Positions 1-64,000 of a DNA stretch of 64,000 nucleotides are shown piece by piece. The position numbers and the translations under genes are program-made. Positions within the stretch are counted from its first letter, which is position 1; the number at the start of each line of letters is the position of its first letter. Source of the DNA: Armatimonadota bacterium (lineage in GTDB: Bacteria; Armatimonadota; Fimbriimonadia; Fimbriimonadales; GBS-DC); contig JABWCR010000014.1 in NCBI GenBank assembly GCA_013359125.1, forward strand, positions 3,431 through 67,430, in the 5' to 3' direction. The notes below the pieces were generated by a model. That model was not told the DNA's origin. It ran no database searches and saw only the letters and a program-made list of their open reading frames with translations.

Positions 1-1
1 A

Positions 2-2752
2 GAAATCAATGCCCGAGGCATGCATCTAACCCCCGGGGTCATCGACTGCCATTCGCACACCGCCATCTCGGGCGGCGTCAACGAGGGCACCAACGTCGTT
101 ACGGCGGAAGTTCGCATTCGAGACGTGGTCAACCCGAACGATGTGAACATCTATCGCCAGTTGGCGGGCGGCGTTACCGCGGCGAACCTTTTGCACGGTT
201 CGGCCAACGTGATCGGCGGTCAGAACGCCACGATCAAAATGCGCTGGGGCAAGACGGCCGATGAGATCATGTTCAAAGAGGCACCCGAAGGCATCAAGTT
301 CGCCTTGGGCGAAAACGTCAAGCGGTCGAACTTTAACGAGATCATCTCGACCGGCCAGCAGCCGCGCTATCCCACAACGCGCATGGGCGTCGAGCAGACC
401 GTGCGCGAACGCTTCATGTCTGCGCTCGATTACAAGCGCCAGCAAGAGGAGTTCCGCGCGGGCCGGCGCGCATTCCCTCCCAAGAGGGATCTGCAGCTGG
501 ACGCTATTGTGGAGATATTGGACGGCAAGCGTTTGATCCATTGTCATAGCTACCGACAGGACGAAATCCTGATGCTGATCCGCGTTTGCGACGAGTTCGG
601 CGTCAAGATCAAGACTTTTCAGCATGTGTTGGAAGGTTACAAGGTGGCCGACGAGATGGCCGCTCATGGCGTCGGCGGCTCTACGTTCTCCGACTGGTGG
701 GCGTACAAGGTCGAGGCGTTCGATGCGATCCCGCATAACGGCGCCCTGATGACGGCGCGAGGGGTCAATGTCTCCTTTAACAGCGACAGTTCCGAACTGG
801 CGCGTCGTCTCAATCTGGATGCGGCGAAAGGCGTCAAGTATGGCGGCATGGACGAGCAGGAAGCACTGAAACTGGTAACGCTCAATCCGGCGATTCAGTT
901 GGGCGTCGATAAGTATGTCGGAACGGTCGAACCGGGCAAGCAGGCCGATTTGGCGCTTTGGACCGGGCATCCGCTCGATTCGATGACGCGGTGCGAGATG
1001 ACCTTTGTCGATGGCGTTCGCTACTTCGATCGCACGACCGATTTAGAGTTCCGCAAGAAGTTGGACGAAGAGCGCGAGACCTATTTGAAGCAATTGCGAC
1101 CGTCGCCCTATGGCCAGGCGGCTGCCGCTCAGCCCGAACAGCCAGGCGAATTGCGCTCATCCATTGCAGGGCAGTGGTCCGGCAAGTTGTCTGGAGCCGA
1201 GTTCCTGCCACCGGAAGGCGCGACGCTCAGCATGACGGTTACGGTAGGCGCGGACGGATCGATCACGGGCGTTTCCAAGACCGATATGGGCGATGCTCCG
1301 ATCACGGGCGGAACTTTTAATGCGGCTACGGGCGAGGTCAGCCTAAAGATCGCTGTGCCTGGTTTGTCCGAGGTTACTATGAACGGCCGCGTGCGCGGAC
1401 GAACCATGACCGGCACGATCGCCATCATGGGGCAGACCGTGAACGTCAACCTGACCAAGGACGACGAAGAGAATCAGATTCTTCATGCATCGCACGAAGC
1501 TGAGTTGAAGACCAAAGTCGAGATCAGCCCTCGCTATGATGCCAGCAAAACCAAGACCCTGAAGACGAAAGGTCGAATGCTGATAACAAACGCCGAAATC
1601 CACACCATGGCTGGGCCGGTCATCAAGAACGGCTCGATCCTGATCGAAGACGGCAAGATCGCGGCGATCAATCCTAACCGACCGAATGTCGAAACGGTCT
1701 ACGATGCAAAAGGCAAGCGAGTCTATCCGGGCATGATCGACGGCCTGACGACCCTTGGCATCACCGAAATAGGCTCAATCACTGCCACCAACGATACGTC
1801 GGAAACAGGGCAGTTCAACCCCAATGCGAGGGTCGAGATTGCGCTGAATCCCGATTCGACCGCTATCCCCGTTGCCCGGGCCAATGGGGTTACCACGGCC
1901 ATTGTCGCGCCGTCCGGAGGCATCATTTCCGGTCAAGGCTGTGTGGTCAATCTAGATGGCTGGACGTGGGAAGATCTCTGTTTGAAGGGGCCTATCGGCC
2001 AGTTCGTCAACTTTAACGGCCCTTCCAGCAGCATAACAGGCGCCACGGACAGTCGAAAGAGCGACTTTGAGAACTCGATCAAGCCGTTGGACGAGTTTAT
2101 CGAGAACGCTCGTCGCTATCTGAAGGCTAATGGCGCCAATCGGCCATTGGCGGAGCGCGATCCGAGATTTGAGGCGATGGCGCCTATTTTGGACGGGCGT
2201 TTGCCGCTGTTCTTAAGGCTCAACTCCCCTACCGCCGCTCGCGCCGCTGTACAGTGGGCCGAGAAGCAGAATGTTCGGATAGCCTTTGTCGGCGGCAGCG
2301 AACTTTGGCGGGTGGCCGATTTGCTCAAGGAGCACGATGTTCCGGTCATTCTCTCCAAGACCCATGCGTTGCCAGCGGGCGAGGATCGACCCTACGACGA
2401 GCCCTTTACTATCCCAGCCAAATTGCACCAAGCGGGCGTAGCGTTCTGCTTTAGCACGGGCGCCTCGTCCGATGTGCGGAATCTGCCCTATCAAGCGGCA
2501 ATGGCCGCTTCGTTCGGACTTCCGAAAGAGGTTGCTCTTAGGGCGCTGACCATCGATGCGGCCAAGATTTTCGGTCTCGAAGATCGAATCGGCTCTATCG
2601 AGGTTGGCAAGGATGCGAACCTGTTTATCTGCGACGGCGACCCGCTCGATATTCGCACTAACGTCGTCCAGACGATCATCGAAGGGCGCTTGTGCGACAT
2701 GTCTAACAAGCACACGCAGCTATACGACAAGTACCGATCTCGGCCAAAGTAG
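2..2752 (+). CDS. Amidohydrolase-superfamily protein, tandem two-domain form; 5' end cut by window edge
   Basis: The frame is open from nt 2 (EINARGMHLTPGVIDCHSH), so the ATG at 20 is internal. PGVIDCHSH is the HxH metal motif. Both halves end in the family C-terminal signature (GTVEPGKQADLALW and GSIEVGKDANLFICDGDPL). The second half has GMIDGLTTLG where HxH is expected. Confidence 0.85.
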   Translation, partial: EINARGMHLTPGVIDCHSHTAISGGVNEGTNVVTAEVRIRDVVNPNDVNIYRQLAGGVTAANLLHGSANVIGGQNATIKMRWGKTADEIMFKEAPEGIKFALGENVKRSNFNEIISTGQQPRYPTTRMGVEQTVRERFMSALDYKRQQEEFRAGRRAFPPKRDLQLDAIVEILDGKRLIHCHSYRQDEILMLIRVCDEFGVKIKTFQHVLEGYKVADEMAAHGVGGSTFSDWWAYKVEAFDAIPHNGALMTARGVNVSFNSDSSELARRLNLDAAKGVKYGGMDEQEALKLVTLNPAIQLGVDKYVGTVEPGKQADLALWTGHPLDSMTRCEMTFVDGVRYFDRTTDLEFRKKLDEERETYLKQLRPSPYGQAAAAQPEQPGELRSSIAGQWSGKLSGAEFLPPEGATLSMTVTVGADGSITGVSKTDMGDAPITGGTFNAATGEVSLKIAVPGLSEVTMNGRVRGRTMTGTIAIMGQTVNVNLTKDDEENQILHASHEAELKTKVEISPRYDASKTKTLKTKGRMLITNAEIHTMAGPVIKNGSILIEDGKIAAINPNRPNVETVYDAKGKRVYPGMIDGLTTLGITEIGSITATNDTSETGQFNPNARVEIALNPDSTAIPVARANGVTTAIVAPSGGIISGQGCVVNLDGWTWEDLCLKGPIGQFVNFNGPSSSITGATDSRKSDFENSIKPLDEFIENARRYLKANGANRPLAERDPRFEAMAPILDGRLPLFLRLNSPTAARAAVQWAEKQNVRIAFVGGSELWRVADLLKEHDVPVILSKTHALPAGEDRPYDEPFTIPAKLHQAGVAFCFSTGASSDVRNLPYQAAMAASFGLPKEVALRALTIDAAKIFGLEDRIGSIEVGKDANLFICDGDPLDIRTNVVQTIIEGRLCDMSNKHTQLYDKYRSRPK

Positions 2753-2762
2753 GCTAATCGGG

Positions 2763-2768
2763 TATACT
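2763..2768 (+). promoter_or_regulatory. -10-like box (GGTATACT) about 7 nt upstream of the riboswitch 5' end
   Basis: TATACT is preceded by GG, the same motif seen upstream of several other genes in the window. I found no convincing -35. Confidence 0.4.
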
Positions 2769-2774
2769 ATCGGC

Positions 2775-2925
2775 ACATCGCTTAACGACTCGCCCCAAAA
2801 AGGGCGAAGGACGTCGAGTTTTCGCACCCAGCGAAAAGCGGGGGACCCGGAAGTGGGGTGTAGTCCGCGAAGGCGGACCGAGTAATCTTGGCTCGAACCC
2901 GACAGCTAACCTCGTAGACAGAGCA
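2775..2925 (+). promoter_or_regulatory. c-di-AMP riboswitch (ydaO-yuaA class)
   Basis: The conserved blocks occur in order: AUCGCUUAA, GCGGGGGACCC, GGGGUGUAGUCC and GAACCCGACAGCUAACCUCGUAG. Local hairpins are CGCCCCaaaaaGGGCG and UCCGCgaagGCGGA. It lies in a 237-nt gap 5' of the operon starting at 2990. Confidence 0.75.
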
Positions 2926-2927
2926 AG

Positions 2928-2959
2928 AATCTGGCGGATGCTCACCAGATTTTCTCTTT
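2928..2959 (+). terminator. Possible riboswitch expression-platform hairpin/terminator
   Basis: AATCTGG (2928-2934) pairs with CCAGATT (2945-2951) across a 10-nt loop, followed by TTCTCTTT. The stem is short and AT-rich for this genome, so this is tentative. Confidence 0.35.
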
Positions 2960-2989
2960 GCGCACTGCTCGGCGGCCAAGGAGAACATC

Positions 2990-4468
2990 ATGTGCGGCAT
3001 TGCATGCGCCATACGAAGTTCCGATCCGGCCGAAGTTGCACGAATGTCGGAGAAAATCGCCCATCGCGGCCCTGACGGCGTCGGCCTGCTGGCCGACGCG
3101 GACAATGCCTTGGCTCATCGCCGTCTGGCCATTCTCGATCCCAAAGGAGGCGTGCAACCTTGGGCCACGCCAAGCGGTGGCGTGTTGATCTACAACGGCG
3201 AGATTTACAACCACCTAGGCCTTCGGTCGCAGATGCCTGACCGAACCTTTCAAACCCGGTGCGACACGGAAACCCTGGCCGCAGCGCTCGAGAATTGGGG
3301 CGCAGACGCCGTCGAGAAACTGGACGGTATGTTCGCATTTGTCTATGTCGACGGAGAGCGATACATCGCGGCCAGAGACCCGGTCGGCATCAAACCTCTG
3401 TTTCGAGCGGACCGCAACGGCGCGACCATCTTTGCGAGCGAGTTCAAAGCTTTTGACGATCAATGCACGAACATTGAGGACGTCCCTGCGGGCACCGTCA
3501 TCGATTCTGAAACGGGCGCCAAGCAGTTTTACTTTGTACCGAAGCCCGAGCCGCGCGCGATGTCGATGGAGACAGCGGCGGATGCCGTGCGAAGCATTCT
3601 TTACCGTGCGGTCTCTAAGCGCATGCTTTCGGATGTGCCGGTCGGAGTCTTCTTAAGCGGCGGGCTCGACAGCGCTATTATCGCCGCAATTGCAGTTAGG
3701 CTGAATCCAGACACGATGGCCTTTTCGGTCGGTTTCCACGACAGCCAGGACGCAGGGGCAGCGCAGGAGGTTGCGGCAGCTCTCGGAATGCGCCACTGCC
3801 ACGTTAGCCTGAGCGCGGGCAAATTGGTCGAAATGCTGCCGAAAGTCATTTATCACCTCGAGTCGTTCGATGCGCCGCTCGTTCGCAGCGCCTTGGCCAA
3901 CTATGCCGTTTCCGAGATGGCGCGGGATCACATAAAAGTGGCCCTCACGGGCGAAGGCGCCGATGAACTCTTTGCCGGATACGACTATCTTAGAGAGTTT
4001 TCCGGCGTTGGGCTGGACGAGAAACTCCGGTCGCTGGTTCTGGAGCTTCAGAATACCAATCTGCAGCGAACCGATCGAATGACGATGGCTCACGGGATTG
4101 AGGGGCGCGTGCCGTTTCTCGACAAGGAGATGATTGCGCTCGCGTTCCAACTCCCGGTCGAGCTAAAGCTCTCTCCAGCAGGCGTCAGCAAGGCCGTTCT
4201 GCGCATGGCGTTTCGGGACATGCTGCCAAATTGGGCGGTCAATCGTCCTAAGCAGGAGTTTGGTCGCGGCACCGGTGTGGCCGAAGTGATGGCCAAACAT
4301 GCAGCGATAGCGATCACTGACGATGAGTTTGAGGCTAACAGATTCGTATCGAGCGGGCTACCGTTGCGCGACAAGGAAGAGCTGATTTACTACCGAGTCT
4401 GGCGGAGTTTCTTCCGGCCGGAACTGACCGCTCTGGTCGGTCGAAGCCGCAAAGAGGAGATTGAATGA
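2990..4468 (+). CDS. Asparagine synthase (glutamine-hydrolysing)-like amidotransferase
   Basis: N-terminal MCGI gives the Cys2 nucleophile of a class II GATase. YNGEIYN is present, as is the PP-loop FLSGGLDSAIIAA. An SD (AAGGAGAA) lies upstream. Confidence 0.9.
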   Translation: MCGIACAIRSSDPAEVARMSEKIAHRGPDGVGLLADADNALAHRRLAILDPKGGVQPWATPSGGVLIYNGEIYNHLGLRSQMPDRTFQTRCDTETLAAALENWGADAVEKLDGMFAFVYVDGERYIAARDPVGIKPLFRADRNGATIFASEFKAFDDQCTNIEDVPAGTVIDSETGAKQFYFVPKPEPRAMSMETAADAVRSILYRAVSKRMLSDVPVGVFLSGGLDSAIIAAIAVRLNPDTMAFSVGFHDSQDAGAAQEVAAALGMRHCHVSLSAGKLVEMLPKVIYHLESFDAPLVRSALANYAVSEMARDHIKVALTGEGADELFAGYDYLREFSGVGLDEKLRSLVLELQNTNLQRTDRMTMAHGIEGRVPFLDKEMIALAFQLPVELKLSPAGVSKAVLRMAFRDMLPNWAVNRPKQEFGRGTGVAEVMAKHAAIAITDDEFEANRFVSSGLPLRDKEELIYYRVWRSFFRPELTALVGRSRKEEIE

Positions 4469-5574
4469 GCGACAAACCGAGATTTGCTATCTTGGGGGCC
4501 GGAAACGGCGGCTTAGCCATGGCTGGCCACCTGGCCTTGATGGGCTTCCCCGTCTCGCTTTTCAATCGCAACGAGGCGAGGATCGCGCTCATCCGGCAAA
4601 CAATGGAGATTCAGGTGCTGGCCAATCGCGAATCGGACGATCTTCCGCACGGCAGGGCTTCCATGGACCGTGTAACGTCGAACATGGCCGAAGCGATTCA
4701 CGATGCCGAGATCATCATGGTCGTCGCTCCCGCGACGGCGCACAGATATATGGCCGAAGAGGCTGCTCCGCACTTGCGCGACGGCCAGATCGTTGTGCTC
4801 AATCCGGGGCGAACGGGCGGCGCGCTGGAGTTTCGCCATGTGATCAAGGAAAAAGGATGCACGGCTGACGTTGTCGTGTCGGAGGCTCAAACGTTGTTAT
4901 ACGCCAGCCGAGCGTCCAACCCCGGACAGGTCAACATCTTTAGTATCAAGAACAGCGTGCCGATAGCCGCAATACCGGCCTACCGAACGCCTGAGGTGGT
5001 CAAGAGGCTCTCGGTCGCCTACCCCCAGTTTGTACCCGGCGACAATGCGCTCAAGACCAGCCTGGACAACATCGGCGCGATCTTTCATCCGGCGGTAACT
5101 TTGCTGAACGCAGCGCGAATTGAGACCGGCCGCGGCGATTTTGAGTTCTATATCGAAGGCATCTCGCGAAGCGTGGCCAAGGCGCTGGAGGTGATCGATG
5201 TAGAGCGAGTGAACGTCGGAAAAACCCTTGGTTTCAACTGTATGAGCGCGCGGGATTGGCTCTATGTGGCCTATGGCGCTGCGGGCAAAACCCTCTTCGA
5301 CTCCATCCGCGCTAACGAAGGCTACTATGGCATCAAGGCGCCCACACTGCTCGATCATCGCTATTTGACCGAGGACGTGCCGATGAGCCTGGTGCCCATT
5401 GCATCGTTGGGACGACACATGGACTCGCCATGCCCCACTATCGAAGCCATGATCCACTTAGCCAACGTCATCTTGGGAGTCGATTTCTGGGAAACTGGAC
5501 GCACCGTCGAATCGATGGGGCTGTCTGGCCTAAACTTGCAACAGATTCGCCGCGTCATTCTTGACGGAGAGTGA
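4465..5574 (+). CDS. NAD(P)-dependent opine (octopine/nopaline) dehydrogenase-family protein
   Basis: Has the GAGNGG Rossmann motif (FAILGAGNGGLAMAGHL). Family-typical blocks are DNIGAIFHPAVTLLNAARIE and FYIEGIS. Its start overlaps the upstream stop as ATGA. Confidence 0.85.
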   Translation: MSDKPRFAILGAGNGGLAMAGHLALMGFPVSLFNRNEARIALIRQTMEIQVLANRESDDLPHGRASMDRVTSNMAEAIHDAEIIMVVAPATAHRYMAEEAAPHLRDGQIVVLNPGRTGGALEFRHVIKEKGCTADVVVSEAQTLLYASRASNPGQVNIFSIKNSVPIAAIPAYRTPEVVKRLSVAYPQFVPGDNALKTSLDNIGAIFHPAVTLLNAARIETGRGDFEFYIEGISRSVAKALEVIDVERVNVGKTLGFNCMSARDWLYVAYGAAGKTLFDSIRANEGYYGIKAPTLLDHRYLTEDVPMSLVPIASLGRHMDSPCPTIEAMIHLANVILGVDFWETGRTVESMGLSGLNLQQIRRVILDGE

Positions 5575-5575
5575 G

Positions 5576-7453
5576 ATGAAGCCCCTTTCAGGCCGCGAGG
5601 TTATTGGTTTGTGCCGCCCCTATGTCGATGCTCATACGCTTGGGGTCAGCGCGATCGAGCAGCTCCTTATCGAGTGCGGATACGAGACGGTCATTGCCGA
5701 TGCGGACCTATGCGAAGCGGTCGGAGCGCCGAACGAACCCATTAACGAGGTTAAGATCGAGAATTGGATCAAGACCAACGGAATCAGCCGCTTGGGATTC
5801 AGTTACCGCTTGGACCCTGTTGACGGCGCCCGAGCATTTGGACGACTGAAGGCTGCGCTTGAGCGACGAAACCTCTTTGAAGAGAACGGAGGGCCGATCA
5901 AGGGCCTCTATTTTGCGGGTCTGCCCGAAGCCTGTCGTCGAGTCGAGGCTGAACATCGCGACAGTGTGAGAACCTTTATCGGCGATGAATCCCCCGCAGA
6001 GACTTTAGAAAAGTTTGGCGTCCCCAGCGGCCGCATTCCGTCTGCCCTTGCCAACGAGGCAACGGAGGATGCGGCACGGCTGGCTTTTGGCCAACGGCTC
6101 GTGCGATCCGAAGCCCACCTTAAGATAAAGCCTGTCGACCGGTCCGGCGGACCGAACTTTGGAACAAGGCGAGAGCATCTGCGCGACCGCATCGACCACG
6201 GCATCCAAATGGGCTTCCCGCCTCTGATGCGCGCGCATGTCGGGCCTTATCTTCCCAATCGGGAGGAGGCAGTCAGGCTCTATATCGAGCAGGCAAGGCA
6301 ATTGGCCGAGACCGGCTTCTTGGACGTGCTCTCGATCGGCTCCAGCCAATTGAGCCAAAGCCATTTCGGTCAAGACTGGGGCGATCTTCCCAACGGTGGC
6401 GGCGTGCCTGTCAACTCGCCAGAAGAGTATCGCGCCATCTACGAGGCGGCTCGACCGATGCTTGTGCGCACCTATGCCGGTACGAGAAATGTCGACAAAC
6501 TGGCGCCTGTCTACGAGGAGACGATCAACATCGCCTGGCACGCGCTTTCGTTTTGGTGGTTTTCGACCATCGATGGTCGCGGTCCAAATCCGCCCTTGCT
6601 CAATCTTCAACAGCACATGGCGACGCTGGAGCACATTGCACGGACCGGCAAGCCTTTCGAACCCAACATCCCCCATCATTTTGCGTTTCGGGGCGCGGAC
6701 GATGTCTCTTATGTCGTCTCTGCCATCTTGGCCGCGCGAACGGCTAAGCGCTTGGGCGTGCGCTATTTTGTGCTACAGCACATGCTCAACACGCCTCGTA
6801 GCACATGGGGGTCTCAAGACATTGCCAAAGGTCGGGCCATGCTCGCGTTAGCCCGAGATTTGGAGGACGAGCGGTTTCGCGTATTCTATCAGCCGCGCGC
6901 GGGCCTCGATTTCTTCTCGCCCGGCCTTGACAAGGCCAAGGCGCAGTTGGCTTCTGTCAGCGTTCTGATGGACTTGGTCGAGCCGAACAAACCGCATTCG
7001 CCCGATGCAATCCATGTGGTCAGTTACACCGAGGCCAGCCATTTGGCCGCGCCGCACGAGGTGGACGAGAGCATCCAGATAACGAGGGCGGCGATCGAAG
7101 CGCGCAGAAGGGAGAGATTCCAAGAAGGCGGAGAGTTGGAGCGCGAGGCCCAAGAGCGAACGGAAAAATTGCTGGGGGATGCCCGCAAGCTTCTAGCGAC
7201 GATGGAAGAGGCGATTCCCGATCTCTACTCCGCGAAGGGTCTCTACGATGCTTTCTGGGCGGGGTTCATGCCCGTGCCTTATCTGTGGGAAGGGCGAGAC
7301 GAGTTTGCTCGTGCCGTCAACTGGAAGACGGCCTTGCGAAACGGTTCGGTGATCGTGATCGACGAAAGGGGCCAACCAATTGAAGCAGAGGATCGTGCAA
7401 AGGTCGCAACGGCGAACCTGATTGACAACTATGCCGGCCGCCGTGTAGAATAG
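5576..7453 (+). CDS. B12-binding-like domain (DxHxxG) fused to a large mutase-like C-terminal domain
   Basis: DAHTLG lies in an N-terminal Rossmann-like segment of about 130 aa. The C-terminal 480 aa or so shows only motif-level resemblance to glutamate mutase E-type barrels (from memory). I prefer the ATG at 5576 (GGAGAG SD) over the listed TTG at 5561. Confidence 0.75.
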   Translation: MKPLSGREVIGLCRPYVDAHTLGVSAIEQLLIECGYETVIADADLCEAVGAPNEPINEVKIENWIKTNGISRLGFSYRLDPVDGARAFGRLKAALERRNLFEENGGPIKGLYFAGLPEACRRVEAEHRDSVRTFIGDESPAETLEKFGVPSGRIPSALANEATEDAARLAFGQRLVRSEAHLKIKPVDRSGGPNFGTRREHLRDRIDHGIQMGFPPLMRAHVGPYLPNREEAVRLYIEQARQLAETGFLDVLSIGSSQLSQSHFGQDWGDLPNGGGVPVNSPEEYRAIYEAARPMLVRTYAGTRNVDKLAPVYEETINIAWHALSFWWFSTIDGRGPNPPLLNLQQHMATLEHIARTGKPFEPNIPHHFAFRGADDVSYVVSAILAARTAKRLGVRYFVLQHMLNTPRSTWGSQDIAKGRAMLALARDLEDERFRVFYQPRAGLDFFSPGLDKAKAQLASVSVLMDLVEPNKPHSPDAIHVVSYTEASHLAAPHEVDESIQITRAAIEARRRERFQEGGELEREAQERTEKLLGDARKLLATMEEAIPDLYSAKGLYDAFWAGFMPVPYLWEGRDEFARAVNWKTALRNGSVIVIDERGQPIEAEDRAKVATANLIDNYAGRRVE

Positions 7454-7460
7454 GGCCGAT

Positions 7461-8333
7461 ATGCAGCCATGGATGGTCTCTTTGCACGGAGGACACAGCG
7501 GCGACTATTGTGACCACGCCCAAGGGACCCTCCGAGAAATCATCGAAACGGCGATCCGCATGGGCTTCCACACTTATGGTCTCGCCGAGCATATGCCTCG
7601 CGTCGAGGATCGCTTCATTTACTCGGAAGAACGCTCGATGGGTTGGGATGTCGAACATCTCCACAGGATGTTCGACGCTTATGCCGTCGAGACCCGCGCA
7701 CTGGCCGAGGAGTACGCCGATCGGATCGTCATTCTGAGAGGGTTTGAGGCCGAAGTGATCCCCCAGGACCGCTATCCGGACCTAATCCGACAAACCCTCG
7801 ATCGCTATCAGTTTGACTTTTTTGTCGGCTCGGCGCACTACGTGCGCGAGATCATTATCGATGGGCCGGACGAGCAGTTTGCCCATGCGATCGAGGTATA
7901 CGACGGTCTGGAGAACATGGCTGTGGCGTACTATGAAACGGTGGCCGATCTGATCGAGGCCGTCTCTCCGCCCGTGATCGGCCATTTTGATCTGGTCAAA
8001 AAGCGCGCTCGGCCCCATGGTCCGGTCGACGGTCCTCGCGCAAGGGAAGCGGCCTATCATGCCCTGACGCTGGCCAAACAGCATGACTGCATTCTCGATC
8101 TAAACCTTGCGGGTTGGCGAAAAGGGCTGAACGAACCCTATCCGGCGCCTTGGATAGTCGAAATGGCGCGAGAATTAGGCATCGACTTTTGCTTTGGCGA
8201 CGACAGCCACGGCCCTCATCAAGTGGGCGAGAACATTGAAAAAGGCCGCCTCTATCTGCTCGAACACGGCGTCAAGCACATTCGCGCTCTCAAACCCGGC
8301 GGACAATCCGATGTGATCTCTCTGGAGGCTTAG
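7461..8333 (+). CDS. PHP-family histidinol-phosphatase-like phosphoesterase (HisJ/His2 type)
   Basis: PHP metal ligand blocks are present: HGGHSGDYCDH, GLAEHMPR, GSAHYV, GHFDL and GDDSHG. It lies 7 nt after the upstream stop. Confidence 0.8.
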   Translation: MQPWMVSLHGGHSGDYCDHAQGTLREIIETAIRMGFHTYGLAEHMPRVEDRFIYSEERSMGWDVEHLHRMFDAYAVETRALAEEYADRIVILRGFEAEVIPQDRYPDLIRQTLDRYQFDFFVGSAHYVREIIIDGPDEQFAHAIEVYDGLENMAVAYYETVADLIEAVSPPVIGHFDLVKKRARPHGPVDGPRAREAAYHALTLAKQHDCILDLNLAGWRKGLNEPYPAPWIVEMARELGIDFCFGDDSHGPHQVGENIEKGRLYLLEHGVKHIRALKPGGQSDVISLEA

Positions 8334-8335
8334 AC

Positions 8336-10840
8336 ATGATCTCTATCTTGCTTGCTTGCCTGATCGCCCAGCAGCCGATTCGTTCGGGCGACTCGCAACC
8401 GATCCATGATCCATGGAGACCCGTAACGCGGATCGACCGCACTGGTTTCAAACTCCAGTACTACACGTCGCAGCCGTGCGACTCTAGAGTTCAGGTTCGC
8501 CAAGGCGATCTGCCGATGACGACCTTTGGCAAAGGGCTTGAGAATGTTTGGGTCGGCGCGCTCACGTTCGCTCGACCGGGACAGCGAACCTTGCACGAGA
8601 TCGAGATAACAGGGCTGGAGCCGGGCAAGAAGTACTTTTATCGAATTCTTGATCCGGGCGCCGTGCCGACCGGCCAAGAAAAGCGCTGGGGCGCAAAGCC
8701 TCCGTGGCGGCGCGAGCAGAGCGTCATCACGCAGGCCTCCAGAGGCTACAAGAGCATCGTCCGCATTCCGGTCAAAGTGCTTCTGATGCCCAATGTCGTC
8801 AACCTGAAGAGCGTAACGTCGGACGCGATGCAACCGTTGCCCCTCAGCGAAGAGGAGCTTCGCATCGTCCGGCAAGAATACGCTTACACATCGCGATTTT
8901 TCTTCGTCAACAGCGGCATGAGGCTTTGGGTCGATTTTCAGATATTTGTCGATAATCGGTGGCAGCGATGGAGCGAGGAGCCAGAAGGAATCGAGGCCTT
9001 CTACAAAGGATGGCCCGCATGTCGAAGCTGGTCGGGCGAGGATTTTCGCGGACCGGGCGGCGGCGACTTCACCGTTGTGGATACGAGAAACCTCCAGGTC
9101 AAGAACGCTCAACCTGTTCAAGAAGAGACGCCCTATATGGGGCAGATCGAACAGGCCTTCCCTCGGCGATGGAACCCGACTCTAAAGAAGTGGGAGTTTT
9201 ACAACAGCGGCGGGGGCACGTTTGGAGCGGACGAATTTCCCCGAGGTGTTACCAGCCGCTCGCAGTACCTTGGCGGAGGCGACACCGCTTGGCTAGCCTG
9301 TCATGAGTTTCATCACCAACTGGAATCGCATGGCGCATTCAGTCTCAGCGATCGCGAGGATGAGCGCGTGGTTTTCAATCACTACGAACCAAGGCGCCGA
9401 GAACAGAGGCCCGATGGAACGTATGCCGAAGCGACCTGGGCGACCAGCGGCAAGCATGGCGAGCATTGGGACGGTATGGCTTTTTGGGATCGAACGCTGA
9501 CGGACGCGCAATGGTTGCGGATGTATATGTCCTATGCGGTGGTCGTCCGCGATGCCGACGAGGACGGCGTGCCGGACGACGATCCTCGCCTGCCGTTGGA
9601 TGAGAAGCGGTTTGGCAGCGACCCGAGGCGAGACAGGACGGACGGGCGCATGGGCGATTTGGACAAGACCATGCTGAGCCACTGGATACCTTCTTGCCTT
9701 CAGGCCAGTTGGACCAAGCCCCCTTTCCAAGGAGTAACTCCCAATCCTCGCAGCATCGACAGCGACGGGGACGGCCAGCCGGACGACATCGACCCGTTGC
9801 CGCTTTTTGCCTATTCCCCGTTCGTCTGGCCCAAGCGAGCGACCGTGGACGGCCAGGCCGACGAATGGCGGCATACCCCTGTTAGCGGACAGATGGACGA
9901 GGGCGGGGCCGCGCTGACCTTTAAGCATGGGCACGACGACGCGGCCTACTATGGAGTCTTCACTGTTTCGGGAGACTGGAAGCGCGTTTATGCAACTTTG
10001 GACGGCGAGGGCGAGGGCTTTTTCTCGACCAATCGCACCCTTGCGATCGAGTTTACAAACGGCGCTGACGTTGCGTTTCGTTCGATACATGGCAACAGCA
10101 AGGGCCTAAACTGGAAGGCGAGCAAATCGGGCAGTGAGACCGTCATCGAGTTCTCGATCCCCAACCGCGAGGAAGGGCCTTGGTTTTGGCGGCGCGGCGG
10201 TCGCGAGGTCGGCGTGAGCATCGACCTGTTCGACGAGAAGGGAACGGGCTATTCGGTCTACGAGCCGTATCGAGCGATCTACTTTAGGATGTTGGAGCCG
10301 CACGGACAGTTTCCTATGCCGAGCGGCGCTCCGAGCGAACTGGGGACGGACGCCAAGCGCTTTATGCCAGGGGATGCAGCCGTTGCGGTTACAGGTTCCG
10401 GCTGGCGGGTTGCGGACGGCGCATGGCGATGCGACACCCATCCCGAAACTCATCTCACGATCGAGGCGCCCGATGCGACCGAGTTCGATCTGTGGATCGA
10501 CATCGAGGCTAAGCAGGACGCGATTCTGGCAGCTTTCTTGCCCGGATCGCAGAATCCGACTGCCGGGACGGACTATGTGCTCTTTGTCGGCGGCTATGCC
10601 AACACCGTTACGCGGTTTCGGCTTTTTGGCAGAGAAGAGGGCGAGGCGGATCAGATGATGTCGCCTGGTCGCCATCGAGTTCAACTGAGCCGCCGGAACG
10701 GCACTATTTGGGGTCTGATGGACGGCAAGCCGATACTCTGGGCAAAAGACCCGAACCCGACGGCCAAGATCAATCGTCTGGCAATCATCGGAGGTTACGA
10801 CGGGAACCAAGTTGTTCGAGAAATTCGCGCCCGCTGGTAG
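8336..10840 (+). CDS. Large multidomain protein with an HExxH metallopeptidase-like motif
   Basis: Strong SD (GGAGG). Domain order as read: an FN3-like segment resembling the purple-acid-phosphatase N-domain (LHEIEITGLEPGKKYFYRI); HEFHH; two acidic Ca-binding-like motifs (DADEDGVPDDD and DSDGDGQPDDID); and C-terminal lectin-like regions. Confidence 0.8.
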   Translation: MISILLACLIAQQPIRSGDSQPIHDPWRPVTRIDRTGFKLQYYTSQPCDSRVQVRQGDLPMTTFGKGLENVWVGALTFARPGQRTLHEIEITGLEPGKKYFYRILDPGAVPTGQEKRWGAKPPWRREQSVITQASRGYKSIVRIPVKVLLMPNVVNLKSVTSDAMQPLPLSEEELRIVRQEYAYTSRFFFVNSGMRLWVDFQIFVDNRWQRWSEEPEGIEAFYKGWPACRSWSGEDFRGPGGGDFTVVDTRNLQVKNAQPVQEETPYMGQIEQAFPRRWNPTLKKWEFYNSGGGTFGADEFPRGVTSRSQYLGGGDTAWLACHEFHHQLESHGAFSLSDREDERVVFNHYEPRRREQRPDGTYAEATWATSGKHGEHWDGMAFWDRTLTDAQWLRMYMSYAVVVRDADEDGVPDDDPRLPLDEKRFGSDPRRDRTDGRMGDLDKTMLSHWIPSCLQASWTKPPFQGVTPNPRSIDSDGDGQPDDIDPLPLFAYSPFVWPKRATVDGQADEWRHTPVSGQMDEGGAALTFKHGHDDAAYYGVFTVSGDWKRVYATLDGEGEGFFSTNRTLAIEFTNGADVAFRSIHGNSKGLNWKASKSGSETVIEFSIPNREEGPWFWRRGGREVGVSIDLFDEKGTGYSVYEPYRAIYFRMLEPHGQFPMPSGAPSELGTDAKRFMPGDAAVAVTGSGWRVADGAWRCDTHPETHLTIEAPDATEFDLWIDIEAKQDAILAAFLPGSQNPTAGTDYVLFVGGYANTVTRFRLFGREEGEADQMMSPGRHRVQLSRRNGTIWGLMDGKPILWAKDPNPTAKINRLAIIGGYDGNQVVREIRARW

Positions 10841-10843
10841 AAT
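10838..10843 (+). promoter_or_regulatory. -10 box (GGTAGAAT) 6 nt upstream of the GTG start at 10850; implies a leaderless mRNA
   Basis: TGGTAGAAT tccatt GTG, with no SD between the box and the start. Confidence 0.4.
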
Positions 10844-10849
10844 TCCATT

Positions 10850-11362
10850 GTGCTACAAAAGAAGTTAAGCCGAACCAAAGTCTCGCTGGTGGGCGGCGGG
10901 AGCGCGACTCTGCCCGACGCACGGCCCGCGCTTGTGCTTTTTGTCGGCCACGAATGCCCCATCGCTAACGCCTATGCGCCGGAAGTCTCTCGCATTGCTG
11001 CCGAGTACGCCAAGAAAGGCGTCAAAACTCTTCTCGTCTATCCCGATCCAGCATTGAACGGGAAGACGATTCAGCGCCACCAACAGGAGTTTAAGCTGCC
11101 GAGCATGGCGATACACGATAAGGAGCACAAGTTGGTGAACGCCTTTGGCGCGACCGTAACTCCTCAGGCCTTTCTATTGTTGCCAAACGGCGAGATCGCG
11201 TACCAAGGACGTATAGACGACCGGTATGCCGACTACTCGAAACTGCGGCGCGAACCCAATCGGCGCGATTTGCGCAATGCTCTTGACGCGGTTCTTGCCG
11301 GAAAGAAGCCACAAGTTCGTGAAACCGTGGCGCTCGGGTGTGTAATTCCCTCGCGCAAATGA
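10850..11362 (+). CDS. Thioredoxin-fold (redoxin-like) protein with a single-Cys CPxA motif
   Basis: LVLFVGHECPIANAY plus TPQAFLLLPNGEIAYQGRIDD. It is paralogous to the C-terminal half of the 30135-31211 protein. Confidence 0.75.
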   Translation: MLQKKLSRTKVSLVGGGSATLPDARPALVLFVGHECPIANAYAPEVSRIAAEYAKKGVKTLLVYPDPALNGKTIQRHQQEFKLPSMAIHDKEHKLVNAFGATVTPQAFLLLPNGEIAYQGRIDDRYADYSKLRREPNRRDLRNALDAVLAGKKPQVRETVALGCVIPSRK

Positions 11363-12537
11363 AGTTCCTGTTAGTCATTTCCGTCCTCTTTGCGGCTGTG
11401 CAACCGCCTACGTATAGCGATCAGATTGCAGCGATCTTGGACGAACACTGCGCGCCCTGCCATCGAGCCAATGCGATCGGCCCGTTTACCCTGACCGACT
11501 ACGAATCGGCGCGGAAGCGCGCGCCTCAACTGGCCTATGTGGCGCAACGACGACTGATGCCGCCTTGGAAAGCCGAGCCTTGCGACGTGGCATTCGAAGG
11601 CGAACGAAGGTTGACGAGGGAACAGATTCGCCTCATCGACGACTGGGCGGCCGCCGGCGCCCCCGAAGGCGATCCAAGGCGACGCCCCAAACCGCCGAGT
11701 TTTAGCCAGGGATGGGCGCTGGGGCAGCCGGACGAGATCGTACAGCTGCCCAGAGAGCACGCCATTCCCGCAGAGGGGCGCGATCTGTTCTATACGTTCG
11801 CCATCCCACTGAGGGCAGACAAGGAGAGATATGTCAGCGCAATCCAAGTCATGCCCAGCAATCCGCGCGTGCTGCACCACGTGCTGGTCTATGCGAACAA
11901 GCAGAACCTTCCGAGCGGCAAGGCGCTCGCGCCGCACGATCCCGATTCGTTCCTCTTCATTTGGTCTCCAGGGCATCCGACAGTTAAACTGCCTGAAGGC
12001 ATCTACAAACGAATTCCGGCTGGTTCGGGTCTGCTGGTCCAAGCGCACTACCATGCAACGGGGAGAGAGGAGCGCGATCGGCTCAGAATCGGTCTTTACT
12101 ACGCTGGGCAACCCAAGGACGAGGTTGAGATGGTTGAGATTGCGCCAAAACTGCCGACGATCCCGGCCAATGAAAGTCGATTCTTGATCCAAGAGACCGT
12201 CAAGATCGATAAAGATCGGACGCTGTTAGGCATCGTCCCCCATGCCCGGTTGCTGTGCGTTGAGGTTAGGCTGACTCTGAGATTGCCGACCGGGGAAACC
12301 AAATCGCTTCTGATCATTCGCGACTGGGACTTTAACTGGCAGGATCGATATGTGCTCAAGGAGCCTTTGACTTTACCAAAGGGCTCTCAGTTGACTGCTC
12401 GGTTCATTTATGATAACTCTTCGGCGAATCCTCGGAATCCCATCGCTCCGCCTCGACCAATAGCCGCTGGACAGGGGTTGGAAGACGAGACCGCGTTGAT
12501 CTGGCTCGAAACGCTGCCCGCCAAGACGGTACAATGA
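11359..12537 (+). CDS. Secreted c-type heme (CxxCH) domain fused to a copper type II monooxygenase-like domain
   Basis: Signal peptide MKFLLVISVLFAA. Carries CAPCH, plus HH (VLHHVLVY) and HxH (QAHYHATG) arranged as in PHM/DBH-type Cu sites. The ATG at 11359 overlaps the upstream stop (ATGA). Confidence 0.75.
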   Translation: MKFLLVISVLFAAVQPPTYSDQIAAILDEHCAPCHRANAIGPFTLTDYESARKRAPQLAYVAQRRLMPPWKAEPCDVAFEGERRLTREQIRLIDDWAAAGAPEGDPRRRPKPPSFSQGWALGQPDEIVQLPREHAIPAEGRDLFYTFAIPLRADKERYVSAIQVMPSNPRVLHHVLVYANKQNLPSGKALAPHDPDSFLFIWSPGHPTVKLPEGIYKRIPAGSGLLVQAHYHATGREERDRLRIGLYYAGQPKDEVEMVEIAPKLPTIPANESRFLIQETVKIDKDRTLLGIVPHARLLCVEVRLTLRLPTGETKSLLIIRDWDFNWQDRYVLKEPLTLPKGSQLTARFIYDNSSANPRNPIAPPRPIAAGQGLEDETALIWLETLPAKTVQ

Positions 12538-12559
12538 TGCGGAATCGGAGGAAGACCCA

Positions 12560-13672
12560 GTGAGCGTGCTTTATCAGCAGAGAGCAGAAAGATTGCGCAT
12601 GGCGATGCTTCAGGACGGCGTCGATCTCTATTTGGCCGCCACCCAGGTCAACATGGGCTATTTTAGCGGCTTTCGCGAGGCGCCGCTCGAGCGCATGATG
12701 TTTCTTGCAATCCCCCTTAAGGGCGATCCGATCTGGTTTATGCCGAGCCTGAGCGCCGAGAGCGCGCAATCGAACTCGGCAGGCTATGCTGTTCGCTATG
12801 TCTGGCACGATTCTGAAGGCTATCGAAAGGCGCTAGGGCAGTTTGCGCACGATTTAGACCTTGGCTCTGCCGTCATCGCCGTCGATGACGAGACGCCGTC
12901 TGTTTTTCTATTAGGGCTTCAAGAGGCGATTCCGGGCGCGCTTTTTCGCAGCGGTTGGCCGACCGTTGCCAAGGTTCGCTCAATCAAGGACGCGAACGAG
13001 ATTGCACACATGCGCGCTGCAGCGGCTCTTACGGACGCCGCAGTGGCCGACGGCTTAGAACTTTGCGCTCCCGGCCACACGGAGATCGCGATAGGGGTGG
13101 CTTTGGAAAGGGCATTGGCGCAAAGCGGCTCCCGCTTGGCCTTTGCCGGTCCCATTGTCGCTTCCGGGCCGAACAGTTCAAAGCCCCATTACGAGAAAGG
13201 GCATCGAGAAGTGCAGCCGGGCGATGTGGTCGTGATCGATTTTGGCGGCGTCGTTGAGGGTTATTGCAACGACATCACGCGCTGCGTCTGCGTCGGCAGA
13301 GCAAACGATGATGTGAGAAGGGTCTACGAGACCGTCCATCGCGCTTATGAGGCTGGGCTGGAGACAGCGGGCCCGGGCGTGCCGGCTCAAGAAGTGGACC
13401 GCGCCGCTCGCAAGGTCATCGCCGATGCTGGATATGGAGAGTACTTTGTTCATCGCACGGGGCACGGAATTGGTCTATCCGTGCACGAGCCCCCCTATAT
13501 CGTAGAGACCAATGCCGAGCCGCTTCAGGCCGGAAACTGCTTCACCATTGAGCCAGGCATCTATCTGCCCGGACAGTTCGGCATCCGGATCGAGAACGTT
13601 TGCCTGGTAACCGAGAGCGGCTGCGAATCGCTGAACGCCGAGCCCAGCGCAGACATTCGAGAAATCGGCTAA
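12560..13672 (+). CDS. M24-family Xaa-Pro aminopeptidase/dipeptidase
   Basis: VVIDFGG, HRTGHGIGLSVHEPP and GIRIEN match the pita-bread metal ligand pattern. An SD (GGAGGA) precedes the GTG. Confidence 0.9.
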   Translation: MSVLYQQRAERLRMAMLQDGVDLYLAATQVNMGYFSGFREAPLERMMFLAIPLKGDPIWFMPSLSAESAQSNSAGYAVRYVWHDSEGYRKALGQFAHDLDLGSAVIAVDDETPSVFLLGLQEAIPGALFRSGWPTVAKVRSIKDANEIAHMRAAAALTDAAVADGLELCAPGHTEIAIGVALERALAQSGSRLAFAGPIVASGPNSSKPHYEKGHREVQPGDVVVIDFGGVVEGYCNDITRCVCVGRANDDVRRVYETVHRAYEAGLETAGPGVPAQEVDRAARKVIADAGYGEYFVHRTGHGIGLSVHEPPYIVETNAEPLQAGNCFTIEPGIYLPGQFGIRIENVCLVTESGCESLNAEPSADIREIG

Positions 13673-13677
13673 GGGCG

Positions 13678-14334
13678 ATGGCAGGACGCCTGATCATTCG
13701 CATCGACCTCGATGCGCCTAATGTCGAGGGCCTGCCCAGTCTGGCCGATCCCTGTCAATCGATCGCATATCTGCGCCGGTTGGCGGACATCGGCGCAGAG
13801 AGCAAGAACGACCTTCAGGCATCTGCGACATTGGAGTCCATGCAAGCCTTTCATGGCGCAATCCGGACTCTCTACGACTTTGGATTGCCGATAGAGCCGC
13901 TCTTGCCCGGTCGCGATCGACCTGGCGCAGAGTTGGGCGAAATCCTGCGATACATGAAGGAACAGGGCTTTGTGCCCTCGGGCGCCTGTGCCGCGTTCGG
14001 TTCCCTACAGCCGCCCAGCGATGAGACCATCCGCAACTTCCAGTTGCGGTGGTTAAGCTCAGAAAACCACGGTCTAACGCCGACGGCGCCCGTCGATGCG
14101 GCCTACTTTCATGCCAACGGGCTCGGCCCGGCGCAAGCTTCGGCCTTCCTCCTGTCGCTGGTCGAAAGCCTGAAAGACGAGACGAATCTAATCTGGCTCC
14201 ATTGCCCGATAATGGCCGTCGCAGACCCGCGAGGAGAGATATTGAGAACGCTGTTGGGCGAAACGGAACGCCAAGGGTTAACGTATCTAACCTTTAGAGA
14301 GCATTGCGGATTGCCGCCGCTCTACCAAGATTAG
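13678..14334 (+). CDS. Hypothetical protein
   Basis: The ORF has coding-like composition. The ATG at 13678 lies just after the pepP-like stop, and the listed upstream extension overlaps that gene. No motif recognised. Confidence 0.55.
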   Translation: MAGRLIIRIDLDAPNVEGLPSLADPCQSIAYLRRLADIGAESKNDLQASATLESMQAFHGAIRTLYDFGLPIEPLLPGRDRPGAELGEILRYMKEQGFVPSGACAAFGSLQPPSDETIRNFQLRWLSSENHGLTPTAPVDAAYFHANGLGPAQASAFLLSLVESLKDETNLIWLHCPIMAVADPRGEILRTLLGETERQGLTYLTFREHCGLPPLYQD

Positions 14335-14358
14335 CCTTCGGTATAATGGCCTTACCCT

Positions 14359-16647
14359 ATGGCACAGAGAGAAAGAGCCCTGAAAGGCGTCGCGCCACGG
14401 ACCGGCAAGCGCAGAAGGAAGAAGAAAGCCCTCTGGAAGCGCATCCTTGCCGCGTTCGCGCTCTTGGTTCTCTCTTTGGTGGTCGTCGGCGTTACCTTCG
14501 TCGCAGTTGTCATCCATAACACTTCGAAACTACTCCCCTCCATCGAGGCTATTCAGAGTTTTCAGCCCTCGGGCAGCACTAAGATCCTCTCGTCGGACGG
14601 CACCGTAATGGGCGAACTTTCGGACGAGAAGCGAGAGCCGGCGCTGTTGGGCGATATGCCGCAAAACCTGATCAACGCCACCATTGCCAAGGAAGACAAG
14701 CGGTTTTGGGAGCACAAGGGCGTCGATGCCCGAGGCACCGCCCGGGCGCTTTGGGTCAACGTTACGGGCGGTCGGCTCCAACAGGGCGGAAGCACCATCA
14801 CGCAGCAGCTTGCGCGCAACATCTTCCTCTCGCAAGAGCGCACTTTGAACCGGAAAGTGCAAGAGATTCTGCTGGCGACCGAGATCGAACGCAACCGCAC
14901 CAAAGAGCAGATTCTGGAACTTTATCTGAACCAAGTCTATTACGGAAATCGCGCCTATGGCGTCAAGTCGGCGGCCCGGACCTACTTCAACAAGGATTTG
15001 AAGGACTTAACCCTCAGCGAGTGCGCGATGTTGGCCGCCATGCCGCAGCGACCTTCGGGCTACGACCCCTATGTTTATCCCGAAGAAGCCAAGCGCCAGC
15101 GCAACATCGTGCTCAATCTTATGGCCGAACAGAGCCTAATAACGACCGCTCAGCGCGATGCCGCCAAGGCGGAACCGCTGCGCCTGGCCAAGAATCCCAA
15201 GGGTTCCCACGGCTTTCGAGCGCCCTATGCCGTGATGGACATCCTGCGCGATTTGGAAGACGAGTTCTCTCGCGAGTTTCTCTATCGCGACCTGCGCGTG
15301 CAGTCGACGATCGACATGGCCATGCAGACCGCTGCAGAGAACGCTCTTAGCAAGGGTATCGCCAAGCATGCCGGCAAAGGCGTTACGCAGGGCGCTGTCG
15401 TGCTGATCGATCTGAAAACGGGCTACATTCGAGCCTTGGTCGGAGGGCGCAATTTTCGCGAAAGCCAGTACAATGCGATCACCCAAGGACGCCGCCCGCC
15501 CGGGTCCTCGTTCAAACCGCTGGTCTACGCCGTGGCCTTCGAGCATGAGAAACTGAGTCCGAGCAGCCGCCTTGTCGATGCGCCCGTTTCCTACCCGGGC
15601 GCAGCAGGCAAGCCCTGGAAGCCCAGAAACGCTAATGGCAAGTTCTCAGGAAGCGTCTCGGTCGAATCGGCCATCATCCACTCAATCAACATTCCCGCCA
15701 TCAAGGCGATGGAGCTCGTAGGCGCGCGCACCGTGGCCGAAGAGGCGCGAATCAAGTTTGGGATCGAGTCGCCGTTAGACCCTGTGTTGCCGCTGGCGTT
15801 GGGCGCGAACGCCGTGAAACCGATCGAACTGGCGCAAGCCTACTCCGTCTTTGCCAACAAAGGCGTCATGGTTCGACCCCGGCTGATTGTGGACGTACAA
15901 GACCGAGAAGGCACCGCGATCTTGGCTACTGAAAACCGCCAGCGACAAGCGATCTCCGAACAATCTGCAGAATGGATGGACGATATCCTTCGTAAGGTCG
16001 TAACCCGAGGCACAGCGACCGCCGCCAGCAAGATTCCAGAAGCCAGAGGCAAAACAGGCACCACCAACGACTATCGCGACGCTTGGTTCGTGGGCTATAC
16101 GCCCCGCTATATTGCGGTGGTATGGGTTTCCAGCGCCCAGTACAACGCGAAGTCCAAGCGATGGGACTATCTGCCCATGAAGCGCGTCTTTGGCGGCGTT
16201 GTCTGCGCGGCCATTTGGGCCGATTTGATGAACGACGTTATCGCAATCGACGCGAAGCGCAAGACTACCGAGAAACCCGATGAGAAGGTCGTCATCGAAT
16301 CGGGCGAACCGCCTTCTCCTCGAGTTCAAGAGGCGCCGTTAGACGAACCGCGAGAAGAGCAGCCCCCGAGCAACGACTGGCAGTTCTATCCGCCTTCGAC
16401 CGCTCCCAATGCGCCCAGCGAGCCAACTTTGGAGCGCACAACTCGAACGCGGCCCGCCGAGCCCAGGGAAACGGCCGCCGGCCCAAGAGCCGCCATGCCC
16501 GACGAGCCGGAGCCGATGATCAACGTTCGCATCTGCGCCGATACCGGTCAGCGAGCGACCGAGTATTGCCCGGAATCGATCGCGCGATCGATGACCGCCG
16601 ATGCTGCGCCTCGACGATCTTGCAGCCGCCACCGACCGCCCCATTAG
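14359..16647 (+). CDS. Class A penicillin-binding protein (transglycosylase/transpeptidase, PBP1A type)
   Basis: GT51 motifs EDKRFWEHKGVD and GGSTITQQLARN. Transpeptidase motifs SSFKP and KTGTT. N-terminal TM helix. Pro-rich tail with a terminal Cys/His cluster. Confidence 0.9.
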   Translation: MAQRERALKGVAPRTGKRRRKKKALWKRILAAFALLVLSLVVVGVTFVAVVIHNTSKLLPSIEAIQSFQPSGSTKILSSDGTVMGELSDEKREPALLGDMPQNLINATIAKEDKRFWEHKGVDARGTARALWVNVTGGRLQQGGSTITQQLARNIFLSQERTLNRKVQEILLATEIERNRTKEQILELYLNQVYYGNRAYGVKSAARTYFNKDLKDLTLSECAMLAAMPQRPSGYDPYVYPEEAKRQRNIVLNLMAEQSLITTAQRDAAKAEPLRLAKNPKGSHGFRAPYAVMDILRDLEDEFSREFLYRDLRVQSTIDMAMQTAAENALSKGIAKHAGKGVTQGAVVLIDLKTGYIRALVGGRNFRESQYNAITQGRRPPGSSFKPLVYAVAFEHEKLSPSSRLVDAPVSYPGAAGKPWKPRNANGKFSGSVSVESAIIHSINIPAIKAMELVGARTVAEEARIKFGIESPLDPVLPLALGANAVKPIELAQAYSVFANKGVMVRPRLIVDVQDREGTAILATENRQRQAISEQSAEWMDDILRKVVTRGTATAASKIPEARGKTGTTNDYRDAWFVGYTPRYIAVVWVSSAQYNAKSKRWDYLPMKRVFGGVVCAAIWADLMNDVIAIDAKRKTTEKPDEKVVIESGEPPSPRVQEAPLDEPREEQPPSNDWQFYPPSTAPNAPSEPTLERTTRTRPAEPRETAAGPRAAMPDEPEPMINVRICADTGQRATEYCPESIARSMTADAAPRRSCSRHRPPH

Positions 16648-16649
16648 AG

Positions 16650-18476
16650 ATGGATTATAAAGAACTTTCAAGGCGCAGGCCCAACCCCGCCATGGCGCGC
16701 GCCAGTCTCTTCTTTGGGCTGATCGTCGTCGCGCTGCTGATCTTGTGGCTACGGCTTTGGTATCTACAAATCGCCCAAGGCGAGCAGCTGGAACTGAAGG
16801 CGCAGAGCGCTCGCACTCGTTTTGTGCGAATTGCACCTCCGCGTGGAGCGATCGTCGATCGTAACGGTCTCCCCTTAGCCACCAACAAGCCGTTGGTCTT
16901 CGTTGTGTCCGTAGTGCCCGACGAGGCCAAGCGCAATCCCGACCACCTCCATCTGATCGCCAATCTGCTGAATCTTGACTTCGCTAAGCTTAAGGCAGAT
17001 GTGGAATCGCCGCACGTCAATCCCTTCGCCCCTGTGATTATTGCCAGCGGTCTGAGCTATCAGCAAGCCGTGCCCGTTTTCGAGGCGCAGCATCGCTTTC
17101 CCGAGCTTCGAGTCTGGATGGACTCGCCTCGATCTTATCCTCTTGGCTCCTCGGCCGCTCATCTCATCGGCTATGTCGGTCAGGTTTCGCCGGACGAGTT
17201 GAAGCGATATGCCGCCCTGTCGGAGGACGCAGACTCCGACGGCAACCTGCCCATCGCCCGGTACGATGGCGGCGATTTGGTCGGCAAGATCGGCGTCGAG
17301 CATCGATACGAACTGCGCCTGCATGGCCAGCCCGGCGGCGAGCGTGTAGAAGTTACGCCCAAGGGCCGACACGCAAGAGTGCTGGAAACGATCGAGAGCG
17401 AACGAGGCGAGCGCCTGGCCCTTACGATCGACGCCAACCTCCAGCAGTTGGCGTACCAATTGCTCGTTGACAAGAAGGTTCGCGGCGCTCTCGTCGCCAT
17501 CGACCCCAGGAACGGCCAAGTCATTGCTCTGACAAGCCGCCCAGCCTACAATCCCAACCTCTTTGTCGGACGGATTCCCGCCGACCTTTGGAACTCTCTG
17601 ACGAACGATAAGAGCGCGCCTCTGCAGCACCGCGCCATACAGTCGGCTTACGCGCCGGGTTCGATCTACAAGATGGTTACCGCCATGAGCGTGCTGGAGA
17701 CAGGGCTGATGAGCCCGCGCAACACGGTTACTTGTCGCGGAGGCACGCAATTGGGCACAAGATTCTTTAAGTGCCACGCTACTCACGGCACGGTCAATAT
17801 GTTGGGAGCGATCGCTCACTCTTGCGACAGCTACTTCTACGAGGCCGCTCGCCGCGCAGGCCCTAACCGCCTGGCCGAGTACAGTCGGATGTTCGGCCTC
17901 GGCGTTCCCACTGGGATCGACCTGCCTCACGAAGGCAAGGGCTTAGTGCCCGATGAGGAGTGGAAGCGCAAGCGATACAAGCAGGCTTGGTACGGCGGGG
18001 ACACCTTCAACTACGGAATCGGACAAGGCTTTCTTCAAACGACGCCGATCCAGATGGCGCAGATGACCTGCGTTGTGGCCAACCGCGGTTTTGCCTATGC
18101 GCCAAGATTGTTGCTGGAGGCAGAACCACAAATCGCCATCAAACCGTTTGGCCAATCCGCTCACTGGGAATTAGTCCATAGGGGCATGGTCTCGGTCGTT
18201 TCATCGGGCACTGCGCGCAGCGTAACTCTCCCGGGCATCCAAGTCGCAGGCAAAACAGGATCGGCCGAGTTTAGAAAGGGCGGCAAGACCCATAGTTGGT
18301 TCGTGGCTTATGCGCCGGCCGACAAACCAGAGATCGCTCTGGTCGTTATGGCCGAAGAAGCCGGACACGGGGGGACCATCGCCGCGCCGATTGCCAAGGC
18401 GTGGCTAGAGGCTTATTTTAAGGACAAAAGAAAAGCGGCGGGCGCCAGAACTGCAACGCCCGCCAACGCGCTTTAG
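16650..18476 (+). CDS. mrdA: Penicillin-binding protein 2 (class B transpeptidase)
   Basis: TM anchor followed by the PBP dimerisation region. Transpeptidase motifs are SIYK (SxxK), an SxD in HSCDSYFY and KTGSAE. The ATG at 16650 follows the PBP1A stop. Confidence 0.85.
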   Translation: MDYKELSRRRPNPAMARASLFFGLIVVALLILWLRLWYLQIAQGEQLELKAQSARTRFVRIAPPRGAIVDRNGLPLATNKPLVFVVSVVPDEAKRNPDHLHLIANLLNLDFAKLKADVESPHVNPFAPVIIASGLSYQQAVPVFEAQHRFPELRVWMDSPRSYPLGSSAAHLIGYVGQVSPDELKRYAALSEDADSDGNLPIARYDGGDLVGKIGVEHRYELRLHGQPGGERVEVTPKGRHARVLETIESERGERLALTIDANLQQLAYQLLVDKKVRGALVAIDPRNGQVIALTSRPAYNPNLFVGRIPADLWNSLTNDKSAPLQHRAIQSAYAPGSIYKMVTAMSVLETGLMSPRNTVTCRGGTQLGTRFFKCHATHGTVNMLGAIAHSCDSYFYEAARRAGPNRLAEYSRMFGLGVPTGIDLPHEGKGLVPDEEWKRKRYKQAWYGGDTFNYGIGQGFLQTTPIQMAQMTCVVANRGFAYAPRLLLEAEPQIAIKPFGQSAHWELVHRGMVSVVSSGTARSVTLPGIQVAGKTGSAEFRKGGKTHSWFVAYAPADKPEIALVVMAEEAGHGGTIAAPIAKAWLEAYFKDKRKAAGARTATPANAL

Positions 18477-19705
18477 TCGGCCAACAGCTGCTCGATCTTC
18501 TTGCGAAGCTCCTTCATGCCAGCCTCGCTATAGCCGATCTTGATGTGGCTCACGTTGCCATCCTTGTCTAGGAGAGCGACGTGCGGAATGCCGGTAACGC
18601 CATAGTTCTCAAAGTTCGACCGTTCGCCATAGACTACGGGCCAAGTCATCTTGTGCTCGGCCATAAAGTCCTTCATCTTGGCGAACTCGTCGTCCTTGCT
18701 GATGTTGCGCTCCGTGCCATAGTAGCCGTAGTAGGTCGTAAAGCCGACAATCTCAAGCCCTTTCGACTTCAGGTCTTTGTACATCTCGACCATCGAAGGG
18801 AAAGCGGCCTTGCACGGCCCGCACCAGTGGGCAAAGAAGTCGATCAGCACGACCTTGCCTTTCAGACCCTCAAGGCCCGGAAACTCGCCATAGCCGCGCT
18901 CGCTGGTCAATGCGGGCGCGCTCGTGCCGACCATGTTGATCTGGGTCTTCTTGGAAGCCAGGCGTCGGGTCAGACCGCCCTTGTCCTCGCCAATGGCGGT
19001 AACGGCGGTAATACCCTCTTCAAGAACCTTGATCGCATCGGACTTTCGCTTCAAGGTAATCAGAAGGTCGGCCTCTTTTTCGGCGAACATCTGTGCGATG
19101 TTCTGCTTGGCCGCTACGTCTGCGGGCTGAGCCGAAAACTCAGCAGCCATCACATTCTTCTTGACCGAGTGCAGCGCCGCAATCGCCTTCTCTGCGCCAA
19201 CCGCTCCGGCAATCGACTCAGAGAACACATAGGCCGTCTGCGAAGCCAGCGTTCGAGCCTGGTTGGTATTGGACGGAGACATCTTGGCGATCAGCTCGAT
19301 CACCGCATCGATTTCCTTCAGCGTGTTGCACGCCGTCGCCATCTTGATTTGCGCGTCAAACTTGGCCGCAGGCGCCGGGTTGGTGGTCAGATAGACCTTG
19401 GCCGCATCGCACACTTCCTTGGGCATTTCGGCCATCTCGTAAAGTTGAGCCCATGCATATCCTTTTTCAGGGGCGATCTTGCTCGGGTCGACGCCTTTGA
19501 CGCCTTCCAGCGCCATTTCGCGAATTTCGCGATTGAGAGCGTTAAAATCGACAGGTTTTTGTGCCGTGCGAGCTTCGGCCAATTTTGAGCTGCGATGCTT
19601 GTTGATCGCCTCAATGACCTCTTCCGGCTCTTTATCGACGGCAATCGCCAAACCAGCGATCAGCGTTACAGCGAGAAGTACTAACGACTTTTTGGGCGCG
19701 CCCAT
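18473..19705 (-). CDS. TlpA/ResA-like thiol:disulfide oxidoreductase with a long N-terminal helical domain
   Basis: C-terminal thioredoxin fold with WCGPC. Signal/anchor MGAPKKSLVLLAVTLIAGLA. I prefer the start at 19705, which has an AAGGAGG SD. Confidence 0.85.
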   Translation of the reverse strand: MGAPKKSLVLLAVTLIAGLAIAVDKEPEEVIEAINKHRSSKLAEARTAQKPVDFNALNREIREMALEGVKGVDPSKIAPEKGYAWAQLYEMAEMPKEVCDAAKVYLTTNPAPAAKFDAQIKMATACNTLKEIDAVIELIAKMSPSNTNQARTLASQTAYVFSESIAGAVGAEKAIAALHSVKKNVMAAEFSAQPADVAAKQNIAQMFAEKEADLLITLKRKSDAIKVLEEGITAVTAIGEDKGGLTRRLASKKTQINMVGTSAPALTSERGYGEFPGLEGLKGKVVLIDFFAHWCGPCKAAFPSMVEMYKDLKSKGLEIVGFTTYYGYYGTERNISKDDEFAKMKDFMAEHKMTWPVVYGERSNFENYGVTGIPHVALLDKDGNVSHIKIGYSEAGMKELRKKIEQLLAD

Positions 19706-20004
19706 CTCTTGCGCCTCCTTTTGTTCGTAGATTAACAAAGATTATGGCCATTTTTAGGCCAGTATGTCAAGCCAATAGCAAATAGGCCGGACATCGAAAG
19801 GAGGATCGATGCCCGGCCGTCTCTCGTCGCTCGGGCCGGCGGACCCAAGCGCCCGTCTCGCGGTATCAACGGTCTGAAGACCGCCGCACCCTTTACGGAG
19901 AAAGGAGGTCAATCACTTATATAGACGATTGTCGGCTAAAAAGGGTTCGCTCAACCTGTCCTCAGGTAAAATCCGTCCATAGAACGACTGAGGCCGACTA
20001 TCCG

Positions 20005-20547
20005 ATGGAAGAGACGACAAGCGATATTCAAGAAACCATAGAGACAGCCGAATCAGATGCGCTTCAAAACGCCCTTGCAGAGGCCGAAGAGCAGAGAAAC
20101 CTCTACTTAAGAACGCTGGCCGACTTTCAAAACTACAGGCGCAGGCAGCAAGACGCCCTAGACCAGATCCGGTGGACCATGGTTGAGGCTTTTGTGCACG
20201 ATCTCCTTCCCATTCTCGACAACTTCGATCGTGCTGTCTCGGCTGCTGTGGACGCCGAAGACGGAAACAGCATCCTAGAAGGCGTCAGGCTGACCCAAAA
20301 GCAGATAGCCGAGCTCCTCGAGCGCTTTGACATCAAACCGATCGAGGCTGTTGGCAAGCCGTTCGATCCGAATCTTCACGACGCGGTCTCGCGGGTCGAA
20401 TCGGTCGATCATCAAGATGGCGAGATCGTAGAAGAGATTCAGAGGGGTTATACGATACAAGACCGCGTGCTGAGACCGAGCCGAGTGCTGGTTGCAAAGA
20501 AGTCAGAACAACCCATCGAGAACGGAGGCATCGACACCGCCGTATGA
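20005..20547 (+). CDS. grpE: Nucleotide exchange factor GrpE
   Basis: LRTLADFQNYRRR and GYTIQDRVLRPSRVLV are GrpE signatures. Confidence 0.9.
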   Translation: MEETTSDIQETIETAESDALQNALAEAEEQRNLYLRTLADFQNYRRRQQDALDQIRWTMVEAFVHDLLPILDNFDRAVSAAVDAEDGNSILEGVRLTQKQIAELLERFDIKPIEAVGKPFDPNLHDAVSRVESVDHQDGEIVEEIQRGYTIQDRVLRPSRVLVAKKSEQPIENGGIDTAV

Positions 20548-21917
20548 GCGACGAACTGACGCTGTTCGGCACCGACGGATTCCGCGGCGAGGCAAACGTC
20601 ATCGTTACTGCCGAGATGGCCGCGAAAATTGGCACGGCGGTCGGCGGTTGGCTTCAGCAGGAGGGGCGTCCGCTCCGAGCCATCATTGGTCGGGATACCC
20701 GTCGCAGCGGCCCTATGATAGAAGCGGCCCTGACAGCGGGACTCGCCCAAATGGGAGTCGAGACGATCTCCATTGGCATTGCGCCCACCCCGGCGGTCTC
20801 CTTTCTTTGCCCGCGTTACGAAGCGGGCGTCGGCATCATTGTTTCGGCATCGCACAACAAGGCTACCGACAACGGCATCAAATTGATCGGCCCCGATGGT
20901 TGCAAGTTACCGACCCAGACGGAGCAGACCATCGAGCAGACGGTCAAAGACGAGTTGCGCGGCCTGAAACTCGCGACGTCTGACAAGATAGGGCAGTGGA
21001 AGGACGGTTCGGCTTGGGTCGAGAGCTACGCCGATTACCTCGTCGGCGCAGCACAACAGATTGCCGGCGCCGAACGACCGTTCGAAGGCATGAGGCTTGC
21101 GTTGGACTGTGCGAACGGCGCGGCTTATGCGATCGCCCCTCGCGTTCTGCGCGCTTTGGGAGCCGCCTTGTGCGAGACCGGGATCGAGCCCAACGGCGAC
21201 AACATCAATGAGAACTGCGGATCGACCCACTTGGGCGGTCTTATTGCGAGCGTTACGGGCTCCGGCGCCCACGCTGGAATCGCCTTCGACGGCGATGCCG
21301 ACCGGTGTCTGCTGATCGACGAGCGAGGCAACGAAGTAGACGGCGATCGAATCATGTGCTGGTTCGCGCTGCACAAACAAAGGAACGGCGGTTTCAAGCC
21401 GCCGGTTGTGGTTGCGACGATTATGTCCAACGGCGGTATGAGAGAGCGATTGGCGGAGGCCGATATCCAACTCGTCATGACCGATGTCGGCGACCGGCAC
21501 GTGGTCAACAAGATGCGCGAGATGGGGGCCATCATCGGCGGAGAACAGAGCGGCCACCTGATCTTTGCAGAGCATTCGGTTACCGGCGACGGCATCCTCA
21601 CGGCGATCCAGGCGCTATGCCTGCTGAAAGAATCGGGCAAGCCGCTTTCTGAAGTCGCCCATCCGTTTCGCCCCATGCCTCGAAAACTGGAGAAGTACGC
21701 GACCGATCGAACCAAGGTTTGGCACGAGGACGCGGAGATCACAGAAGCGTACCAACAAGCCGAGCAAGCGCTCGCTCCAAAGGGTCGCGTCAACATTCGC
21801 GAATCGGGCACAGAGCGCGGCATTGTGCGCGTCTTGGTCGAAGCAGAAGAGGCCCAAGATGCGACCAAATGGAGCGACAAGATCGGACGCATCATCATCG
21901 ACAGGATAGGTGCCTGA
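20544..21917 (+). CDS. glmM: Phosphoglucosamine mutase
   Basis: FGTDGFRG, the active-site SASHN, and GDADR and GGEQSGH blocks. Confidence 0.95.
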   Translation: MSDELTLFGTDGFRGEANVIVTAEMAAKIGTAVGGWLQQEGRPLRAIIGRDTRRSGPMIEAALTAGLAQMGVETISIGIAPTPAVSFLCPRYEAGVGIIVSASHNKATDNGIKLIGPDGCKLPTQTEQTIEQTVKDELRGLKLATSDKIGQWKDGSAWVESYADYLVGAAQQIAGAERPFEGMRLALDCANGAAYAIAPRVLRALGAALCETGIEPNGDNINENCGSTHLGGLIASVTGSGAHAGIAFDGDADRCLLIDERGNEVDGDRIMCWFALHKQRNGGFKPPVVVATIMSNGGMRERLAEADIQLVMTDVGDRHVVNKMREMGAIIGGEQSGHLIFAEHSVTGDGILTAIQALCLLKESGKPLSEVAHPFRPMPRKLEKYATDRTKVWHEDAEITEAYQQAEQALAPKGRVNIRESGTERGIVRVLVEAEEAQDATKWSDKIGRIIIDRIGA

Positions 21918-21920
21918 GCG

Positions 21921-22694
21921 TTGTTGCTGGCGATCGATGCGGGCAACACTCAGATCGTCTTTGGCGCTCGCGTCGAGGACGGCTGGCGCTCGTTCCGCAT
22001 CGCCACTCGCCCGCAAGCGACCGAAGACGAACTGGCCGCCGTCTTGCTCAACGTGCTCAAACTGGGAGGCATCGATCAGTTTCCCACCGGCATCGTCATT
22101 GCGAGCGTCGTGCCTCCTCTTAACGAGACTTTTTCCCGCTTGGCGGCCAAATGGCTGGGTTGCAAGCCGCTCTTTGTAACGCACGACCTGCCGTTGGGGA
22201 TCACAATTGCTTACGATCCGCCTAGCGCGGTCGGCGCCGACCGTCTGGCCAACGCCGTAGCGGCAGAGAGCCTTGTCGGTTCTCCCGCGATCGTGGTCGA
22301 CTTTGGCACCGCCGTTACGCTCGATGTCGTTTCGTCTCAAAAGGAGTACTTGGGCGGCTCGATCCTCCCGGGCATCTACTTGGCATTGGAGTCTCTAGCG
22401 GGCAAAACATCCAAACTGCCCGCTATCGATCTTTCGGAAGAATCCCCCCAAGCGATCGGCAAGACGACGCCCGAAAGCCTGCGCAGCGGCGTGCTCCTAG
22501 GCACGGCCGGAGCCGTCGAGTCGCTAATCGGTCGGATAAAGTTAGAATTGGGCGGCGACGCGGCTGTGGTCGCCACGGGCGGCTTGGCGACACGGATTGC
22601 GGGTCTATGCCCCTCGATTCATCGCGTCGAGCCGCATCTGACGCTGGACGGTCTCAGAATCATCCACAATCGTATGAAGCACGGAGAGAACTGA
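21921..22694 (+). CDS. coaX: Type III pantothenate kinase
   Basis: LLAIDAGNT, VVDFGTA and ATGG motifs. Confidence 0.9.
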   Translation: MLLAIDAGNTQIVFGARVEDGWRSFRIATRPQATEDELAAVLLNVLKLGGIDQFPTGIVIASVVPPLNETFSRLAAKWLGCKPLFVTHDLPLGITIAYDPPSAVGADRLANAVAAESLVGSPAIVVDFGTAVTLDVVSSQKEYLGGSILPGIYLALESLAGKTSKLPAIDLSEESPQAIGKTTPESLRSGVLLGTAGAVESLIGRIKLELGGDAAVVATGGLATRIAGLCPSIHRVEPHLTLDGLRIIHNRMKHGEN

Positions 22695-22695
22695 C

Positions 22696-23304
22696 ATGGA
22701 TTTAGCGGACGTTTGGAGCGCCATTCGAGACGAGGTTAAGGATCGGGTAACCGGCCGTTCGATGTGGCAAGCGATCGACGCCATGACGCCGATTCTGAGA
22801 GACGGGGATGCAACGGTCTTCGGAGTGCCCCATCAGAACGCCGATCTCATCGGCCATCTGCGCACGCCCGCTACCAAGAATATGATCGAATCGCTGCTCT
22901 CCGAGGCGTTGGGTTCCAGGGTCGCGCTGGTCGTTGTCGAAGGCGTCACTAAAGCCGACTATGAGTACCACCAGGAGCGTCAACGCGAGGCCAAAAGGAT
23001 TGAAGAAGAAGCCCACGAACGAAGAGGCCAGACTCGCGAGACCCAACAGAACTGGGAAGGGGTGTTCGAAACGGTCGGTAGGCGATTTGCCGAGCTGCCC
23101 AACCGCAGCCTCAACCAATCCAAAGCGCTCTATCTGCAAGAGATGACCATCGTGATCCGCGAGGCGATCCAGAAAGTCGGAATCGACAACGAGATGGACG
23201 AGCGACAACTGAACCGAGCCATCGAGCGCATCGCTACGAACATTGAAGCCCCTGCATCGATAGTCGCCTGGATCGTGCTCCACTCCCCAATCGAATCAGC
23301 GTGA
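22696..23304 (+). CDS. Hypothetical protein; the N-terminus resembles DnaA domain I
   Basis: The pattern WSAIRDEVKDRV..MWQAIDAMTPI......VFGVP resembles the DnaA N-terminal fold only at the pattern level. It is tightly packed after coaX. Confidence 0.55.
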   Translation: MDLADVWSAIRDEVKDRVTGRSMWQAIDAMTPILRDGDATVFGVPHQNADLIGHLRTPATKNMIESLLSEALGSRVALVVVEGVTKADYEYHQERQREAKRIEEEAHERRGQTRETQQNWEGVFETVGRRFAELPNRSLNQSKALYLQEMTIVIREAIQKVGIDNEMDERQLNRAIERIATNIEAPASIVAWIVLHSPIESA

Positions 23305-24590
23305 GCGCCCGCCCTTATGTTGCAAGGTTGTTGTTGCCGGACGGGTCGCCCGCGCCAGAGGCAGATCTGAAGGAAGCCTTCCTTTGCGACAGCCAGTTCG
23401 ATCCCTATGATCCTGAGACCTGTCGCCCTGGCAAGAATGGCGAACTGCGGCTTGTCTATCCGCGCTCGCCCTTTATCCTCTGCGCCCCATTGAACGTCTC
23501 AACGGTCGGTCGCAAGACCTTCTATGCCACCGCCGGCGCTTCGGGCTATCGATCTGCTTCGGCCCTGCACCAATCTCTCCTCAATCGCGAGATCGCTCAG
23601 TCTCATCTTGCCCGAGTTAGCCAGACTGCAAAGTGGGCCGCCAAGCGCATCGGGGCCAATGAGGGGCTGACCAAAGGTCTGAACGAATCGCGCGCGTTCT
23701 TGGACGCCGCGCGGGCAACCGCCGCTCCAGAACAGGTCGCTCGATTGGCCGACCAGTCGCTTGTTCTGTCGGTCGGCCTTGGCGAACAACTGACCGAGAC
23801 GATCGCTCGCGCCCGAATATCTCGGGTGGGAATGAGAGAAGCGTTTCTTTTTGGGTTAGCGCCCGGATCGGACTGGGACCTCACAGCACAAACCTGCAAC
23901 GCCGTTGCAGTGCGTTGCGACTGGTTTGGAGACGGTATTGAAGCAGAAGCGGCACTGGCCGAATGTGTGGCGCGTCGGCTTGTCTGTCAGATAGAAGACG
24001 ACCCGTGGCCGGCCGCTGCAAAACAAGCCGACACCGTAGCGTCCGTCGCGCATACAGCACAATCTGCGCTCGCGGCATCGATGCGTCGGTTCCGCGGACG
24101 GTCTCGATATTGGCAGATCGCGAAAGGCCTCTATCGATTTGCCGGGCGATACCGCATCTCGATCGACAACGTCATCGTGATCGTAGCAGGGTTAGGCGCC
24201 ATTGCCCACGAGACCGATTCTCACGCCGTTCGCATCGTTTCGTTGCCGCTTACTGGCGCGTCCGCTTCTCCTGGGCCAATGGGTGAGGACGGATTGACCC
24301 GCGGCCCCCTCAGCACAGCCTCCGCTCTGGTCGATGCCAATGCGCCCTTCGAGTGTCTGGAAGTGGAGGTCGATAGTCGGCACGACCTGCACACGATCGA
24401 GGAGATGCTGGAACGATTCGCCGAGTTCGGGAAGCCCATCCAAGTGAGAGCTTTGGCAAGCGTCGGTGCCCGCGAGTTCTCTCTTCTGCTTAAGATCGCT
24501 TACTCCAAAGCCTACGTTATGGGCTGTCTATGGGATCGGCCGGAAACCCGCGCAATGGCCGCCGCGCGCCACCAACTCCACCCCGATTGA
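23301..24590 (+). CDS. Hypothetical protein
   Basis: GTGA start/stop overlap with the upstream gene. Coding-like composition. No motif recognised. Confidence 0.6.
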   Translation: MSARPYVARLLLPDGSPAPEADLKEAFLCDSQFDPYDPETCRPGKNGELRLVYPRSPFILCAPLNVSTVGRKTFYATAGASGYRSASALHQSLLNREIAQSHLARVSQTAKWAAKRIGANEGLTKGLNESRAFLDAARATAAPEQVARLADQSLVLSVGLGEQLTETIARARISRVGMREAFLFGLAPGSDWDLTAQTCNAVAVRCDWFGDGIEAEAALAECVARRLVCQIEDDPWPAAAKQADTVASVAHTAQSALAASMRRFRGRSRYWQIAKGLYRFAGRYRISIDNVIVIVAGLGAIAHETDSHAVRIVSLPLTGASASPGPMGEDGLTRGPLSTASALVDANAPFECLEVEVDSRHDLHTIEEMLERFAEFGKPIQVRALASVGAREFSLLLKIAYSKAYVMGCLWDRPETRAMAAARHQLHPD

Positions 24591-24617
24591 GGTATACTCG
24601 AACAGCCCAATATCACC

Positions 24618-26081
24618 ATGAGCGCGGCCACAGCCCATACTCAAAGCGCGGACTGGACCTATGCTCCAGCCCCCGAATCAAGCGACATCGTTCGCATCTT
24701 GCCCGAGTACGACCTGTACATTGGCGGCAAGCGGGCCAAGCCCCAATCGGGCCGACGATTTGAAACGGTCAACCCGGCCAACGAGAAGACGCTCAGCCAT
24801 GTTGCCGAAGCCAATGAAGCCGATGTCGATCTCGCCGTCAACGCTGCGCGGAAGGCCCTTTCGCCTTGGAACCGACTTAAACCCGCCGAAAGAGGCAAAT
24901 ACCTTTACCGCATCGCTCGCATCATTCAAGAGCGGTCGCGCGAGTTCGCCGTCTTGGAGAGCATGGACGGCGGCAAACCGATCCGAGAATCGCGGGATGT
25001 CGATGTCCCATTGGCCGCGGCGCACTTCTTCTATCATGCGGGATGGACCGATAAGCTGGAATACGCCTTTCACGGACGCCAAGCCTCGCCGATCGGGGTC
25101 GTCGGCCAGATTATTCCTTGGAACTTTCCGCTGTTAATGGCTGCTTGGAAGATCGCCCCCGCGCTGGCGTGCGGCAACACGGTCGTGATCAAACCCGCCG
25201 AGACGACGCCGCTCACGGTCTTGCTCCTGTGCGAAGTGTTCGAACAGGCAGACCTCCCACCAGGCGTTGTCAACGTGATCACAGGCGCAGGCGCTACCGG
25301 CGCGGCTTTGGTCAATCATCCCGATATCGATAAGATCGCCTTTACCGGCAGCACAGAGGTCGGTCGCAACATTCAAAAAGCCTTGGCAGGCACAGGCAAG
25401 CGTTTGACGTTAGAACTTGGCGGTAAGGCCGCAAACGTCATCTTCGAGGACGCGGACATCGACCAAGCGGTAGAGGGCATCGTCAACGGCATTTACTTCA
25501 ATCAGGGCCACGTCTGTTGCGCAGGCAGCCGCCTTTTGGTCGAAGAGAGCATTGTCGATACGGTCGTTCGAAAACTGAGCCGACGCATCGAATTGTTGCG
25601 CATTGGCGATCCGCTGGACAAGAACACCGATGTCGGCGCCATCAATTCGCTGGCGCAGCTCCAACGCATCCGATCCATGGTGGATAAAGGCGTCGAAGAG
25701 GGCGCAATGTTCCACGAATCGAACTGCCCGCTGCCCGACAAGGGCTACTGGTTCCGACCGTCGTTCTTTACCAATGTTTCAATGAGTTGCTCGATCGCCC
25801 GAGACGAGATTTTTGGCCCTGTGCTGGCCATCATGACCTTTAGGACGCCCGACGAAGCGGTCAAACTGGCCAACAACACTCGTTACGGCCTCTCCGCCGG
25901 CGTTTGGACGGAAAAAGGCTCCAAGTATCTTGCCTTTGCCAAGAAAATGAGAGCGGGCGTCGTCTGGAGCAACACTTACAACCGATTCGATCCGACCAGC
26001 CCCTTTGGCGGCTTCAAAGAGAGCGGCTTTGGTCGAGAAGGCGGCCTGCACGGCCTCGAAGCGTACGTCAACTTACATTAG
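24618..26081 (+). CDS. NAD(P)-dependent aldehyde dehydrogenase
   Basis: [14 protein letters not shown] and the catalytic Cys block GHVCCAGSR. Confidence 0.9.
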
Positions 26082-26091
26082 GAGAAATGAA

Positions 26092-26859
26092 ATGAGAAGT
26101 TTACTGATCGCAATGTGCCTAATCAGCTTAGCGTCGGCTCAGCCGGGCAAGAATGAAGGCACCCTATTGGCCACCCTCCCGTCCGGCCTTAAAATTCAAG
26201 ACTTCCGTATCGGCACGGGCGATGCCGTCAAGGCGACCGACGAGGTTACGATCCATTACACGGCTACGCTCGCCAGCGGCAAGGAGTTTGACAACACCAA
26301 GTCGTCCGGTCTGCCGTTTACTTTCAACGTTGGGCGCAACAAGGTCATCAAAGGCCTAGACGAGGGCATGATCGGCATGAAAGCGGGCGGCAAGCGCAAA
26401 CTCGTGATGCCTCCTAATCTCGCCTTTGGCTCGACCGCATACTCTGCGGTTCCGGCCAACTCCACCGTTACCTACATCGTTGAGCTCATCAGCGTCCGTC
26501 CAGAACAGAAAGTATCCGGCAAAGAGGAATCTTCTGCAACTGGCCTCAAATGGGTCGACCTGACTATCGGGGATGGCGACTATCCGGTTACTGGCAAGAC
26601 GGTCGTCGTTCACTATACGGGAACTCTTGAGAACGGAACCAAGTTCGACAGTTCGCACGATCGGAACAAGCCGTTCGAGTTCGTGCTCGGAGCCGGAAAC
26701 GTCATCAAGGGCTGGGACGAGGGCCTCGCCACGATGCGCGTAGGCGGCAAAAGAAAACTCATTATCCCGCCCTCGCTGGGCTATGGCGATCGCGATTTGG
26801 GTACTATACCGCCTAACTCGACGCTCATCTTCGAGGTCGAACTGATCCGAATCAAGTAG
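26092..26859 (+). CDS. Secreted FKBP-type peptidyl-prolyl isomerase with two FKBP domains
   Basis: Signal peptide [16 protein letters not shown]. Two copies of the HYTGTL...VIKGWDEG...GGKRKL.IPP pattern. The ATG at 26092 has a GGAGAA SD. Confidence 0.85.
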
Positions 26860-26870
26860 GGAGAGAAACT

Positions 26871-27413
26871 ATGCGACACCTCGCGATCATAGCCTTGGCC
26901 GCAGCGATCGTCGGGCTTCTGGCCTGCTCCGGAGAGCCGGAAGCAACGACCGAAACCACGAACAACAAACCGGTGCCAGAAGGCATGGAGCCGCCGAAAA
27001 AAGCCGACCAGACCGAGGAATCGGACTACGAAGCCAAGAAAGACGCCGAAAAAGCCGAGACCAAGGAGGAAGGCAAAACCGTGAAGACGAGTTCGGGATT
27101 GGAATACGAAGACCTCAAAGTAGGAACCGGAGCGGAGGCTGCGAAAGGCCAGGTTGCCCAAGTCCACTACAAGGGAACGCTTACGAACGGCCAGCAGTTC
27201 GACAGCTCTTGGGATCGAGGCCAAGCCTTCTCGTTTACTATCGGCGCGGGCGAAGTGATCAAGGGTTGGGACGAGGGCGTAGCAGGCATGAAAGTGGGCG
27301 GTAAGCGCAAGCTGATCGTCCCTCCAGAACTTGGTTACGGCAGCCGCGACATGGGCGCAATCCCGCCCAATTCCGTGCTGATCTTCGAAGTCGACCTGCT
27401 TGCGCTCCGCTGA
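26871..27413 (+). CDS. FKBP-type peptidyl-prolyl isomerase lipoprotein
   Basis: Lipobox GLLAC. One FKBP domain (VHYKGTLTNGQQFDSS...VIKGWDEG). Confidence 0.85.
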   Translation: MRHLAIIALAAAIVGLLACSGEPEATTETTNNKPVPEGMEPPKKADQTEESDYEAKKDAEKAETKEEGKTVKTSSGLEYEDLKVGTGAEAAKGQVAQVHYKGTLTNGQQFDSSWDRGQAFSFTIGAGEVIKGWDEGVAGMKVGGKRKLIVPPELGYGSRDMGAIPPNSVLIFEVDLLALR

Positions 27414-27415
27414 GT

Positions 27416-27445
27416 TTGCATCTTTCCATGAATATCGGTTATAAT
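27416..27445 (+). promoter_or_regulatory. Sigma70-like promoter candidate (TTGCAT-N18-TATAAT)
   Basis: A perfect TATAAT at 27440-27445 and a weak -35 at 27416-27421, lying 60 nt upstream of the TPR gene. Confidence 0.4.
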
Positions 27446-27504
27446 TACCGGACGTTGGGTAGGCAGGGAGCGCCAATCTTCGCCCTCAGTGCGGCTATGG
27501 GAGC

Positions 27505-27867
27505 ATGAACTTACTCATGTCGGATTCGAACGGCATTATCAAACACGTGGTTCAGATCATCAACGAAGGCCAGTTCGATGAGGCCGAACGGATGCTGAAA
27601 GAACTGCTGGGCAACGAACCGAACAATGCCGAGGCGCATCACCAGTTAGGACGAGTCTATTCCTTTATCGGTCTGTTCGACGAATCGTTGGAAGAACTGA
27701 AAGTCGCCGTAGAGATACTGCCTAACGATCCGCCCATCCGAGTCGACTTGGCCATGCAATACTGCATGTTAGGCTTCAACGACGAGGCCAAACAAGAGTT
27801 TGAAGAGGTGTTGCGCCAAGACCCCAACAACGAGATGGCGCAGCGCCAGATAATCTACTTCCGCTAA
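27505..27867 (+). CDS. TPR-repeat protein
   Basis: Three TPR-like 34-residue units (AEAHHQLGRVY... and others). Confidence 0.7.
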   Translation: MNLLMSDSNGIIKHVVQIINEGQFDEAERMLKELLGNEPNNAEAHHQLGRVYSFIGLFDESLEELKVAVEILPNDPPIRVDLAMQYCMLGFNDEAKQEFEEVLRQDPNNEMAQRQIIYFR

Positions 27868-30138
27868 ATGCGGCGGCGCCTCGCGCTCTTCCTCGCTTTC
27901 TCAGCCCTTCTCGCCTTTGCGCTCGTCTGGCGCTCGACGCTTGGGGGACATGTCTTTGCGCCATTGCCGCTGCTGAAAACAATGTCGCCATGGGCAGAAA
28001 TGGGATTACCGGTTGACGATGCTTATTGGGACGTGCTCAACTGGGACAGCCTCGCACAGTTCTACCATTGGCGCGACATTAGCAACGAGCAGATTAGATC
28101 GCTTCAGGCGCCTCTCTGGAACCCTTACGCCTTGTGCGGAGCGCCCCTTCTAGCAAACGGCCAATCCGCGCCGTTTTACCCGCCCAATCTGATGTCCGCC
28201 CCGCTATCAGCCGCCCGTGCGACCGGATGGCTGGCCTGGTTCGCCCTCTTCTGGGCCTGCTTGGGCGGCTGTTTGCTCTTTGCCCGACAAGGCTTATCGA
28301 CTACCGCCAGTATGGTCGGCGGGGCAGTCTGGTGTCTGAGCGCGTTCTTCGTCGCATGGTTGCAACTGCCGTCGGTTACCGCCGTTCTCTCTTGCATCCC
28401 TTGGGCGCTGGTCGCCTGCCACCGTCTGGTCGACGACCCTCGCACAGGAGCGGCATGGCTGGCGCTGGCTGCTGCAATGATCCTGCTGGCGGGGCATCTT
28501 CAGTTCGCCTTTTACGGCCTGGCCTTGACCGTGGCCTATGCGCTGTTCTTGTCGATTCAACGTCGAGCATGGGTCAGCCTTGGCGTTTTGCCGATCGCGT
28601 TGATGTTAGGAGCAGCGATCTCTGCGTTACAGTTGCTTCCAATGCTCGAACTGATTGGCTTTTCTCACCGTGGAGCGACCATCCCGACCGCCGAAGGCTA
28701 TCAAGCCTATTCGCGTCTGGCAATGCCTCTTTATCATCTGATTTCCTACGTCTCGCCCGAACCGTTTGGCCATCCCCGGGACGGCGATTATTGGGGCGCG
28801 TATCACTATGCCGAACTGGCGCTCTTTATTGGTCTTCCGACGCTTTTCTTGGCGTCGGCCGCGCTGGTCTCTCGCCGAACGCCAGCTGTCTGGTTCTGGC
28901 TGGCTGCCTGGGTTGTAGCGATCATGATCGCTATGGGTACCGGTCTTACCCAAGCGCTCTACTTCTATCTGCCTGGATGGAGCGGTTCGGGCAGCCCCGC
29001 CCGCGTGCTGTGCATTGCTGCGCTGGCTCTGGCTGGGCTGGCAGCGCATGGCGCTCAAGCCTTGCGAGATCGCCCAACGCGGTGGCCGCATGCAACCGGA
29101 CTCTTTCTATCGATCGTCGCCGCTTTCGCGCTAATCGGTTTTGGCCTGCTGCCTCAAGGGACGTCGTTTGATCTCTCCAAGATCATTCACATCCCTTCGC
29201 TTGCTGCCCTGATCGTGCTTATCGCCGCATCGATCTTGAAGCAGCCCAAGATCGTCCTTGCAGCGACCGTTATCGCCCTTTTTATTCCCGCCTATCGCTA
29301 CAACTTGACCGGTCCGATCGAGGCTGCATTCCCCAAGCCCTACAATGTGCCAACTCTTCAGCCAGGCGAGCGAATCATCGGGATCAACAATTCTTGGAGT
29401 TTGAGAGAAGCTCCCCGGGGCCAATTGCCCCCCAATACCGCTGCTGCGTGGCGAACGCCCGATGCGACCGGTTACGATTCGACGCTCCTGCGATGGTACA
29501 AACGCATGGCCGACTGGATGAACGAGCAGGACAGCGCGCCGGTAGAAAACGGCAATATGATATTTGCCAAGGTTATGAGAGAGAGATGGTCATGGCTGCG
29601 GGTGAAGCGGGAGTTTAACATGGGTATATGGTATGAATTGTCCGCTAACGGCTATGGCCTCTTCGTTGGCCCGGCAGAATTTGCCGATGAGGAAGAGACG
29701 TGGCGCAGACTCGACGATGCATGGGGCCGGAAGACGATCCTCTTAACTGGAGACGGCGCGCAAGAAGCCCTGAATCGCTACGGCGCGGGCGATCCTCAGC
29801 CTGGCGAAGCCCGGATTACAGAGTATGGGCCAAACGAGATCGCCATCGCCGCTTCGAATCCCTCAAGTCTTGGATCGTGGCTTTTCATCAGCGATACTTA
29901 CTATCCGGGTTGGCGGGCAACGGTTAACGGCAAGAATATGCCCGTCATCCGTGCCAACGGCGCTTTTCGCGCCATACCCGTTCCGCCCGGCGACTCGACC
30001 GTCCGGATGCGTTACTCGCCGGCTTCTTTTCAGTGGGGCTTGATCCTCGCAACCCTTGGAATTGCGATAGTCGGCGTGCTGTTGACGAGAAAAAGGGCGG
30101 CCCGCGTCAAAGCAGAAGCCGCCCTTGGTACGAGTTAG
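27868..30138 (+). CDS. Polytopic membrane protein, YfhO-like (putative glycosyl/lipid transferase family)
   Basis: Many predicted TM helices followed by a C-terminal soluble domain and a final TM, an architecture typical of YfhO-type proteins. The ATG directly follows the TPR gene stop. Confidence 0.7.
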   Translation: MRRRLALFLAFSALLAFALVWRSTLGGHVFAPLPLLKTMSPWAEMGLPVDDAYWDVLNWDSLAQFYHWRDISNEQIRSLQAPLWNPYALCGAPLLANGQSAPFYPPNLMSAPLSAARATGWLAWFALFWACLGGCLLFARQGLSTTASMVGGAVWCLSAFFVAWLQLPSVTAVLSCIPWALVACHRLVDDPRTGAAWLALAAAMILLAGHLQFAFYGLALTVAYALFLSIQRRAWVSLGVLPIALMLGAAISALQLLPMLELIGFSHRGATIPTAEGYQAYSRLAMPLYHLISYVSPEPFGHPRDGDYWGAYHYAELALFIGLPTLFLASAALVSRRTPAVWFWLAAWVVAIMIAMGTGLTQALYFYLPGWSGSGSPARVLCIAALALAGLAAHGAQALRDRPTRWPHATGLFLSIVAAFALIGFGLLPQGTSFDLSKIIHIPSLAALIVLIAASILKQPKIVLAATVIALFIPAYRYNLTGPIEAAFPKPYNVPTLQPGERIIGINNSWSLREAPRGQLPPNTAAAWRTPDATGYDSTLLRWYKRMADWMNEQDSAPVENGNMIFAKVMRERWSWLRVKREFNMGIWYELSANGYGLFVGPAEFADEEETWRRLDDAWGRKTILLTGDGAQEALNRYGAGDPQPGEARITEYGPNEIAIAASNPSSLGSWLFISDTYYPGWRATVNGKNMPVIRANGAFRAIPVPPGDSTVRMRYSPASFQWGLILATLGIAIVGVLLTRKRAARVKAEAALGTS

Positions 30139-31211
30139 CGTCGAGCGCGCTTGATGGTGCAACCAAACGCCTTGGTCTCGGCCTTGGCGACCGTGCGACC
30201 GGCTACGATGTCGTTGAGAGCGTTCTCCAGATCCTTCGAAGTAATGCCGCTCGGATTCTGGCTGTCGTCGATCCGACCATGATAGACGAGCTTCAGGTTC
30301 GGGTCGAGCACAAACGCCTCGGGAGTAACCGCCGCCTTGTACTGGTCTGCGACCGCATGACCTTCGTCGCGCAGGACGGGGAAGACGTACTTCTTGTCCG
30401 TCGCATGTTGCGTAACCTCGGCTGTCGGCTCGGTTACGTTAGGATTGATGCCTACGAACAAGATGCCCTTGTCCATGAACTTCTTGGCGACCTCGTTCAT
30501 CCGCTCGTCGTATGCCAACGAAACAGGGCACTTGGTTGCGATGAAGAACACGACCATCGCTTTGTGATTCTTGGCCAGCGATGTGCCAGCCTGAGCGCCC
30601 CACTTGCTGAAGGCCTCCGGCTTGAACGCGACCGGCAGATTGAACGAAGGCGCAACCTCGCCGATCTTGCCCGTAAACTCGGCAGACGGCTTCTCGGCGA
30701 CCCAACCGGCCAAGTCGGCGCCATGCTTTTCGGTCTCAATGCCGGTCATCACGTTTTCGACGGTTCCATCTTTGCCGACCAAGAACGTAACTCGGCTAGC
30801 AAGCCCGCTGGGCGACTTCACGCCATACGCCTTGGCCACTTCGCCGTTCGTGTCGGCCAGCAGCGTGTAAGGCAAGTTGTGCTCTTTGGCAAATTTGGCG
30901 TGCGTCTCGACCGAATCGGTGCTGATGCCGAAGACTACGGCGCCCGTCTTCTTGATCGCATCGTAGCTATCGCGGATCGAGCAGGCCTGTTTAGTGCATC
31001 CGCCGGTAAAATCTTTGGGATAGAAGACCAGGGCGACCGGCTTGCCTGCATAGTCGCTGAGCTTGTGGGTCTTGCCGTTCTGATCTTCAAGCGCAAAGTC
31101 GGGGGCTTTGGAGCCTTTCTCAATGGGAGACGATGAGAGCGCGTACTTCGCGCCGAAAGCAACGGCCACGGTCAGGGCGACTGCGGCAATAATCCAGCCA
31201 TTCTTACTCAT
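30135..31211 (-). CDS. Bcp-type peroxiredoxin fused to a second thioredoxin-fold domain
   Basis: FYPKDFTGGCTKQAC is the Bcp CxxxxC motif. The C-terminal half (FFIATKCPVSLAY...TPEAFVLDPNLKLVYHGRIDD) is paralogous to the 10850 gene. I prefer the start at 31211 (GGAGGG SD). Confidence 0.85.
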   Translation of the reverse strand: MSKNGWIIAAVALTVAVAFGAKYALSSSPIEKGSKAPDFALEDQNGKTHKLSDYAGKPVALVFYPKDFTGGCTKQACSIRDSYDAIKKTGAVVFGISTDSVETHAKFAKEHNLPYTLLADTNGEVAKAYGVKSPSGLASRVTFLVGKDGTVENVMTGIETEKHGADLAGWVAEKPSAEFTGKIGEVAPSFNLPVAFKPEAFSKWGAQAGTSLAKNHKAMVVFFIATKCPVSLAYDERMNEVAKKFMDKGILFVGINPNVTEPTAEVTQHATDKKYVFPVLRDEGHAVADQYKAAVTPEAFVLDPNLKLVYHGRIDDSQNPSGITSKDLENALNDIVAGRTVAKAETKAFGCTIKRARR

Positions 31212-31265
31212 GTGTGACCACCCTCCGGTAGTTTTTCGGTACAACTTAACAACACGTTTGCAAGC

Positions 31266-32618
<1,353 letters not shown>

Positions 32619-32654
32619 CTATATGGTCGCCTATGGCGCGGCGCGGAACCCAAA

Positions 32655-32755
32655 CATGCGCGGGGATAGGCGGAGGTCGGCCGCTTTCCCTACGCCGGTA
32701 CTAACCGGATCAGGTTCGAGGGGTTCGTCTCAGCCTCTTGGCGCCCCCAGCGACG
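32655..32755 (-). promoter_or_regulatory. TPP (THI-box) riboswitch
   Basis: The minus strand reads GGGGCGCCAAGAGGCUGAGACGAACCC..GAACCUGAUCCGGUUAGUACCGGCGUAGGGAAAGCGG. A downstream CCUCC segment can pair with the thiC SD (AGGAGG). Confidence 0.85.
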
Positions 32756-32760
32756 CTCTT

Positions 32761-32766
32761 AGTATA
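32761..32766 (-). promoter_or_regulatory. -10-like box (GGGTATACT on the minus strand) just upstream of the TPP riboswitch
   Basis: The same GGTAnAnT motif occurs at other genes. It sits about 6 nt from the predicted riboswitch 5' end. Confidence 0.4.
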
Positions 32767-33133
32767 CCCATCGCTACACCGCGGCAAAGCCCGAACGGGA
32801 TTTTTTCGAAATGTAGCACAATTTTGAGTACGAATCAAGCCGGGAGGGCGAGCGTCCCCGCGAGCCGAATCACGGGGGAGTTATGTCCCTCGACCTATAA
32901 GGATACAAGGGTTCTGGAGGAAGGGCCAGGCGGAAGCCTGGCGTGCCGAAGGTACGGTCTCGCGCAAAGAGCGCGAAAGGACGCCAAGGACTCAGAGGAG
33001 ACCCCGAACGAAGTCAGGAAGAACCCACCCTCGTCAGCAACTCCCCGCCGACACGCAAAGATTCTGGCCAAGATAGTGTATAACCCTGCAAACCCGAGAA
33101 GCCGTGCAGGGTACGATATCGCTCCCTCAACCC

Positions 33134-35431
33134 ATGAGAAAAACAAAAGCCAAAGGAAAACGAACCTACAAACAAGAAGCCATCCCGCCCGGCGGATCGC
33201 TCGTCATTGTCGAATCGCCCGCCAAGACCAAGACCCTCAAGAACTTCTTGGGACCCGAGTTCAGGCTCGCAGCCTCCATGGGGCATGTGCGCGACCTGCC
33301 GGCTCGAAAGTTAGGCATCGACATCGAAAAGGAGTTCTCGCCTACTTACGAAGTCTCTCCGGAGCGCAAAGATATCGTCCAGAAACTGAAGGCCGCTGCG
33401 GCCTCGGCCGACCGGGTCTACATGGCCACCGACCCGGATCGAGAAGGAGAAGCCATCGCTTGGCACTTGGCTCATGCGCTCAACGTTAAAGACCCGATCC
33501 GCATTCAGTTCAACGAGATCACAGAGACCGCCGTTCGTCAGGCGCTGCAACAGCCCCGCGAGATTAACCTGTCATTGGTCGACGCGCAGCAAGCCCGTCG
33601 CGTGATGGATCGATTGGTCGGCTATCAGCTTAGCCCGTTGCTTTGGAAGAAGAGCGGATCCAAAAATCTGAGCGCCGGTCGTGTGCAATCGGTCGCTTTG
33701 CGGCTCATCGTGGAGCGCGAGCGCGAGATTCGCGCCTTCGTGCCCGAAGAGTATTGGAACATTTTCGCCACGCTGACCCCGCTCACTGAGGATTTTCCTT
33801 TCAAAGCAGAGCTCAAACAAAAGGGCGACGAGAAGATCGATCTGAAGACCCAAGCCCAGACCGACGCCGTGCTGAAGCAGTTAGAGGGCGCGGAGTACAT
33901 CGTCTCGTCGGTTACCAAAAAGACTCAGAAACGCCGCCCTCAACCGCCGTTCATCACCAGCACGCTGCAGCAAGAGGCAGCGCGCAAGTTAGGCTTTTCG
34001 GCCAACCTCACCATGCGAATTGCCCAGCAACTGTACGAAGGCATCGAACTCGGCTCCGAGGGCGCCGTCGGCCTGATCACCTATATGCGAACCGATTCTG
34101 TGCGCGTTGCCGACGAGGCGCAAAGAGCGGCCGCGGCCTACATCGAGCGAGAGTACGGAAAGGACCACTTGCCGCCCAGCAAGCGCGTTTACAAAACTCG
34201 CGGCGGCGCTCAGGACGCTCACGAAGCTGTTCGACCGACCGACGTGTTCCGAACGCCCGATTCGGTCGCTCGATTTCTCTCTCCCGAACAGAAGAAGCTT
34301 TACGAGATCATTTGGAAACGTTTTGTTGCCAGTCAGATGGCAGATGCCGAGATCGAGGTTACGCGAGTCGACATCAAGGCTGGGGATTTCCTGTTTCGAG
34401 CGTCGGGCAGCCGACCCGTGTTCTTAGGCTTTATGTCGGTCTATGTCGAAGGAAAGGACACGGCCGAAACGACCGACGACGAGCAGCCCCCGTTGCCCGC
34501 GCTCTCGCCCGATCAACTGCTGAAGCTGTTGGCGCTGGAGCCAAAGCAGTCTTTTACGCAACCGCCGCCCCGATACACCGAAGCGACGTTGGTCAAAGCG
34601 ATGGAGCAGCACGGCATCGGTCGACCGAGCACTTACGCCTCGATCATCTCAACCATTGTCGATCGCAAGTACGTCGAGTTAAAGAGCAAGGCGTTCCATC
34701 CGACGCCCGTGGGCGAGCTGGTCAACGACTATCTGGTCAAGCGGTTCGACGACGTGGTGAATGTAGCGTTTACCGCCCGAATGGAAGAGGAACTCGACCA
34801 GATCGAGGATGGCAAGATGAAGTGGACTCGCGTGGTGGGCGACTTTTATGAGCCGTTCAAAAGGCGTCTCAACGAGGCGGAGGGCGATTCTGAGCGACTA
34901 AAGCCGGCAGACGAGCCATCTGACCTCAAATGTCCCGAATGTGGTCGGCCCATGGTGATCAAGAGCGTGCTAAGAATGGGCGAGATCGAACGGTTCTACG
35001 GCTGTTCGGGCTACCCGGAGTGCAAGAAAACCATGCCAATGGAAGAAGAACAGGCGGAGCAAGAAAACGCGCCCGACTGTCCGGAGTGCAGCAAGAAGAT
35101 GAAACTCCGAAAGGGACGGTACGGTCCGTTTTGGTCCTGCCAGGACTACCCGGCGTGCAAAGGCATCCGCAAAGTTACGACCGGCATCCCATGCCCTCAG
35201 TGCAAGACCGGCCAGATACGCCAGATGAAAAGCAAGAAGGGCAAGACGTTCTTCAGTTGCGATCGGTATCCCGAATGCAAGTTTGCCAGTTGGAACAAGC
35301 CCACGGGCGAGCAGTGTCCAAACTGCGGCGGCTATCTGATCGAGATGGCAGGCGGCAGAGGCGTGCAATGCTCAGACAAAGGCTGCGGATACAAGCGACA
35401 AGAATCTGCCGGCCTTGCCGAAGCGGGATAG
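33134..35431 (+). CDS. topA: DNA topoisomerase I
   Basis: Toprim block LVIVESPAKTKTL, the active-site region around GLITYMRTDS, and four C-terminal Cys4 zinc ribbons (CPECG...C..YPECK). Confidence 0.95.
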   Translation: MRKTKAKGKRTYKQEAIPPGGSLVIVESPAKTKTLKNFLGPEFRLAASMGHVRDLPARKLGIDIEKEFSPTYEVSPERKDIVQKLKAAAASADRVYMATDPDREGEAIAWHLAHALNVKDPIRIQFNEITETAVRQALQQPREINLSLVDAQQARRVMDRLVGYQLSPLLWKKSGSKNLSAGRVQSVALRLIVEREREIRAFVPEEYWNIFATLTPLTEDFPFKAELKQKGDEKIDLKTQAQTDAVLKQLEGAEYIVSSVTKKTQKRRPQPPFITSTLQQEAARKLGFSANLTMRIAQQLYEGIELGSEGAVGLITYMRTDSVRVADEAQRAAAAYIEREYGKDHLPPSKRVYKTRGGAQDAHEAVRPTDVFRTPDSVARFLSPEQKKLYEIIWKRFVASQMADAEIEVTRVDIKAGDFLFRASGSRPVFLGFMSVYVEGKDTAETTDDEQPPLPALSPDQLLKLLALEPKQSFTQPPPRYTEATLVKAMEQHGIGRPSTYASIISTIVDRKYVELKSKAFHPTPVGELVNDYLVKRFDDVVNVAFTARMEEELDQIEDGKMKWTRVVGDFYEPFKRRLNEAEGDSERLKPADEPSDLKCPECGRPMVIKSVLRMGEIERFYGCSGYPECKKTMPMEEEQAEQENAPDCPECSKKMKLRKGRYGPFWSCQDYPACKGIRKVTTGIPCPQCKTGQIRQMKSKKGKTFFSCDRYPECKFASWNKPTGEQCPNCGGYLIEMAGGRGVQCSDKGCGYKRQESAGLAEAG

Positions 35432-35527
35432 ACGATTTCTAGTTTATAATATCCCTGGACATGGCTACATCGCCCGGTCCTATGGCATCATTTACTGTAG
35501 GGGCGTAACGGCGCCCAGACCATAAAA

Positions 35528-37135
35528 ATGAAGAGAGCGCTCTTGACGGTGATGCTTGTCGGCTCGATGTTCGGGCTGGCCCATGCACAAACGCTGGAAG
35601 AAGTCCAAGACAGCGTCATCTATGTCAACGAGTTCTTTCCGGCCAACCAACTGAAGACTTACCGTCTCACCGTTACCAATAACAATACAACTGCCAACTT
35701 TGTCCGGCAGATTCATCCGTTGATGACGACGCCGGACAAGCTGACGGGCCTCACCGCGCCTGCCGGATGGGTTTGGGCCAAAGTGCCCTGGGACGCTTTT
35801 CCAGACGCGGCGCTCGCCTCCACAACGGGCACGGGCATCGCGCCGAACGGCGGCACAGGCGTATTCACCTATCAATGCGACCCGCCGAACGACTTCTACG
35901 TCCGCTCCCAGATTCGCCAGGGTACGATCAGCAACAACTTTGTCGATCGACAGCGCGTTTTGCCGCGCATTCCGCATCTTGCCCGCGACTATATCTCCAA
36001 ACTCAGCGTTCGTACTCGGTCGCAACGAACCGATGTGATACGACTGGAGTACACGGTCGACTCTGCCGAGCGCATCACCCGCCATCGTCTGACCACGATC
36101 AATGCCGACCGACAGCCGGTCGATCACGTTCGCTGGCCGCCAGCCAACATGAACCAGGCCAACTTCCCGCCAGACCGGTTCTTCTCCAGCTCGGTGCCGC
36201 GCAACATCGATACGGCAGGCCAAATCACCGTTCAGAATTGGTTTTTGCGCTTCGAAACGGCTCAGTTTTCGGGAGGCGGCATGTCGCTTCCCCAGTTGGA
36301 ATGGGTCAGTTCCACCGTGCGGGAGTCTAAAGCGAAGCTAAGCATTGAGTTTGAACCTTCGGTCGATCGTCCCGGAGTCGGTCGATCCGCAGTCTTCAGA
36401 CTCCGCAACGACGATACTCGGATCGTCGTCATCGATCAACTCCAACTCTTTTTTCACCAGCCTACCGACTTGCCGTTCGATGCCATCGAGGATTGGACGA
36501 CCTGGGACCGCACGGTCGGGCCGTTTCAATTGACCCCGGGCCAGGTCCGAACCGAACTGTTCCAAATGGCGCCGGGTCAGTACATTATAGGCAGAGTTGT
36601 GGCTCGCGAGCTGGGATCGTCTATTCCAATCATGCTGCACTTTTTGCAAGAGGAGATCGGCAATCCGTTGGTCTGCGGCAGTACGCCCGATAATGAGAGA
36701 CCGATCAATGTTACTTTTAGGCGCGTTGGCACGACCGAAGACATTGTTCTGCCGGCCCAACTTTTGGGAGACGAGCGCTGGCAAGTGCCGATCGAGTTGA
36801 TCAGTTTGGATATTCGGGGAAGCTACTATGTGCGAGCAAAGCCCGATAGGGCGCTGAGCGTGCTGGGCCAGCGCTGGCGCGGGGGTACGCCGGTCTTCGA
36901 TCTCTTTATGCCAGGGGGCGACGCGGTCGATCCCGACATCCGCATCCAGCACTTGATTCTCGGCGATGTGGACAACAACGACATCATCGACGACACCGAC
37001 CTGGCGCGAGTGTTGGGCCGCTTCGGCGCCATTGGCAATCTGGCCGAAGACCTGAACGGCGATGGGATAGTGGACGACATCGACCTGGCCATTCTTCTAG
37101 AGAACTTTGGCCGATCTGGACCGCCTTGGCCGTAA
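35528..37135 (+). CDS. Secreted protein with a C-terminal dockerin-like repeat pair
   Basis: Signal peptide MKRALLTVMLVGSMFGLAHA. The C-terminus carries DVDNNDIIDDTDLARVLGRFG and DLNGDGIVDDIDLAILLENFG. Confidence 0.75.
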   Translation: MKRALLTVMLVGSMFGLAHAQTLEEVQDSVIYVNEFFPANQLKTYRLTVTNNNTTANFVRQIHPLMTTPDKLTGLTAPAGWVWAKVPWDAFPDAALASTTGTGIAPNGGTGVFTYQCDPPNDFYVRSQIRQGTISNNFVDRQRVLPRIPHLARDYISKLSVRTRSQRTDVIRLEYTVDSAERITRHRLTTINADRQPVDHVRWPPANMNQANFPPDRFFSSSVPRNIDTAGQITVQNWFLRFETAQFSGGGMSLPQLEWVSSTVRESKAKLSIEFEPSVDRPGVGRSAVFRLRNDDTRIVVIDQLQLFFHQPTDLPFDAIEDWTTWDRTVGPFQLTPGQVRTELFQMAPGQYIIGRVVARELGSSIPIMLHFLQEEIGNPLVCGSTPDNERPINVTFRRVGTTEDIVLPAQLLGDERWQVPIELISLDIRGSYYVRAKPDRALSVLGQRWRGGTPVFDLFMPGGDAVDPDIRIQHLILGDVDNNDIIDDTDLARVLGRFGAIGNLAEDLNGDGIVDDIDLAILLENFGRSGPPWP

Positions 37136-38106
37136 ACCAGCCTCTGCGCAACCCGTTGGGCGAAACTCAACTTCGAGTCGTCGAACCCAGCAACCCGGTC
37201 GATAGCGCAACCGACCCGGTCTATGGCTACTCGTTCTCTTACGCAATCTATGGCGAAACCCGGCAGAAAGGCGACTGGGAACGGCGCTTTGTCGTCCGAG
37301 CGCAAAAACGAGAACGATTGCCCCTCATCCGACTCGCGTCGACCTTCTTGCTTCGTTGCTGCGACTATGCGATCGACCGGCTCAATCGCGACTTTGTGAT
37401 AGCCGGATCGCGAGAACTGAACGTCTATTTTTGCACTGAGGGCCGGCCAGGCGGCGAACATTTTCGCAACAACATCTACCTCTTTCGTGCCGACGACAGC
37501 GTGGCGCCGATCGACTGGGCGCGAGAGATCGCCCATGAGTTTGGACATGCCTCTGTACCGCCGATCAATAGTTTTTTGGAGCCGGAAGCATGGGCCAATG
37601 GCGATGTGGGAGAAAGGCTCTTTCTCGAATGGCTGCTGGAAGACCTCAAGACGGGCCGCTTAAGCCCGGACGACGCCATGCGCTGCGCGCCCGGCGACCT
37701 TGAGAGATACCTCGACCGACATAAAAAGCCTCTTGTGGATCGCTTGTTGGCGAACGGCTTAGACGTTCGAAAATATCGATCTCGCAGCGCGGAGGGCTAC
37801 TTCGAATATGTCGCCTTCGCCTGCTACTTGGAGAGAGTCTATGGCGCGGCGCTCCTGGCAAGATCAATGGCGCTGGCCGGAGGCGTCGAACCCGAACATT
37901 TTCTCAAAGGCGCGACCGAGGCGATCAACGAATCGGACGATTTGACGGTTACGATGAGAAAGCAAAGCCAAATGCTCTTTCTGCCCAATTACGCCCAATG
38001 GCGAACCGAACAAGGAAGATTGGAACGGGGATCATCGAGCGATTGGCCGCGCATTGCACTGCAGAGTTGGAAACCCGACCAAAACCTGCGGTTGACAAAG
38101 GCATAG
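37126..38106 (+). CDS. Hypothetical protein with an HExxH (HEFGH) zinc-peptidase-like motif
   Basis: Contains AREIAHEFGHASVPP. The only in-frame starts are TTG (37126 or 37156), so the start is uncertain. It overlaps the upstream gene by 10 nt. Confidence 0.55.
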   Translation: MAVNQPLRNPLGETQLRVVEPSNPVDSATDPVYGYSFSYAIYGETRQKGDWERRFVVRAQKRERLPLIRLASTFLLRCCDYAIDRLNRDFVIAGSRELNVYFCTEGRPGGEHFRNNIYLFRADDSVAPIDWAREIAHEFGHASVPPINSFLEPEAWANGDVGERLFLEWLLEDLKTGRLSPDDAMRCAPGDLERYLDRHKKPLVDRLLANGLDVRKYRSRSAEGYFEYVAFACYLERVYGAALLARSMALAGGVEPEHFLKGATEAINESDDLTVTMRKQSQMLFLPNYAQWRTEQGRLERGSSSDWPRIALQSWKPDQNLRLTKA

Positions 38107-38141
38107 ACAGGACGCCCTGTAACTGGGGAGAAAGTCAGGGA

Positions 38142-39431
38142 ATGCTCAAGACCATCGCTGTTTTGCTGTGGGCGGCAAACGTCGCAAACGCCCAATGGGC
38201 CGATATCAAACAGATCGGTCGCGCGGGCGAGCCGTCCATGGCGACCGATTCGCGAGGCAACGTCTTTGTCGGCGCGCACTTGCCCGGCAGTCTCTTCGTC
38301 AGCCGCGATTGGGGCAAAACGTTCGAGCATCAAGCGATCGACGGCTATTGCGATTTTGTAACGCACGCGATGCCCGATGGGCGTTTTTATCTGGTCTATA
38401 TGGTGCACGGCATCGATGGTATTTCGGTCAAACGCTCGACCGATGCGGGCAAGACGCTCCAGGGCGGCAAGGTGCTGAGCGGACCGCTGGACCGGCAATG
38501 GATCGCCGTTCATCCCAAGACAGGGCACATTTTCATGGTCTACTCTCACGGTTATATCGGCGGTCCGGCGTCCAAGGGGATATTTTGTGCAGTCTCACAG
38601 GATGGCGGGGCGACGTTTCGCGAAGTGGCCCGAGCGGACGATGCTCCCAGTGGCGAGGAGGCGGTCGATCCGCTGATCGTAACCAGCACAACAGGCAGGC
38701 TATACGCTATGTGGGGGTTGTCTAAAGATAGGGACACTATATATGCCTATCGCATGGCCTACTCGGACGACGGCATCAGATGGAAAGGCCACCAGACGGT
38801 TGCGACCTCCAGCCCTCAGTTCGGCACCACGCAAGAACGGTGGATGCTGGGGTGCATGGTTGCTCAGGGGCCAAAGCGCTTGATCGTTTTCTACAGCGAC
38901 AAGGCCGAACTTTCGATCGACGGAGCGCCGCACCGCGCGCACCTTGTCTACTACAGAGTCAGCGATGACGGCGGCGTCACGTTTGGCCCGCCAAGAACCT
39001 TGCTTCCTCAGTCCGAACTCGAGAAAGTGGTTCGCCAGTATGCCGACAAGGCGCCCGGCAGAGGCGTCAATCTGTATGCCCAGGCGCTGGTATGGGCGAC
39101 GCTCGATCCCTATGGAGGTCTGCACGCCTTCTTCCACGACAATCGAGAGGGCAGGGCCCCGCTGCAGAACACCGTGGTCAATAAGTGGCACCTGCGACAC
39201 TCTATGTCTCTCAACCCGAACAGAGGCTTCATGCTCTCGCAGCGCGTTTCGCACGACCAGGTTTGCCTAAGGCCCGCGCTCGATTTCATCACGTGTGCGG
39301 CCGATTCGCGCTACCTCTACGCCGCTTGGGTCGAAACGCCAAACTCCATGAACGCGATGCCGTTTACTGGCAACCTGATGGTCGGTCGCTTGCCGTTGCC
39401 ATCGCTGATGCGCTTGATGTTCGGCCTTTAG
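38142..39431 (+). CDS. Secreted BNR/Asp-box repeat protein (sialidase-like beta-propeller)
   Basis: Signal peptide MLKTIAVLLWAANVANA. Asp-box-like SxDxGxT motifs: SRDWGKTF, STDAGKTL, SQDGGATF and SDDGGVTF. Confidence 0.8.
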   Translation: MLKTIAVLLWAANVANAQWADIKQIGRAGEPSMATDSRGNVFVGAHLPGSLFVSRDWGKTFEHQAIDGYCDFVTHAMPDGRFYLVYMVHGIDGISVKRSTDAGKTLQGGKVLSGPLDRQWIAVHPKTGHIFMVYSHGYIGGPASKGIFCAVSQDGGATFREVARADDAPSGEEAVDPLIVTSTTGRLYAMWGLSKDRDTIYAYRMAYSDDGIRWKGHQTVATSSPQFGTTQERWMLGCMVAQGPKRLIVFYSDKAELSIDGAPHRAHLVYYRVSDDGGVTFGPPRTLLPQSELEKVVRQYADKAPGRGVNLYAQALVWATLDPYGGLHAFFHDNREGRAPLQNTVVNKWHLRHSMSLNPNRGFMLSQRVSHDQVCLRPALDFITCAADSRYLYAAWVETPNSMNAMPFTGNLMVGRLPLPSLMRLMFGL

Positions 39432-39480
39432 CAAACCTCGCGCGCCTTTCTATACAGTTCCTTACACACGGAGGCTCGCA

Positions 39481-40026
39481 ATGGCATTTGGATGGGAAGG
39501 CGAAAAGGTTCGATTGACGCCGTTGGACAAGGAACGGCACTTTGAAAACGCATTTGCGTGGATTAACGATCCGGTCGTAACGCGCTACCTGGCGCACGGC
39601 GACATGCCCATAACGCGCCCATCCGAAGAGGAATGGTTCGAAAGAGCAAGTAAATCGAATGAAAGCGACGTTCTCTTTGCGATAGAGACCTTGGATGGCG
39701 TTCATCTTGGCTTCAACGGCATCCATGGCATCAACTGGCGATGGGGAACCGCCGTAACCGGAACCATGATCGGGCGCCAAGACATGTGGGGACAAGGCTT
39801 CGGCTCCGACGCGGCCCTCGTCAGAACGCGCTATGCGTTCGACGTGTTGAACCTGCGCCTGCTGCGATCCGAGGTGATGGCGGAGAACATCGGCTCGATC
39901 AAGATGCTGACGAGAGCGGGCTATCAGGAGGTCGGACGCATACCGCAGCTCTATTGGAAGCGCGGCGCCTACAGAGACGCCGTTATCCTCTGCGCTCTGA
40001 AGTCCGAGTTTAAGGACCCCAAGTAG
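39481..40026 (+). CDS. GNAT-family N-acetyltransferase (RimJ/RimL-like)
   Basis: The acetyl-CoA pocket pattern WGQGFGSDA, in a layout typical of this family. Confidence 0.8.
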   Translation: MAFGWEGEKVRLTPLDKERHFENAFAWINDPVVTRYLAHGDMPITRPSEEEWFERASKSNESDVLFAIETLDGVHLGFNGIHGINWRWGTAVTGTMIGRQDMWGQGFGSDAALVRTRYAFDVLNLRLLRSEVMAENIGSIKMLTRAGYQEVGRIPQLYWKRGAYRDAVILCALKSEFKDPK

Positions 40027-40730
40027 GCGATTACGGCCGGGCCGGTCATATAGATCGATCCCCGGCCGTTCTGCTCTATTAAGAGCGAGCCGCCGGGCAG
40101 ATCGACCTGATACTCGCCCGGTTCGCCGCCCGATCGAATCCAAGCCGCCACCGAAGCGCAAGCGCCCGTGCCGCATGCCTGCGTAAATCCGGCGCCCAAC
40201 TCAAAGGTGCGAACCCTCAGTCTGAAAGGCTCGACAAAGACAGCCTCGTGCGCGTTGGCCTGGTGTTCGCGCGCTTTCACCGGCGCTTCCGTTTCAAAAT
40301 CAGCGCGATGTTCCAGCCAGACCCAATGCAGATTGCCGACCTTTGCCAGCCAGCCGTCCTCCCGCCTTTCGACTGTCGGCAGCCCCATGTCGACGCGAAA
40401 CTGCCCGTCGCGCTCCTCGACGGCATAGACGCCCGATTCCGTTTCGACTCGCCAGACCGGACCCTCGGCCAATCGCCATGTCTTGGCCGCCAGCGCCGCG
40501 CAACGGATGCCGTTGCCGCACATCAGCGCGGTCGTGCCGTCGCTGTTGTGGACCGTCATCTTAAAGTCCGCCTTGTCCGAAGGCGAGAGAGTCAGCAGTC
40601 CGTCCGCGCCAATGCCAAGCTGACGATGGCACGCCGCACGGGCAAACTCGGACGTAGGCAAAAACGGGCTGCTGAACGACTCGACCAGAATGAAATCGTT
40701 GCCTAACCCGTGCGCCTTAGCAAATCGCAT
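39969..40730 (-). CDS. dapF: Diaminopimelate epimerase
   Basis: [16 protein letters not shown], and catalytic Cys blocks MCGNGIRC and ACGTGACA. Confidence 0.9.
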   Translation of the reverse strand: MRFAKAHGLGNDFILVESFSSPFLPTSEFARAACHRQLGIGADGLLTLSPSDKADFKMTVHNSDGTTALMCGNGIRCAALAAKTWRLAEGPVWRVETESGVYAVEERDGQFRVDMGLPTVERREDGWLAKVGNLHWVWLEHRADFETEAPVKAREHQANAHEAVFVEPFRLRVRTFELGAGFTQACGTGACASVAAWIRSGGEPGEYQVDLPGGSLLIEQNGRGSIYMTGPAVIAYLGSLNSDFRAQRITASL

Positions 40731-41008
40731 TACTCCTCATCGGTGGCATGTCCCTCGGGCCGGTCGTTGCTGTGCTCAGGCCTTCCGCCGTAGCCTGGCA
40801 CCGGCCTAGACGGCACGATCGACGAGACCGCATGTTTGTACACTAGTTGCACCGGTTTGCCCGGACTTTCTAGGAGAATCGTAAATGCGTCGAAGCCTCG
40901 CACCAGTCCTCTCAACTGCACGCTGCCCATCAGATAGATGGTAACAGAGATCCCCTCCTTGCGAACCTGGTTGAGAAACATGTCCTGCAAATTGATAGTC
41001 TTAGCCAT
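40730..41008 (-). CDS. hfq: RNA chaperone Hfq
   Basis: Sm1/Sm2 motifs ([36 protein letters not shown]...YKHAVSSI). Confidence 0.9.
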
Positions 41009-41993
41009 TCAAGCGTCCTCCCTCCATTGGAGACAAATACCAAAGTTCAGCAATCCGTGCGCTAGTCGCGCGCGCCTCTCCGCTCGTTTCCATCCAAATG
41101 ACGTTCGGTTCTCGTCTAAACCACGTCATCTGCCTCTTGGCGTATCTTCGCGTCTGAAGCTGGAAATCCTCTACCGCTTGCGCGCGAGTCGACTCTCCTT
41201 TGAGCATCCTCACAGCCTGCTTTACGCCCAACATGCGCAGGGCCGGCGCGTCTTCGGGCGCTCCCGCTTCCAACAGCGCTCGGGTCTCCTCCACGAGTCC
41301 TGTTTCGAACAGATGGGCCGAACGCCGATCGATGCGCTCGTACAGCGCCTTCCGATCCATCGTCAGCCCGATTTTGAGCGAAGGAAGCTCGCACTCCTCG
41401 CGCTTTTGCCAATCGGACCAGGGCAACCCCGATACAGTATACACTTCCAACGCGCGAAGGTTTCGAACAGGGTCGTTCGGATGTATTTTTTGAGCCGCTA
41501 TCGGGTCTATTCGCTCTAATTCGGCCCTGATGGCCGCTGGTCCTTTGGATTGGAGTTCCAAGCGCGTCTGGAGCGAAACTGGCGGCGGCGGGCGATACTG
41601 CGCCAGCAGAGCGCGGATATACAGCCCCGTGCCGCCGCACACGATGGGCAACCGCCCCCTTTGCCGAATCTCTCGGATCGCGGCTCTCGCCAACTCGGCG
41701 AATCGACCGGCCGTGAAGGCTTCTCGCGGATCGGCGACATCGATCAGATGGAACGGCACGCCCTTGCGCTCTTCTTGCGTGGGCTTTACCGCGCTGACGT
41801 CCATCCCGCGATAAACCGCCGCGCTATCGGCCGAGATAATTTCGCCATCGAGCCTGAGCGCCGTTTCGATCGCAACGTCCGTCTTCCCGACCGCCGTCGG
41901 GCCTAGGATAACGAGGATGCGGCGGTCCTGCGACTGTTGACCCGGCGCCGGTTGCCCTTGTGCCTCTTGAGGTTGGTTCTCTTGCCCCATCAT
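41001..41993 (-). CDS. miaA: tRNA dimethylallyltransferase
   Basis: P-loop GPTAVGKT. Classic miaA-hfq linkage. Confidence 0.9.
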
Positions 41994-42140
41994 TTTAGGA
42001 GGCTGTTCGCCTGCTTTGGCGTCATTATAGCCGTTCAGCCAGAGCAGGCGAACAGGTCTCGATTGGCATCCGAGAAGCGAGATCTATCCGGTATTCTAAA
42101 GTGCTCGGATATAAATCGACAAAGGGGACCAAGGTGCCAT

Positions 42141-43250
42141 ATGACAATGTTTCTCGCGGTCGCGACTGTGCTCGTCTGCATCGGCCAAACCGCCCCGAAC
42201 TCCCCCATGCAAACCAGGTTCATCGACCTTTCGAAGGAGACGCACCGACAAATCGTCGTCGATCGGGAGCCGGGGCAGTACCTGGGCCACGTTTCGACTG
42301 TGCTGTTGGAGGACGGTCGCACTCTATTGGCCGCGTATCCAAGAGGCCACGGAAAGGGCGCGATCGTGCTCAAGAAGAGCACGGACGGCGGCAAGACCTG
42401 GAGCGAACGGCTGCCCGTACCGGATAACTGGTCGACGAGTTTAGAAACGCCGACCATTCATCGCACAATCGACCCTAAGAGCGGGAAGAAGCGCCTCATC
42501 CTCTGGTCCGGTCTTTATCCGGCGCGCCTTGCCTTTAGCGAGGACGACGGCAAAACCTGGACGCCGCTCAAACAGGCGGGCGATTGGGGCGGAATCGTCG
42601 TGATGGGCTTTGTGGAAAGACTAAGCGACGGCCGCTATCTGGCCATGTTTCACGACGATGGCCGATTCTTTTCCAAGAATGGCAGGGCAACCGGCGCTTT
42701 CACGCTTTACAAGACCTACTCGACAGACGGCGGGCTGACTTGGTCGTTCCCTGAAGTCGTTTGGAGCGGTTCCGATATTCATTTGTGCGAACCTGGTTTT
42801 GTCCGGTCGCCCGACGGCAAGCGCCTCGCGGTTTTGTTGCGCGAGAATCGTCGCGTCAAGCGATCGCACGTCATGTTCTCAAGCGACGAGGGCAAGACGT
42901 GGAGCGTGCCTCGCGAACTTCCGCTGGAATTGACCGGAGATCGGCACACGGCCAAATATGCCCCGGACGGCAGGTTAGTCGTAAGCTTTCGCGATATGGC
43001 TTCCGGAAGCCCGACCTGGGGCGATTGGGTCGTTTGGGTCGGGACGTTCGAGGACATTGAGCAAGGACGCCCGGGCCAGTACCGCGTTCGTCTGATGGAC
43101 AATCTGAAAGGCTCGGATTGCGCCTACCCTGGAGTCGAAGCCTTGCCGGACGGCACATTCGTCTGCGCGACGTATGGCCATTGGGCAGAGGGCGAACAGC
43201 CTTATATCGTCTCAGTTCGGTTTAAGTTGCAGGAGTTCGACCAAAAGTAA
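42141..43250 (+). CDS. Secreted BNR/Asp-box repeat glycosidase-like protein (sialidase fold)
   Basis: Four clean Asp boxes: STDGGKTW, SEDDGKTW, STDGGLTW and SSDEGKTW. An N-terminal hydrophobic signal follows the ATG at 42141. Confidence 0.8.
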   Translation: MTMFLAVATVLVCIGQTAPNSPMQTRFIDLSKETHRQIVVDREPGQYLGHVSTVLLEDGRTLLAAYPRGHGKGAIVLKKSTDGGKTWSERLPVPDNWSTSLETPTIHRTIDPKSGKKRLILWSGLYPARLAFSEDDGKTWTPLKQAGDWGGIVVMGFVERLSDGRYLAMFHDDGRFFSKNGRATGAFTLYKTYSTDGGLTWSFPEVVWSGSDIHLCEPGFVRSPDGKRLAVLLRENRRVKRSHVMFSSDEGKTWSVPRELPLELTGDRHTAKYAPDGRLVVSFRDMASGSPTWGDWVVWVGTFEDIEQGRPGQYRVRLMDNLKGSDCAYPGVEALPDGTFVCATYGHWAEGEQPYIVSVRFKLQEFDQK

Positions 43251-43251
43251 A

Positions 43252-43287
43252 AATCCCCCAGAGCCCTTGGAGAGGGCCTGGGGGATT
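43252..43287. terminator. Bidirectional intrinsic terminator between convergent genes
   Basis: AATCCCCCAG..GCCC ttggaga GGGC.CTGGGGGATT forms about 14 bp of stem. It is flanked by an A-run on the 5' side and T-rich sequence on the 3' side. Confidence 0.65.
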
Positions 43288-43295
43288 GGGGGTTT

Positions 43296-46200
43296 CTACT
43301 GTTGCTTTGCCGGGGGCATGCGGTTGCGGACTTGGAACTCCGGCCCCATGTTGTACAACTCGGGATGGAGGTAGAAGCCGCGCTCCCAGTCGGCCTTCCG
43401 CTCTTCGACGATGATGGGATAGGCTTTGGCGAACGGGTCTTGCCGTACGCCGTAGACGACCCAGGTAACCGACTTGCCGGCCACGCCGCCGCCGATCTTG
43501 AAGCGCCCGCCCTTGAGCTCTTCAGCAATGTGAAGGTTGGGCATGGGCGCGCCGATCGCCGTCAGATTGTAGTCGAAGTCGGTATTGATCGCCGTCAGCC
43601 AGGCGGGCACATCGACGACCGCCTCGCCCTTAGCGTCGAACACCGCGCGACCCTTGTAGATGTTGGTCATTTGGTCGCTCTCGACCGAGGCGTGGCGCAG
43701 GTAGTAGTTGCCCGGGTCCTGTGGATGGTCGATCAAGAAGGCCTTGACCCCTGCAGTCGCCGTATCGCCATAGATCTCGCCCAGGTTGGCGCCGGTGATC
43801 CGGGCGCCCGCGCGAGCGGTGGCGTCGGAGTTTCGGATAACCTCCATGCGACCGTTGCCAACGTCATCCACGAACATTTGGGATCTGACCTTAAGCGCGG
43901 TGGCCGCGTTGGGCTTTGAGGCGGCGACGAATCCATGATGCCGTTGGACGGCGCCGGTGCCGACCGCGCTCAGTTGCACGATCGGCAGGGCGCCTTCGTT
44001 GTTGACGATGATTCGGCCGTGGTCGCCTGTGGTGTTTCGCGCCAGTTCGATCCGGGCGCTGCCAGCAACAGTTGAAACCAACACTCGGCCGCTGAAATTA
44101 GCGGCGGCCTGGCCTGTGGCCTCATTGTTGTGGATCACGCGCATGGTTGTGTTCGTGGATGCGGCAGGCGATGAGGCAAATACCGCGTTTTGCGATGCGG
44201 CTGCGGACTCGGCGAATACGGCAACGCCCCCTGCGCCTTCGGCTTTGCCGTAGACACCGTGGCCGCTAGCGCCAGTTGCATGGCCGTAGACTCCGCTTCC
44301 GCCTGTCGTATTGCCGAAAACACCGATGGCCGATAGACCGGTGTTGGCTTGACCGTGCACTCCGATGCCAGCAGCTTGAGAGGACGAGCCATATACGCCT
44401 GTTCCGACGATCGGCGTTCCGGCGGCGCCGAATTGCCCGACGACGCCGATGCCGCTGGTGGTTGTGCCGTAGACGCCCTTGGCGGCCGCGCCGTTGTTGG
44501 CTACGCCTAAGACAGCGGCGGCGCCCGCCGTTCCGGTGATCGCATGCATGGCCGTGCCTGCGGGCGCCGTAGGAGCGGCGCCTGCGGCGATCGCGACCAT
44601 ACCGATACCGGTCGTGCTTTGTCCAAGCACGCCGATACCGGTCGCATTGTTCGCTCGACCCGATACGCCTATGCCGTTGGCCACATCGGCCCGCCCGGTA
44701 ACGCCTCGAGCGCCTGCGCCTGTGGCAACGCCTTGCACCGCGTCGCCATCGGCTGCCGAAGCTCTGGCATCGACGCCCACGCCTACGCCTTCTGCATAGA
44801 CGCCGATAGAGGCGGCTCCGTTGGGCGCACGGAAGTAGCCCGCGGTTACGTTATTGTTGACGATATTGGCTTCGACGCCGCGGCCGCCGGCATTGACGTT
44901 GGCCGAGACCCCGACCGTAACGCCGCGCCCGTCGACACCGACATTTCCGGTGCCTATGACGCCAAATGTTCCGCCGGTTGCTCGGACGGCTGTTCCAGCA
45001 TTAGCCGTCGCATCGACGCCGAACGCATTGCCCGTGATCGTCGCGCCGACGGCTCCGGCGCCGTTGACGGCAGAAGCCGTGAGGCCGGTGCCGTTGGCGC
45101 CGGTGGCCGAACCGATCAGCCCGGTGCCGCCTCCTGCGGTCGCTGTTGCGGTTACACCAATGTTCGTGCCGGTGAATCCGCCGCCAGGACCTCCGCCTGA
45201 GGTTACAAGGACGCCTTCTCGGCCTGCGCCGCCTGCGATGATGCGCGCGCCGATGCCGTCTACAGTCGTAACAAAGACTCCGACGCCGCCAGCGGCGGAG
45301 GCGTCTGCTCGGACTCCGATACCGCCAGTCGTCGTTCCATGAACTCCAATGGCGTTGCCTCCGTTGTCGGCAATGCCTCGCACGCCTGTAGAGTTGAGGC
45401 CCGTGGCTTCGCCGCGGATGGCTGCGGCGCCTCCAATGGAAGAAACGCCCCAGACGCCGGTGCCGGCCGGAACGGCTACGATCCCCGCGCCGACCAATCC
45501 GTGAACGCCGACAGTGTTCAGGCTAAAGCCTTGTACGCCGGCCCCTGCATCGTTTCGCCCGCCTACGCCAGCTGCGTTCGGGCCTATCGCGTTGCCTTGA
45601 ATGCCGTAGCCGGTGCCTGTGTTCGAAATTGTAAAGACCGCTGCCGGCGTTCCTACATTGGCGGCGCCGACAAATGGGAGGAGCAGTCCGCTTGCTATGG
45701 GATAGGCCCAACCGGCGTTGCCGAAACCGTCCGAGGTGATCGCCTGTCCGACCAAGCCGCCCGCTCCGCTGATCTTGTTGATCGTTACGGACGCATTCTG
45801 AAGGTGCACGTTGCCTACGGCTAGCGGCGCGATTTTCGTCGCGTCCACTGCCGCGTTTGCGATGTGTCCAGTTTCTACCGCTAGCGCTGCGATCTTCGTG
45901 CCGTCCACTGCCGCGTTCGCGATCTTTGGCGTGGTTACGGCCCCATCCGCTAACTTCGCAGTGGTAACCTGGTTATCGCCGATCTTTCCGGTCGTAACGG
46001 CGCCATCCGCAAGTTTGGCTGTCGTAACCTGGTTATCGCCGATCTTTCCGGTCGTAACCGCGCCGTCGGCCAACTTGGGCGTGGTTACAGCGCCATCCGC
46101 AAGTTTGGCTGTCGTAACCTGGTTATCGCCGATTTTGGCCGTAGTAACCGCGCCATCGGCCAGCTTTGGCGTCGTAACCGACCCGTCGGCCAGCATGGCG

Positions 46201-46751
46201 GTGACCACGCCTAAAGGCATGATCGAAATCTCATCGCCGACTATCTGCAGTCCGGCTCCGGCCGTTACGATGGTGCCCGGCCCGGGCTTCCAGACTTCGA
46301 GCCCTGCGTCCCACTTCAGCACTTGGCCGTTAGTCGGCGCATCGGCGGCGATGTTCCGACCCTGCAATCGGATCGCATTGGCCGTATGCGCATAAATAGA
46401 GTAGGGCACTGGCATCATCTTGATGCGCGGCGCAAGCACATTGTGAGGATCGGTGTCGGCCCCTGGCCGCACGGATATCTCTAGCCAACGATCGGCGCCG
46501 GCAAAGGCTCCCGCCCCAAAGTCTAGATCAACGCTGAACAGACCATTGGCAACGTCGAGGTCGTTGAACGAGACGGTGGAACCGATCTGGTCGCCCAACG
46601 TCTCGGCGTTGAAAAGCTTAAACTGAAAGTCGAACTGCCCGTTGGCCGGGCCGCCGTCCTGTCGGATCTGACCCTGATAGTTAAAAGCAGTCTGCCCAAA
46701 AACTGTCAAACAGAGCGCGGCATAAACCGCAAGCGTCGCAAAGTAGCGCAT
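43296..46751 (-). CDS. Giant secreted glycine-rich repeat protein (beta-helix/fibre-like)
   Basis: Strong SD (AAGGAGGG) and signal peptide [19 protein letters not shown]. Contains about 15 decapeptide repeats, then about 550 aa of G-x-G-V-x-G-type degenerate repeats, then a globular C-terminal domain. Confidence 0.85.
45760..46211 (-). repeat. In-frame 30-bp tandem repeat (about 15 copies) encoding DGAVTTxKLA-type decapeptides
   Basis: The DNA has near-identical 30/60-bp units, e.g. GTCGTAACCTGGTTATCGCCGATCTTTCCGGTCGTAAC occurs twice. The protein reads [49 protein letters not shown]... Confidence 0.85.
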
Positions 46752-46784
46752 CTAATCCCTCCTTACCTTTTGTGAAGCGATTAG

Positions 46785-46790
46785 AGTATA
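46785..46790 (-). promoter_or_regulatory. -10-like box (CGTATACT on the minus strand) for the giant repeat-protein gene
   Basis: Sits about 34 nt upstream of the ATG, with the SD in between. It is divergent from the rimI promoter. Confidence 0.35.
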
Positions 46791-46825
46791 CGCCGGTTTT
46801 GGGTCAGATTCCTGCTTCTCGTCGG

Positions 46826-46831
46826 TATAAT
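46826..46831 (+). promoter_or_regulatory. -10 box (GGTATAAT) 10 nt upstream of the ATG at 46842
   Basis: A perfect TATAAT with no SD before the ATG, implying a very short leader. Confidence 0.45.
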
Positions 46832-46841
46832 CCCAGCGCTT

Positions 46842-47375
46842 ATGGTTGCCCCAAGGGTCGTGCCGCCGATTGTGCTCAGCCCTATGAGAGCCGATCACTT
46901 GGATCAGGTGATCGCTATCGAGCGTCTCAGCTATTCTTCGCCTTGGACAAGAGGCGCGTTTGCGGCCGAACTATCCAACGCGGCAGCCTTCTACTTAATC
47001 GCGACACTGGACGATGCGTTGATCGGTTATGGCGGTTCTTGGTCGGTAATCGATGAAACCCATATCACTACAGTCGCCGTTCACCCAGATTTTCGGGGCA
47101 ACCGGTATGGCGAAGCGATCCTGCACGCCATGCTGGACGCAGGAAAGAGGCATGGGATGGAGCGAGCGACCTTAGAGGTTCGCGCCAGCAATCAAGCGGC
47201 TATCGCCCTTTACCAAAAGTACGGGTTCGTGGACGTTGGAGCGCGACCAAACTACTATAAGGACCCCGTCGAGGACGGTCTTATCATGTGGCTGGAGGGG
47301 CTTGCGTCGCCTCGCTACGAGCTTCGATTGAAGGAACTGCGCAAGGGGCTTAATTATGTTGCTCCTTGGGATTGA
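46842..47375 (+). CDS. rimI: Ribosomal-protein-alanine N-acetyltransferase
   Basis: A GNAT fold (VHPDFRGNRYGEAIL) placed next to tsaD. An alternative start is the ATG at 46884 (MRADHLDQV). Confidence 0.8.
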   Translation: MVAPRVVPPIVLSPMRADHLDQVIAIERLSYSSPWTRGAFAAELSNAAAFYLIATLDDALIGYGGSWSVIDETHITTVAVHPDFRGNRYGEAILHAMLDAGKRHGMERATLEVRASNQAAIALYQKYGFVDVGARPNYYKDPVEDGLIMWLEGLASPRYELRLKELRKGLNYVAPWD

Positions 47376-48348
47376 AACCAGTTGCGACGAGACGGCGGCG
47401 GCAATAGTCCGCGACGATCGTGCTGTGCTCTCCAGCATTGTCGCCTCGCAAGTGGACATTCATGCTCAATGGGGCGGCATCGTGCCAGAGGCTGCGGCAC
47501 GCATGCATGTCGAACGGGTCAATCCGGTCATTCAACAGGCTTTAGATACAGCCGGAATCGGCTTTGACGGCATCGATGCGGTCGCGGTAACGCACCGGCC
47601 TGGTTTGGTCGGAGCGCTCGTCGTCGGCATGGCGGCGGCCAAGGCGATCTCTTTCGCCCGAAAGATTCCATTAGTAGGGGTCAATCACTTGGCAGGGCAT
47701 TTCTACTCGCCTTTTCTATCTGCCGAGCCTCGTTTTCCTTGCATTGCGCTCATCGTGTCGGGCGGCCACACAGAACTGGTCTATTCGAAGGCCCCAGAGA
47801 AGTTCCAGCTGATCGGGCAGACGCTGGACGATGCGGCGGGCGAGGCCTTCGACAAGACCGCTCGACTCTTAGGTCTTGGCTATCCGGGCGGAGCGGCGCT
47901 TTCGGAATTGGCCAAGCAGGGAGATTCGACCCAGATCAAACTCCCCCGGGCGAAGTTGTCAACGCCGTTCGACTTCAGTTTCAGCGGGCTCAAAACGGCT
48001 GTTCTGCGTTACGTTCAATCCGCTCCAAAAGGCTTCTCGAAACCGGACCTCTGCGCCGCGCTCGAAATGGCTATCGCAGAGCCGCTGGTCTCAAGGACGA
48101 TGGCCGGTGCAGAAACTTATGGGGTAGGAACAGTAACCGTTTCGGGAGGCGTCTCGGCTAATAGGACGTTGCGATCCCTCATGGCCAGCGCCTGCGAACA
48201 GAATGGTTTTGAACTCCTGATGCCCGAGCCGCACTACTGCACCGACAACGCCGCCATGATCGCGCTCGCCGGATGGTATCGCCTGCAAACCCACGGTCCA
48301 GACGATTTCGATTTGGATGCCTATGCTTACGGCGATTGGTCGAGTTAG
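47356..48348 (+). CDS. tsaD: tRNA N6-adenosine threonylcarbamoyltransferase
   Basis: LLLGIETSCDETAAA, VNHLAGH and SGGHT motifs. Confidence 0.95.
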   Translation: MLLLGIETSCDETAAAIVRDDRAVLSSIVASQVDIHAQWGGIVPEAAARMHVERVNPVIQQALDTAGIGFDGIDAVAVTHRPGLVGALVVGMAAAKAISFARKIPLVGVNHLAGHFYSPFLSAEPRFPCIALIVSGGHTELVYSKAPEKFQLIGQTLDDAAGEAFDKTARLLGLGYPGGAALSELAKQGDSTQIKLPRAKLSTPFDFSFSGLKTAVLRYVQSAPKGFSKPDLCAALEMAIAEPLVSRTMAGAETYGVGTVTVSGGVSANRTLRSLMASACEQNGFELLMPEPHYCTDNAAMIALAGWYRLQTHGPDDFDLDAYAYGDWSS

Positions 48349-48349
48349 G

Positions 48350-48355
48350 TAGAAT
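48350..48355 (+). promoter_or_regulatory. -10 box (GGTAGAAT) 7 nt upstream of the GTG at 48363; leaderless candidate
   Basis: GGTAGAAT cgcctgc GTG. It overlaps the tsaD stop codon region. Confidence 0.4.
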
Positions 48356-48362
48356 CGCCTGC

Positions 48363-48785
48363 GTGAGGCTCCGCGAATTCGTTAGCGACCACCTAAACAG
48401 CCTTTTCACCGCGCTCAAGGCCTCACAAGCCCCGCCGATCGGAGAGTGTGACGAGGCTCAGTTGAAGGAGTGTCTTCGCAGAGGGCGAGTCCAAACCGGC
48501 ACAGTCCGATATCGGCCTATGGCCGTGCAATTCGAGTTCATTTTTCAAGACCCATCGCTCGGACCGGCCGTGCTTACGGTAACTGTAGAAACCCCGGAAC
48601 CGATCGTCTATATGCCAGTGCCCGATTGGGTTCAAGAAGAGGTCTGGCAAGGCGAGGTGGGCGGTACTTTTCGCTTCAGGAGCGAGGCCGAACAGATGAT
48701 CGAGCAGTTCGCCGCATCGACGCTCAGCACGGATCAGAACGCCGTCTGGTTTGAGGAACGGCAGAGGGCCAAAAGGCGCGAATGA
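48363..48785 (+). CDS. Hypothetical small protein
   Basis: The ORF ends in an ATGA overlap with the M16 peptidase gene, suggesting translational coupling. The start is inferred from the -10 spacing. No motif recognised. Confidence 0.45.
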   Translation: MRLREFVSDHLNSLFTALKASQAPPIGECDEAQLKECLRRGRVQTGTVRYRPMAVQFEFIFQDPSLGPAVLTVTVETPEPIVYMPVPDWVQEEVWQGEVGGTFRFRSEAEQMIEQFAASTLSTDQNAVWFEERQRAKRRE

Positions 48786-50080
48786 CGCTGTACGATTCTA
48801 AGTACCGCCTTAAGTTCGAGCAGGGCGAGCTTCCCAACGGTTTGCGCTTTGTGTTTGCGCCCGACGACGGCGCCCCGGTCGCAGCCTCTGTGCTTCTCTA
48901 TGATGTCGGCGCTCGAAACGAAGACCCGGGCAAGACGGGGTTTGCCCACCTGTTCGAGCATATGATGTTCCAAGGCTCTGCGAACGTGCCGCGCGAGATG
49001 CACTTTAAGCATGTAGAGGCGAACGGAGGCGTTTGCAACGCCTTCACCTCCTTTGATGTAACCGTCTACTTTGAATTGATGCCGTCGTCTAAGTTGCCGT
49101 TGGCGCTCTGGCTAGAGGCGGATCGGATGCAGTCGCTCGACCTGAGTCAACAGAACTTGGACAATCAGCGGGCTGTTGTCAAGGAGGAGCGCCGCCTAGC
49201 GGTAGACAACAAGCCTTACGCCCCTGCCAGAGAGCGACTGCGCGAAATCGCTTACGATTCCTTTGCCAATCAGCATTCGATCATTGGCTACATGGAAGAC
49301 ATCGACCGCGCAAGCCTCAGCGAGTTTCAGGAGTTCTTTCGAACGTATTATGCGCCGAACAATGCGCTGCTTGTGGTAGCGGGAAGCTTTGACCCTCGGG
49401 ATGCAATGAAGCTGATCGAAGAGCTCTTCGGCGGCGCTTCCAGACGGCCAGACCCGCGGCCGCCCGATGTCAACGAGTCTAATAGGAGCGCCGAGCGCAG
49501 AGAGACGATCCATGATCCCTTGGCTAACGTGCCGGGATTGGCCGTCGCATGGAAGGCGCCCGACCGCTCGCATCCCGACGCCGAGGCACTCTCGATGGCG
49601 GCAGAGATACTGTTCGGCGGATCGGCCTCACGGATTTATCAGCGTCTTGTCAAAAAGGACGCACTCGCAGTCAGCGTCTCGGGCTATCTGGAGATGCGGC
49701 GAGGGCCGAGTTTGTTTCACTTCTTTGCGCTTCATCGTCCAGACGTCGATCCCACCGATATAGAACGCGCGGTTTACGATGAGTTTGCCAACTTCGCCCT
49801 CAACGGCCCGAACGATCAGGAGGTCGAGCGGGCACGGGCCAGAGTGCTGGCACAGAGGCTGGGAGGGTTGTCCATTTATGGGTTGCAATCGCCGCTTGGC
49901 AAGGCGCTGGCGCTGGGAGAGGCGGGCCTGTTCGATGGCGATCCGGATCAGGCCAATCTGCGGCTAGACCGAGCCCTGACTTTGACGCCGAGCAGCATGA
50001 AAGAGGCTGTCGCACGGTGGTTGATCGATGATGGCGAGCGAGCGACGCTGCACATTGGCGCTGGGGAGGGAGGATCGTGA
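48782..50080 (+). CDS. M16-family zinc peptidase (pitrilysin-like), catalytic subunit
   Basis: The inverted zinc motif HLFEHMMFQGS (HxxEH). Confidence 0.9.
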   Translation: MTLYDSKYRLKFEQGELPNGLRFVFAPDDGAPVAASVLLYDVGARNEDPGKTGFAHLFEHMMFQGSANVPREMHFKHVEANGGVCNAFTSFDVTVYFELMPSSKLPLALWLEADRMQSLDLSQQNLDNQRAVVKEERRLAVDNKPYAPARERLREIAYDSFANQHSIIGYMEDIDRASLSEFQEFFRTYYAPNNALLVVAGSFDPRDAMKLIEELFGGASRRPDPRPPDVNESNRSAERRETIHDPLANVPGLAVAWKAPDRSHPDAEALSMAAEILFGGSASRIYQRLVKKDALAVSVSGYLEMRRGPSLFHFFALHRPDVDPTDIERAVYDEFANFALNGPNDQEVERARARVLAQRLGGLSIYGLQSPLGKALALGEAGLFDGDPDQANLRLDRALTLTPSSMKEAVARWLIDDGERATLHIGAGEGGS

Positions 50081-51372
50081 GCGCCTTTCCGACTTCGCCT
50101 CCGCCCGACTTAGAATCCAAGGCGTTCGTACTGCCGGAGCCGATCAACATGGCTCTATCGGGCGGCACAAGGCTTAAGTTCGTGCGGAACGAGCAGGCGC
50201 CCATGATCATCTTGCGCGTCATCGTCCGCTCTGCGGCAGAGCATTGCGCCGAACCGTTCGGGCTAGCGGCTGCGGTCGCACGGCTGATCGCATCGGGCAC
50301 TAGCGGCAAGTCGAGCTTTGAGATCGCCGACGAGGCTAATCGATATGGCGGCGGCGTCAGCGCCTCCGCATCGAGCGATTACGCCGTTCTGTCCATTAGT
50401 TGTCTCAGCGCCTACTTGGATCCCATGATGAAGTTGGCCGGGGAAGTCCTCAGCAATTCGAATTACCCCGAGAACGAGGTCGAGATCGACCGTGCGAACT
50501 TGATCCAAAGGCTGCGCGCGCAACGAGCCGAGCCAGGCTTTCTGGCTGCAGAGAAATATGCCCAAGCAGCCTATCCAGGACATCCTTATAGCATGGTCTC
50601 GCCTTCCGAAGAGGACGTCCTCCAATGGACGGCAGAACAGATGCGCGAGGCACGGCAAGCGCTTTTCCGTTCGGGCGCCTCTAATGCGATCATCGTTGCC
50701 GTTGGCGATGCAGAGCCTGAGAATCTAAAGGCCGCGATCGAGCGCCATTGGTCAAACTGGTTAGCGAGCACGACAGAACCAGAAGATTTCATCCAACCCA
50801 TGCTGCCCAACGAATCTGGCGAGATTTGGGTTCAGAGGCCGCGATCCGCTCAGTGCAATCTCAGAATCGGCTGCCGCGCGCCGACGCGCACCGACGACGA
50901 GTTCACCCCGCTCAACATAGCAACGGTCGTGCTTGGAGGTTCCGCCAGCTCTCGCCTCTTTCTGAACGTCCGAGAAGATCTCGGCTACGCCTATCACGTT
51001 GGCGCCCGTTTGAGCACGCGCCTCAAAGCCGGTTCAATGATCGTCGAGGCCGAAACGGCCCAAGAGAACGTCCGCCATGCTATCCAAGAGATTCATCGCG
51101 AAATCAATCGTATGGCAAACGACGGGCCGACCGAACAAGAACTCTCGACCATCAAGGCCTATATGACCGGACAGTTGGCCATGCGCTGGATCACCCAGGG
51201 CGGGATCGCCGACACGCTTTTGGTCAGCGAAGCCTTTGGTCTGCCCGACGACTATTGGCAGACGCAACCCGAACGAATTCGGCAGACAACGGCCGAACAA
51301 GCCCGCCAAGCCTTTGCCAATCGCCTCGATCTAGATCGCTTAATCACCGTCGGCGTAGGCGAATCGCTGTGA
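50077..51372 (+). CDS. M16-family peptidase, non-catalytic partner (no HxxEH)
   Basis: Same length and domain layout as the upstream M16 gene, with a GTGA start/stop overlap, but the zinc motif is absent. Confidence 0.85.
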   Translation: MSAFPTSPPPDLESKAFVLPEPINMALSGGTRLKFVRNEQAPMIILRVIVRSAAEHCAEPFGLAAAVARLIASGTSGKSSFEIADEANRYGGGVSASASSDYAVLSISCLSAYLDPMMKLAGEVLSNSNYPENEVEIDRANLIQRLRAQRAEPGFLAAEKYAQAAYPGHPYSMVSPSEEDVLQWTAEQMREARQALFRSGASNAIIVAVGDAEPENLKAAIERHWSNWLASTTEPEDFIQPMLPNESGEIWVQRPRSAQCNLRIGCRAPTRTDDEFTPLNIATVVLGGSASSRLFLNVREDLGYAYHVGARLSTRLKAGSMIVEAETAQENVRHAIQEIHREINRMANDGPTEQELSTIKAYMTGQLAMRWITQGGIADTLLVSEAFGLPDDYWQTQPERIRQTTAEQARQAFANRLDLDRLITVGVGESL

Positions 51373-51446
51373 GCGCGGGTAAGATTCACGGTCTTGGAAC
51401 ATTTTCCGCGCAATGCCGGTCAAACCACTCAGGGCAGAGCGAATCC

Positions 51447-52286
51447 ATGCCTGCCTTACCGCTTGCCAGGGGGTATAGCGCTTTGAAAAAGGGATTTACA
51501 CTGACCGAACTGTTAGTCGTGATCGCCATCATCTCCATCCTCGCGGCGATCATCTTTCCGGTCTTTAGTTCTGTAAGGGAAAACGCTCGACGAACCACCT
51601 GCGCTTCCAATCTGAACCAAATCTACGTCGCCTTTGAAACGTACCGCCTGGACTATGGCGGCCAAGCGCCGCCCGCGCTGTTCGGTTACGTCTTGGGCCA
51701 AGGCAACAGTTGCGCGGTTCAAGCGCCCAACATGGACCAGCTTCCCAACAACGAGTTTCTGCGCCACTACCTCAAGAACAGCGCGATCTTTCAGTGCCCC
51801 AATAATCCAACGAACGATCGGGGTCTGCTGGGCACGGCAGTCTATCCCGCAGGACATGCTTTGGCGGGGCAGACCGTTAGAGAAGACCCCTTTGACAACA
51901 GCAGCCCGGTCAAGTGCTTCTATCAAGCCAATTCGTACGACACAGGCCGACGTTTGGACACCAGCCAACTCGAGTTGCGATATACGCTCTTTTGGTCTAA
52001 CGAGGCCCTCAACGGGGTCGAAAACCAACTGAACGGCGGCACGACCACCTATGGCCTGGGCTATTACGATCCGCCGGTCGGCGGCAAGCCCAGCGATACG
52101 CCAAGGCAATTGGGTTATCGTAAGAAAGAGCCTAGCGCTGTGATCACATGGTGCACCCACCATCGAAAGTTCACCAATTCGCAAGTCAACAAAGGCAAGG
52201 ACGATCTGGTCCTCTTTGCGAGCGGCAACGTTGCTCGATTCGACTCCGCGACCCTGACGGACAATCCTTATAATAGGCGGCCCTAA
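51447..52286 (+). CDS. Prepilin-type N-terminal cleavage/methylation domain protein (DUF1559-like small pilin)
   Basis: KKG|FTLTELLVVIAIISILAAIIFPVF is a class III signal with Glu5. The part of the listed ORF upstream of 51447 overlaps the M16 gene and is discarded. An alternative start is the TTG at 51483 (giving MKKGFTL). Confidence 0.85.
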   Translation: MPALPLARGYSALKKGFTLTELLVVIAIISILAAIIFPVFSSVRENARRTTCASNLNQIYVAFETYRLDYGGQAPPALFGYVLGQGNSCAVQAPNMDQLPNNEFLRHYLKNSAIFQCPNNPTNDRGLLGTAVYPAGHALAGQTVREDPFDNSSPVKCFYQANSYDTGRRLDTSQLELRYTLFWSNEALNGVENQLNGGTTTYGLGYYDPPVGGKPSDTPRQLGYRKKEPSAVITWCTHHRKFTNSQVNKGKDDLVLFASGNVARFDSATLTDNPYNRRP

Positions 52287-52462
52287 TCGAAGGCAGGATA
52301 ACCGGCCTAAGAAACCGAAAATAAACTGTGGAACAAAATCGCCTTTCAGAATGTCGAAGAGAGAAAAGCGGCGTCGCGAACGCAGGGCCGATCGCGATGC
52401 CGCGCGTCCGTTCGACAAACCGAGAGGCACGGATCAAGAAACTAACTGTGCCGGGGGCAGCA

Positions 52463-53299
52463 ATGAAAAAAGGGTTTACCTTGACAGAACTTTTGGTCGT
52501 TGTTTTTATCGTAACCGTGCTCGCGGCCATCATCTTTCCTGTTGCGGCCTCTGTTCGCGAGCGCGCTCGACGAAGCTCCACCCTGTCCAACCTTCAACAG
52601 ATCTACATCGCCATCCAGCAGTACAAACTGGACGAGCAGGCTTTTCCGCCCGCGCTCTTCAACTACATCGTCGATACTAACGGCGTCGGCTGCGGCAACA
52701 TTGCGGCGCCCCCCATCGATCATGTGGATACAACGGGGTTCTTAAAGCCCTATCTAAGATCGACCGAGGTGTTCCATTCGCTCAACAGTCCATACGACGA
52801 TCGGCGCATTTTGACCGAGGTCTACTACCCGCAAGGGCATGCATTGGCGGGTCGCATGGTGCGGGTCGACCCCTTGGATAATTCGAGCCCGCCTCTTTGC
52901 TACTACCGTTACGACAGCATGAACATCGGGCACAATCCGGGCGCCAGCCGCTTTGAACTGCGATATAGCCTTTTCTGGAGCAACAGCGCGCTCAATCAAA
53001 CGGAGAATAGACTCGGAGGCGACCCGAACGGCGCCCAACCGTATGGCGACGGCTTTTGGGACGCGCCGGTCGGCATGAAGCGCACCGACACGCCGCGCCA
53101 ATTGGGCTACAAAAACCCCGATGACTCCACCGTTATCACCTGGTGCAGTTATCACCGAACTTATAGCGGCGGTACGCCTAACTTGGGCAGAGACGACTTA
53201 GCGCTGTTCTTGAACGGCACAGCCAAATCCGTGAGCACGCGGGATGCCGCCGTTAACAGCATAGACATGTTCAACGCGCCTTACAACGTCCGACCGTAA
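52463..53299 (+). CDS. Prepilin-type N-terminal cleavage/methylation domain protein, tandem paralog
   Basis: MKKG|FTLTELLVVVFIVTVLAAIIFPVA. It is collinear with the upstream paralog along its whole length (RYSLFWSN.ALN..EN.L, VITWC..HR). Confidence 0.85.
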   Translation: MKKGFTLTELLVVVFIVTVLAAIIFPVAASVRERARRSSTLSNLQQIYIAIQQYKLDEQAFPPALFNYIVDTNGVGCGNIAAPPIDHVDTTGFLKPYLRSTEVFHSLNSPYDDRRILTEVYYPQGHALAGRMVRVDPLDNSSPPLCYYRYDSMNIGHNPGASRFELRYSLFWSNSALNQTENRLGGDPNGAQPYGDGFWDAPVGMKRTDTPRQLGYKNPDDSTVITWCSYHRTYSGGTPNLGRDDLALFLNGTAKSVSTRDAAVNSIDMFNAPYNVRP

Positions 53300-53331
53300 A
53301 TCGGCCCGAGGACAAGAGGAGATCCGAAAAG

Positions 53332-55128
53332 ATGAAGCATCGAAGCGCAGAACGAGGAACCACGCTGATCGAAATTCTCGTGGTCATCGTCATCTTGCTG
53401 GTCGGAATCTTCGCGTTCGTTCGCCTTTTGCCCACTGGCTTCTTCATACTTCAGCAGTCTGGCGAAGCAGGAAACGCAGGACGCTTGGCTCAGAGCGAAC
53501 TGGAGAGACTAAAGGCCCAGCCCCAGAACTTAGCCTCTGCAATTCTCCCTGTTAAGTTCGAACAGGACGCTCAGGGCAACTGGGGACAGGTCATCGATAT
53601 GGACGCCGAGCCGGACCGCATGGTTTTCGACGACTCCTATCTGCCCGCCTATTACAGGCAGTACGCGACGGGCGCAAATCGATTTCGAGCCATTCGAGGC
53701 GAGCGCGTCAACGTGCCCCTGCCCGGACCGACAAACGTTGGACTGGGCTGCGTCTACATGACTTCGTTCGCGCCCATCGTCGAGGACCCGCCAAGCGCGA
53801 TCAGCTCCAATCTGTTGCTCTACTCGGATCCGATGCGGCGCAACGTGATGGAGTACGACACCTCTCGATTTCCTCGGTTGAGGCCGTTTGAGTACGGTAT
53901 CGATTACGACGAGGCCAAAATACTCTTGCGTCCCCGAGCCGACTTCGCCGTATCGTACAAAATCGACTTTGCCTTCTATCAGCAGGTCAACGGAGCGGTT
54001 ACCGTCGTCTTCTCACAGCAGACGGCTCTCTTAAATCCTACGGGCAATCCGAGAATCACAGCGGTTTGGGGCGATCTGGAGTACAACGGCCAGCCGGTTG
54101 CCACCGTCCCAGGCTTTATCGGCATCGTCCCCGATAGCGATGTGGCCGCAAGGCTGTTCGATCGATTGGGCAACTTTACGGCTTGGGCTGCGGACTATCC
54201 CTACCAATACAAAGTGGTCAACCACGCCTTGGGACTTGTTATCATGAATCCGGCGGCGTCCGGCTACTACGAGCGGTACGGCAATGGGCTAAGACCCCTC
54301 AGAGCCAATGTCGATTACATCGTGCGAGACTGGCGGATTATTCGCGAAGATCGCCAAGTGCCCAACCGCCGCATCGTCAAGCTCACTTTCAGCAATGTCA
54401 AGAAGAGCGGCGACCTGCAGAACGACCAGACGACTTACGCCGGCCTAGCCATTACGCCGGACGGCCAACTGATCAGCGGCACCGAGGACGTGCTGATCAT
54501 CAACACCGAGGACGGCGGCGTGGCCAAGTCGGGCTATCAGGTCGACTATCGAACGGGCGAAGTGCGCTTTGATCAGAACGTCGATTTTGTTCGCGTTCGA
54601 TTCGATAATAACACTCTTCAAAGGATGTTCGAGCCTTATACGGCAGATCTGAACGCGCAAACGCTTACTCTACGATTTCTTTATCGAGTGGAGAACGACT
54701 GGGCGATGTCTGCGCAGAAATCGACCGAGAGTTTTACTCCATCCTATTCGCCCGCGATCAACTTCGATCAGTGTTACATCAGCGACAGTTCGCCGCAACT
54801 GTTCTTTAGGCTTTGCGAAGCGGGCAAGACGGTCGTGCTGAGAGAGTATTTCTATCGGGACGACAAGGGCAACATCCATAGGGCGGCCAATGGAATCTTT
54901 AAGATCACGAACAATCCCGCCCTCTACCAGACCAACGGCGCCATTCGGCTAGCGCCCCTCGATCTGAGAGAGAGACATCCCAATGCGGTCGCTTGGGCGC
55001 CGGAACCGACAGGACTGCCGGTGCGCGGCGTGCAGGGCGTCTCTCTGCGAGTGCGCATGAGTTGGCAGCCGCCAGGACAACGAATCAAAAGACAAGATTT
55101 CGATACTTTGCTGGTTCGAGAGCAGTAA
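53332..55128 (+). CDS. Very large pseudopilin-like protein (598 aa) with a class III signal
   Basis: ERG|TTLIEILVVIVILLVGIFAF (Gly-1, Glu5). SD AGAGGAG. Confidence 0.8.
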   Translation: MKHRSAERGTTLIEILVVIVILLVGIFAFVRLLPTGFFILQQSGEAGNAGRLAQSELERLKAQPQNLASAILPVKFEQDAQGNWGQVIDMDAEPDRMVFDDSYLPAYYRQYATGANRFRAIRGERVNVPLPGPTNVGLGCVYMTSFAPIVEDPPSAISSNLLLYSDPMRRNVMEYDTSRFPRLRPFEYGIDYDEAKILLRPRADFAVSYKIDFAFYQQVNGAVTVVFSQQTALLNPTGNPRITAVWGDLEYNGQPVATVPGFIGIVPDSDVAARLFDRLGNFTAWAADYPYQYKVVNHALGLVIMNPAASGYYERYGNGLRPLRANVDYIVRDWRIIREDRQVPNRRIVKLTFSNVKKSGDLQNDQTTYAGLAITPDGQLISGTEDVLIINTEDGGVAKSGYQVDYRTGEVRFDQNVDFVRVRFDNNTLQRMFEPYTADLNAQTLTLRFLYRVENDWAMSAQKSTESFTPSYSPAINFDQCYISDSSPQLFFRLCEAGKTVVLREYFYRDDKGNIHRAANGIFKITNNPALYQTNGAIRLAPLDLRERHPNAVAWAPEPTGLPVRGVQGVSLRVRMSWQPPGQRIKRQDFDTLLVREQ

Positions 55129-55162
55129 CCCGCGCCGGAACATCCAGCGGGTAGAAGAGGTC

Positions 55163-57022
55163 ATGAATAAGGAGCGATCGATGCGGAGCGTCAACAAATG
55201 GAGAGCCGGGTTCACCTTGGTAGAACTGCTGGTGGTCATTGCGATCACCGCCATTCTGCTGGGCCTGCTGTTAGGCCCGCTGGTTACCGGCTTCAATCTG
55301 ACGCGCAAGAGCCAAGCCGTCATCCAGGCGCAAAACTCCGCCCGTTTGGCCATGGAGACGGTCGAGCGCGAGCTTCGCAGCGCAGCCTATATCTTTGACA
55401 ACTTCGACCGTCGTCTTAGAATTTGGGCGCGAGACGGCGCCGGAAACATGGTCTACAGCGACGAGCCTTTCTGCATTATCGACCTTGCGCCGCCAGCGCG
55501 AGGCAACCCGGTCGCGCCCTCTAACGATCCCACGACCGACGTGCCGACCGGCGAGATCAATCTTCCGCTGGCCGCCGGCCGCGTGATGGTGCGCTACTTT
55601 ATCGGCCTGCAGGACAACCGCTCGGCGATGAACAATGGCGTCTGGATGCCCGTCCGAGGCTATGTCAACGGCTTTGAAAGCAACTTCGTCGCCGCCGGAC
55701 AAGACGACAACCTCTACCTCTTGTATCGAGCCGAGTTTCCAATCTATCGCGAGGACGGCTCGCTGAACACCGACCTTTTTGTGGACGCCGATAACGACAA
55801 CATACCGGACGACTTCGACGATCCGAACTTTTTCTACGGTCCGAATTGGCAGAACTGGCAGCGCGTCGCCCAACCGGTAGTCGCCGCTCAACGAGCCGAC
55901 ATGATCACGCTCAAAGTCGATCCTAACGGTGCCATCACCGAGTTCAATCCGCTCATGCAGTTCAGGCCGGTCGAGGTCAAAGGCCAGACGGCCGCGCCGA
56001 TCTCGGACAATTCGCTGAGCGACGAAATGGGCGATCAGGCCGCGCCGACCCAGTTCCGACTGCCGCACGGCTCCTGGGCCAACAAATTTGATATGGCGAT
56101 CTATCGAAGTTCGCCCGACGCCAACCCGGCAGCCAACCAGACTCGCGAGCTTTTCTACACCTCGCGCGAGCCGAACGGCTGGATGCTCTATCACTGGATT
56201 CAGCCTGCAGGCGCGCCTAACGGCACAGCCGAGCGAGTCGCTAACCTCACTGAGTTCAAAAGATGGTTTTTGGGCGGGCCGACGCCGACCATGCCGCCTA
56301 ATCTTTGGAACCAGATGGACGTTTCCACCACTCAAGAGCCGACCATCTTCTTGGTGGACGAAGGCAATGGGATGCTCCAGTTCGACATTCCCTCATGGCT
56401 CTTCGCACCGAACGGATTTGTCTACGACACGGACGTTATCAACCAGCGATATGTCGATGCGATCGCGCTGGATCCCGACAACGCGCCCAACATTCGCCGG
56501 TTCGTCAGCCTGATCGATTCCGACGATAACGGAACGATCGACAACCCAAGAGGCAACAACCGAAACCCGGTCGCCTACTACAGCGCCGGGGTCGTACCCG
56601 GCTCGGAACTCGTGATCGGGCCGGATCAGAGCGCAGGACCGCACTTTGGCCGACCCATCCGCTACACTCGAGTTGCCTACAATTCGATGTCGGTCGGGCC
56701 CAACCAGTATCGCGTTCGATATCAAGATTTGATCACCAATGCGGCCGCGCCCGAGTTCAACCAGCCGAGATTTCGTCGCGGCTACATCGAATTTACCAGC
56801 GACCCGGCCACGCCGTTGCCATCGGGAGAGATCGTTGTAACGTTCTCCTTTCAGCTCAATCGAAAGAGCGACACGGTCGTCGTGGACTATGTTACTCGAC
56901 AAGCCCTCAACGTCTCGATGTCGATCAAGGTGTACGACCCCGGCTCGGGCGACGCTATGTACTATGCCCTCAACACCAACATCGAACAGCCGAATCTGAT
57001 CCGAATCATGGGAGAGAGATAG
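55163..57022 (+). CDS. Very large PilW/GspJ-like pseudopilin (about 613-619 aa)
   Basis: RAG|FTLVELLVVIAITAILLGLL followed by ARLAMETVERELRSA. The ATG at 55181 has a better SD (AAGGAG) than the one at 55163. Confidence 0.8.
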   Translation: MNKERSMRSVNKWRAGFTLVELLVVIAITAILLGLLLGPLVTGFNLTRKSQAVIQAQNSARLAMETVERELRSAAYIFDNFDRRLRIWARDGAGNMVYSDEPFCIIDLAPPARGNPVAPSNDPTTDVPTGEINLPLAAGRVMVRYFIGLQDNRSAMNNGVWMPVRGYVNGFESNFVAAGQDDNLYLLYRAEFPIYREDGSLNTDLFVDADNDNIPDDFDDPNFFYGPNWQNWQRVAQPVVAAQRADMITLKVDPNGAITEFNPLMQFRPVEVKGQTAAPISDNSLSDEMGDQAAPTQFRLPHGSWANKFDMAIYRSSPDANPAANQTRELFYTSREPNGWMLYHWIQPAGAPNGTAERVANLTEFKRWFLGGPTPTMPPNLWNQMDVSTTQEPTIFLVDEGNGMLQFDIPSWLFAPNGFVYDTDVINQRYVDAIALDPDNAPNIRRFVSLIDSDDNGTIDNPRGNNRNPVAYYSAGVVPGSELVIGPDQSAGPHFGRPIRYTRVAYNSMSVGPNQYRVRYQDLITNAAAPEFNQPRFRRGYIEFTSDPATPLPSGEIVVTFSFQLNRKSDTVVVDYVTRQALNVSMSIKVYDPGSGDAMYYALNTNIEQPNLIRIMGER

Positions 57023-57023
57023 G

Positions 57024-59702
57024 ATGAACCGGGTTTACCCAAGACGGGCAAAACAAGACGGCACGACGCTCATTATCGCGCTGCTGGTAATCGTTATCAT
57101 GGCTTCGCTGGGCGCCGTGTTCATCAGCCTCATCTCCAGGAACATCCGCTTTGCGGAGCGCGGGCGCGAAAGCCTGACCGAGCAGTACTTTGCCGAGGCA
57201 GGCATCCGATTTGCCGTCAATCAGCTTTCCCACAGCGAAGAGGGCGCCGATTGGCGACCTCAGCCGGACAACCTGGATATGACGCAACCCCTCATCGCTC
57301 GAGATCCCGATGCGCCTTTCTTGATGCCATATTCCCAGGCCGATCAATTTGATAACAATGGCGTCCGGGTCAGCGGACCTTCGGGCGGCTTTACGCGAAT
57401 CGCTTTTGGAAAGGGACGATCGCTGGTGCGAGTCAGCTACCAGCCTCAACTGAACGATCCGTTCTCTCACATGATCAAGATCGAATCGGTGGGACGAGTG
57501 GGCGAAGTCGATGCGAACGATCCGACGACCTTCATCAACGACGGACCGCTCAAGAGGCGCGTGCTGGTCGCATATGTCCAAATCGGCCTTGCCGACTATC
57601 TGCGCTTTGTCATGAACCATGATCGAAGAGCCACGCCGACCGAAGTCGGCGCGGACGAAATCGGCCTGGTCGATCCCCAGAACGCCGCGCAGAGCATCAC
57701 TCCGACCATCGTCTATGGTCTGCCTCAGGCTGCCGGCGCTGGATGGGGCGGCGCGCCCATGCGTTTCAACACCGACGTTCGCTTCCGCGGCAACGTTCAG
57801 ATGTTCGTCAACCCGGATTTTGAGCGCGTAGAGGTTGCCGGCAGCATCGACGTGCCGGGGTTGGCGGCCAATGGCACGCCGTCGGTAACGCTTAACGGCG
57901 TTCCCGTTTATCCCAGCAACCGACAACAGTTCAGCACGCACAACGGCCTTATCCGCGATGCCAGCGCGCGCGTCGATCCTTTCGGCTATCCGCGCAGCGC
58001 CGCCTACCTCGAACCGCCCCGCATGGACGTGGTGGACCCGGCCAGCGGGCAGAACCGTTACATCGCCCTCACCCGCGCATCGGGCCGGTGGCGGCAAGAC
58101 TTTGGCGGCAACTGGTACAACACCGGCCGAGACGGATACGGCCGTGGCATCTACATCAACAACACGGGCGACATCCAGCAAGAGAGCGGCAGTTTGGTCG
58201 GCGGCTATAGCATGCGATCGGACTGGCTCAATCCAGGCCGAAGTCCCTTCTGGAACGGCGCGTTCTACACGCCGCCGGGAGCCTATGTCGAACTGATCGA
58301 TCGAGCCGACGTCAATCCGTTGCGAGCCAAGTTCGGAATGGTCGTTACGCGAAATCAATCCAACAACAACGACACTTGGAGAGAGCCCGTATCGGGCAGG
58401 CGAACAAACATCAAGACCCTTGGCTTCTGGTTCCGAGCGCCCAACGACCGGTTCGATCCGCGCATCTACAACGATTTCACGCGCAACCAGCCGAACCAGG
58501 ATGTCGAGTTCAATGGCGTCATCTATCTCGAAGGCAATGTGCGAATCCGAGGCACGATCCCGCGCGGTCGGCAGATCACGATCGTAACCAACGGCACGGC
58601 CTACATAGAAGGGAACCTTTTAAAGGGCGACGCCTTCTCGTCGCTGGCTATCATCGCCAAGGACCATGTCTGCCTGAACACGACCCAGTTCCTTTCGAAA
58701 CTCCCAAGCGGACCTGCGGTCGCTGTAACCGATCCGTTGGACAGCGATGCACCGTTCCACTTTTCGACCGATGCCAATACGCCGCTCGACCTCAGTTTCT
58801 CATTCGGCGTCGATCCGACGACATACGACACCTTTAACACTTACGGCGTTCGGTATCTTACCAGGCACTCCGGCGCTTCCGTCGCTTCATTGATCAACCT
58901 ACTGATCAATCCTGGCGTGGACAACAGCCCGCTCAACGATTTTTATCTGTTCAACCTGCCCAACTTTGCGCCGAACCTCTATGTGCTGCAGAATCAGGCC
59001 AGTCAGATTTATCCGCGCTACGAGCGAGGCGGCATCAACCTGCTTCCGCCGACCAACAACTACGCGATATACGTCCAGCCAGGTTGGGAGAACCTCCTAA
59101 GGTTTCAACTGGACCCGACGGTTAGCGCGCCTTCTGGCAATCAGAACTACTTCTTTAGCACGGGCGCCGTGGTGCCGAACGATTGGGTCGTCCAAGCGGC
59201 CCTCTATGCCCAGAACGGCAGTTTCTTCGTTATCCCAGGCTATTGGCACAACACCAACACGGACGACACTCGCGCCAACTTTGCCGCTCGGGGCACGAGG
59301 CCGCTGGGGGTCTTGTCGCCAGACGTTCCGTTCTACGGCGAACCCTTGGACATTAAGATCACGATCGAAGGCGCGATCGCAGAGAACACAGCGGCTTCGT
59401 TGCACGACCAGAGCGAATGGCTCAAACGATGGGGATGGATTCCGCTGACCTATGGCAATTCCGGACAAGAGATTCCGTCCACTCACCAACAGTTTATGCA
59501 TCACGCCGATTACGCGGCCAATCTCTTTATGCGGTACGACCGCACTTGGCGCAGGCCGTTCAGCAACACTGTTACGCCCGAACCGTTGAGGATCGCGAAT
59601 TTTCCAGATCCGTCGGGCACGCATCCCGGTCGGCTTTTGCCGGCTGCGCCTAAACTGCCTGTCTGCCCCAAGCCTGTTTATGTAGGAGAGGATAGAAGAT
59701 GA
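57024..59702 (+). CDS. Very large PilX/GspK-like pseudopilin (892 aa) lacking Glu5
   Basis: QDG|TTLIIALLVIVIMASLGAVFISL has Ile at +5. It is followed by the PilX_N/GspK-like AEAGIRFAVNQL. It begins 1 nt after the upstream stop. Confidence 0.8.
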   Translation: MNRVYPRRAKQDGTTLIIALLVIVIMASLGAVFISLISRNIRFAERGRESLTEQYFAEAGIRFAVNQLSHSEEGADWRPQPDNLDMTQPLIARDPDAPFLMPYSQADQFDNNGVRVSGPSGGFTRIAFGKGRSLVRVSYQPQLNDPFSHMIKIESVGRVGEVDANDPTTFINDGPLKRRVLVAYVQIGLADYLRFVMNHDRRATPTEVGADEIGLVDPQNAAQSITPTIVYGLPQAAGAGWGGAPMRFNTDVRFRGNVQMFVNPDFERVEVAGSIDVPGLAANGTPSVTLNGVPVYPSNRQQFSTHNGLIRDASARVDPFGYPRSAAYLEPPRMDVVDPASGQNRYIALTRASGRWRQDFGGNWYNTGRDGYGRGIYINNTGDIQQESGSLVGGYSMRSDWLNPGRSPFWNGAFYTPPGAYVELIDRADVNPLRAKFGMVVTRNQSNNNDTWREPVSGRRTNIKTLGFWFRAPNDRFDPRIYNDFTRNQPNQDVEFNGVIYLEGNVRIRGTIPRGRQITIVTNGTAYIEGNLLKGDAFSSLAIIAKDHVCLNTTQFLSKLPSGPAVAVTDPLDSDAPFHFSTDANTPLDLSFSFGVDPTTYDTFNTYGVRYLTRHSGASVASLINLLINPGVDNSPLNDFYLFNLPNFAPNLYVLQNQASQIYPRYERGGINLLPPTNNYAIYVQPGWENLLRFQLDPTVSAPSGNQNYFFSTGAVVPNDWVVQAALYAQNGSFFVIPGYWHNTNTDDTRANFAARGTRPLGVLSPDVPFYGEPLDIKITIEGAIAENTAASLHDQSEWLKRWGWIPLTYGNSGQEIPSTHQQFMHHADYAANLFMRYDRTWRRPFSNTVTPEPLRIANFPDPSGTHPGRLLPAAPKLPVCPKPVYVGEDRR

Positions 59703-62700
59703 AAACCAAGCGATTTGACCGATTGATCAAGGGCGGCTTGGCCGCCTTAGCCATTTTCAGCGCTGCTCAAACGGCGATCGCCGATGGGCGCGGATACGGG
59801 CCTCGGAGAGCCGAGATCAATGCCGCGGTCGTGGTCCTCTCCAACCAGCCCGACGATCCCAATATCGCGCCGGGCGCGGACGACAGCCGAGACTGGTACG
59901 CCTTTTTCGCCCTCGATTCGCGCACCGACCTCAAACCGCCTGGCTGGGAGTTCTTGAATCCTTACGCTCCTGCTGATACCGGCAAGCGGTCTGCACGCTA
60001 TTGGAAGGTTCGACTGAGCCAACTGAGCGACAACCAACTGATGCGCTACAACGTGCTGTTGCTGTCGGCGGCGCCGGCCTCGTTCCGTATGAGCCTAAGC
60101 GATCGGGACAAACTTCGACGCTTTGTCGATGCGGGCGGCGTGCTTTGGGTCGAGATCCCTGCGGGATGGAACAGGGGGCAGAACATCTTCTTCCCAGACG
60201 TTCGCAATACAATATCCGCCGGGGGGGCAGCTGGCATCTTTGCTATCGACCACCCCATGCTCCGAGGTTACTACACGCTCAATCCGACAGAAGCGCTCAA
60301 CCTTGGCGTTATCAGAACCTCCGCGTTTACTCTGTCGGTCAGCGAACTGATACCCGTCATCGGCACTTCGACCAACCAGAATATGCTGGCGTCGGGAATG
60401 TACGGAAGCGGACGGATCGTGGTGAGTTCGATTGGCATCGCGCAGTCGCTCAGTCAGCCCTTTGGGTCTGGTCCGGCGGCGCTCGCATCGGCCGTAAAGT
60501 TGGTTCCACCCAAGGATCTCAAGCTGATTTACAATGCTGTCCGTTGGGCCGGCTCCACCTCGACGCCCAGCAAAGATTTTCGAAGGTCCAACCATGCGTT
60601 CGATCGATACGGTGCCCCGATGGCCAACAAATGGCAGGCGGCAGGCATCAATCCAGTTGCAACGCCCACCATTCACAAAGGATTTGTCTATATTGCCGAC
60701 GGCGGTCGTCTCATGTGTTTTGACGGTTTCCCCCGCAGGGATGCCGACCTGGACGGCAGCAGCGACGACGGCATACCCGATCTGTTTCGCAATCCGCCCA
60801 TTCCGGGACGTACCTACGACCAGGTTTGGGAAGCTCGGTTAAGCGGCGGCCAATCGAGCAGTCCGGTCGTCGTCCAGGTCGCGCGGCAACAGCCCGGCGG
60901 CCAAGTAACGCCCGAAGACTTAGTGATCGTGGTCGGCGATTCCGACATACGCGCCTACCGCGCCGTGCCGAGATTGCCAAACGGACGCATCAGCCCGGTT
61001 GGAGAATTGGCATGGACCGTCAACTGGGGCGATTTTGGCGGAGCCCCGCTCTCGCCGGCCCGGCTGCCTAACGGCGAGACCGTCGGAGCGCTCTATGCCG
61101 ACGGCCTGATCATGATCCCGTGCGAATCTTCCAGCGGCGGCAACAACCATGCGGGCATGGTCGCGATCTGGGGGCCGACCGGACAGACGATGTACAGTTT
61201 CGATCGCAATCAGCCAGGCGTGCCGATCCCGTGGGTACAGCCCAACCCGCGAAGCGTCGTTCCGGTCAGCACGTGGAAGGCGCATCCTGCCATGGGATGG
61301 GTGCCTAACACCAGCCAGGGCGGCGGGGTCGATCTGGTCGCCTATCTGCCGGGCGAACAGCAGTTCGGCCAGGGCCAAACCGTAACCCAGCCGACCGTGT
61401 TTGCGTTTTGGGTGGGCGCAAGAGGAGAACTTTTGCAACAAGAGGCGGTCGGCTCTGGGCTGTTCTCTACTCGCCTCACTCGCGTCTCGGGCGCGGATAT
61501 GTTCATCATTAACAACCAGTCCAACCCCGGTTGGGAATTGAGACCTCGCGTCTATGCGGAAAACCGGCTGACGAGCACAGTGGTCGAAGTGCCTGACACG
61601 GCGCTGAACTTTGCGCAGGGCAACGGCCGCGTGCAGATCGATCCGACTTGGGATCCGGCCATCTACAACCTCTACATCGACTACTTCCTCGATTGGAAAG
61701 CCGTCGTCCAAACGGCGCTTTTCCGAACCTTTATGACCTTGGCCTCGGCCAGTGCTGCCGGACAGAACCCGTATGCCAACGAGATCGCGGGCGTAACCCT
61801 GGCCCCCGATGGCACGCTGTTCGTCGCCTCCCACGCTACCGATGCCACTGCGCCGCTAAGCAATGGCAACGTCTTCGCCGTCGAAGAGCGCTTTAGCGAC
61901 GGACGCACGAGCGGCACTCGCGTGCTATGGCGCTGGCAAGCCCACGGCGGATACACGCAAATCGTAGCCGGTCAGGTAACCGGCATTCCGGCCTCGCTCA
62001 ACTGGATGGACACCAGCCTTCCGTTCTTTAATCAGTGGATCAACAGCGGTTTGATGGATTTTGGCGAACCCGGAAACAACCAAGACAACGATCAGATGCA
62101 CGTTCGATTTACCCATCCGCCGGTCTACGCGAACGGCGTGCTGTACCTGGTGGGAGAAGGGCGCGTGCGCTTCTTTGGGTTCCCAGTCGGCTACAGTGTG
62201 CTGATGGCGCTCGACGCCAATCCGAATCAGTTCGAGATTCGCCTGGGCGCGCCGATCACTAGCCCGACCGGCACGATCCTCATCCGACAACTGGATTATG
62301 CTCGCGGCGGCCGAATCAATGGCGCCACCAACACCATCTCGATCAATCCGAACGGGAACGACCGCCGGATCGAGCTGAAAATGGAAGGCGGCGTGATCCG
62401 ATTCAAGTCCTTCGCCGACTACACACAAAGTCGCCCCGACCTGATGAACAACGTGCTCAGCCTGAGCCAGCCGGTCGAGGTCAATATCAGCGGCCAAAGC
62501 TACTTCATCCGGCCAAGCGACCCGCAACTGTCCGGCACTTGGAACAACCTGCTTTGGTATGTCGTTTCTCCAACGGGCACGGCGCAAGGTCCGCCGGTGG
62601 TGATGGGCGATATCGTCTACACGCCGATGAACAACACCTTCTTTGATCCCGGCCAAGGCGGCATCACCACGTTTGGCGGCGTAACCGCCATGAGCGCGAA

Positions 62701-64000
62701 TCCGAAAAGGGAACTGCCCAACCTGACCCGAGGCGGACAGGTGCCTCTGATCGGAGTGGAAGCCATGCTCTGGCCAAGCCTCAAAGATCTGCCCGCCGAT
62801 GCCCAGAACAATCCGGGCGCGTTTCTGCGAGAATTGATCGTGCGCTTCCGCAACAGTTCGATTCTCGGAAGCAACGTGAGGCCTCTCGCCTTCGGCGACG
62901 GATTGCTGATGGCCAGCGGCAGCGAAGGCATGGTGGCCTACGAGCGCGAGTTCACGCTCATTGCCGACAACGGACGAATCATCGAACTGGATACCGAAAG
63001 CACAGTGGCCTGGGCGGCGGAGAACAGCGAACTGCTGACCCAACTCACAGGATCGACCGAGGCCGTCGTCAAAACGCCTATCGGTTCTTCCGCTCGAGTC
63101 TATCGCATCAACCCCAACGAGATGCTGGTGGTCGATTCGACCAACGACCGAGTGATCGTGATGGATCGTAGCGGCAACGAAAGACGAATCATTAAGTCGT
63201 TCGTGCCCGATCGCGCGCCGATCAGAGCGGCTAACGGCAACATCGTCAATTTTGCAACAACCCGAGACGCCAATCGGCCAACCGGATGGGTCGGGGGCGA
63301 TTCGGTTACCCTGCGCTCACCCAGCGATGCGGCCACTTGGACAGAGTTCGTGCCCAATGCCAACAACCCGTTTGCCTACAAGTCGCCAACGGGCCTGGAG
63401 TATTGGGTCCACTATTTGATCGCGGACACGGGCAACTTCCGAATAGTCGATGTGGTCGATCGATATGCGGCCGACGCGACCACCCGCGCCGTGCGAGGAG
63501 TCTTGATCGATCCGAGCACCAATCAGGAGCAGCTAAACATGCTCAACTGGGTCTCGCCCACGTCGACCGACGGCAAAACCTACCGATACGTGGGTGCCAA
63601 TCGATTCCAATACGGCATTCTGAACCCTGGGCAGGCCAACGAGACTCCCGTGTGGGGATTTGCAAGCCTGGTGCAGAACTATCGGGCAGGTGGGACGGCC
63701 GCAACGCCGCAAGATCGCCAATCGCCCGAAGAAGGCATGATCATCCTGCAGATCAACAATGCCGACGGCACGACCAGTCTCAACTATTGCCGCAGGATGC
63801 GCATCCGGCTTCCTGGCCAAGGCGTCGTTGAAAGACCACTGATCAACCCGGTTTCGATCGCGGTTTCTCCGAACGGGCTGGCCGGCAATGTCGGAAATGT
63901 CCAACTTTTCGACATTCGGGTCATGTTCGTCGATGCGACCGGCGTCTACGAGTTGACGCCCAATCCAAACTCCGAAACTTGGGACTGCGTTTGGGCGTTC
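59699..64000 (+). CDS. Giant secreted protein (>1433 aa), PilY1-like by position and beta-propeller-like repeats; 3' end beyond the window
   Basis: My own translation from the ATG at 59699 (ATGA overlap with the upstream stop, GGAGAGGA SD) stays open to nt 64000. Signal peptide MKTKRFDRLIKGGLAALAIFSAAQTAIA. Repeated strand motifs occur, such as GFVYIADGGRLMCFDG, ANGVLYLVGEG and GDIVYTP. It is absent from the ORF track because it has no stop in the window. Confidence 0.8.
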   Translation, partial: MKTKRFDRLIKGGLAALAIFSAAQTAIADGRGYGPRRAEINAAVVVLSNQPDDPNIAPGADDSRDWYAFFALDSRTDLKPPGWEFLNPYAPADTGKRSARYWKVRLSQLSDNQLMRYNVLLLSAAPASFRMSLSDRDKLRRFVDAGGVLWVEIPAGWNRGQNIFFPDVRNTISAGGAAGIFAIDHPMLRGYYTLNPTEALNLGVIRTSAFTLSVSELIPVIGTSTNQNMLASGMYGSGRIVVSSIGIAQSLSQPFGSGPAALASAVKLVPPKDLKLIYNAVRWAGSTSTPSKDFRRSNHAFDRYGAPMANKWQAAGINPVATPTIHKGFVYIADGGRLMCFDGFPRRDADLDGSSDDGIPDLFRNPPIPGRTYDQVWEARLSGGQSSSPVVVQVARQQPGGQVTPEDLVIVVGDSDIRAYRAVPRLPNGRISPVGELAWTVNWGDFGGAPLSPARLPNGETVGALYADGLIMIPCESSSGGNNHAGMVAIWGPTGQTMYSFDRNQPGVPIPWVQPNPRSVVPVSTWKAHPAMGWVPNTSQGGGVDLVAYLPGEQQFGQGQTVTQPTVFAFWVGARGELLQQEAVGSGLFSTRLTRVSGADMFIINNQSNPGWELRPRVYAENRLTSTVVEVPDTALNFAQGNGRVQIDPTWDPAIYNLYIDYFLDWKAVVQTALFRTFMTLASASAAGQNPYANEIAGVTLAPDGTLFVASHATDATAPLSNGNVFAVEERFSDGRTSGTRVLWRWQAHGGYTQIVAGQVTGIPASLNWMDTSLPFFNQWINSGLMDFGEPGNNQDNDQMHVRFTHPPVYANGVLYLVGEGRVRFFGFPVGYSVLMALDANPNQFEIRLGAPITSPTGTILIRQLDYARGGRINGATNTISINPNGNDRRIELKMEGGVIRFKSFADYTQSRPDLMNNVLSLSQPVEVNISGQSYFIRPSDPQLSGTWNNLLWYVVSPTGTAQGPPVVMGDIVYTPMNNTFFDPGQGGITTFGGVTAMSANPKRELPNLTRGGQVPLIGVEAMLWPSLKDLPADAQNNPGAFLRELIVRFRNSSILGSNVRPLAFGDGLLMASGSEGMVAYEREFTLIADNGRIIELDTESTVAWAAENSELLTQLTGSTEAVVKTPIGSSARVYRINPNEMLVVDSTNDRVIVMDRSGNERRIIKSFVPDRAPIRAANGNIVNFATTRDANRPTGWVGGDSVTLRSPSDAATWTEFVPNANNPFAYKSPTGLEYWVHYLIADTGNFRIVDVVDRYAADATTRAVRGVLIDPSTNQEQLNMLNWVSPTSTDGKTYRYVGANRFQYGILNPGQANETPVWGFASLVQNYRAGGTAATPQDRQSPEEGMIILQINNADGTTSLNYCRRMRIRLPGQGVVERPLINPVSIAVSPNGLAGNVGNVQLFDIRVMFVDATGVYELTPNPNSETWDCVWAF

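Follow-up and report, generated by a model that had tools for sequence, protein, structure and literature searches.

The window, a stretch of 64,000 nucleotides from an Armatimonadota bacterium, carries an amidohydrolase open reading frame (20-2752) followed, as the sequence-only reading had described, by a gap of 237 nt, after which the next open reading frame starts with an ATG at 2990. The same reading had seen an amidotransferase, an opine dehydrogenase, a B12 enzyme and a phosphatase in the operon beyond the gap, and the analysis bears this out: the products are an Asn_synthase/GATase protein, a member of the Octopine_DH family, a B12 enzyme with a DxHxxG motif and a PHP/HisJ protein (Table 1). 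The asnB-like protein scores above the cut-off of TIGR01536 (399 bits, cut-off 267) and below that of NF006949 (AsnB; 444.6 bits, cut-off 499). For the 834-aa protein encoded past the phosphatase gene only a weak match to Pur_ac_phosph_N, under the cut-off, was obtained. The HisJ/PHP phosphatase gene belongs to the operon of this lineage only and is missing from the module in other loci. Elsewhere, the conserved core of the operon consists of the Octopine_DH gene and the B12 mutase gene, often accompanied by an asnB-like gene.

The 625-aa enzyme has no sequence-level match in Pfam, in NCBIfam or in a PDB profile search, and only a fold search was successful. The best PDB fold match of its AF2 model (pLDDT 84) in Foldseek is glutamate mutase 1cb7_B (E 2.4e-10, target TM 0.60). 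The motif DAHTLG (DxHxxG) at residues 18-23 is invariant in 21 homologues, and in total more than 2800 homologues of the enzyme were found. With the glutamate mutase GlmS/GlmE (PDB 1cb7) it shares the DxHxxG domain and a GlmE-like TIM barrel, and its length is that of the S and E subunits fused. It differs from that enzyme in that the identity is only ~14% and in that its domains form one chain, with the B12 domain at the front. The presence of the DxHxxG motif and of a modelled TIM barrel of the GlmE type suggests that the protein is a glutamate-mutase-like adenosylcobalamin mutase.

Table 1. Features of the leader and of the operon in the window (positions in the window; lengths in amino acids, aa).
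Feature	Position	Strand	Evidence and remarks
TATACT, possible -10 hexamer	2763-2768	+	sequence only, no -35 partner
Leader hairpin 5' of the aptamer	2786-2816	+	UCGCCC 2790-2795 / GGGCGA 2802-2807; MFE folds
Aptamer	2802-2932	+	full-model cmscan match; P1 = 2813-2815/2917-2919
Other five aptamer helices	2819-2825/2831-2837, 2838-2843/2910-2915, 2855-2857/2898-2900, 2863-2868/2873-2878, 2879-2882/2892-2895	+	
CGUCGAGU	2812-2819	+	counterpart of the family 5' element 'cGCcgAAu'
GCGGGGGACCC	2838-2848	+	core aptamer block
GGGGUGUAGUCC	2855-2866	+	core aptamer block
GAACCCGACAGCUAACCUCGUAG	2895-2917	+	core aptamer block
Conserved unpaired cores of the class			GGGGA, GGGGUGAAU, CCCGNCAGCUAACC
Pseudoknot 5' strand UCUUG	2886-2890	+	loop of the 2879-2895 hairpin; complementary to CAAGA
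Pseudoknot 3' strand CAAGA	2924-2928	+	overlaps base of downstream hairpin; complementarity, constrained folds
Downstream hairpin AGAAUCUGG / CCAGAUUUU	2926-2934/2945-2953	+	9-bp stem, 3 G-C pairs, 10-nt loop; followed by UUUUCUCUUU
U/C-rich tract UUUUCUCUUUG	2950-2960	+	can be read as terminator tail or as anti-Shine-Dalgarno strand
Ribosome-binding region	2977-2992	+	SD AAGGAG 2978-2983, asnB ATG 2990-2992
asnB-like glutamine-dependent amidotransferase, 492 aa, N-terminal Cys2	2990-4468	+	PF00733 237.7 bits, GATase_7 112 bits
Octopine_DH-family NAD(P) dehydrogenase, 369 aa	4465-5574	+	PF02317 158 bits; start overlaps asnB stop
Cobalamin-binding enzyme, 625 aa	5576-7453	+	N-terminal B12 domain, then a fused TIM barrel similar to the E subunit of glutamate mutase
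HisJ-family PHP phosphatase, 290 aa	7461-8333	+	TIGR01856 197 bits, cut-off 90
834-aa protein, hydrophobic N-terminus	8336-10840	+	co-directional, 2 nt past the phosphatase gene

A cmscan search with all 4227 Rfam families gave a match to RF00379 (c-di-AMP) in the gap, at 62.7 bits against a gathering score of 38 (E 3.6e-12). The match is untruncated, covering model positions 1-134 of 134, in line with the c-di-AMP (ydaO-yuaA) riboswitch that had been proposed on inspection of the letters. Judged by this match, the segment is a bona fide aptamer of the c-di-AMP class (ydaO/RF00379), which would be expected to bind c-di-AMP. Its distance from the preceding stop codon is 50 nt, and another 58 nt separate it from the ATG of asnB, which it shares the strand with. 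Since even a permissive Rfam scan of positions 2700-3010 (E<=10) returned RF00379 and no other family, a tandem arrangement with a Na+ or Li+ aptamer upstream, as in Dehalobacter, was rejected. All four sequence blocks in which the conserved cores of the class had been recognised are present and three of them make up the core aptamer, but the first, AUCGCUUAA (2777-2785), had been misassigned. As P1 this block was rejected: it lies outside the model match, its only 3' partner is a 4-bp GCUU/GAGC pairing, and the covariance model puts P1 at 2812-2815. P1 consists of the pairs G2813-C2919, U2814-A2918 and C2815-G2917, plus a C-A mismatch. Five of the six aptamer helices are recovered in the unconstrained MFE fold, in which an outer pairing of ACG 2785-2787 with CGU 2812-2814 competes with the 5' strand of P1. 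The cores of the window aptamer include GGGGA and CAGCUAACC.

The riboswitch was found next to the module in two other lineages. In a locus of the Fimbriimonadia (L054, 77.5 bits) the RF00379 match immediately precedes octDH-CBL-asnB, and in L101/L102 (87.5 bits) it immediately precedes octDH-CBL. Because the gene order in these loci differs from that in the window, the common target of the riboswitch is the dehydrogenase-mutase pair. In exact and fuzzy scans of 166 loci (2.18 Mb) the motif was found beside the module only in the window's own species, L054 and L101/L102. The riboswitch is carried by only 3 of the ~150 distinct module loci; an Rfam scan of six other Armatimonadota loci (L007, L008, L010, L011, L017 and L041) did not find it.

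The consensus of the c-di-AMP class includes a pseudoknot between the loop of a hairpin in the 3' half and a purine-rich 3' tail. The corresponding strands covary among the three leaders, being UCUUG/CAAGA in the window, GUUUCG/CGAAAC in L054 and ACUCUUCC/GGAAGAGU in L101. Two-sided compensatory changes occur at 9 of the 26 model pairs and a non-standard pair in some sequence at 2, in a comparison of three sequences only (window, L054 and L101). The covariation in related leaders that the sequence-only reading had put forward as a check is thus present, both in the helices and in the pseudoknot. The compensatory changes were read from the cmscan alignments, because a MAFFT alignment of the three sequences was shifted at GGGGUG.

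Beyond these leaders the module is widespread. The dehydrogenase-mutase pair was found in loci from many phyla, the Octopine_DH gene adjoining that of the B12 enzyme in 114 of the 160 loci. Cultured bacteria that encode the pair are Azoarcus indigens DSM 12121 and Jeotgalibaca caeni. In other phyla, MscS genes are located inside or beside the module (15/160 loci). Riboswitches of the nhaA-I class lie upstream of it, on the same strand, in L030, L044, L063, L118 and L144, and a gene for an NhaR equivalog (231.6 bits, cut-off 219) is divergent from it in L018, L021 and L050. None of these three links occurs within the window. The nhaA-I RNAs are sensors of Li+ and Na+ that have also been linked to otsA and mscS (PMC9646797), and the osmolyte gene ablA is under the control of a c-di-AMP riboswitch (PMC9337991). 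A literature search on asparagine synthase with ydaO, and on opine dehydrogenase with cobalamin or with glutamate mutase, yielded no paper on the module.

According to summaries of Nelson 2013, the targets of the class are transporters of ions, osmoprotectants and amino acids, and cell-wall enzymes (PMC9960051, PMC10117811). The association with the operon genes is absent from the targets listed in these secondary summaries and is, on that basis, new for the riboswitch class. The operon had been described as lying outside the usual regulon. This holds for its genes, which are unlisted for the class, but is not supported for its physiology: the MscS, nhaA-I and NhaR links in other genomes, together with the ablA precedent, place it most likely within the c-di-AMP theme of osmotic and ionic stress. 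Both the regulation and the neighbours in other genomes point to a function of the module in salt or osmotic stress, and from those genomes its role is most likely the synthesis of a small amidated compatible solute of the amino-acid or opine type.

Downstream of the aptamer, UUCUCUUUG (2952-2960) pairs over 9 bp with CAAGGAGAA (2977-2985) in every fold of the full leader, thereby covering the Shine-Dalgarno (SD) region. The energy of this anti-SD/SD duplex is -16.8 kcal/mol, stronger than 95.6% of shuffles (4.4% being as good), and SD-sequestering duplexes beat the shuffled controls in all three leaders, with fractions of 0.044 (the window), 0.006 and 0.030. In local ensemble folds the unpaired probability of the window SD is 0.0, with the 3' strands of P1 and the pseudoknot either blocked or free. 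Since the SD is paired in both states at local equilibrium, any switching in the window would have to be kinetic. The ligand-free leader is nearly isoenergetic between the two arrangements, at -84.9 kcal/mol with the SD free and -87.0 kcal/mol with the SD paired. In L054 the accessibility of the SD falls from 0.50 to 0.23 when the 3' strands of P1 and the pseudoknot are blocked. A role of the pseudoknot 3' strand as anti-anti-SD is attractive by eye in the three leaders, but the duplex energies are no better than those of shuffled controls, and it was kept as a kinetic hypothesis only. Upstream, TATACT can indeed be read as the -10 box that had been pointed out, but a promoter scan of positions 2500-3200 lends it no support, returning 0 sites and no -35/-10 pair. 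The transcript is predicted to start at about 2775.

We think it probable that the locus contains a genuine aptamer in the leader of the asnB-like/Octopine_DH/B12 operon, acting as a genetic OFF switch of a salt- or osmotic-stress module; the binding of the ligand, the direction of control, the choice of platform and the product are what we infer. High c-di-AMP would lock P1 and the pseudoknot between the loop and the 3' tail (2886-2890/2924-2928), and this would take CAGAG...AGA (2919-2928) away as a partner of the U/C-rich tract 2950-2960. The freed tract could then hold the SD region 2977-2985 in the 9-bp helix, and the shortened hairpin with its freed U-tract may also terminate some of the transcripts. 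At low c-di-AMP, upon osmotic upshift, a longer hairpin (2919-2960) would form first during transcription and tie up the anti-SD tract, so that translation would be allowed. On the evidence of the folds, the helix between the SD region and the U-rich tract appears to be the better-supported OFF element, compared with the weak terminator hairpin.

The sequence-only reading had instead favoured a terminator-based OFF switch, made up of the hairpin and the U-rich tract at 2928-2959. Both elements are present, but the terminator scan does not call the hairpin 2926-2953, and the weakness of the stem that had been conceded at the time is evident from its 3 G-C pairs and 10-nt loop, against stems of 12-13 bp with 8-9 G-C pairs in the genuine terminators of the window (18436-18465 and 19785-19818). 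It does not combine the G+C-rich stem, short loop, U-run and exclusive antiterminator of an intrinsic terminator. With an outer CAGAG/CUUUG helix the hairpin reaches -16.3 kcal/mol (z -2.64), and it forms in constrained folds with or without the aptamer. The folds of the window leader reveal no evident antiterminator; a candidate made of AAUCUUGG (2884-2891) and CCAGAUU (2945-2951) was rejected, since the pairing is long-range, would require a bulge and is absent from all folds. What speaks for termination is the position of the hairpin and its UUUUCUCUUU tail directly 3' of the aptamer, as well as its use by characterised Firmicute members (PMC9960051, PMC9337991). In addition, when the aptamer and pseudoknot are enforced, only AUCUGG/CCAGAU is left of the stem and much of the U-tract is unpaired, a geometry nearer to that of a terminator, with the caveat that a 4-bp AGAG/CUCU helix still lies over 2954-2957. 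However, the tract doubles as the anti-SD strand, and in the leaders of L054 and L101 no terminator was found. That such a terminator would serve an operon unrelated to the normal c-di-AMP regulon is in keeping with products that are neither transporters nor wall hydrolases, but at odds with the association of the module with MscS, nhaA-I and NhaR; we consider this combination unlikely. Far less credible still is a loss of c-di-AMP binding in an RNA that has diverged from the class, its ligand having changed or the aptamer being a decaying relic. The window has the lowest score of the three related copies and a P1 of 3 bp with a mismatch, and at a highly conserved junction it has UGUAG in place of UGAAU (differing at model positions 55 and 57). 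One of the two sites may fail to bind. The A-to-U change at the highly conserved position 55 is confined to the window, position 57 varies also in L054, and changes at 17, 57, 74 and 75 are seen in the higher-scoring relatives as well. Against decay, the score is far over the gathering threshold, every helix and the pseudoknot are intact, and the cores GGGGA and CCCGNCAGCUAACC / CCGACAGCUAACC are unchanged; moreover, its presence in identical form on 21 contigs of several samples indicates that the sequence is maintained. The contig occurs in samples SRR22272413 and SRR256083xx.

If the riboswitch is genuine, the operon could also serve a modification of the cell envelope, either by amidating peptidoglycan or by adding an unusual acid to a surface glycan. 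In several Gram-positives meso-diaminopimelate is amidated by enzymes of the AsnB type, which we count in favour of this idea, and the operon runs on into the gene of the 834-aa protein, which is probably exported. Wall enzymes are, furthermore, controlled by actinobacterial members of the class (PMC9960051, PMC10117811). In 43/160 loci the dehydrogenase-mutase pair lies within polysaccharide clusters, among genes for DegT aminotransferases, ATP-grasp ligases, GT2 glycosyltransferases and flippases, and therefore the product is not exclusively a free solute. The asnB and polysaccharide contexts, however, overlap at only 1 locus, and the MscS genes are found solely outside the polysaccharide context (0 of the 15 loci). 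Genes for glycosyltransferases, flippases, DegT and ATP-grasp proteins are absent beside the module in the window, L054 and L101, and nhaA-I and NhaR indicate ionic stress. An envelope function of the operon seems improbable to us. We rather propose, tentatively and as a reading only somewhat less likely to be right than wrong, a new cobalamin-dependent pathway for a compatible solute, formed by the octDH, the fused mutase and the AsnB-like protein in at least 10 phyla. It would have come independently under the control of c-di-AMP (OFF), nhaA-I (ON) or NhaR, with MscS proteins as release valves in some operons, and the same acid would decorate surface polysaccharides in the Bacteroidota and others.

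With the known members of the c-di-AMP class (B. subtilis kimA, B. thuringiensis kdpFABC and Streptomyces rpfA) the window shares the match to the full-length model, the helices, the pseudoknot, the conserved cores, the position in a 5' leader and the expected OFF logic. It differs in its host, a member of the Armatimonadota, in its targets, which are biosynthetic enzymes unlisted for the class, and in its weak P1, one window-specific core substitution and a doubtful terminator. A precedent for translational control is the c-di-AMP riboswitch of nlpC in C. glutamicum (PMC9960051). As in the window, the host there is of high GC content, a convincing terminator is absent and the GGAG of the ribosome-binding site has its complement in a C/U-rich segment past the aptamer. 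Unlike the biosynthetic operon of the window, the nlpC target is a cell-wall peptidase, and only in the window is the anti-SD tract also the 3' side of a terminator-like hairpin. In Dehalobacter sp. CF a tandem Na+-I / c-di-AMP riboswitch acts on ablA, which encodes lysine 2,3-aminomutase (PMC9337991). There, a gene for an osmolyte precursor is turned off by a c-di-AMP riboswitch, and the logic proposed for the window would be the same (salt ON, c-di-AMP OFF). Unlike in that tandem, the c-di-AMP and nhaA-I riboswitches of the module occur in different organisms, and a B12 mutase with an opine-type dehydrogenase takes the place of the radical-SAM aminomutase.

The riboswitch itself is ordinary, a correctly recognised member of a well-known class. 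Its value is that it points to a gene pair consisting of an opine-type dehydrogenase and a fused B12 mutase, the latter having neither a Pfam family nor a solved relative at the sequence level. Regulatory convergence of this kind usually reveals which physiological role a pathway of unknown function plays. If our proposal is true, the pair would belong to a new B12-dependent osmoprotectant pathway, the riboswitch class would be represented in the Armatimonadota, and the c-di-AMP riboswitch regulon would be widened from transporters and wall enzymes to a biosynthetic module.

Between the end of the amidohydrolase ORF (2752) and the ATG of the next ORF (2990) lies a gap of 237 nt, in which the sequence-only reading had placed a c-di-AMP riboswitch. 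The scan with cmscan bears this out, as it returned RF00379 at 2802-2932 (+) with 62.7 bits against a gathering score of 38 (E 3.6e-12), over model positions 1-134 and not truncated. All four sequence blocks quoted as class cores occur where they had been placed, but AUCGCUUAA (2777-2785) falls outside the model match, and the equivalent of the RF00379 5' element is CGUCGAGU at 2812-2819. Score, full-length match, covariation, pseudoknot and leader position agree in identifying the RNA, at the level of sequence, as a new representative of this well-known class. A permissive Rfam re-scan of 2700-3010 gave no further match of note and there is thus no tandem arrangement. The upstream ORF (20-2752, +) is truncated at the window edge, which removes the gene start. 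What remains encodes the C-terminal two thirds of the product, a protein of 1475 aa with three Amidohydro_1 domains in tandem, whose full gene is seen in L001 (1336-5763).

Five of the six helices taken from the cmscan alignment were recovered in the unconstrained minimum-free-energy fold of the leader. Only the short helix P1 was displaced, its 5' strand pairing instead with a hairpin at the 5' side of the aptamer (2785-2816, +; UCGCCC/GGGCGA plus an outer ACG/CGU), which may be an element of the apo state or due to chance. The last hairpin holds UCUUG in its loop (2886-2890), which can pair with CAAGA (2924-2928) of the purine-rich 3' tail; the pseudoknot of the class has this position in the published consensus. 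With all 4227 Rfam families as models, the entire window yielded two matches above gathering score; the second, a TPP riboswitch (RF00059, 32669-32758 (-), 68.3 bits against 54.3), bears no relation to the c-di-AMP finding and directly precedes thiC (31266-32609 (-), NF006763, 738 bits), an ordinary and expected pairing.

Features of the window and of loci gathered around homologues of the 625-aa B12 protein (each L-numbered locus has its own coordinates)
Feature	Locus	Positions	Strand	Remark
P1	window	2813-2815 / 2917-2919		plus C2812-A2920 mismatch
Second helix	window	2819-2825 / 2831-2837		
Third helix	window	2838-2843 / 2910-2915		
Fourth helix	window	2855-2857 / 2898-2900		
Fifth helix	window	2863-2868 / 2873-2878		
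Sixth helix	window	2879-2882 / 2892-2895		
asnB-like amidotransferase	window	2990-4468		TIGR01536 above cut-off; AsnB equivalog model below cut-off
Octopine_DH-family dehydrogenase	window	4465-5574		start overlaps preceding stop codon
625-aa B12 protein	window	5576-7453		no family match
HisJ-family PHP phosphatase	window	7461-8333		
834-aa protein	window	8336-10840		
nhaA-I riboswitch	L030	6602-6655		upstream of module, same strand
nhaA-I riboswitch	L044	7691-7744		upstream of module, same strand
nhaA-I riboswitch	L063	3769-3824		upstream of module, same strand
nhaA-I riboswitch	L118	693-746		upstream of module, same strand
nhaA-I riboswitch	L144	7872-7927		upstream of module, same strand
nhaA-I riboswitch	L018	5535-5588 and 6378-6431		
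nhaA-I riboswitch	L019	898-949	-	opposite strand, beside module
nhaA-I riboswitch	L021	6834-6885	-	opposite strand, beside module
NhaR-type LysR gene	L018	7043-8047	-	divergent from module
NhaR-type LysR gene	L021	6946-7875	-	divergent from module
NhaR-type LysR gene	L050	5220-6122	-	divergent from module

With the 625-aa protein as anchor, 160 distinct loci were gathered from genomes and metagenomes, and RF00379 was found before the same genes in two more lineages. In L054 (Fimbriimonadia bacterium ATM) it lies at 8582-8712 (77.5 bits), followed by the dehydrogenase, B12 and asnB-like genes, and in L101/L102 (freshwater sediment) at 1453-1591 (87.5 bits), followed by the dehydrogenase and B12 genes. 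The latter lineage carries a weak Thermoleophilia label, since the labelled protein, at least 90% identical to the dehydrogenase of L101/L102, sits on a 1.5-kb contig. The covariation expected in related leaders was found: with the cmscan alignments of the window, L054 and L101 set in register, two-sided changes that preserve pairing occur at 9 of the 26 model pairs among the three sequences, and the pseudoknot covaries as well (UCUUG/CAAGA, GUUUCG/CGAAAC and ACUCUUCC/GGAAGAGU). In the unpaired core of the window a few highly conserved positions deviate. The junction UGAAU reads UGUAG (A55U, U57G); position 57 also varies in L054 and A17G is common to the window and L101, the top-scoring copy, so that A55U is the sole deviation among the three found in the window alone. 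The association of riboswitch and genes thus occurs in three lineages yet is rare, the Rfam scan finding no such riboswitch in six other Armatimonadota loci.

How the RNA would act on the operon, whose five genes from the asnB-like amidotransferase to the 834-aa protein are listed above, can be read in two ways. The OFF-switch by termination proposed earlier relies on a hairpin that does exist (AGAAUCUGG/CCAGAUUUU, 2926-2934/2945-2953, with a 10-nt loop, then CUCUUUG) and is present with or without the enforced aptamer. Its stem, already suspected of weakness, has three G-C pairs and received no call in the terminator scan. Canonical intrinsic terminators at 18436-18465 (-) and 19785-19818 (-), with 12-13-bp stems, 8-9 G-C pairs and T-runs, show that the genome does use classical terminators and provide a yardstick. 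Constrained folds of the leader revealed no antiterminator, and no terminator is present in the L054 and L101 leaders; termination seems unlikely to be the main mechanism. To sequestration of the Shine-Dalgarno (SD) sequence as the main mechanism we would give an even chance. UUCUCUUUG (2952-2960) forms 9 bp with CAAGGAGAA (2977-2985) in all full-leader folds and so covers the AAGGAG (2978-2983) that lies 6 nt upstream of the ATG. The duplex (-16.8 kcal/mol) is matched by only 4.4% of shuffles, and the corresponding segments of L054 (-18.0 kcal/mol) and L101 (-18.9 kcal/mol) by 0.6% and 3.0%, respectively.

Hairpin and SD helix compete for 2945-2960. When the aptamer is unconstrained, the long hairpin, which leaves the SD free (-84.9 kcal/mol), and the SD helix (-87.0 kcal/mol) are nearly isoenergetic, whereas enforcing P1 and the pseudoknot makes 2917-2919 and 2924-2928 unavailable, shortens the hairpin and leaves the SD helix in all solutions. 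This competition, together with the shrunken hairpin and paired SD, suggests that the RNA is an OFF switch and that binding of the ligand would take away the partner that otherwise holds the anti-SD tract. Since the SD of the window is paired in both states at local equilibrium, and pairing of the 3' tail with the anti-SD tract is no better than chance, an SD-based switch would be kinetic. When the same strands are blocked in L054, the accessibility of the SD falls from 0.50 to 0.23. In Corynebacterium glutamicum, a c-di-AMP riboswitch that carries a C/U-rich anti-SD was reported to act on translation (PMC9960051). Termination and SD sequestration may also act together.

The 625-aa protein has more than 2800 homologues, the best name among them being 'cobalamin-binding protein', and no relative in the PDB by sequence. 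Its invariant DxHxxG motif and the best match of its AlphaFold model (pLDDT 84), the glutamate mutase E subunit 1cb7_B (E 2.4e-10), lead to its prediction as a fused S+E-type adenosylcobalamin mutase. Its gene adjoins that of the dehydrogenase in 114 of the 160 loci, in two contexts that scarcely overlap. The first is a polysaccharide context (43 loci, chiefly Bacteroidota plus some others, e.g. L023, L034, L045, L085, L156, L161-L166), with DegT aminotransferase, ATP-grasp ligase, GT2 and flippase genes, which implies that the product would also serve to substitute glycans. The second, a salt/osmotic context (context B), is found in Planctomycetota, Verrucomicrobiota, Lentisphaerota, Acidobacteriota, Deltaproteobacteria and Armatimonadota; here an asnB-like gene joins the pair in 30 loci and MscS mechanosensitive-channel genes occur in 15, frequently between both enzyme genes. 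Among the 160 loci, no MscS gene was found in the polysaccharide context. In Rikenellaceae locus L032 a cobalamin riboswitch (11963-12164 (+), 86.3 bits) directly follows the mutase gene and precedes a TonB-dependent receptor, so that B12 uptake adjoins the B12 enzyme in this lineage.

Rfam scans of 36 context-B loci revealed nhaA-I riboswitches (RF03057) near the module in Verrucomicrobiota, Acidobacteriota and Planctomycetota. In L018 the RNA precedes a small conserved membrane ORF adjoining the module. This protein of about 110-120 aa (L018 6445-6804 (+); L044 about 7788-8115 (+)) has no Pfam or NCBIfam match; in both loci its gene comes after nhaA-I riboswitches beside the module, and the two copies share RY(L/I)DIR..L.G......PATxxxWRRY. 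At 231.6 bits, the LysR regulator divergent from the module in three loci exceeds the cut-off of the NhaR equivalog model (219 bits). In Planctomycetota the L018 dehydrogenase (8178-9848, +) carries an N-terminal PTS_EIIA_2 (PtsN-like) domain (PF00359, 82 bits), which suggests phosphorylation-based control of the enzyme; the N-terminal extension of the L030 ORF (6570-8456, +) resembles it, as judged by eye only.

nhaA-I RNAs have been validated by experiment as sensors of Li+, with variants that sense Na+, and are also associated with, among others, nhaA, otsA (trehalose synthesis) and mscS (PMC9646797). Mechanosensitive channels act as the valves through which compatible solutes are released (PMC5924519). 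In Dehalobacter a Na+ riboswitch and a c-di-AMP riboswitch, arranged in tandem, control the osmolyte gene ablA, expression being turned on by Na+ and off by c-di-AMP (PMC9337991). Taken with the MscS genes, nhaA-I riboswitches and NhaR-type regulator, this provides convergent regulatory evidence from other genomes that the context-B module would serve salt or osmotic stress. The operon had been described as lying outside the usual regulon, which holds literally, as the associations reported for the class do not include this set of genes (PMC9960051, PMC10117811), but is probably wrong physiologically.

The core pair is joined by an amide-forming enzyme in both contexts, an ATP-grasp ligase in the first and an AsnB-like enzyme in the second, which makes a carboxylic (amino) acid the probable product of the pair. 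This acid would be turned by the AsnB-like enzyme into a neutral zwitterionic amide, fit for a compatible solute. No literature on the dehydrogenase-mutase module was found. That it constitutes a new cobalamin-dependent compatible-solute pathway is a tentative proposal, to which we give slightly less than even chances. The main lead is this widespread, unannotated B12-mutase/opine-dehydrogenase module as a possible osmotic-stress pathway.

What the first reader, a model, noticed from the sequence alone, without database searches (positions are those of the whole stretch)
2990..8333. Tightly coupled four-gene operon that may encode an undescribed amino-acid-derived (osmolyte?) pathway
- **Gene set.** An AsnB-like Gln-dependent amidotransferase, an opine-dehydrogenase-family reductase, a fused B12-binding/mutase-like protein and a PHP phosphatase.
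- **Coupling.** The junctions are an ATGA overlap (4465/4468), a 1-nt gap (or a 14-nt overlap if the TTG start is used) and a 7-nt gap. All four genes lie behind one riboswitch.
- **Inference.** c-di-AMP signalling is tied to K+/glutamate and compatible-solute homeostasis. AsnB homologs amidate carboxylates, as in NAGGN-type osmolytes and beta-lactam synthetases. Opine dehydrogenases reductively condense an amino acid with a keto acid. A glutamate-derived, amidated, opine-like solute is therefore a reasonable guess.
- **Novelty.** I know of no described pathway with this gene set.
Basis: inference. Interest (0 to 1): 0.75.

Follow-up and report, generated by a model that had tools for sequence, protein, structure and literature searches.

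The report
Salt-regulated opine dehydrogenase and B12-mutase operon
Behind a c-di-AMP riboswitch lies a conserved but undescribed set of three enzymes (amidotransferase, opine dehydrogenase, vitamin-B12 mutase-like protein) that probably makes an unknown amino-acid-derived compound for coping with salt stress; the fourth gene, a phosphatase, is probably only a neighbour.

Summary
**Observation: confirmed.**
- A c-di-AMP riboswitch (2802-2932) precedes four tightly packed genes: AsnB-like, opine dehydrogenase (ODH), a 625-aa protein with no Pfam match, and a PHP/HisJ phosphatase.

**Interpretation: partly supported.**
- The 625-aa protein is a fused B12-binding domain plus a glutamate-mutase-E-like barrel. 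Its family is large and uncharacterised (at least 2866 homologues, 325 GTDB species).
- ODH and the mutase form the conserved core. They are adjacent in 60 of 80 loci, across more than 10 phyla.
- An amide-forming partner joins the core in 32 of 60 evaluable loci. It is either AsnB-like or an ATP-grasp ligase.
- The PHP gene was found in 0 of 80 loci. Unrelated downstream genes in this genome are packed just as tightly.

**Link to salt and osmotic stress: independent regulatory support.**
- c-di-AMP riboswitches precede the module in three lineages.
- Li+/Na+ (nhaA-I) riboswitches precede it in two lineages, plus one near-threshold case.
- NhaR-like regulators, MscS channels and PtsN-like fusions to ODH are also associated.

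**Complication.** In other phyla the same ODH-mutase pair sits inside polysaccharide gene clusters.

**Status.** The product is unknown, and a glutamate-derived, amidated, opine-type solute is inference only. Full-text searches found no description of this gene set. I rate it a strong, testable lead.

The parts
2802..2932 (+). c-di-AMP riboswitch aptamer (ydaO/yuaA class)
   Evidence: Rfam RF00379, 62.7 bits against a gathering score of 38, E = 3.6e-12, model positions 1-134 of 134. The identical element is on sister contig L081.
2920..2959 (+). Terminator-like hairpin with a U-rich tail, a candidate expression platform
   Evidence: The minimum-free-energy fold of 2895-3010 pairs AGAAUCUGG (2926-2934) with CCAGAUUUU (2945-2953), followed by CUCUUU. 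The stem is weak (z-score of the whole stretch is only -0.45) and the simple terminator scan did not call it. Inference only.
2990..4468 (+). AsnB-type glutamine-dependent amidotransferase (492 aa)
   Evidence: Pfam Asn_synthase 3.8e-70 and GATase_7 1.9e-32. TIGR01536 scores 399 bits (cut-off 267); NF006949 scores 444.6 bits (cut-off 499). N-terminal MCGI (Cys nucleophile), HRRLAILD, NGEIYN and the PP-loop SGGLDS (3656-3673) are all present. AsnB-like genes are adjacent to the module in 20 of 80 loci.
4465..5574 (+). Opine dehydrogenase family reductase (369 aa)
   Evidence: Octopine_DH 1.8e-46. Full-length match to Arthrobacter N-(1-D-carboxyethyl)-L-norvaline dehydrogenase 1BG6, E = 1.9e-79, including the HP..TLLNAAR motif. 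A homologue is adjacent to the B12 gene, on the same strand, in 60 of 80 loci.
5576..7453 (+). Fused B12-binding domain plus GlmE-like TIM barrel (625 aa), a putative adenosylcobalamin-dependent mutase from an uncharacterised family
   Evidence: No Pfam, NCBIfam or PDB sequence hit for the protein itself. AF2 model: pLDDT 82, pTM 0.85. Best folds are glutamate mutase E 1CB7_B (E = 1.2e-10), ornithine 4,5-aminomutase and lysine 5,6-aminomutase. The N-terminal 150 aa modelled alone best matches B12-binding subunits (4R3U_C, TM 0.64/0.72). 17 of 20 homologues weakly hit PF02310. Distant relatives carry B12-binding plus Met_asp_mut_E, or fusions to GlmL. hhalign against the GlmE family: probability 85%, E = 6e-6.
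5627..5644 (+). DAHTLG, the DxHxxG cobalamin lower-ligand motif
   Evidence: D18, H20 and G23 are invariant in 20 diverse homologues. Coordinates. hhalign places it on GlmS ADCHAVG, but that alignment is not significant on its own.
7422..7451 (+). Sigma-70-like promoter match just upstream of the PHP gene
   Evidence: TTGACA-18-TAGAAT, 11 of 12 positions matched. The region holds 2 such matches against 2.7 expected by chance, so this is a hint only.
7461..8333 (+). PHP-domain, HisJ-family phosphatase (290 aa). Adjacent to the module but probably not part of it.
   Evidence: PHP 9.2e-15; TIGR01856 hisJ_fam scores 197 bits (cut-off 90). No homologue in any of 80 related loci, even at tblastn E < 0.01. 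Present only on the near-identical sister contig.

Best explanation
The c-di-AMP riboswitch controls a biosynthetic module whose conserved core is an opine dehydrogenase and a single-chain, glutamate-mutase-like, B12-dependent isomerase. In this genome a glutamine-dependent AsnB-type amidotransferase joins them.

**Proposed mechanism (inferred).**
1. The mutase rearranges a common amino acid. Glutamate to 3-methylaspartate is the closest precedent.
2. The ODH traps the thermodynamically disfavoured product by NAD(P)H-dependent reductive condensation with a 2-keto acid. This gives an N-(carboxyalkyl) imino acid.
3. AsnB adenylates one carboxylate and amidates it, using ammonia derived from glutamine.

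**Proposed role.** The product is made when c-di-AMP is low, and in relatives when Na+/Li+ is high. That points to osmotic or ionic stress, with the product serving as a compatible solute or as an inert organic counter-ion for K+.

**Variants.** In other lineages the same acid building block is instead joined by ATP-grasp ligases to other amines, including amino sugars of surface polysaccharides.

**Excluded gene.** The PHP/HisJ-family phosphatase is most likely an unrelated neighbour.

**Shown:** gene identities and folds, co-conservation, and riboswitch associations. **Inferred:** cobalamin use, order of steps, substrates, product and physiological role.
For: **Core pair.**
- An ODH lies within 3.5 kb on the same strand in 60 of 80 loci, and in 48 of 60 loci with enough flank. 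It is usually directly upstream, with gaps of -17 to +30 nt.
- From the ODH side, 2 of 3 sampled homologues are followed by the 623-629 aa gene.
- The loci span Armatimonadota, Planctomycetota, Verrucomicrobiota, Bacteroidota, Firmicutes, Acidobacteriota, Cyanobacteria, Proteobacteria and others.

**Amide-forming partner.**
- AsnB-like in 20 loci and ATP-grasp in 16. One or the other is present in 32 of 60 evaluable loci, always together with ODH.

**Mutase identity.**

**Regulation.**
- c-di-AMP riboswitch before ODH-B12-AsnB in L042 (77.5 bits), and before ATP-grasp-ODH-B12 in L066 (53.6 bits).
- nhaA-I riboswitch before EIIA-ODH-AsnB-B12 in L022 and before B12-ODH-c6-AsnB in L050.
- A 34-bit nhaA-I-like match (gathering score 37) lies 42 nt before ODH-c6-B12-citrate synthase-MscS in L026.
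- Published precedent: Na+ and c-di-AMP riboswitches jointly control the osmolyte genes ablA, eam and dapB (PMC9337991). Li+-I riboswitches associate with cation-transport and osmotic-stress genes (PMC9646797).
- MscS channels are adjacent. PTS_EIIA_2 is fused to ODH, and a LysR-family regulator lies divergently upstream; I read it as NhaR-like from its N-terminal sequence.

**Order of steps.**
- The mutase stays 49-56% identical to the window protein in ATP-grasp-type loci. The ODH falls to 32-42% there, against 49-62% in AsnB-type loci.
- This fits a constant mutase substrate and a variable downstream step.

**Not a catabolic glutamate pathway.** No methylaspartase, GlmL, GlmE or GlmS homologue occurs in the window or in any locus.
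Against: - No substrate or product is identified. Cobalamin binding is unproven, and the window protein itself does not reach any Pfam B12-binding hit.
- Among roughly 46 related loci scanned with Rfam, the riboswitch lies directly upstream in 2 (c-di-AMP), 2 (nhaA-I) and 1 near-threshold case. Most loci show no recognisable RNA element.
- c-di-AMP riboswitches also control cell-wall genes.
- The module sits in polysaccharide clusters in other phyla, so an envelope role here is not excluded.
- The window AsnB passes the TIGR01536 equivalog cut-off and could simply make asparagine.
- 20 of 80 loci have the B12 gene without an ODH.
- Links to the TCA cycle (isocitrate dehydrogenase in L082 and L010, citrate synthase in L026) are sporadic.
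Confidence: 0.55

Rival explanations
1. Envelope decoration rather than a soluble solute. The module makes an unusual acidic amino-acid substituent that is attached to a cell-surface polymer (polysaccharide or peptidoglycan). The riboswitch adjusts envelope chemistry under osmotic stress.
For: - In Bacteroidota, cyanobacterial and other loci, ATP-grasp-ODH-B12 lies inside clusters with DegT aminotransferase, GT2/GT4 glycosyltransferases, a Wzx flippase, dTDP-sugar enzymes and methyltransferases.
- c-di-AMP riboswitches are known to regulate cell-wall remodelling genes (PMC9337991).
- Two PBP genes lie about 10 kb downstream on the same strand in this genome.
- From my own knowledge: AsnB homologues amidate peptidoglycan in Bacillus, Lactobacillus and Corynebacterium.
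Against: - The window and all riboswitch-bearing loci (L042, L066, L022, L050, L026) have no glycosyltransferase, flippase or sugar-nucleotide gene next to the module.
- Their neighbours are MscS channels, a small membrane protein and ion-responsive regulators.
- The ODHs of glycan-type loci form a divergent subgroup, only 32-42% identical to the window ODH.
Confidence: 0.2
2. Catabolic module. The mutase and ODH degrade an amino acid or an opine-type compound, analogous to glutamate fermentation via methylaspartate or to opine oxidation.
For: - Known relatives of the barrel (glutamate mutase, ornithine and lysine aminomutases) work in amino-acid fermentation.
- B12-only loci occur in amino-acid-fermenting Tissierellia and Clostridia, next to amino-acid ABC transporters and M20 peptidase-like genes.
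- From my own knowledge: the Arthrobacter ODH homologue 1BG6 came from a strain enriched on a synthetic opine.
Against: - No methylaspartase or GlmL is present anywhere.
- The recurrent partners are ATP-consuming amide-forming enzymes (AsnB, ATP-grasp) and glycan-assembly genes, which indicate anabolism.
- No transporter or catabolic regulator lies in the window operon.
- Induction by low c-di-AMP or high Na+ fits synthesis better than breakdown.
Confidence: 0.08
3. Coincidental neighbours with housekeeping roles. AsnB makes asparagine, the PHP protein is histidinol phosphatase, and ODH and the B12 protein are unrelated to them.
For: - The window AsnB exceeds the TIGR01536 asparagine synthase cut-off, and its counterparts in L003 and L022 exceed even NF006949.
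- The PHP protein exceeds the HisJ-family cut-off.
- Genes in this stretch of the genome are tightly packed regardless of function.
Against: - AsnB-like genes sit directly beside ODH-B12 in 20 loci from several phyla, in varying order, with overlapping or near-abutting stop and start codons.
- In L042 exactly ODH-B12-AsnB lies behind the same riboswitch class.
- This rival is probably right for the PHP gene alone (0 of 80 loci).
Confidence: 0.07
4. Opine-type metallophore synthesis, like staphylopine or pseudopaline, in which an ODH (CntM) performs the last step.
For: - The ODH family includes CntM-type enzymes (from my own knowledge).
- Rikenellaceae loci place a TonB-dependent receptor after the B12 gene.
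Against: - No nicotianamine-synthase-like (CntL) gene, exporter or metal-responsive element lies near the module.
- The Rikenellaceae loci with the TonB receptor lack the ODH.
- The regulators found sense c-di-AMP and Li+/Na+, not transition metals.
Confidence: 0.04

Closest known systems
Glutamate mutase (methylaspartate mutase GlmS + GlmE, with reactivase GlmL), e.g. Clostridium cochlearium 1CB7 or E. coli O157 ECs_0762-0764
   Same: - It is the best structural match of the 625-aa protein (Foldseek E = 1.2e-10).
- Both have a DxHxxG B12-binding Rossmann domain and a TIM barrel.
- Profile-profile alignment to the GlmE family gives probability 85%.
- Distant relatives of the window protein reach the Pfam Met_asp_mut_E cut-off, or are fused to GlmL.
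   Different: - The window protein is a single chain with the B12 domain at the N-terminus, whereas glutamate mutase has two subunits.
- The window protein has no detectable sequence match to PF06368 or to any PDB chain.
- No GlmL or methylaspartase lies nearby.
- Its partner is an opine dehydrogenase rather than methylaspartase.
- The substrate-binding residues could not be mapped.
N-(1-D-carboxyethyl)-L-norvaline dehydrogenase (CENDH, Arthrobacter sp. 1C, PDB 1BG6) and the opine dehydrogenase family PF02317
   Same: - The alignment is full length, E = 1.9e-79.
- Both have the GxGxxG NAD(P) site and the HP..TLLNAAR catalytic-region motif.
- Both carry the Octopine_DH domain.
   Different: - The natural role of CENDH is unknown, and it prefers hydrophobic amino acids plus pyruvate (my own knowledge).
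- Here the enzyme is genetically locked to a B12 mutase.
- In Planctomycetota and Syntrophales it is fused to a PtsN-like EIIA domain.
- Its substrates are unknown.
[quoted passage not shown] 2022, PMC9337991)
   Same: - Both are amino-acid-rearranging enzymes placed behind Na+-type and/or c-di-AMP riboswitches.
- The logic is the same: ON with a high alkali cation level, OFF with high c-di-AMP.
   Different: - Those are radical-SAM 2,3-aminomutases with known products.
- Here the enzyme is a B12/GlmE-like protein paired with an ODH and an amide synthetase, and the product is unknown.
- No tandem Na+/c-di-AMP arrangement was found.
NAGGN pathway (asnO-ngg): an AsnB-type amidotransferase plus a GNAT/ATP-grasp dipeptide synthase
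   Same: - Both are osmolyte pathways whose last step is an AsnB-family amidation of a glutamate-derived carboxylate.
- In both, ATP-grasp and AsnB enzymes serve as the amide-forming steps.
   Different: - The window AsnB scores 245 bits against TIGR03104 (cut-off 570), so it is not AsnO.
- No Ngg-type GNAT-ATP-grasp gene lies beside the module in the window or in the 80 loci; the only ligases seen are ATP-grasp genes without a GNAT domain. No direct Ngg search was run.
- The NAGGN pathway has no ODH or mutase.
Beta-lactam synthetase, carbapenam synthetase and lasso-peptide cyclases (AsnB homologues without the Cys nucleophile)
   Same: - 11 of the module's AsnB-like partners in other loci (L013, L016, L028, L034, L035, L037, L039, L043, L050, L060, L075) start MSGIAGI, MPGIAGI, MAAIAGI and similar.
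- They lack about 60 residues of the glutaminase site.
- Like these enzymes, they cannot use glutamine.
- From my own knowledge: beta-lactam synthetase acts on an N-(carboxyethyl) amino acid.
   Different: - The window's own AsnB keeps Cys1 and all glutamine-site motifs.
- The Cys-less forms score best against the AsnB synthetase domain (282-315 bits) and far below the lasso-cyclase or macrolactam models.
- Lactam formation is speculation.
Staphylopine/pseudopaline synthesis (CntKLM)
   Same: An opine dehydrogenase family member is used biosynthetically in a small operon.
   Different: - There is no CntL or CntK.
- The regulators and partners are different (see the metallophore rival).

Membership tests
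c-di-AMP riboswitch (Rfam RF00379) | Covariance-model score at or above the gathering threshold over the full pseudo-symmetric aptamer | tested here: met
   62.7 bits against 38, model positions 1-134 of 134.
c-di-AMP riboswitch (Rfam RF00379) | Binds c-di-AMP and switches expression of the downstream genes | not testable with these tools
   Only a weak terminator-like hairpin at 2920-2959 was seen.
Asparagine synthetase B (glutamine-hydrolysing) | N-terminal Cys nucleophile and glutamine-site motifs (R..L.I.D, NGEIYN, D.E) | tested here: met
   MCGI, HRRLAILD, NGEIYN and CDTET align with E. coli AsnB.
Asparagine synthetase B (glutamine-hydrolysing) | PP-loop SGGLDS and the synthetase domain | tested here: met
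   SGGLDS at aa 223-228; Asn_synthase 3.8e-70.
Asparagine synthetase B (glutamine-hydrolysing) | Score above the curated equivalog cut-offs | tested here: inconclusive
   TIGR01536: 399 bits, above the 267 cut-off (met). NF006949: 444.6 bits, below the 499 cut-off (not met). The TT of E. coli 'VTTIR' is 'APLVR' here; that these threonines matter for beta-aspartyl-AMP formation is from my memory.
Asparagine synthetase B (glutamine-hydrolysing) | Substrate is aspartate | not testable with these tools
   Requires an enzyme assay or complementation.
Opine dehydrogenase family (PF02317 / CENDH-like) | N-terminal NAD(P) Rossmann domain plus C-terminal Octopine_DH helical domain, above the Pfam cut-off | tested here: met
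   158.3 bits against a cut-off of 30; GAGNGG at aa 11-16.
Opine dehydrogenase family (PF02317 / CENDH-like) | Full-length similarity to a biochemically defined opine dehydrogenase, including the catalytic His region | tested here: met
   1BG6, E = 1.9e-79, residues 4-364 aligned to 4-357. HPAVTLLNAAR aligns with HPLPTLLNAAR.
Opine dehydrogenase family (PF02317 / CENDH-like) | Reductive condensation of an amino acid with a 2-keto acid | not testable with these tools
   Requires an enzyme assay.
Adenosylcobalamin-dependent glutamate mutase (GlmS/GlmE) | B12-binding Rossmann domain with the DxHxxG motif | tested here: met
   DAHTLG is invariant. The N-terminal domain model best matches B12-binding subunits (4R3U_C, MttC, CarH-like). 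17 of 20 homologues weakly hit PF02310, though the window protein itself does not.
Adenosylcobalamin-dependent glutamate mutase (GlmS/GlmE) | Sequence membership of Pfam Met_asp_mut_E (PF06368) | tested here: not met
   No hit even at E <= 10 for the window protein or 19 homologues. Only distant relatives P0164 and P0213 hit it: P0164 scores 27.5 bits, above the 26.6 cut-off, and P0213 scores 25.1 bits, just below it.
Adenosylcobalamin-dependent glutamate mutase (GlmS/GlmE) | GlmE-type TIM-barrel fold | tested here: met
   Foldseek 1CB7_B, E = 1.2e-10, TM 0.49/0.61. hhalign probability 85% over residues 387-604.
Adenosylcobalamin-dependent glutamate mutase (GlmS/GlmE) | Arginine claw and Glu171 that bind glutamate | tested here: inconclusive
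   The global hhalign alignment of the N-terminal half of the barrel has low confidence. The residue numbers are from my memory.
Adenosylcobalamin-dependent glutamate mutase (GlmS/GlmE) | Genomic association with GlmL and methylaspartase | tested here: not met
   No tblastn hit at E < 1e-3 in the window or the 80 loci.
PLP/B12 aminomutases (OraSE, KamDE) | Conserved PLP-binding lysine in the Rossmann (B12) domain | tested here: not met
   No invariant lysine occurs in residues 1-215. The invariant lysines (K359, K391, K418, K455) all lie in the barrel. The expected position of the lysine is from my memory.
HisJ-family PHP histidinol phosphatase | PHP domain and a score above the TIGR01856 cut-off | tested here: met
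   197 bits against 90.2. The equivalog NF005996 scores 115, below its 133 cut-off.
HisJ-family PHP histidinol phosphatase | Belongs to the same conserved gene set as genes 1-3 | tested here: not met
   0 of 80 loci.
NAGGN pathway (AsnO/Ngg) | AsnO equivalog score (TIGR03104) | tested here: not met
   245 bits against a cut-off of 570.

The most novel reading that the evidence does not exclude
The 625-aa protein founds a new family of single-chain, adenosylcobalamin-dependent carbon-skeleton mutases. Together with its obligate opine dehydrogenase partner, it makes a previously unknown class of branched N-(carboxyalkyl) amino-acid metabolite.

- In many phyla this is a salt-induced compatible solute or K+ counter-ion, amidated by AsnB and controlled by c-di-AMP and Li+/Na+ riboswitches.
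- In others it is a building block ligated onto surface glycans.
- The Cys-less AsnB partners might even cyclise it to a lactam.
Probability: 0.4. Interest if true: 0.85.

Novelty: new variant of a known kind. Interest (0 to 1): 0.72.

Why it matters
- **A new osmoadaptation pathway.** If confirmed, it would add a B12-dependent route to bacterial osmoadaptation. It would reveal a new organic solute, or K+ counter-ion, in poorly studied phyla such as Armatimonadota, Planctomycetota, the PVC group, Acidobacteriota and Syntrophales.
- **A function for an unannotated family.** It would assign a function to a large, highly conserved protein family with no Pfam model: at least 2866 homologues and 325 GTDB species, at 50-63% identity across phyla.
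- **A role for bacterial opine dehydrogenases.** It would give a physiological role to the CENDH-like enzymes.
- **More riboswitch targets.** It would extend the gene sets controlled by c-di-AMP and by Li+/Na+ riboswitches.
- **Glycan chemistry.** It would identify the origin of an unusual acyl substituent in surface glycans.
- **Directly testable.** Three genes and commercially available cofactors are enough to start.

Tried and rejected
**Searches that found nothing.**
- Four full-text literature searches on this gene set (riboswitch + asnB + ODH; ODH + cobalamin + mutase; ODH + compatible solute; glutamate mutase + osmolyte) found nothing relevant. The Nelson 2013 c-di-AMP riboswitch paper is not held.
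- Direct sequence searches of the 625-aa protein against Pfam, NCBIfam and PDB found nothing useful, whether as a single sequence or as a 20-sequence profile.
- tblastn of the 625-aa protein against plasmids gave no match.
- PHP and gene-5 homologues were sought in 80 loci down to E = 0.01, with none found.

**Alignments that failed.**
- Single-sequence hhalign and BLASTP against E. coli GlmE and GlmS were not significant.
- Only the enlarged superfamily-versus-GlmE-family profiles aligned. Even then the N-terminal half of the barrel, and so the substrate-binding residues, could not be mapped.

**Ideas rejected or found weak.**
- I looked for TCA-cycle or glutamate-supply genes as a recurrent neighbour. 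Isocitrate dehydrogenase turned up in only 2 loci and citrate synthase in 1, which is too sporadic to count.
- A PLP-dependent aminomutase is disfavoured, because no conserved lysine lies in the B12 domain.
- A radical-SAM/B12 enzyme is rejected by my reading of the sequence: it has no CxxxCxxC motif.
- My greedy ORF caller failed on several high-GC loci (L006, L022, L038, L041, L051). For those I relied on tblastn and the ORF listing instead.

Full report
**1.

- Rfam places a full-length c-di-AMP riboswitch aptamer at 2802-2932 on the + strand. It scores 62.7 bits against a gathering score of 38, E = 3.6e-12.
- A 237-nt intergenic region separates the aptamer's gene from the upstream amidohydrolase gene. 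That gene is 1475 aa on the sister contig.
- A weak terminator-like hairpin with a U-rich tail follows the aptamer at 2920-2959.
- Four + strand ORFs follow: 2990-4468, 4465-5574, 5576-7453 and 7461-8333.
- Their junctions are as described: an ATGA overlap, a 1-nt gap and a 7-nt gap.
- For gene 3, the ATG at 5576 is the start supported by homologues and by the independent gene call on a 98%-identical contig.

**2. What the four proteins are**

*Gene 1: an AsnB-type amidotransferase.*
- It has GATase_7 and Asn_synthase domains.
- The N-terminal Cys, the glutamine-site motifs and the SGGLDS PP-loop are all intact when aligned with E. coli AsnB.
- It passes the TIGR01536 cut-off but not NF006949.

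*Gene 2: a bona fide opine-dehydrogenase-family enzyme.*
- It matches Arthrobacter N-(1-D-carboxyethyl)-L-norvaline dehydrogenase (1BG6) over its full length, E = 1.9e-79.

*Gene 3: a fused B12-binding domain and glutamate-mutase-like barrel.*
- It has no Pfam, NCBIfam or PDB sequence match.
- An AlphaFold model built on 20 homologues (pLDDT 82, pTM 0.85) is most similar to:
  - glutamate mutase subunit E (1CB7_B, E = 1.2e-10);
  - ornithine 4,5-aminomutase and lysine 5,6-aminomutase;
  - then IcmF and methylmalonyl-CoA mutase.
- Its N-terminal 150 residues, modelled alone (pLDDT 88), best match B12-binding subunits. These are the 2-hydroxyisobutyryl-CoA mutase small subunit (TM 0.64/0.72), MttC and CarH-like domains.
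- The motif DAHTLG (DxHxxG) is invariant in the family.
- 17 of 20 homologues weakly hit PF02310.
- An HMMER scan of 1.84 billion representative proteins found distant relatives. Some carry B12-binding plus Met_asp_mut_E. Others are fused to GlmL/MutL, to a glutathione-synthetase/RimK-type ATP-grasp domain, or to Peptidase_M15.
- A superfamily profile aligns to a GlmE family profile with 85% probability.
- No lysine is conserved in the B12 domain, which argues against a PLP aminomutase.
- I therefore read gene 3 as a single-chain, GlmS+GlmE-like, probably adenosylcobalamin-dependent mutase from an uncharacterised family.

*Gene 4: a PHP-domain, HisJ-family phosphatase.*
- TIGR01856 scores 197 bits against a cut-off of 90.

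**3. Which genes belong together**

- The mutase family is large: at least 2866 homologues, the top 120 of them 56-98% identical to the window protein.
- A scan of one genome per GTDB species found it in 325 species of many phyla. I examined the best 80 loci.
- Counts across those 80 loci:

| Feature near the mutase gene | Loci |
|---|---|
| ODH within 3.5 kb, same strand | 60 of 80 (48 of 60 with enough flank) |
| AsnB-like gene beside the pair | 20 of 80 |
| ATP-grasp ligase beside the pair (L-amino-acid-ligase-like, PylC-like or Ddl-like) | 16 of 80 |
| AsnB-like or ATP-grasp, always with ODH | 32 of 60 evaluable |
| PHP gene | 0 of 80, even at E < 0.01 |
| Homologue of the 834-aa gene that starts 2 nt after PHP | 0 of 80 |

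- The ODH is usually immediately upstream of the mutase gene, with overlapping or near-abutting codons.
- From the ODH side, two of three sampled homologues are followed by the 623-629 aa gene.
- On the sister contig the genes after PHP are an AhpC-like protein, an M24 peptidase and two PBPs. They are equally tightly packed.
- A promoter-like site lies just before PHP.
- **Conclusion.** The conserved unit is ODH + mutase, extended by an amide-forming enzyme. The fourth gene is most likely a bystander.

**4. Regulation points to ionic and osmotic stress**

*c-di-AMP riboswitches.* Besides the window, they lie:
- directly before ODH-mutase-AsnB in a Fimbriimonadia genome (L042, 77.5 bits);
- directly before ATP-grasp-ODH-mutase in a Clostridia MAG (L066, 53.6 bits, cut by the contig end).

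*nhaA-I (Li+-I) riboswitches.* They lie:
- about 190 nt before EIIA-ODH-AsnB-mutase in a Phycisphaerae MAG (L022);
- 38 nt before mutase-ODH-c6-AsnB in Holophaga (L050, 41.1 bits against a gathering score of 37);
- as a full-length 34-bit match (gathering score 37), 42 nt before ODH-c6-mutase-citrate synthase-MscS in a Kiritimatiellia MAG (L026).

*Other associations.*
- Further nhaA-I copies sit next to the module in three Planctomycetales loci. So do LysR-family regulators, which I read as NhaR-like from their N-terminal sequence.
- MscS channels follow the pair in five of the 80 loci and in L091.
- In eleven loci the ODH carries an N-terminal PtsN-like PTS_EIIA_2 domain.

*Published precedent.*
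- Na+ and c-di-AMP riboswitches together control the osmolyte genes ablA, eam and dapB. Na+ turns them ON and c-di-AMP turns them OFF (PMC9337991).
- Li+-I riboswitches associate with cation-transport and osmotic-stress genes (PMC9646797).

*Limit.* Most of the roughly 46 related loci scanned with Rfam show no riboswitch. The link is recurrent and independent, but not universal.

**5. A second context**

- In Bacteroidota, a cyanobacterium and other lineages, ATP-grasp-ODH-mutase lies within polysaccharide clusters. These carry DegT aminotransferase, GT2/GT4, Wzx, dTDP-sugar enzymes, an acetyltransferase and methyltransferases.
- Across contexts the mutase stays about equally similar to the window protein: 52-60% identical in AsnB-type loci and 49-56% in ATP-grasp-type loci.
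- The ODH behaves differently. It falls from 49-62% identity in AsnB-type loci to 32-42% in ATP-grasp-type loci.
- This fits a constant mutase reaction on a common metabolite, with variable downstream chemistry.

**6. Most likely mechanism (inference)**

1. The mutase isomerises a primary amino acid. Glutamate to 3-methylaspartate is the nearest precedent. From established enzymology, that equilibrium favours glutamate.
2. The ODH pulls the reaction by irreversible reductive condensation with a keto acid. This would explain the obligate pairing.
3. AsnB (or an ATP-grasp ligase) then activates a carboxylate of the resulting imino acid. It forms an amide with ammonia from glutamine, or with another amine or an amino sugar.
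4. Expression when c-di-AMP is low, or when Na+/Li+ is high, suggests a compatible solute or a metabolically inert anion that accompanies K+.

Nothing in the sequence identifies the substrate. The GlmE arginine claw could not be mapped.

One twist concerns the AsnB-like partners elsewhere. Eleven of them lack the Cys nucleophile and about 60 residues of the glutaminase site. They must use free ammonia or form a different amide, possibly a lactam. The window's own AsnB is fully glutamine-competent.

**7. Rivals**

- **Envelope decoration (0.2).** This is real in other phyla. It is less likely here because no glycan genes adjoin the riboswitch-bearing loci.
- **Catabolism (0.08).** It is disfavoured by the absence of methylaspartase and GlmL and by the ATP-consuming amide-forming partners.
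- **Housekeeping coincidence (0.07).** It is refuted for genes 1-3 by their co-conservation, but is probably true for PHP.
- **Metallophore (0.04).** It lacks CntL, exporters and metal-responsive regulation.

**8. Comparison with the known, and novelty**

- Each enzyme belongs to a known superfamily.
- The type of system, a riboswitch-controlled operon for an amino-acid-derived stress metabolite, is known from ablAB, eam, asnO-ngg and ect.
- The combination of ODH, a single-chain GlmE-like mutase and an amide synthetase is new. So is the mutase family itself. Neither was found in the literature I could search.
- The mutase has no curated family model.
- I class the finding as a new variant of a known kind, with a realistic chance (about 0.4) that it hides new B12 chemistry and a new class of solute.

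**9. Limits**

- All functional statements beyond fold, motif, synteny and RNA-motif matches are inference.
- Riboswitch ligand responses, cobalamin binding, co-transcription and the product all need experiments.
- My neighbourhood counts rest on tblastn and a simple ORF caller, applied to the best 80 of 325 loci.

Noticed in passing
window 8336-10840 (+): An 834-aa ORF starts 2 nt after the PHP stop. It has no Pfam or NCBIfam family, only a sub-threshold Pur_ac_phosph_N hit, and no homologue in the 80 related loci. On the sister contig L081 it is followed, equally tightly packed, by AhpC-like, M24 peptidase and two PBP genes.
   Followed up: partly
window 32669-32758 (-) and 31266-32609 (-): A TPP riboswitch (68.3 bits) lies directly before a gene that I read as thiC from its sequence. 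This is an ordinary arrangement.
   Followed up: partly
L013 9856-11259, L016 9866-11212, L034 9861-11183, L050 7616-8953 and seven other loci: The AsnB-like partners of the module in these loci lack the N-terminal Cys (they start MSGIAGI, MPGIAGI or MAAIAGI) and about 60 residues of the glutaminase site. They fall below all NCBIfam cut-offs. They are ammonia-dependent or form a different amide, possibly a lactam.
   Followed up: partly
L013 6178-7848; also L006, L010, L014, L016, L022, L028, L034, L035, L039, L043: The opine dehydrogenases in these loci carry an N-terminal PTS_EIIA_2 (PtsN-like) domain of about 160 aa. This suggests control of the enzyme by the nitrogen-PTS phosphorylation state.
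   Followed up: partly
L013 3535-3588 and 4378-4431 (+); L014 898-949 (-); L016 5017-5068 (-): nhaA-I (Li+/Na+) riboswitch copies precede small membrane-protein ORFs. They lie next to a LysR-family regulator gene (read as NhaR-like from its sequence) that is divergent from EIIA-ODH-mutase-AsnB. Together this looks like a small salt-response island.
   Followed up: partly
proteins P0181, P0232, P0199, P0164, P0205: Distant paralogues of the mutase are fused to other domains: GlmL/MutL reactivase-like domains (1226-1266 aa), a glutathione-synthetase/RimK-type ATP-grasp domain (863 aa), or Peptidase_M15. These are further uncharacterised B12 mutase architectures.
   Followed up: no
L040 2860-3099 and 3175-3404 (+): Two tandem T-box leaders lie immediately downstream of an ODH-less mutase gene and upstream of an amino-acid ABC transporter. 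The specifier codon was not read.
   Followed up: no
L017, L018, L019, L023, L032 (Rikenellaceae): The mutase gene occurs without an ODH. It is preceded by three methyltransferase-like genes and followed by a TonB-dependent receptor. This is a third, unexplained context.
   Followed up: no
window 6890-6904 (aa 439-443 of the mutase): An invariant 'QPRAG' motif resembles the N-terminal 'QPRAG' of GlmE. It sits in a different barrel strand according to the profile alignment. Its significance is unknown.
   Followed up: no
L020, L021, L026, L050, L060, L075, L080 (cluster c6, about 228 aa): A multi-pass membrane protein with no Pfam match is inserted between or next to ODH and the mutase in PVC, Acidobacteriota and WOR-3 loci. 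An MscS channel is often nearby.
   Followed up: partly
L082 7235-8701 and 11919-12554; L001, L002: In Armatimonadota the pair is followed by a PF04199 'cyclase' (kynurenine-formamidase-like) gene. In L082 it is also preceded by isocitrate dehydrogenase.
   Followed up: partly
window 20-2752 (+), complete on L081 2750-7177: The upstream gene encodes a 1475-aa protein with three tandem amidohydrolase domains. The window holds only the last 910 aa.
   Followed up: no

What the first reader, a model, noticed from the sequence alone, without database searches (positions are those of the whole stretch)
5576..7453. Single-polypeptide fusion of a B12-binding DxHxxG domain with a large barrel-like domain
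- **N-terminal domain.** The first 130 aa or so contain DAHTLG, followed by GYETVIAD and a later ...GLYFAG... segment. This is the layout of the cobalamin-binding Rossmann module.
- **C-terminal domain.** The remaining 480 aa or so show a motif order that loosely parallels the glutamate mutase E subunit as I remember it: RAHVG, VRTYAGT, and a block of conserved small and hydrophobic residues around VRYFVLQHML.
- **Possible meaning.** A fused S+E-type carbon-skeleton mutase inside the riboswitch operon would supply a branched amino acid of the 3-methylaspartate type.
- **Caveat.** The GG of the canonical B12 domain is degenerate.
Basis: partly seen in the sequence, partly recalled or inferred. 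Interest (0 to 1): 0.6.

Follow-up and report, generated by a model that had tools for sequence, protein, structure and literature searches.

The report
Fused B12 mutase paired with opine dehydrogenase
This gene encodes a single-chain, vitamin-B12-dependent mutase distantly related to glutamate mutase; it belongs to a large uncharacterised family that nearly always sits beside an opine dehydrogenase, and many of its operons are under salt- or osmotic-stress riboswitches, pointing to an unknown B12-dependent pathway.

Summary
No Pfam, NCBIfam or PDB sequence hit was found directly. Deeper evidence still supports a fused GlmS+GlmE-type mutase:
- **Fold.** The AF2 model (pTM 0.87) has a Rossmann domain plus a TIM barrel. 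The top solved match is glutamate mutase E, followed only by other adenosylcobalamin (AdoCbl) mutases.
- **Remote homology.** A broadened profile hits solved B12-binding domains. Distant relatives reach Pfam Met_asp_mut_E and B12-binding, and some are fused to the mutase reactivase MutL.
- **Conserved residues.** D18-x-H20-x-x-G23 is invariant, as is the Glu aligned to GlmE's adenosyl-ribose Glu330.
- **Difference from GlmE.** The arginine claw and Glu171 are not kept in register, so the substrate probably differs.

Context is the main new finding. A CENDH-like opine dehydrogenase is adjacent in 46 of 53 fully flanked loci across many phyla. An AsnB-like amidotransferase or an ATP-grasp ligase accompanies it, never both. 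Several operons include mechanosensitive-channel genes. The operon follows a c-di-AMP riboswitch here and in L054, and nhaA-I (Li+/Na+) riboswitches in five other loci.

Most likely it is a new-specificity AdoCbl mutase in an osmotic-stress pathway. Substrate and product are unknown.

The parts
5576..7453 (+). Complete ORF, 625 aa: single-chain B12-domain + GlmE-like barrel mutase
   Evidence: ORF, ATG, RBS. (>2,866 homologues). (AF2 pLDDT 85, pTM 0.87). (Foldseek top hits are all AdoCbl mutases).
5576..5980 (+). N-terminal Rossmann-type cobalamin-binding domain (residues ~1-135). Contains S76-Y-R78-L79 in place of the SxL motif and A114-G115 in place of GG.
   Evidence: Five beta-alpha units in the model. 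Profile A2 hits solved B12 domains: 4jgi_A at 3e-7, 2yxb_A 'coenzyme B12-dependent mutase' at 3.5e-6, MetH, and the HCM small subunit at 1e-3, with the His motif aligned. Invariant residues.
5627..5644 (+). DAHTLG = DxHxxG base-off/His-on cobalamin ligand motif (D18, H20, G23)
   Evidence: Invariant in 32 of 32 family members. H20 and G23 are kept in >=90% of the wider superfamily. Aligned to 'GDLHDIG' of corrinoid protein 4jgi.
5981..6220 (+). Helical linker between the two domains (residues ~136-215)
   Evidence: DSSP of the model. Less conserved in A1.
6221..7045 (+). Eight-stranded TIM barrel, GlmE-like (residues ~216-490). Invariant polar residues sit on, or within a few residues after, the strands: R219/H221, S253/Q258, R298/Y300, H322/W328, D333/R335, E362/N364/H367/H368, Q401/N405, Q439/R441, H480/E486.
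   Evidence: Strands at 217-222, 251-254, 296-300, 319-324, 361-363, 397-403, 434-442 and 478-481. Barrel-only model versus GlmE 1cb7_B: E 1e-11, TM 0.70/0.63. hhalign to the GlmE family: E 3.4e-4, collinear over 346 columns.
7031..7033 (+). Codon of invariant E486, aligned to GlmE Glu330. That residue binds the ribose of the 5'-deoxyadenosyl group in glutamate mutase (role recalled from the literature).
   Evidence: hhalign pairs 'HVVSYTEA' with 'IVKTPHEA'. Invariance.
7046..7450 (+). C-terminal helical region plus beta-hairpin (residues ~491-625). It aligns with the C-terminal part of GlmE.
   Evidence: 455 aligned columns against the 483-residue GlmE.
4465..5574 (+). Opine dehydrogenase, the conserved partner gene. 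Its stop codon lies 1 nt before the mutase ATG.
   Evidence: PF02317 at 1.8e-46. Arthrobacter CENDH 1bg6 at E 1.9e-79 over the full length, with His, Arg and Asp conserved at the columns of CENDH H202, R292 and D297. Adjacent on the same strand in 46 of 53 fully flanked loci.
2990..4468 (+). AsnB-type glutamine-dependent amidotransferase, first gene of the operon. It overlaps the ODH start by 4 nt.
   Evidence: PF00733, PF13537 and TIGR01536 at 399 bits. An AsnB homologue lies within 4 kb on the same strand in 22 of 53 loci, never together with the ATP-grasp ligase.
2802..2932 (+). c-di-AMP (ydaO) riboswitch aptamer in the operon leader
   Evidence: RF00379, 62.7 bits against a gathering score of 38, E 3.6e-12, full length. 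The same family sits upstream of ODH-mutase-AsnB in L054.
2926..2959 (+). Hairpin followed by a U-run, overlapping the 3' end of the aptamer. Candidate terminator (OFF-switch expression platform).
   Evidence: Sequence. Fold of -16.3 kcal/mol, z -1.7, so only weakly better than shuffles. Not called by the strict terminator scan.
7461..8333 (+). HisJ-family PHP phosphatase, next gene in the operon. Lineage-specific accessory; an annotated PHP gene is also present in L004.
   Evidence: TIGR01856 at 197 bits. PHP in L004.

Best explanation
The ORF encodes a single-polypeptide, adenosylcobalamin-dependent radical isomerase of the glutamate-mutase superfamily.

**Proposed mechanism.**
- The N-terminal Rossmann domain binds the cofactor base-off/His-on through H20 of the D18-x-H20-x-x-G23 motif and places it over the C-terminal face of a GlmE-like TIM barrel.
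- Co-C homolysis gives a 5'-deoxyadenosyl radical, held through E486.
- The radical abstracts hydrogen from a carboxylate-rich substrate bound by the barrel's invariant Arg, His and Tyr residues.
- A 1,2 carbon-skeleton shift of the glutamate-to-3-methylaspartate type follows.

**Specificity.** It is not that of classical GlmE. The enzyme works as an obligate pair with a CENDH-like opine dehydrogenase, which reductively condenses an amino acid with a 2-oxo acid. Two routes are possible:
- the mutase makes the branched amino acid that the dehydrogenase then N-carboxyalkylates;
- or the mutase rearranges the glutamate-type arm of the opine.

**Downstream step.** A carboxylate of the product is then amidated. 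AsnB does this with ammonia in stress operons such as this one. An ATP-grasp ligase does it in glycan clusters.

**Regulation and role.** Here the operon is switched off by c-di-AMP. In other phyla it follows Li+/Na+ riboswitches and includes MscS channel genes. The free product is therefore most likely a compatible solute or another salt-stress metabolite.

**Shown versus inferred.**
- Shown: fold, remote homology, motif conservation, gene linkage, riboswitch identity.
- Inferred: cofactor form, radical chemistry, substrate, order of steps, osmolyte role.
For: **Fold and homology**
- Fold. GlmE is top, and the next-best hits (top 12 for the whole protein, top 9 for the barrel alone) are all AdoCbl mutases or aminomutases.
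- B12 domain: one search gives profile hits to solved B12 domains with the His motif aligned. One search shows invariant D18, H20, G23.
- Transitive homology: relatives found with the family profile (P0164 at 3.9e-74) hit PF06368 at 27.5 bits (gathering score 26.6) and PF02310. P0181, P0201 and P0234 are fused to PF13941 MutL, the glutamate-mutase reactivase family.
- hhalign to GlmE is collinear, E 3.4e-4, and pairs E486 with E330 and Q439 with Q292.

**Partnership**
- ODH lies within 4 kb on the same strand in 46 of 53 loci, AsnB in 22 of 53 and ATP-grasp in 14 of 53. The last two are mutually exclusive.
- Even a 31%-identical paralogue sits beside Octopine_DH and an ATP-grasp gene.
- The ODH is a close CENDH homologue with catalytic residues kept.
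- There is a 1-nt gap between the ODH stop and the mutase ATG.
- P0164 carries a GshB/RimK-type ATP-grasp fusion, which fits an acidic-amino-acid substrate.

**Stress link**
- c-di-AMP riboswitch here and in L054.
- nhaA-I riboswitches upstream of ODH in L004, L018 (two copies), L030, L044 and L082.
- MscS or MS-channel TM genes lie inside these operons.
- c-di-AMP riboswitches are OFF switches for osmotic-stress genes, including osmolyte synthesis (PMC9337991). The nhaA-I class senses Li+ or Na+ and is associated with nhaA, otsA and mscS (PMC9646797).
Against: - The target itself has no direct Pfam, NCBIfam or PDB sequence hit.
- hhalign probability is only 38%, so residue mapping is tentative.
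- GlmE's arginine claw and Glu171 are not conserved in register.
- The SxL leucine is replaced by invariant R78, and GG is replaced by AG.
- No MutL-type reactivase, adenosyltransferase or B12 uptake or synthesis gene was seen in the part of the window annotated.
- Seven of 53 loci lack an ODH.
- No compatible solute of the predicted type is known, and no literature links opine dehydrogenases with B12 mutases.
- The downstream genes in this window are cell-wall enzymes (PBPs), which is the other theme of c-di-AMP riboswitches.
Confidence: 0.58

Rival explanations
1. It is an orthodox glutamate mutase (EC 5.4.99.1), simply fused S-E. It interconverts free L-glutamate and (2S,3S)-3-methylaspartate for glutamate catabolism or for supply of 3-methylaspartate.
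For: - GlmE is the best structural match.
- Its length (625 aa) is close to GlmS plus GlmE (137 + 483).
- Relatives reach PF06368 and are fused to MutL.
- An AsnB-like enzyme that acts on an aspartate-type beta-carboxylate is a frequent neighbour.
Against: - R66, R100, R149 and E171 of GlmE align to H221, Q261, Y300 and I332.
- Identity to GlmE is 14-15% and there is no PF06368 hit.
- No methylaspartate ammonia-lyase or mesaconate-pathway genes were seen among the called neighbours.
- The conserved partner is an opine dehydrogenase, and regulation is by osmotic or cation riboswitches rather than a catabolic setting.
Confidence: 0.2
2. It is an AdoCbl- and PLP-dependent aminomutase of the lysine-5,6- or ornithine-4,5-aminomutase type. 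It would shift an amino group to make a beta- or omega-amino acid, a route to a beta-amino-acid osmolyte.
For: - KamD and OraE are the next-best structural matches (E about 1e-10, TM 0.58-0.61).
- There is a precedent for an aminomutase-derived osmolyte under Na+ and c-di-AMP riboswitches (N-epsilon-acetyl-beta-lysine; PMC9337991).
Against: - No invariant lysine exists in the Rossmann domain, where these enzymes carry the PLP lysine (location of that lysine recalled from the literature).
- The Pfam bridge goes to Met_asp_mut_E, not to aminomutase families.
- GlmE ranks first in both searches.
Confidence: 0.1
3. It is a corrinoid (methylcobalamin) methyltransferase or corrinoid carrier rather than a radical isomerase. 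The barrel would act as a methyl-donor or methyl-acceptor binding domain.
For: - The strongest sequence-profile hits of the N-domain include corrinoid proteins and MetH.
- BHMT/Hcy-type barrels appear among weaker fold hits (E about 1e-3 to 5e-5).
- SAM methyltransferases are neighbours in some loci.
Against: - There is no B12-binding_2 cap domain.
- No invariant Cys or Zn site exists in the barrel.
- AdoCbl mutases outrank methyltransferase barrels by 6-7 orders of magnitude in E-value.
- The adenosyl-ribose Glu is conserved.
- Relatives are fused to MutL.
Confidence: 0.05
4. The Rossmann domain has lost cobalamin binding (AG instead of GG, Arg instead of the SxL Leu). The protein would be a cofactor-independent TIM-barrel enzyme or a regulator.
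For: - Two of the three classical B12 motifs are degenerate.
- The protein is below all curated family thresholds.
Against: - D18, H20 and G23 are invariant across phyla at about 50% overall identity.
- H20 and G23 are kept even in relatives that are 25-30% identical.
- The two-domain arrangement is predicted with confidence (pTM 0.87).
Confidence: 0.04

Closest known systems
Glutamate mutase GlmS/GlmE (MutS/MutE), Clostridium cochlearium, PDB 1cb7/1ccw
   Same: - Rossmann B12 domain with DxHxxG plus an E-type TIM barrel.
- Best structural match (barrel TM 0.70/0.63).
- Collinear profile alignment.
- The Glu aligned to the adenosyl-ribose Glu330 is conserved.
- Relatives are fused to the MutL reactivase.
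   Different: - One chain instead of two subunits, with the S domain at the N-terminus.
- 14-15% identity and no PF06368 hit.
- The arginine claw (R66, R100, R149) and E171 are not kept in register.
- The partner is an opine dehydrogenase rather than methylaspartase.
- The operon is controlled by stress riboswitches.
2-Methyleneglutarate mutase (Eubacterium barkeri) and the engineered GlmES fusion protein (both recalled from the literature, not tested here)
   Same: Single-polypeptide carbon-skeleton mutases of the GlmE type acting on a C5 dicarboxylate.
   Different: In both, as I recall, the B12 domain is C-terminal to the barrel, whereas here it is N-terminal. No sequence was available to compare, and the genomic context is unrelated.
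Lysine 5,6-aminomutase (KamDE) and ornithine 4,5-aminomutase (OraSE)
   Same: Same barrel superfamily. They are the second-best structural matches (E about 1e-10).
   Different: Those enzymes need PLP bound to a lysine of the Rossmann module. No invariant lysine exists there in this family.
IcmF (fused isobutyryl-CoA mutase)
   Same: A natural fusion with an N-terminal B12 domain preceding the substrate barrel. It is weakly hit by the N-domain profile (E 0.05).
   Different: It has an acyl-CoA-type barrel and an inserted G-protein chaperone. Structural similarity is much weaker.
Osmolyte operons under c-di-AMP or Na+ riboswitches (for example lysine-2,3-aminomutase for N-epsilon-acetyl-beta-lysine; PMC9337991)
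   Same: A radical amino-acid isomerase gene placed under a c-di-AMP OFF switch or a cation ON switch. Mechanosensitive-channel genes are nearby.
   Different: The cofactor is B12 rather than radical SAM. The partners are an opine dehydrogenase and AsnB. The product is unknown.

Membership tests
Glutamate mutase (GlmS+GlmE, EC 5.4.99.1) | Rossmann cobalamin-binding domain with the DxHxxG His-on motif | tested here: met
   D18, H20 and G23 are invariant. Profile hits to solved B12 domains align this motif.
Glutamate mutase (GlmS+GlmE, EC 5.4.99.1) | SxL and GG motifs of the B12 domain | tested here: inconclusive
   S76 is kept. The Leu position holds invariant R78, with L79 next to it. GG is A114-G115.
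Glutamate mutase (GlmS+GlmE, EC 5.4.99.1) | E-subunit TIM-barrel fold | tested here: met
   Foldseek puts 1cb7_B as top hit, E 1e-11, TM 0.70/0.63 over 455 columns.
Glutamate mutase (GlmS+GlmE, EC 5.4.99.1) | Sequence match to Pfam PF06368 (Met_asp_mut_E) and PF02310 | tested here: not met
   There is no hit even at E <= 10. Only distant relatives reach these models (P0164: 27.5 bits against a gathering score of 26.6).
Glutamate mutase (GlmS+GlmE, EC 5.4.99.1) | Substrate 'arginine claw' R66/R100/R149 and catalytic E171 (roles recalled from the GlmE literature) | tested here: not met
   They align to H221, Q261, Y300 and I332. Invariant R219, R298, D333 and R335 lie 1-3 residues away (alignment probability 38%, so this is tentative).
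Glutamate mutase (GlmS+GlmE, EC 5.4.99.1) | Glu330, which holds the 5'-deoxyadenosyl ribose | tested here: met
   Invariant E486 aligns to E330.
Glutamate mutase (GlmS+GlmE, EC 5.4.99.1) | Gene neighbourhood with glmL/mutL and methylaspartate ammonia-lyase | tested here: not met
   Neither was seen among the called or annotated neighbours of the window and the loci inspected. MutL occurs only as a fusion in distant relatives.
Glutamate mutase (GlmS+GlmE, EC 5.4.99.1) | Catalysis of Glu <-> 3-methylaspartate with AdoCbl | not testable with these tools
   Needs an enzyme assay.
AdoCbl/PLP aminomutases (KamDE, OraSE) | PLP-binding lysine in the Rossmann module | tested here: not met
   No invariant Lys lies in residues 1-200. 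The invariant lysines are K359, K391 and K418, all in the barrel.
Corrinoid methyltransferase systems | Helical cap domain (PF02607) and/or a Zn/Cys site in the barrel | tested here: not met
   No PF02607 hit. The only invariant Cys is C120, in the N-domain.
Opine dehydrogenase (the neighbouring gene 4465-5574) | Full-length similarity to a characterised opine dehydrogenase with the catalytic His, Arg and Asp | tested here: met
   1bg6 (CENDH) at E 1.9e-79 over residues 4-364. H, R and D are conserved at the columns of CENDH H202, R292 and D297 (residue roles recalled from the literature).
c-di-AMP (ydaO) riboswitch regulon | Full-length RF00379 aptamer above the gathering score in the operon leader | tested here: met
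   62.7 bits against 38 at 2802-2932, 58 nt before the first gene. Also found in L054.

The most novel reading that the evidence does not exclude
The mutase, the opine dehydrogenase and AsnB together form a previously unknown B12-dependent pathway. Its product would be a new class of compatible solute: a branched, N-carboxyalkylated amino-acid amide derived from glutamate. The pathway would be switched on by low c-di-AMP or high Na+/Li+ and vented through the co-encoded MscS channels. The same mutase-dehydrogenase chemistry, coupled to an ATP-grasp ligase, would be reused to decorate surface glycans. This would add a new substrate class to the short list of adenosylcobalamin isomerases and make salt adaptation B12-dependent in many uncultured phyla.
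Probability: 0.3. Interest if true: 0.85.

Novelty: new variant of a known kind. Interest (0 to 1): 0.66.

Why it matters
- **Rarity.** To my knowledge only about a dozen adenosylcobalamin isomerase specificities are known, and new ones are rare.
- **Size and spread.** This family is large. More than 2,866 clusters at 90% identity were found, and 325 species-representative genomes out of 185,579 carry it. It spans Armatimonadota, Planctomycetota, Verrucomicrobiota, Bacteroidota, Acidobacteriota, Desulfobacterota-type lineages, Firmicutes and others.
- **Invisible to curated models.** Pfam and NCBIfam do not detect it, and a few records are annotated only as 'cobalamin-binding protein'.
- **A testable hypothesis.** Its strict pairing with an opine dehydrogenase, and its placement under c-di-AMP and Li+/Na+ riboswitches next to mechanosensitive channels, point to a B12-dependent osmotic-stress metabolite. 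They also add an unreported gene association to both riboswitch classes.
- **Strains for experiments.** Cultured carriers exist: Azoarcus indigens DSM 12121 (L039) and Jeotgalibaca caeni YN-L-12 (L086).

Tried and rejected
**Searches that found nothing**
- Direct hmmscan of the protein and of its two halves against Pfam (E up to 10) and NCBIfam gave nothing relevant.
- phmmer, and the narrow family profile A1, against PDB sequences gave nothing. Only the broadened profile A2 reached B12 domains, and it still did not reach GlmE by HMMER.
- Four literature searches linking opine dehydrogenase, glutamate mutase, cobalamin, O-antigen, or c-di-AMP riboswitch with asparagine synthase found nothing relevant. 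The original c-di-AMP riboswitch paper is not held.
- The supplement of the Li+ riboswitch paper does not list ODH or cobalamin genes among nhaA-I associations.
- The 834-aa operon gene has no PDB, Pfam or NCBIfam match.

**Tools unavailable or weak**
- hhalign against the single GlmE sequence was weak (E 0.0017). It improved only modestly with a GlmE family profile (E 3.4e-4, probability 38%).
- An nhmmer model built from two c-di-AMP aptamers found no further copies in the 86 loci, so the count of c-di-AMP-controlled operons is a lower bound.
- The strict terminator scan found no terminator after the riboswitch. A weak hairpin plus U-run is visible by eye and by folding.

**Considered and set aside**
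- Circular permutation relative to GlmE was suggested by the QPRAG and RAHVG motif order. The profile and structural alignments are collinear, so I dropped it.
- Radical-SAM B12 enzymes were considered. There is no Cys cluster, and OxsB is only a marginal fold hit.
- ORF clusters 7 and 14 in the context analysis were antisense artefacts of high-GC DNA.
- Contexts of the seven loci without an ODH gave no alternative partner.
Full report
- The ORF runs from an ATG at 5576 to a stop codon ending at 7453, giving 625 aa. The ATG is preceded by GGAGAG and lies one nucleotide after the TGA of the upstream gene.
- This is not a chance ORF. A search of the 5.8-billion-protein collection returned more than 2,866 homologues of about 625 aa at 56-64% identity. 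None has a Pfam domain, and a few are named only 'cobalamin-binding protein' by NCBI.
- In a 32-sequence alignment D18, H20, G23, S76, R78, L79 and G115 are invariant, as is a long list of polar barrel residues.

**Curated models do not see the protein.**
- Pfam (to E = 10, whole protein and both halves), NCBIfam and PDB sequences give nothing relevant.
Three independent lines of evidence show that would have been wrong.

**Line 1: structure.**
- An AlphaFold2 model built on the family alignment is confident (pLDDT 85, pTM 0.87). It shows a five-unit Rossmann domain (about residues 9-135), a helical linker, an eight-stranded TIM barrel (about 217-481) and a helical/hairpin tail.
- Foldseek against the PDB puts glutamate mutase E (1cb7_B) first at E 5.6e-12.
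- The next eleven hits are all adenosylcobalamin enzymes: ornithine 4,5-aminomutase, lysine 5,6-aminomutase, methylmalonyl-CoA mutase and 2-hydroxyisobutyryl-CoA mutase.
- A separate model of the barrel part alone (pTM 0.90) again finds GlmE first. The match has E 1e-11 and TM 0.70/0.63 over 455 columns of the 483-residue chain. Only KamD and OraE follow in the top nine.

**Line 2: profiles.**
- An exhaustive HMM search of 1.84 billion representatives found 574 relatives. They include a more distant branch at 25-31% identity with CxHxxG or DPHTxG in place of DAHTLG.
- A profile that includes this branch hits solved B12-binding domains with the His motif aligned. Hits are corrinoid protein 4jgi at 3e-7, 'coenzyme B12-dependent mutase' 2yxb at 3.5e-6, MetH, and the HCM small subunit at 1e-3.

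**Line 3: transitive homology.**
- The distant relatives themselves hit Pfam. P0164 hits Met_asp_mut_E at 27.5 bits (gathering score 26.6) and B12-binding.
- P0181, P0201 and P0234 are fused to MutL (PF13941), the family of the glutamate-mutase reactivating chaperone. P0164 is fused to a GshB/RimK-type ATP-grasp domain.
- Fusion to a reactivase is hard to explain unless these proteins do radical AdoCbl chemistry.

**Active-site comparison with GlmE.**
- I recovered the true GlmE sequence and compared family profiles.
- The alignment is collinear over 346 columns (target 219-605 against GlmE 64-441) with E 3.4e-4. Its probability is only 38%, so residue pairs are tentative.
- Invariant E486 ('HVVSYSEA') pairs with Glu330 ('VKTPHEA'). 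In the GlmE literature, as I recall it, that residue holds the ribose of the 5'-deoxyadenosyl group. Q439 pairs with Q292.
- The substrate-binding arginines R66, R100 and R149 and the catalytic E171 pair with H221, Q261, Y300 and I332. Other invariant residues lie one to three positions away: R219, R298, D333 and R335.
- I read this as the cofactor-handling machinery retained and the substrate pocket rebuilt.
- No invariant lysine exists in the Rossmann domain, where the PLP-dependent aminomutases carry theirs. That argues against that rival.

**Genomic context across phyla.**
- A scan of one genome per species found 325 loci. I fetched 80 of them with flanks, plus loci from metagenomes.
- They span Armatimonadota, Planctomycetota, Verrucomicrobiota, Kiritimatiellia, Lentisphaerae, Bacteroidota, Acidobacteriota, delta-proteobacterial lineages, Clostridia and two cultured strains: Azoarcus indigens DSM 12121 and Jeotgalibaca caeni.
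- Counts below refer to the 53 loci with at least 3 kb on both sides (clusters).

| Neighbour (same strand, within 4 kb) | Loci out of 53 | Notes |
|---|---|---|
| Octopine_DH-family gene | 46 | Usually immediately upstream |
| AsnB-type amidotransferase | 22 | Never together with the ATP-grasp ligase |
| ATP-grasp ligase with an L-amino-acid-ligase C-domain | 14 | Never together with AsnB |

- Mechanosensitive-channel genes (MscS, or a 225-aa MS-channel TM protein) accompany about a dozen of the loci. All but one of these also carry AsnB.
- DegT aminotransferases, glycosyltransferases and hexapeptide acyltransferases accompany the ATP-grasp type.
- Even the 31%-identical paralogue P0168 sits next to an Octopine_DH gene and an ATP-grasp gene in a polysaccharide cluster. 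The mutase-dehydrogenase pairing is therefore old and defines the superfamily.

**The partner dehydrogenase.**
- The window's dehydrogenase is a genuine opine dehydrogenase homologue. It matches Arthrobacter N-(1-D-carboxyethyl)-L-norvaline dehydrogenase (1bg6) at E 1.9e-79 over its full length.
- His, Arg and Asp are conserved at the columns of H202, R292 and D297.

**Regulation.**
- In the window a full-length c-di-AMP riboswitch (RF00379, 62.7 bits) sits 58 nt before the first gene. A hairpin and U-run follow it and overlap its 3' end.
- The genes after it are tightly packed, with gaps from -4 to about 20 nt: AsnB, ODH, mutase, PHP phosphatase, an 834-aa unknown, a redoxin, a 392/399-aa unknown and an M24 peptidase.
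- The same riboswitch precedes ODH-mutase-AsnB in a Fimbriimonadia genome, L054.
- In Phycisphaerae, Planctomycetales, Verrucomicrobiota-type and Lentisphaerae loci the operon is instead preceded by nhaA-I RNAs. These are L004, L018 (tandem), L030, L044 and L082.
- Published work shows that c-di-AMP riboswitches are OFF switches for osmotic-stress genes. [quoted passage not shown]
- Published work also shows that nhaA-I RNAs are Li+-sensing riboswitches with Na+-sensing variants, associated with nhaA, otsA, trkA and mscS (PMC9646797). Neither paper lists this operon.
- In three loci the dehydrogenase carries an N-terminal domain. It was annotated as PTS-EIIA(Ntr)-type only in L004. For L018 and L047 I infer it from gene length (556 aa). 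As I recall, that domain type is linked to K+ homeostasis.

**Most likely mechanism.**
- The protein binds adenosylcobalamin base-off/His-on through H20, and the Co-C bond is homolysed.
- The adenosyl radical, positioned by E486, abstracts a hydrogen from a polycarboxylate substrate held by the barrel's Arg, His and Tyr set.
- A glutamate-mutase-type fragmentation and recombination then moves a glycyl-type fragment. This turns a linear C5 (glutamate-type) skeleton into a branched (3-methylaspartate-type) one.
- The tight coupling to the opine dehydrogenase has two plausible forms:
  - The mutase makes a beta-branched amino acid from glutamate, and the dehydrogenase pulls the unfavourable equilibrium by reductive condensation with pyruvate.
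  - The dehydrogenase first makes an N-(carboxyalkyl)glutamate, and the mutase rearranges its glutamate arm. A secondary amine would still stabilise the migrating radical, and the extra carboxylate would explain the rebuilt pocket.
- A carboxylate is then amidated with ammonia (AsnB) to give a free solute, or ligated by the ATP-grasp enzyme in glycan clusters.
- Riboswitch control and the embedded channel genes point to a compatible solute or salt-stress metabolite in the AsnB-type operons.
- Fold, homology, conservation, linkage and riboswitch identity are shown. Cofactor form, chemistry, substrate, order of steps and physiological role are inferred.

**Rivals.**
- **Orthodox catabolic or biosynthetic glutamate mutase (0.2).** It fits the fold but not the pocket, the partners or the regulation.
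- **PLP/AdoCbl aminomutase (0.1).** It fits the second-rank structural hits and the osmolyte precedent, but the Rossmann-domain lysine and any Pfam bridge are missing.
- **Methyl-corrinoid methyltransferase (0.05).** It is disfavoured by the ranking of fold hits, the lack of a cap domain and Zn site, and the MutL fusions.
- **Loss of B12 binding (0.04).** It is disfavoured by the invariant DxHxxG.
- **Cell-wall role.** PBPs lie downstream in this window, and c-di-AMP riboswitches also control wall remodelling. I cannot exclude such a role for this lineage, but that context is not conserved in other phyla.

**Comparison with what is known.**
- The protein works like glutamate mutase, but I do not file it as a member. 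It fails the curated model, the substrate-residue test and the neighbourhood test.
- It is best described as a new, widespread family within the GlmE/KamD/OraE barrel superfamily. Its domain order is reversed (S then E), its pocket is altered and its partner is new.
- Hence the rating 'new variant of a known kind'.

**Limitations.**
- Residue mapping rests on a low-probability profile alignment and could not be checked by 3D superposition.
- Only 16 sources (15 loci plus the window) were scanned with Rfam, so riboswitch frequencies are lower bounds.
- The part of the window annotated holds no B12 supply genes, so cofactor availability in this organism is unknown. About 30 kb of the 64 kb were not annotated.

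Noticed in passing
L004 3278-3332; L018 5535-5588 and 6378-6431; L030 6602-6655; L044 7691-7744; L082 7487-7541 (all + strand); L019 898-949 and L021 6834-6885 (- strand): nhaA-I (Li+-I / Na+-II class) riboswitches precede the ODH-mutase operon in five loci from Planctomycetota- and Verrucomicrobia-type bacteria, once in tandem. This gene association is not listed in the riboswitch papers. Whether these copies sense Li+ or Na+ was not determined.
   Followed up: partly
P0164, P0168, P0171, P0181, P0201, P0204, P0234 (distant relatives); L090-L092: A paralogous branch replaces DxHxxG by (D)CxHxxG, with Cys at the Asp position. It occurs fused to MutL, to a GshB/RimK-type ATP-grasp domain, or to a Peptidase_M15 domain. 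It too sits beside an Octopine_DH gene in polysaccharide clusters.
   Followed up: partly
L004 3762-5405; also the ~556-aa ODH genes in L018 (8178-9848) and L047 (8298-9968): The opine dehydrogenase in L004 carries an N-terminal PTS_EIIA_2 domain, which suggests phosphorylation-dependent control. The ODH genes in L018 and L047 are similarly long (556 aa), but their N-terminal domain was not checked.
   Followed up: no
window 8336-10840 (+) and 11338-12537 (+): Two genes inside the same c-di-AMP operon (834 aa and 392/399 aa) have no significant Pfam or NCBIfam match. The 834-aa protein has only a sub-threshold Pur_ac_phosph_N hit and also has no PDB sequence match. I did not see them in the loci from other phyla.
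   Followed up: partly
window 20-2752 (+), continuing upstream of the window: The ORF before the riboswitch is cut by the window start. On the source contig it is a 1,475-aa protein with three tandem amidohydrolase (Amidohydro_1/3) modules.
   Followed up: no
window 32669-32758 (-) and 31266-32609 (-): A TPP riboswitch (68 bits) lies directly upstream of thiC. This is an ordinary arrangement.
   Followed up: yes
window 10850-11362 (+), 18473-19738 (-), 30135-31244 (-): Three separate AhpC/TSA-redoxin family genes lie within 20 kb. One is inside the riboswitch operon and one is a tandem double-redoxin protein.
   Followed up: no
window 14359-16647 (+) and 16566-18476 (+): A class A PBP (transglycosylase + transpeptidase) and a class B PBP follow the operon on the same strand. 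Cell-wall remodelling is the other known theme of c-di-AMP riboswitches.
   Followed up: no
L004 13562-14191: A separate small corrinoid-type protein (B12-binding_2 + B12-binding, 209 aa) lies 6 kb downstream of the mutase in the Phycisphaerae locus.
   Followed up: no
window 35528-37135, 37126-38106, 43296-46751 (-), 22696-23304, 23301-24590: Several sizeable ORFs, including one of 1,151 aa, have no Pfam match at E <= 1e-5.
   Followed up: no
L022, L024, L026, L032, L043 (Rikenellaceae): In these Bacteroidota loci the mutase has no adjacent ODH. It is followed by a TonB-dependent receptor. In four of the five loci (none found in L043) it is preceded by LCM-type and/or PEMT-type methyltransferases.
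   Followed up: partly
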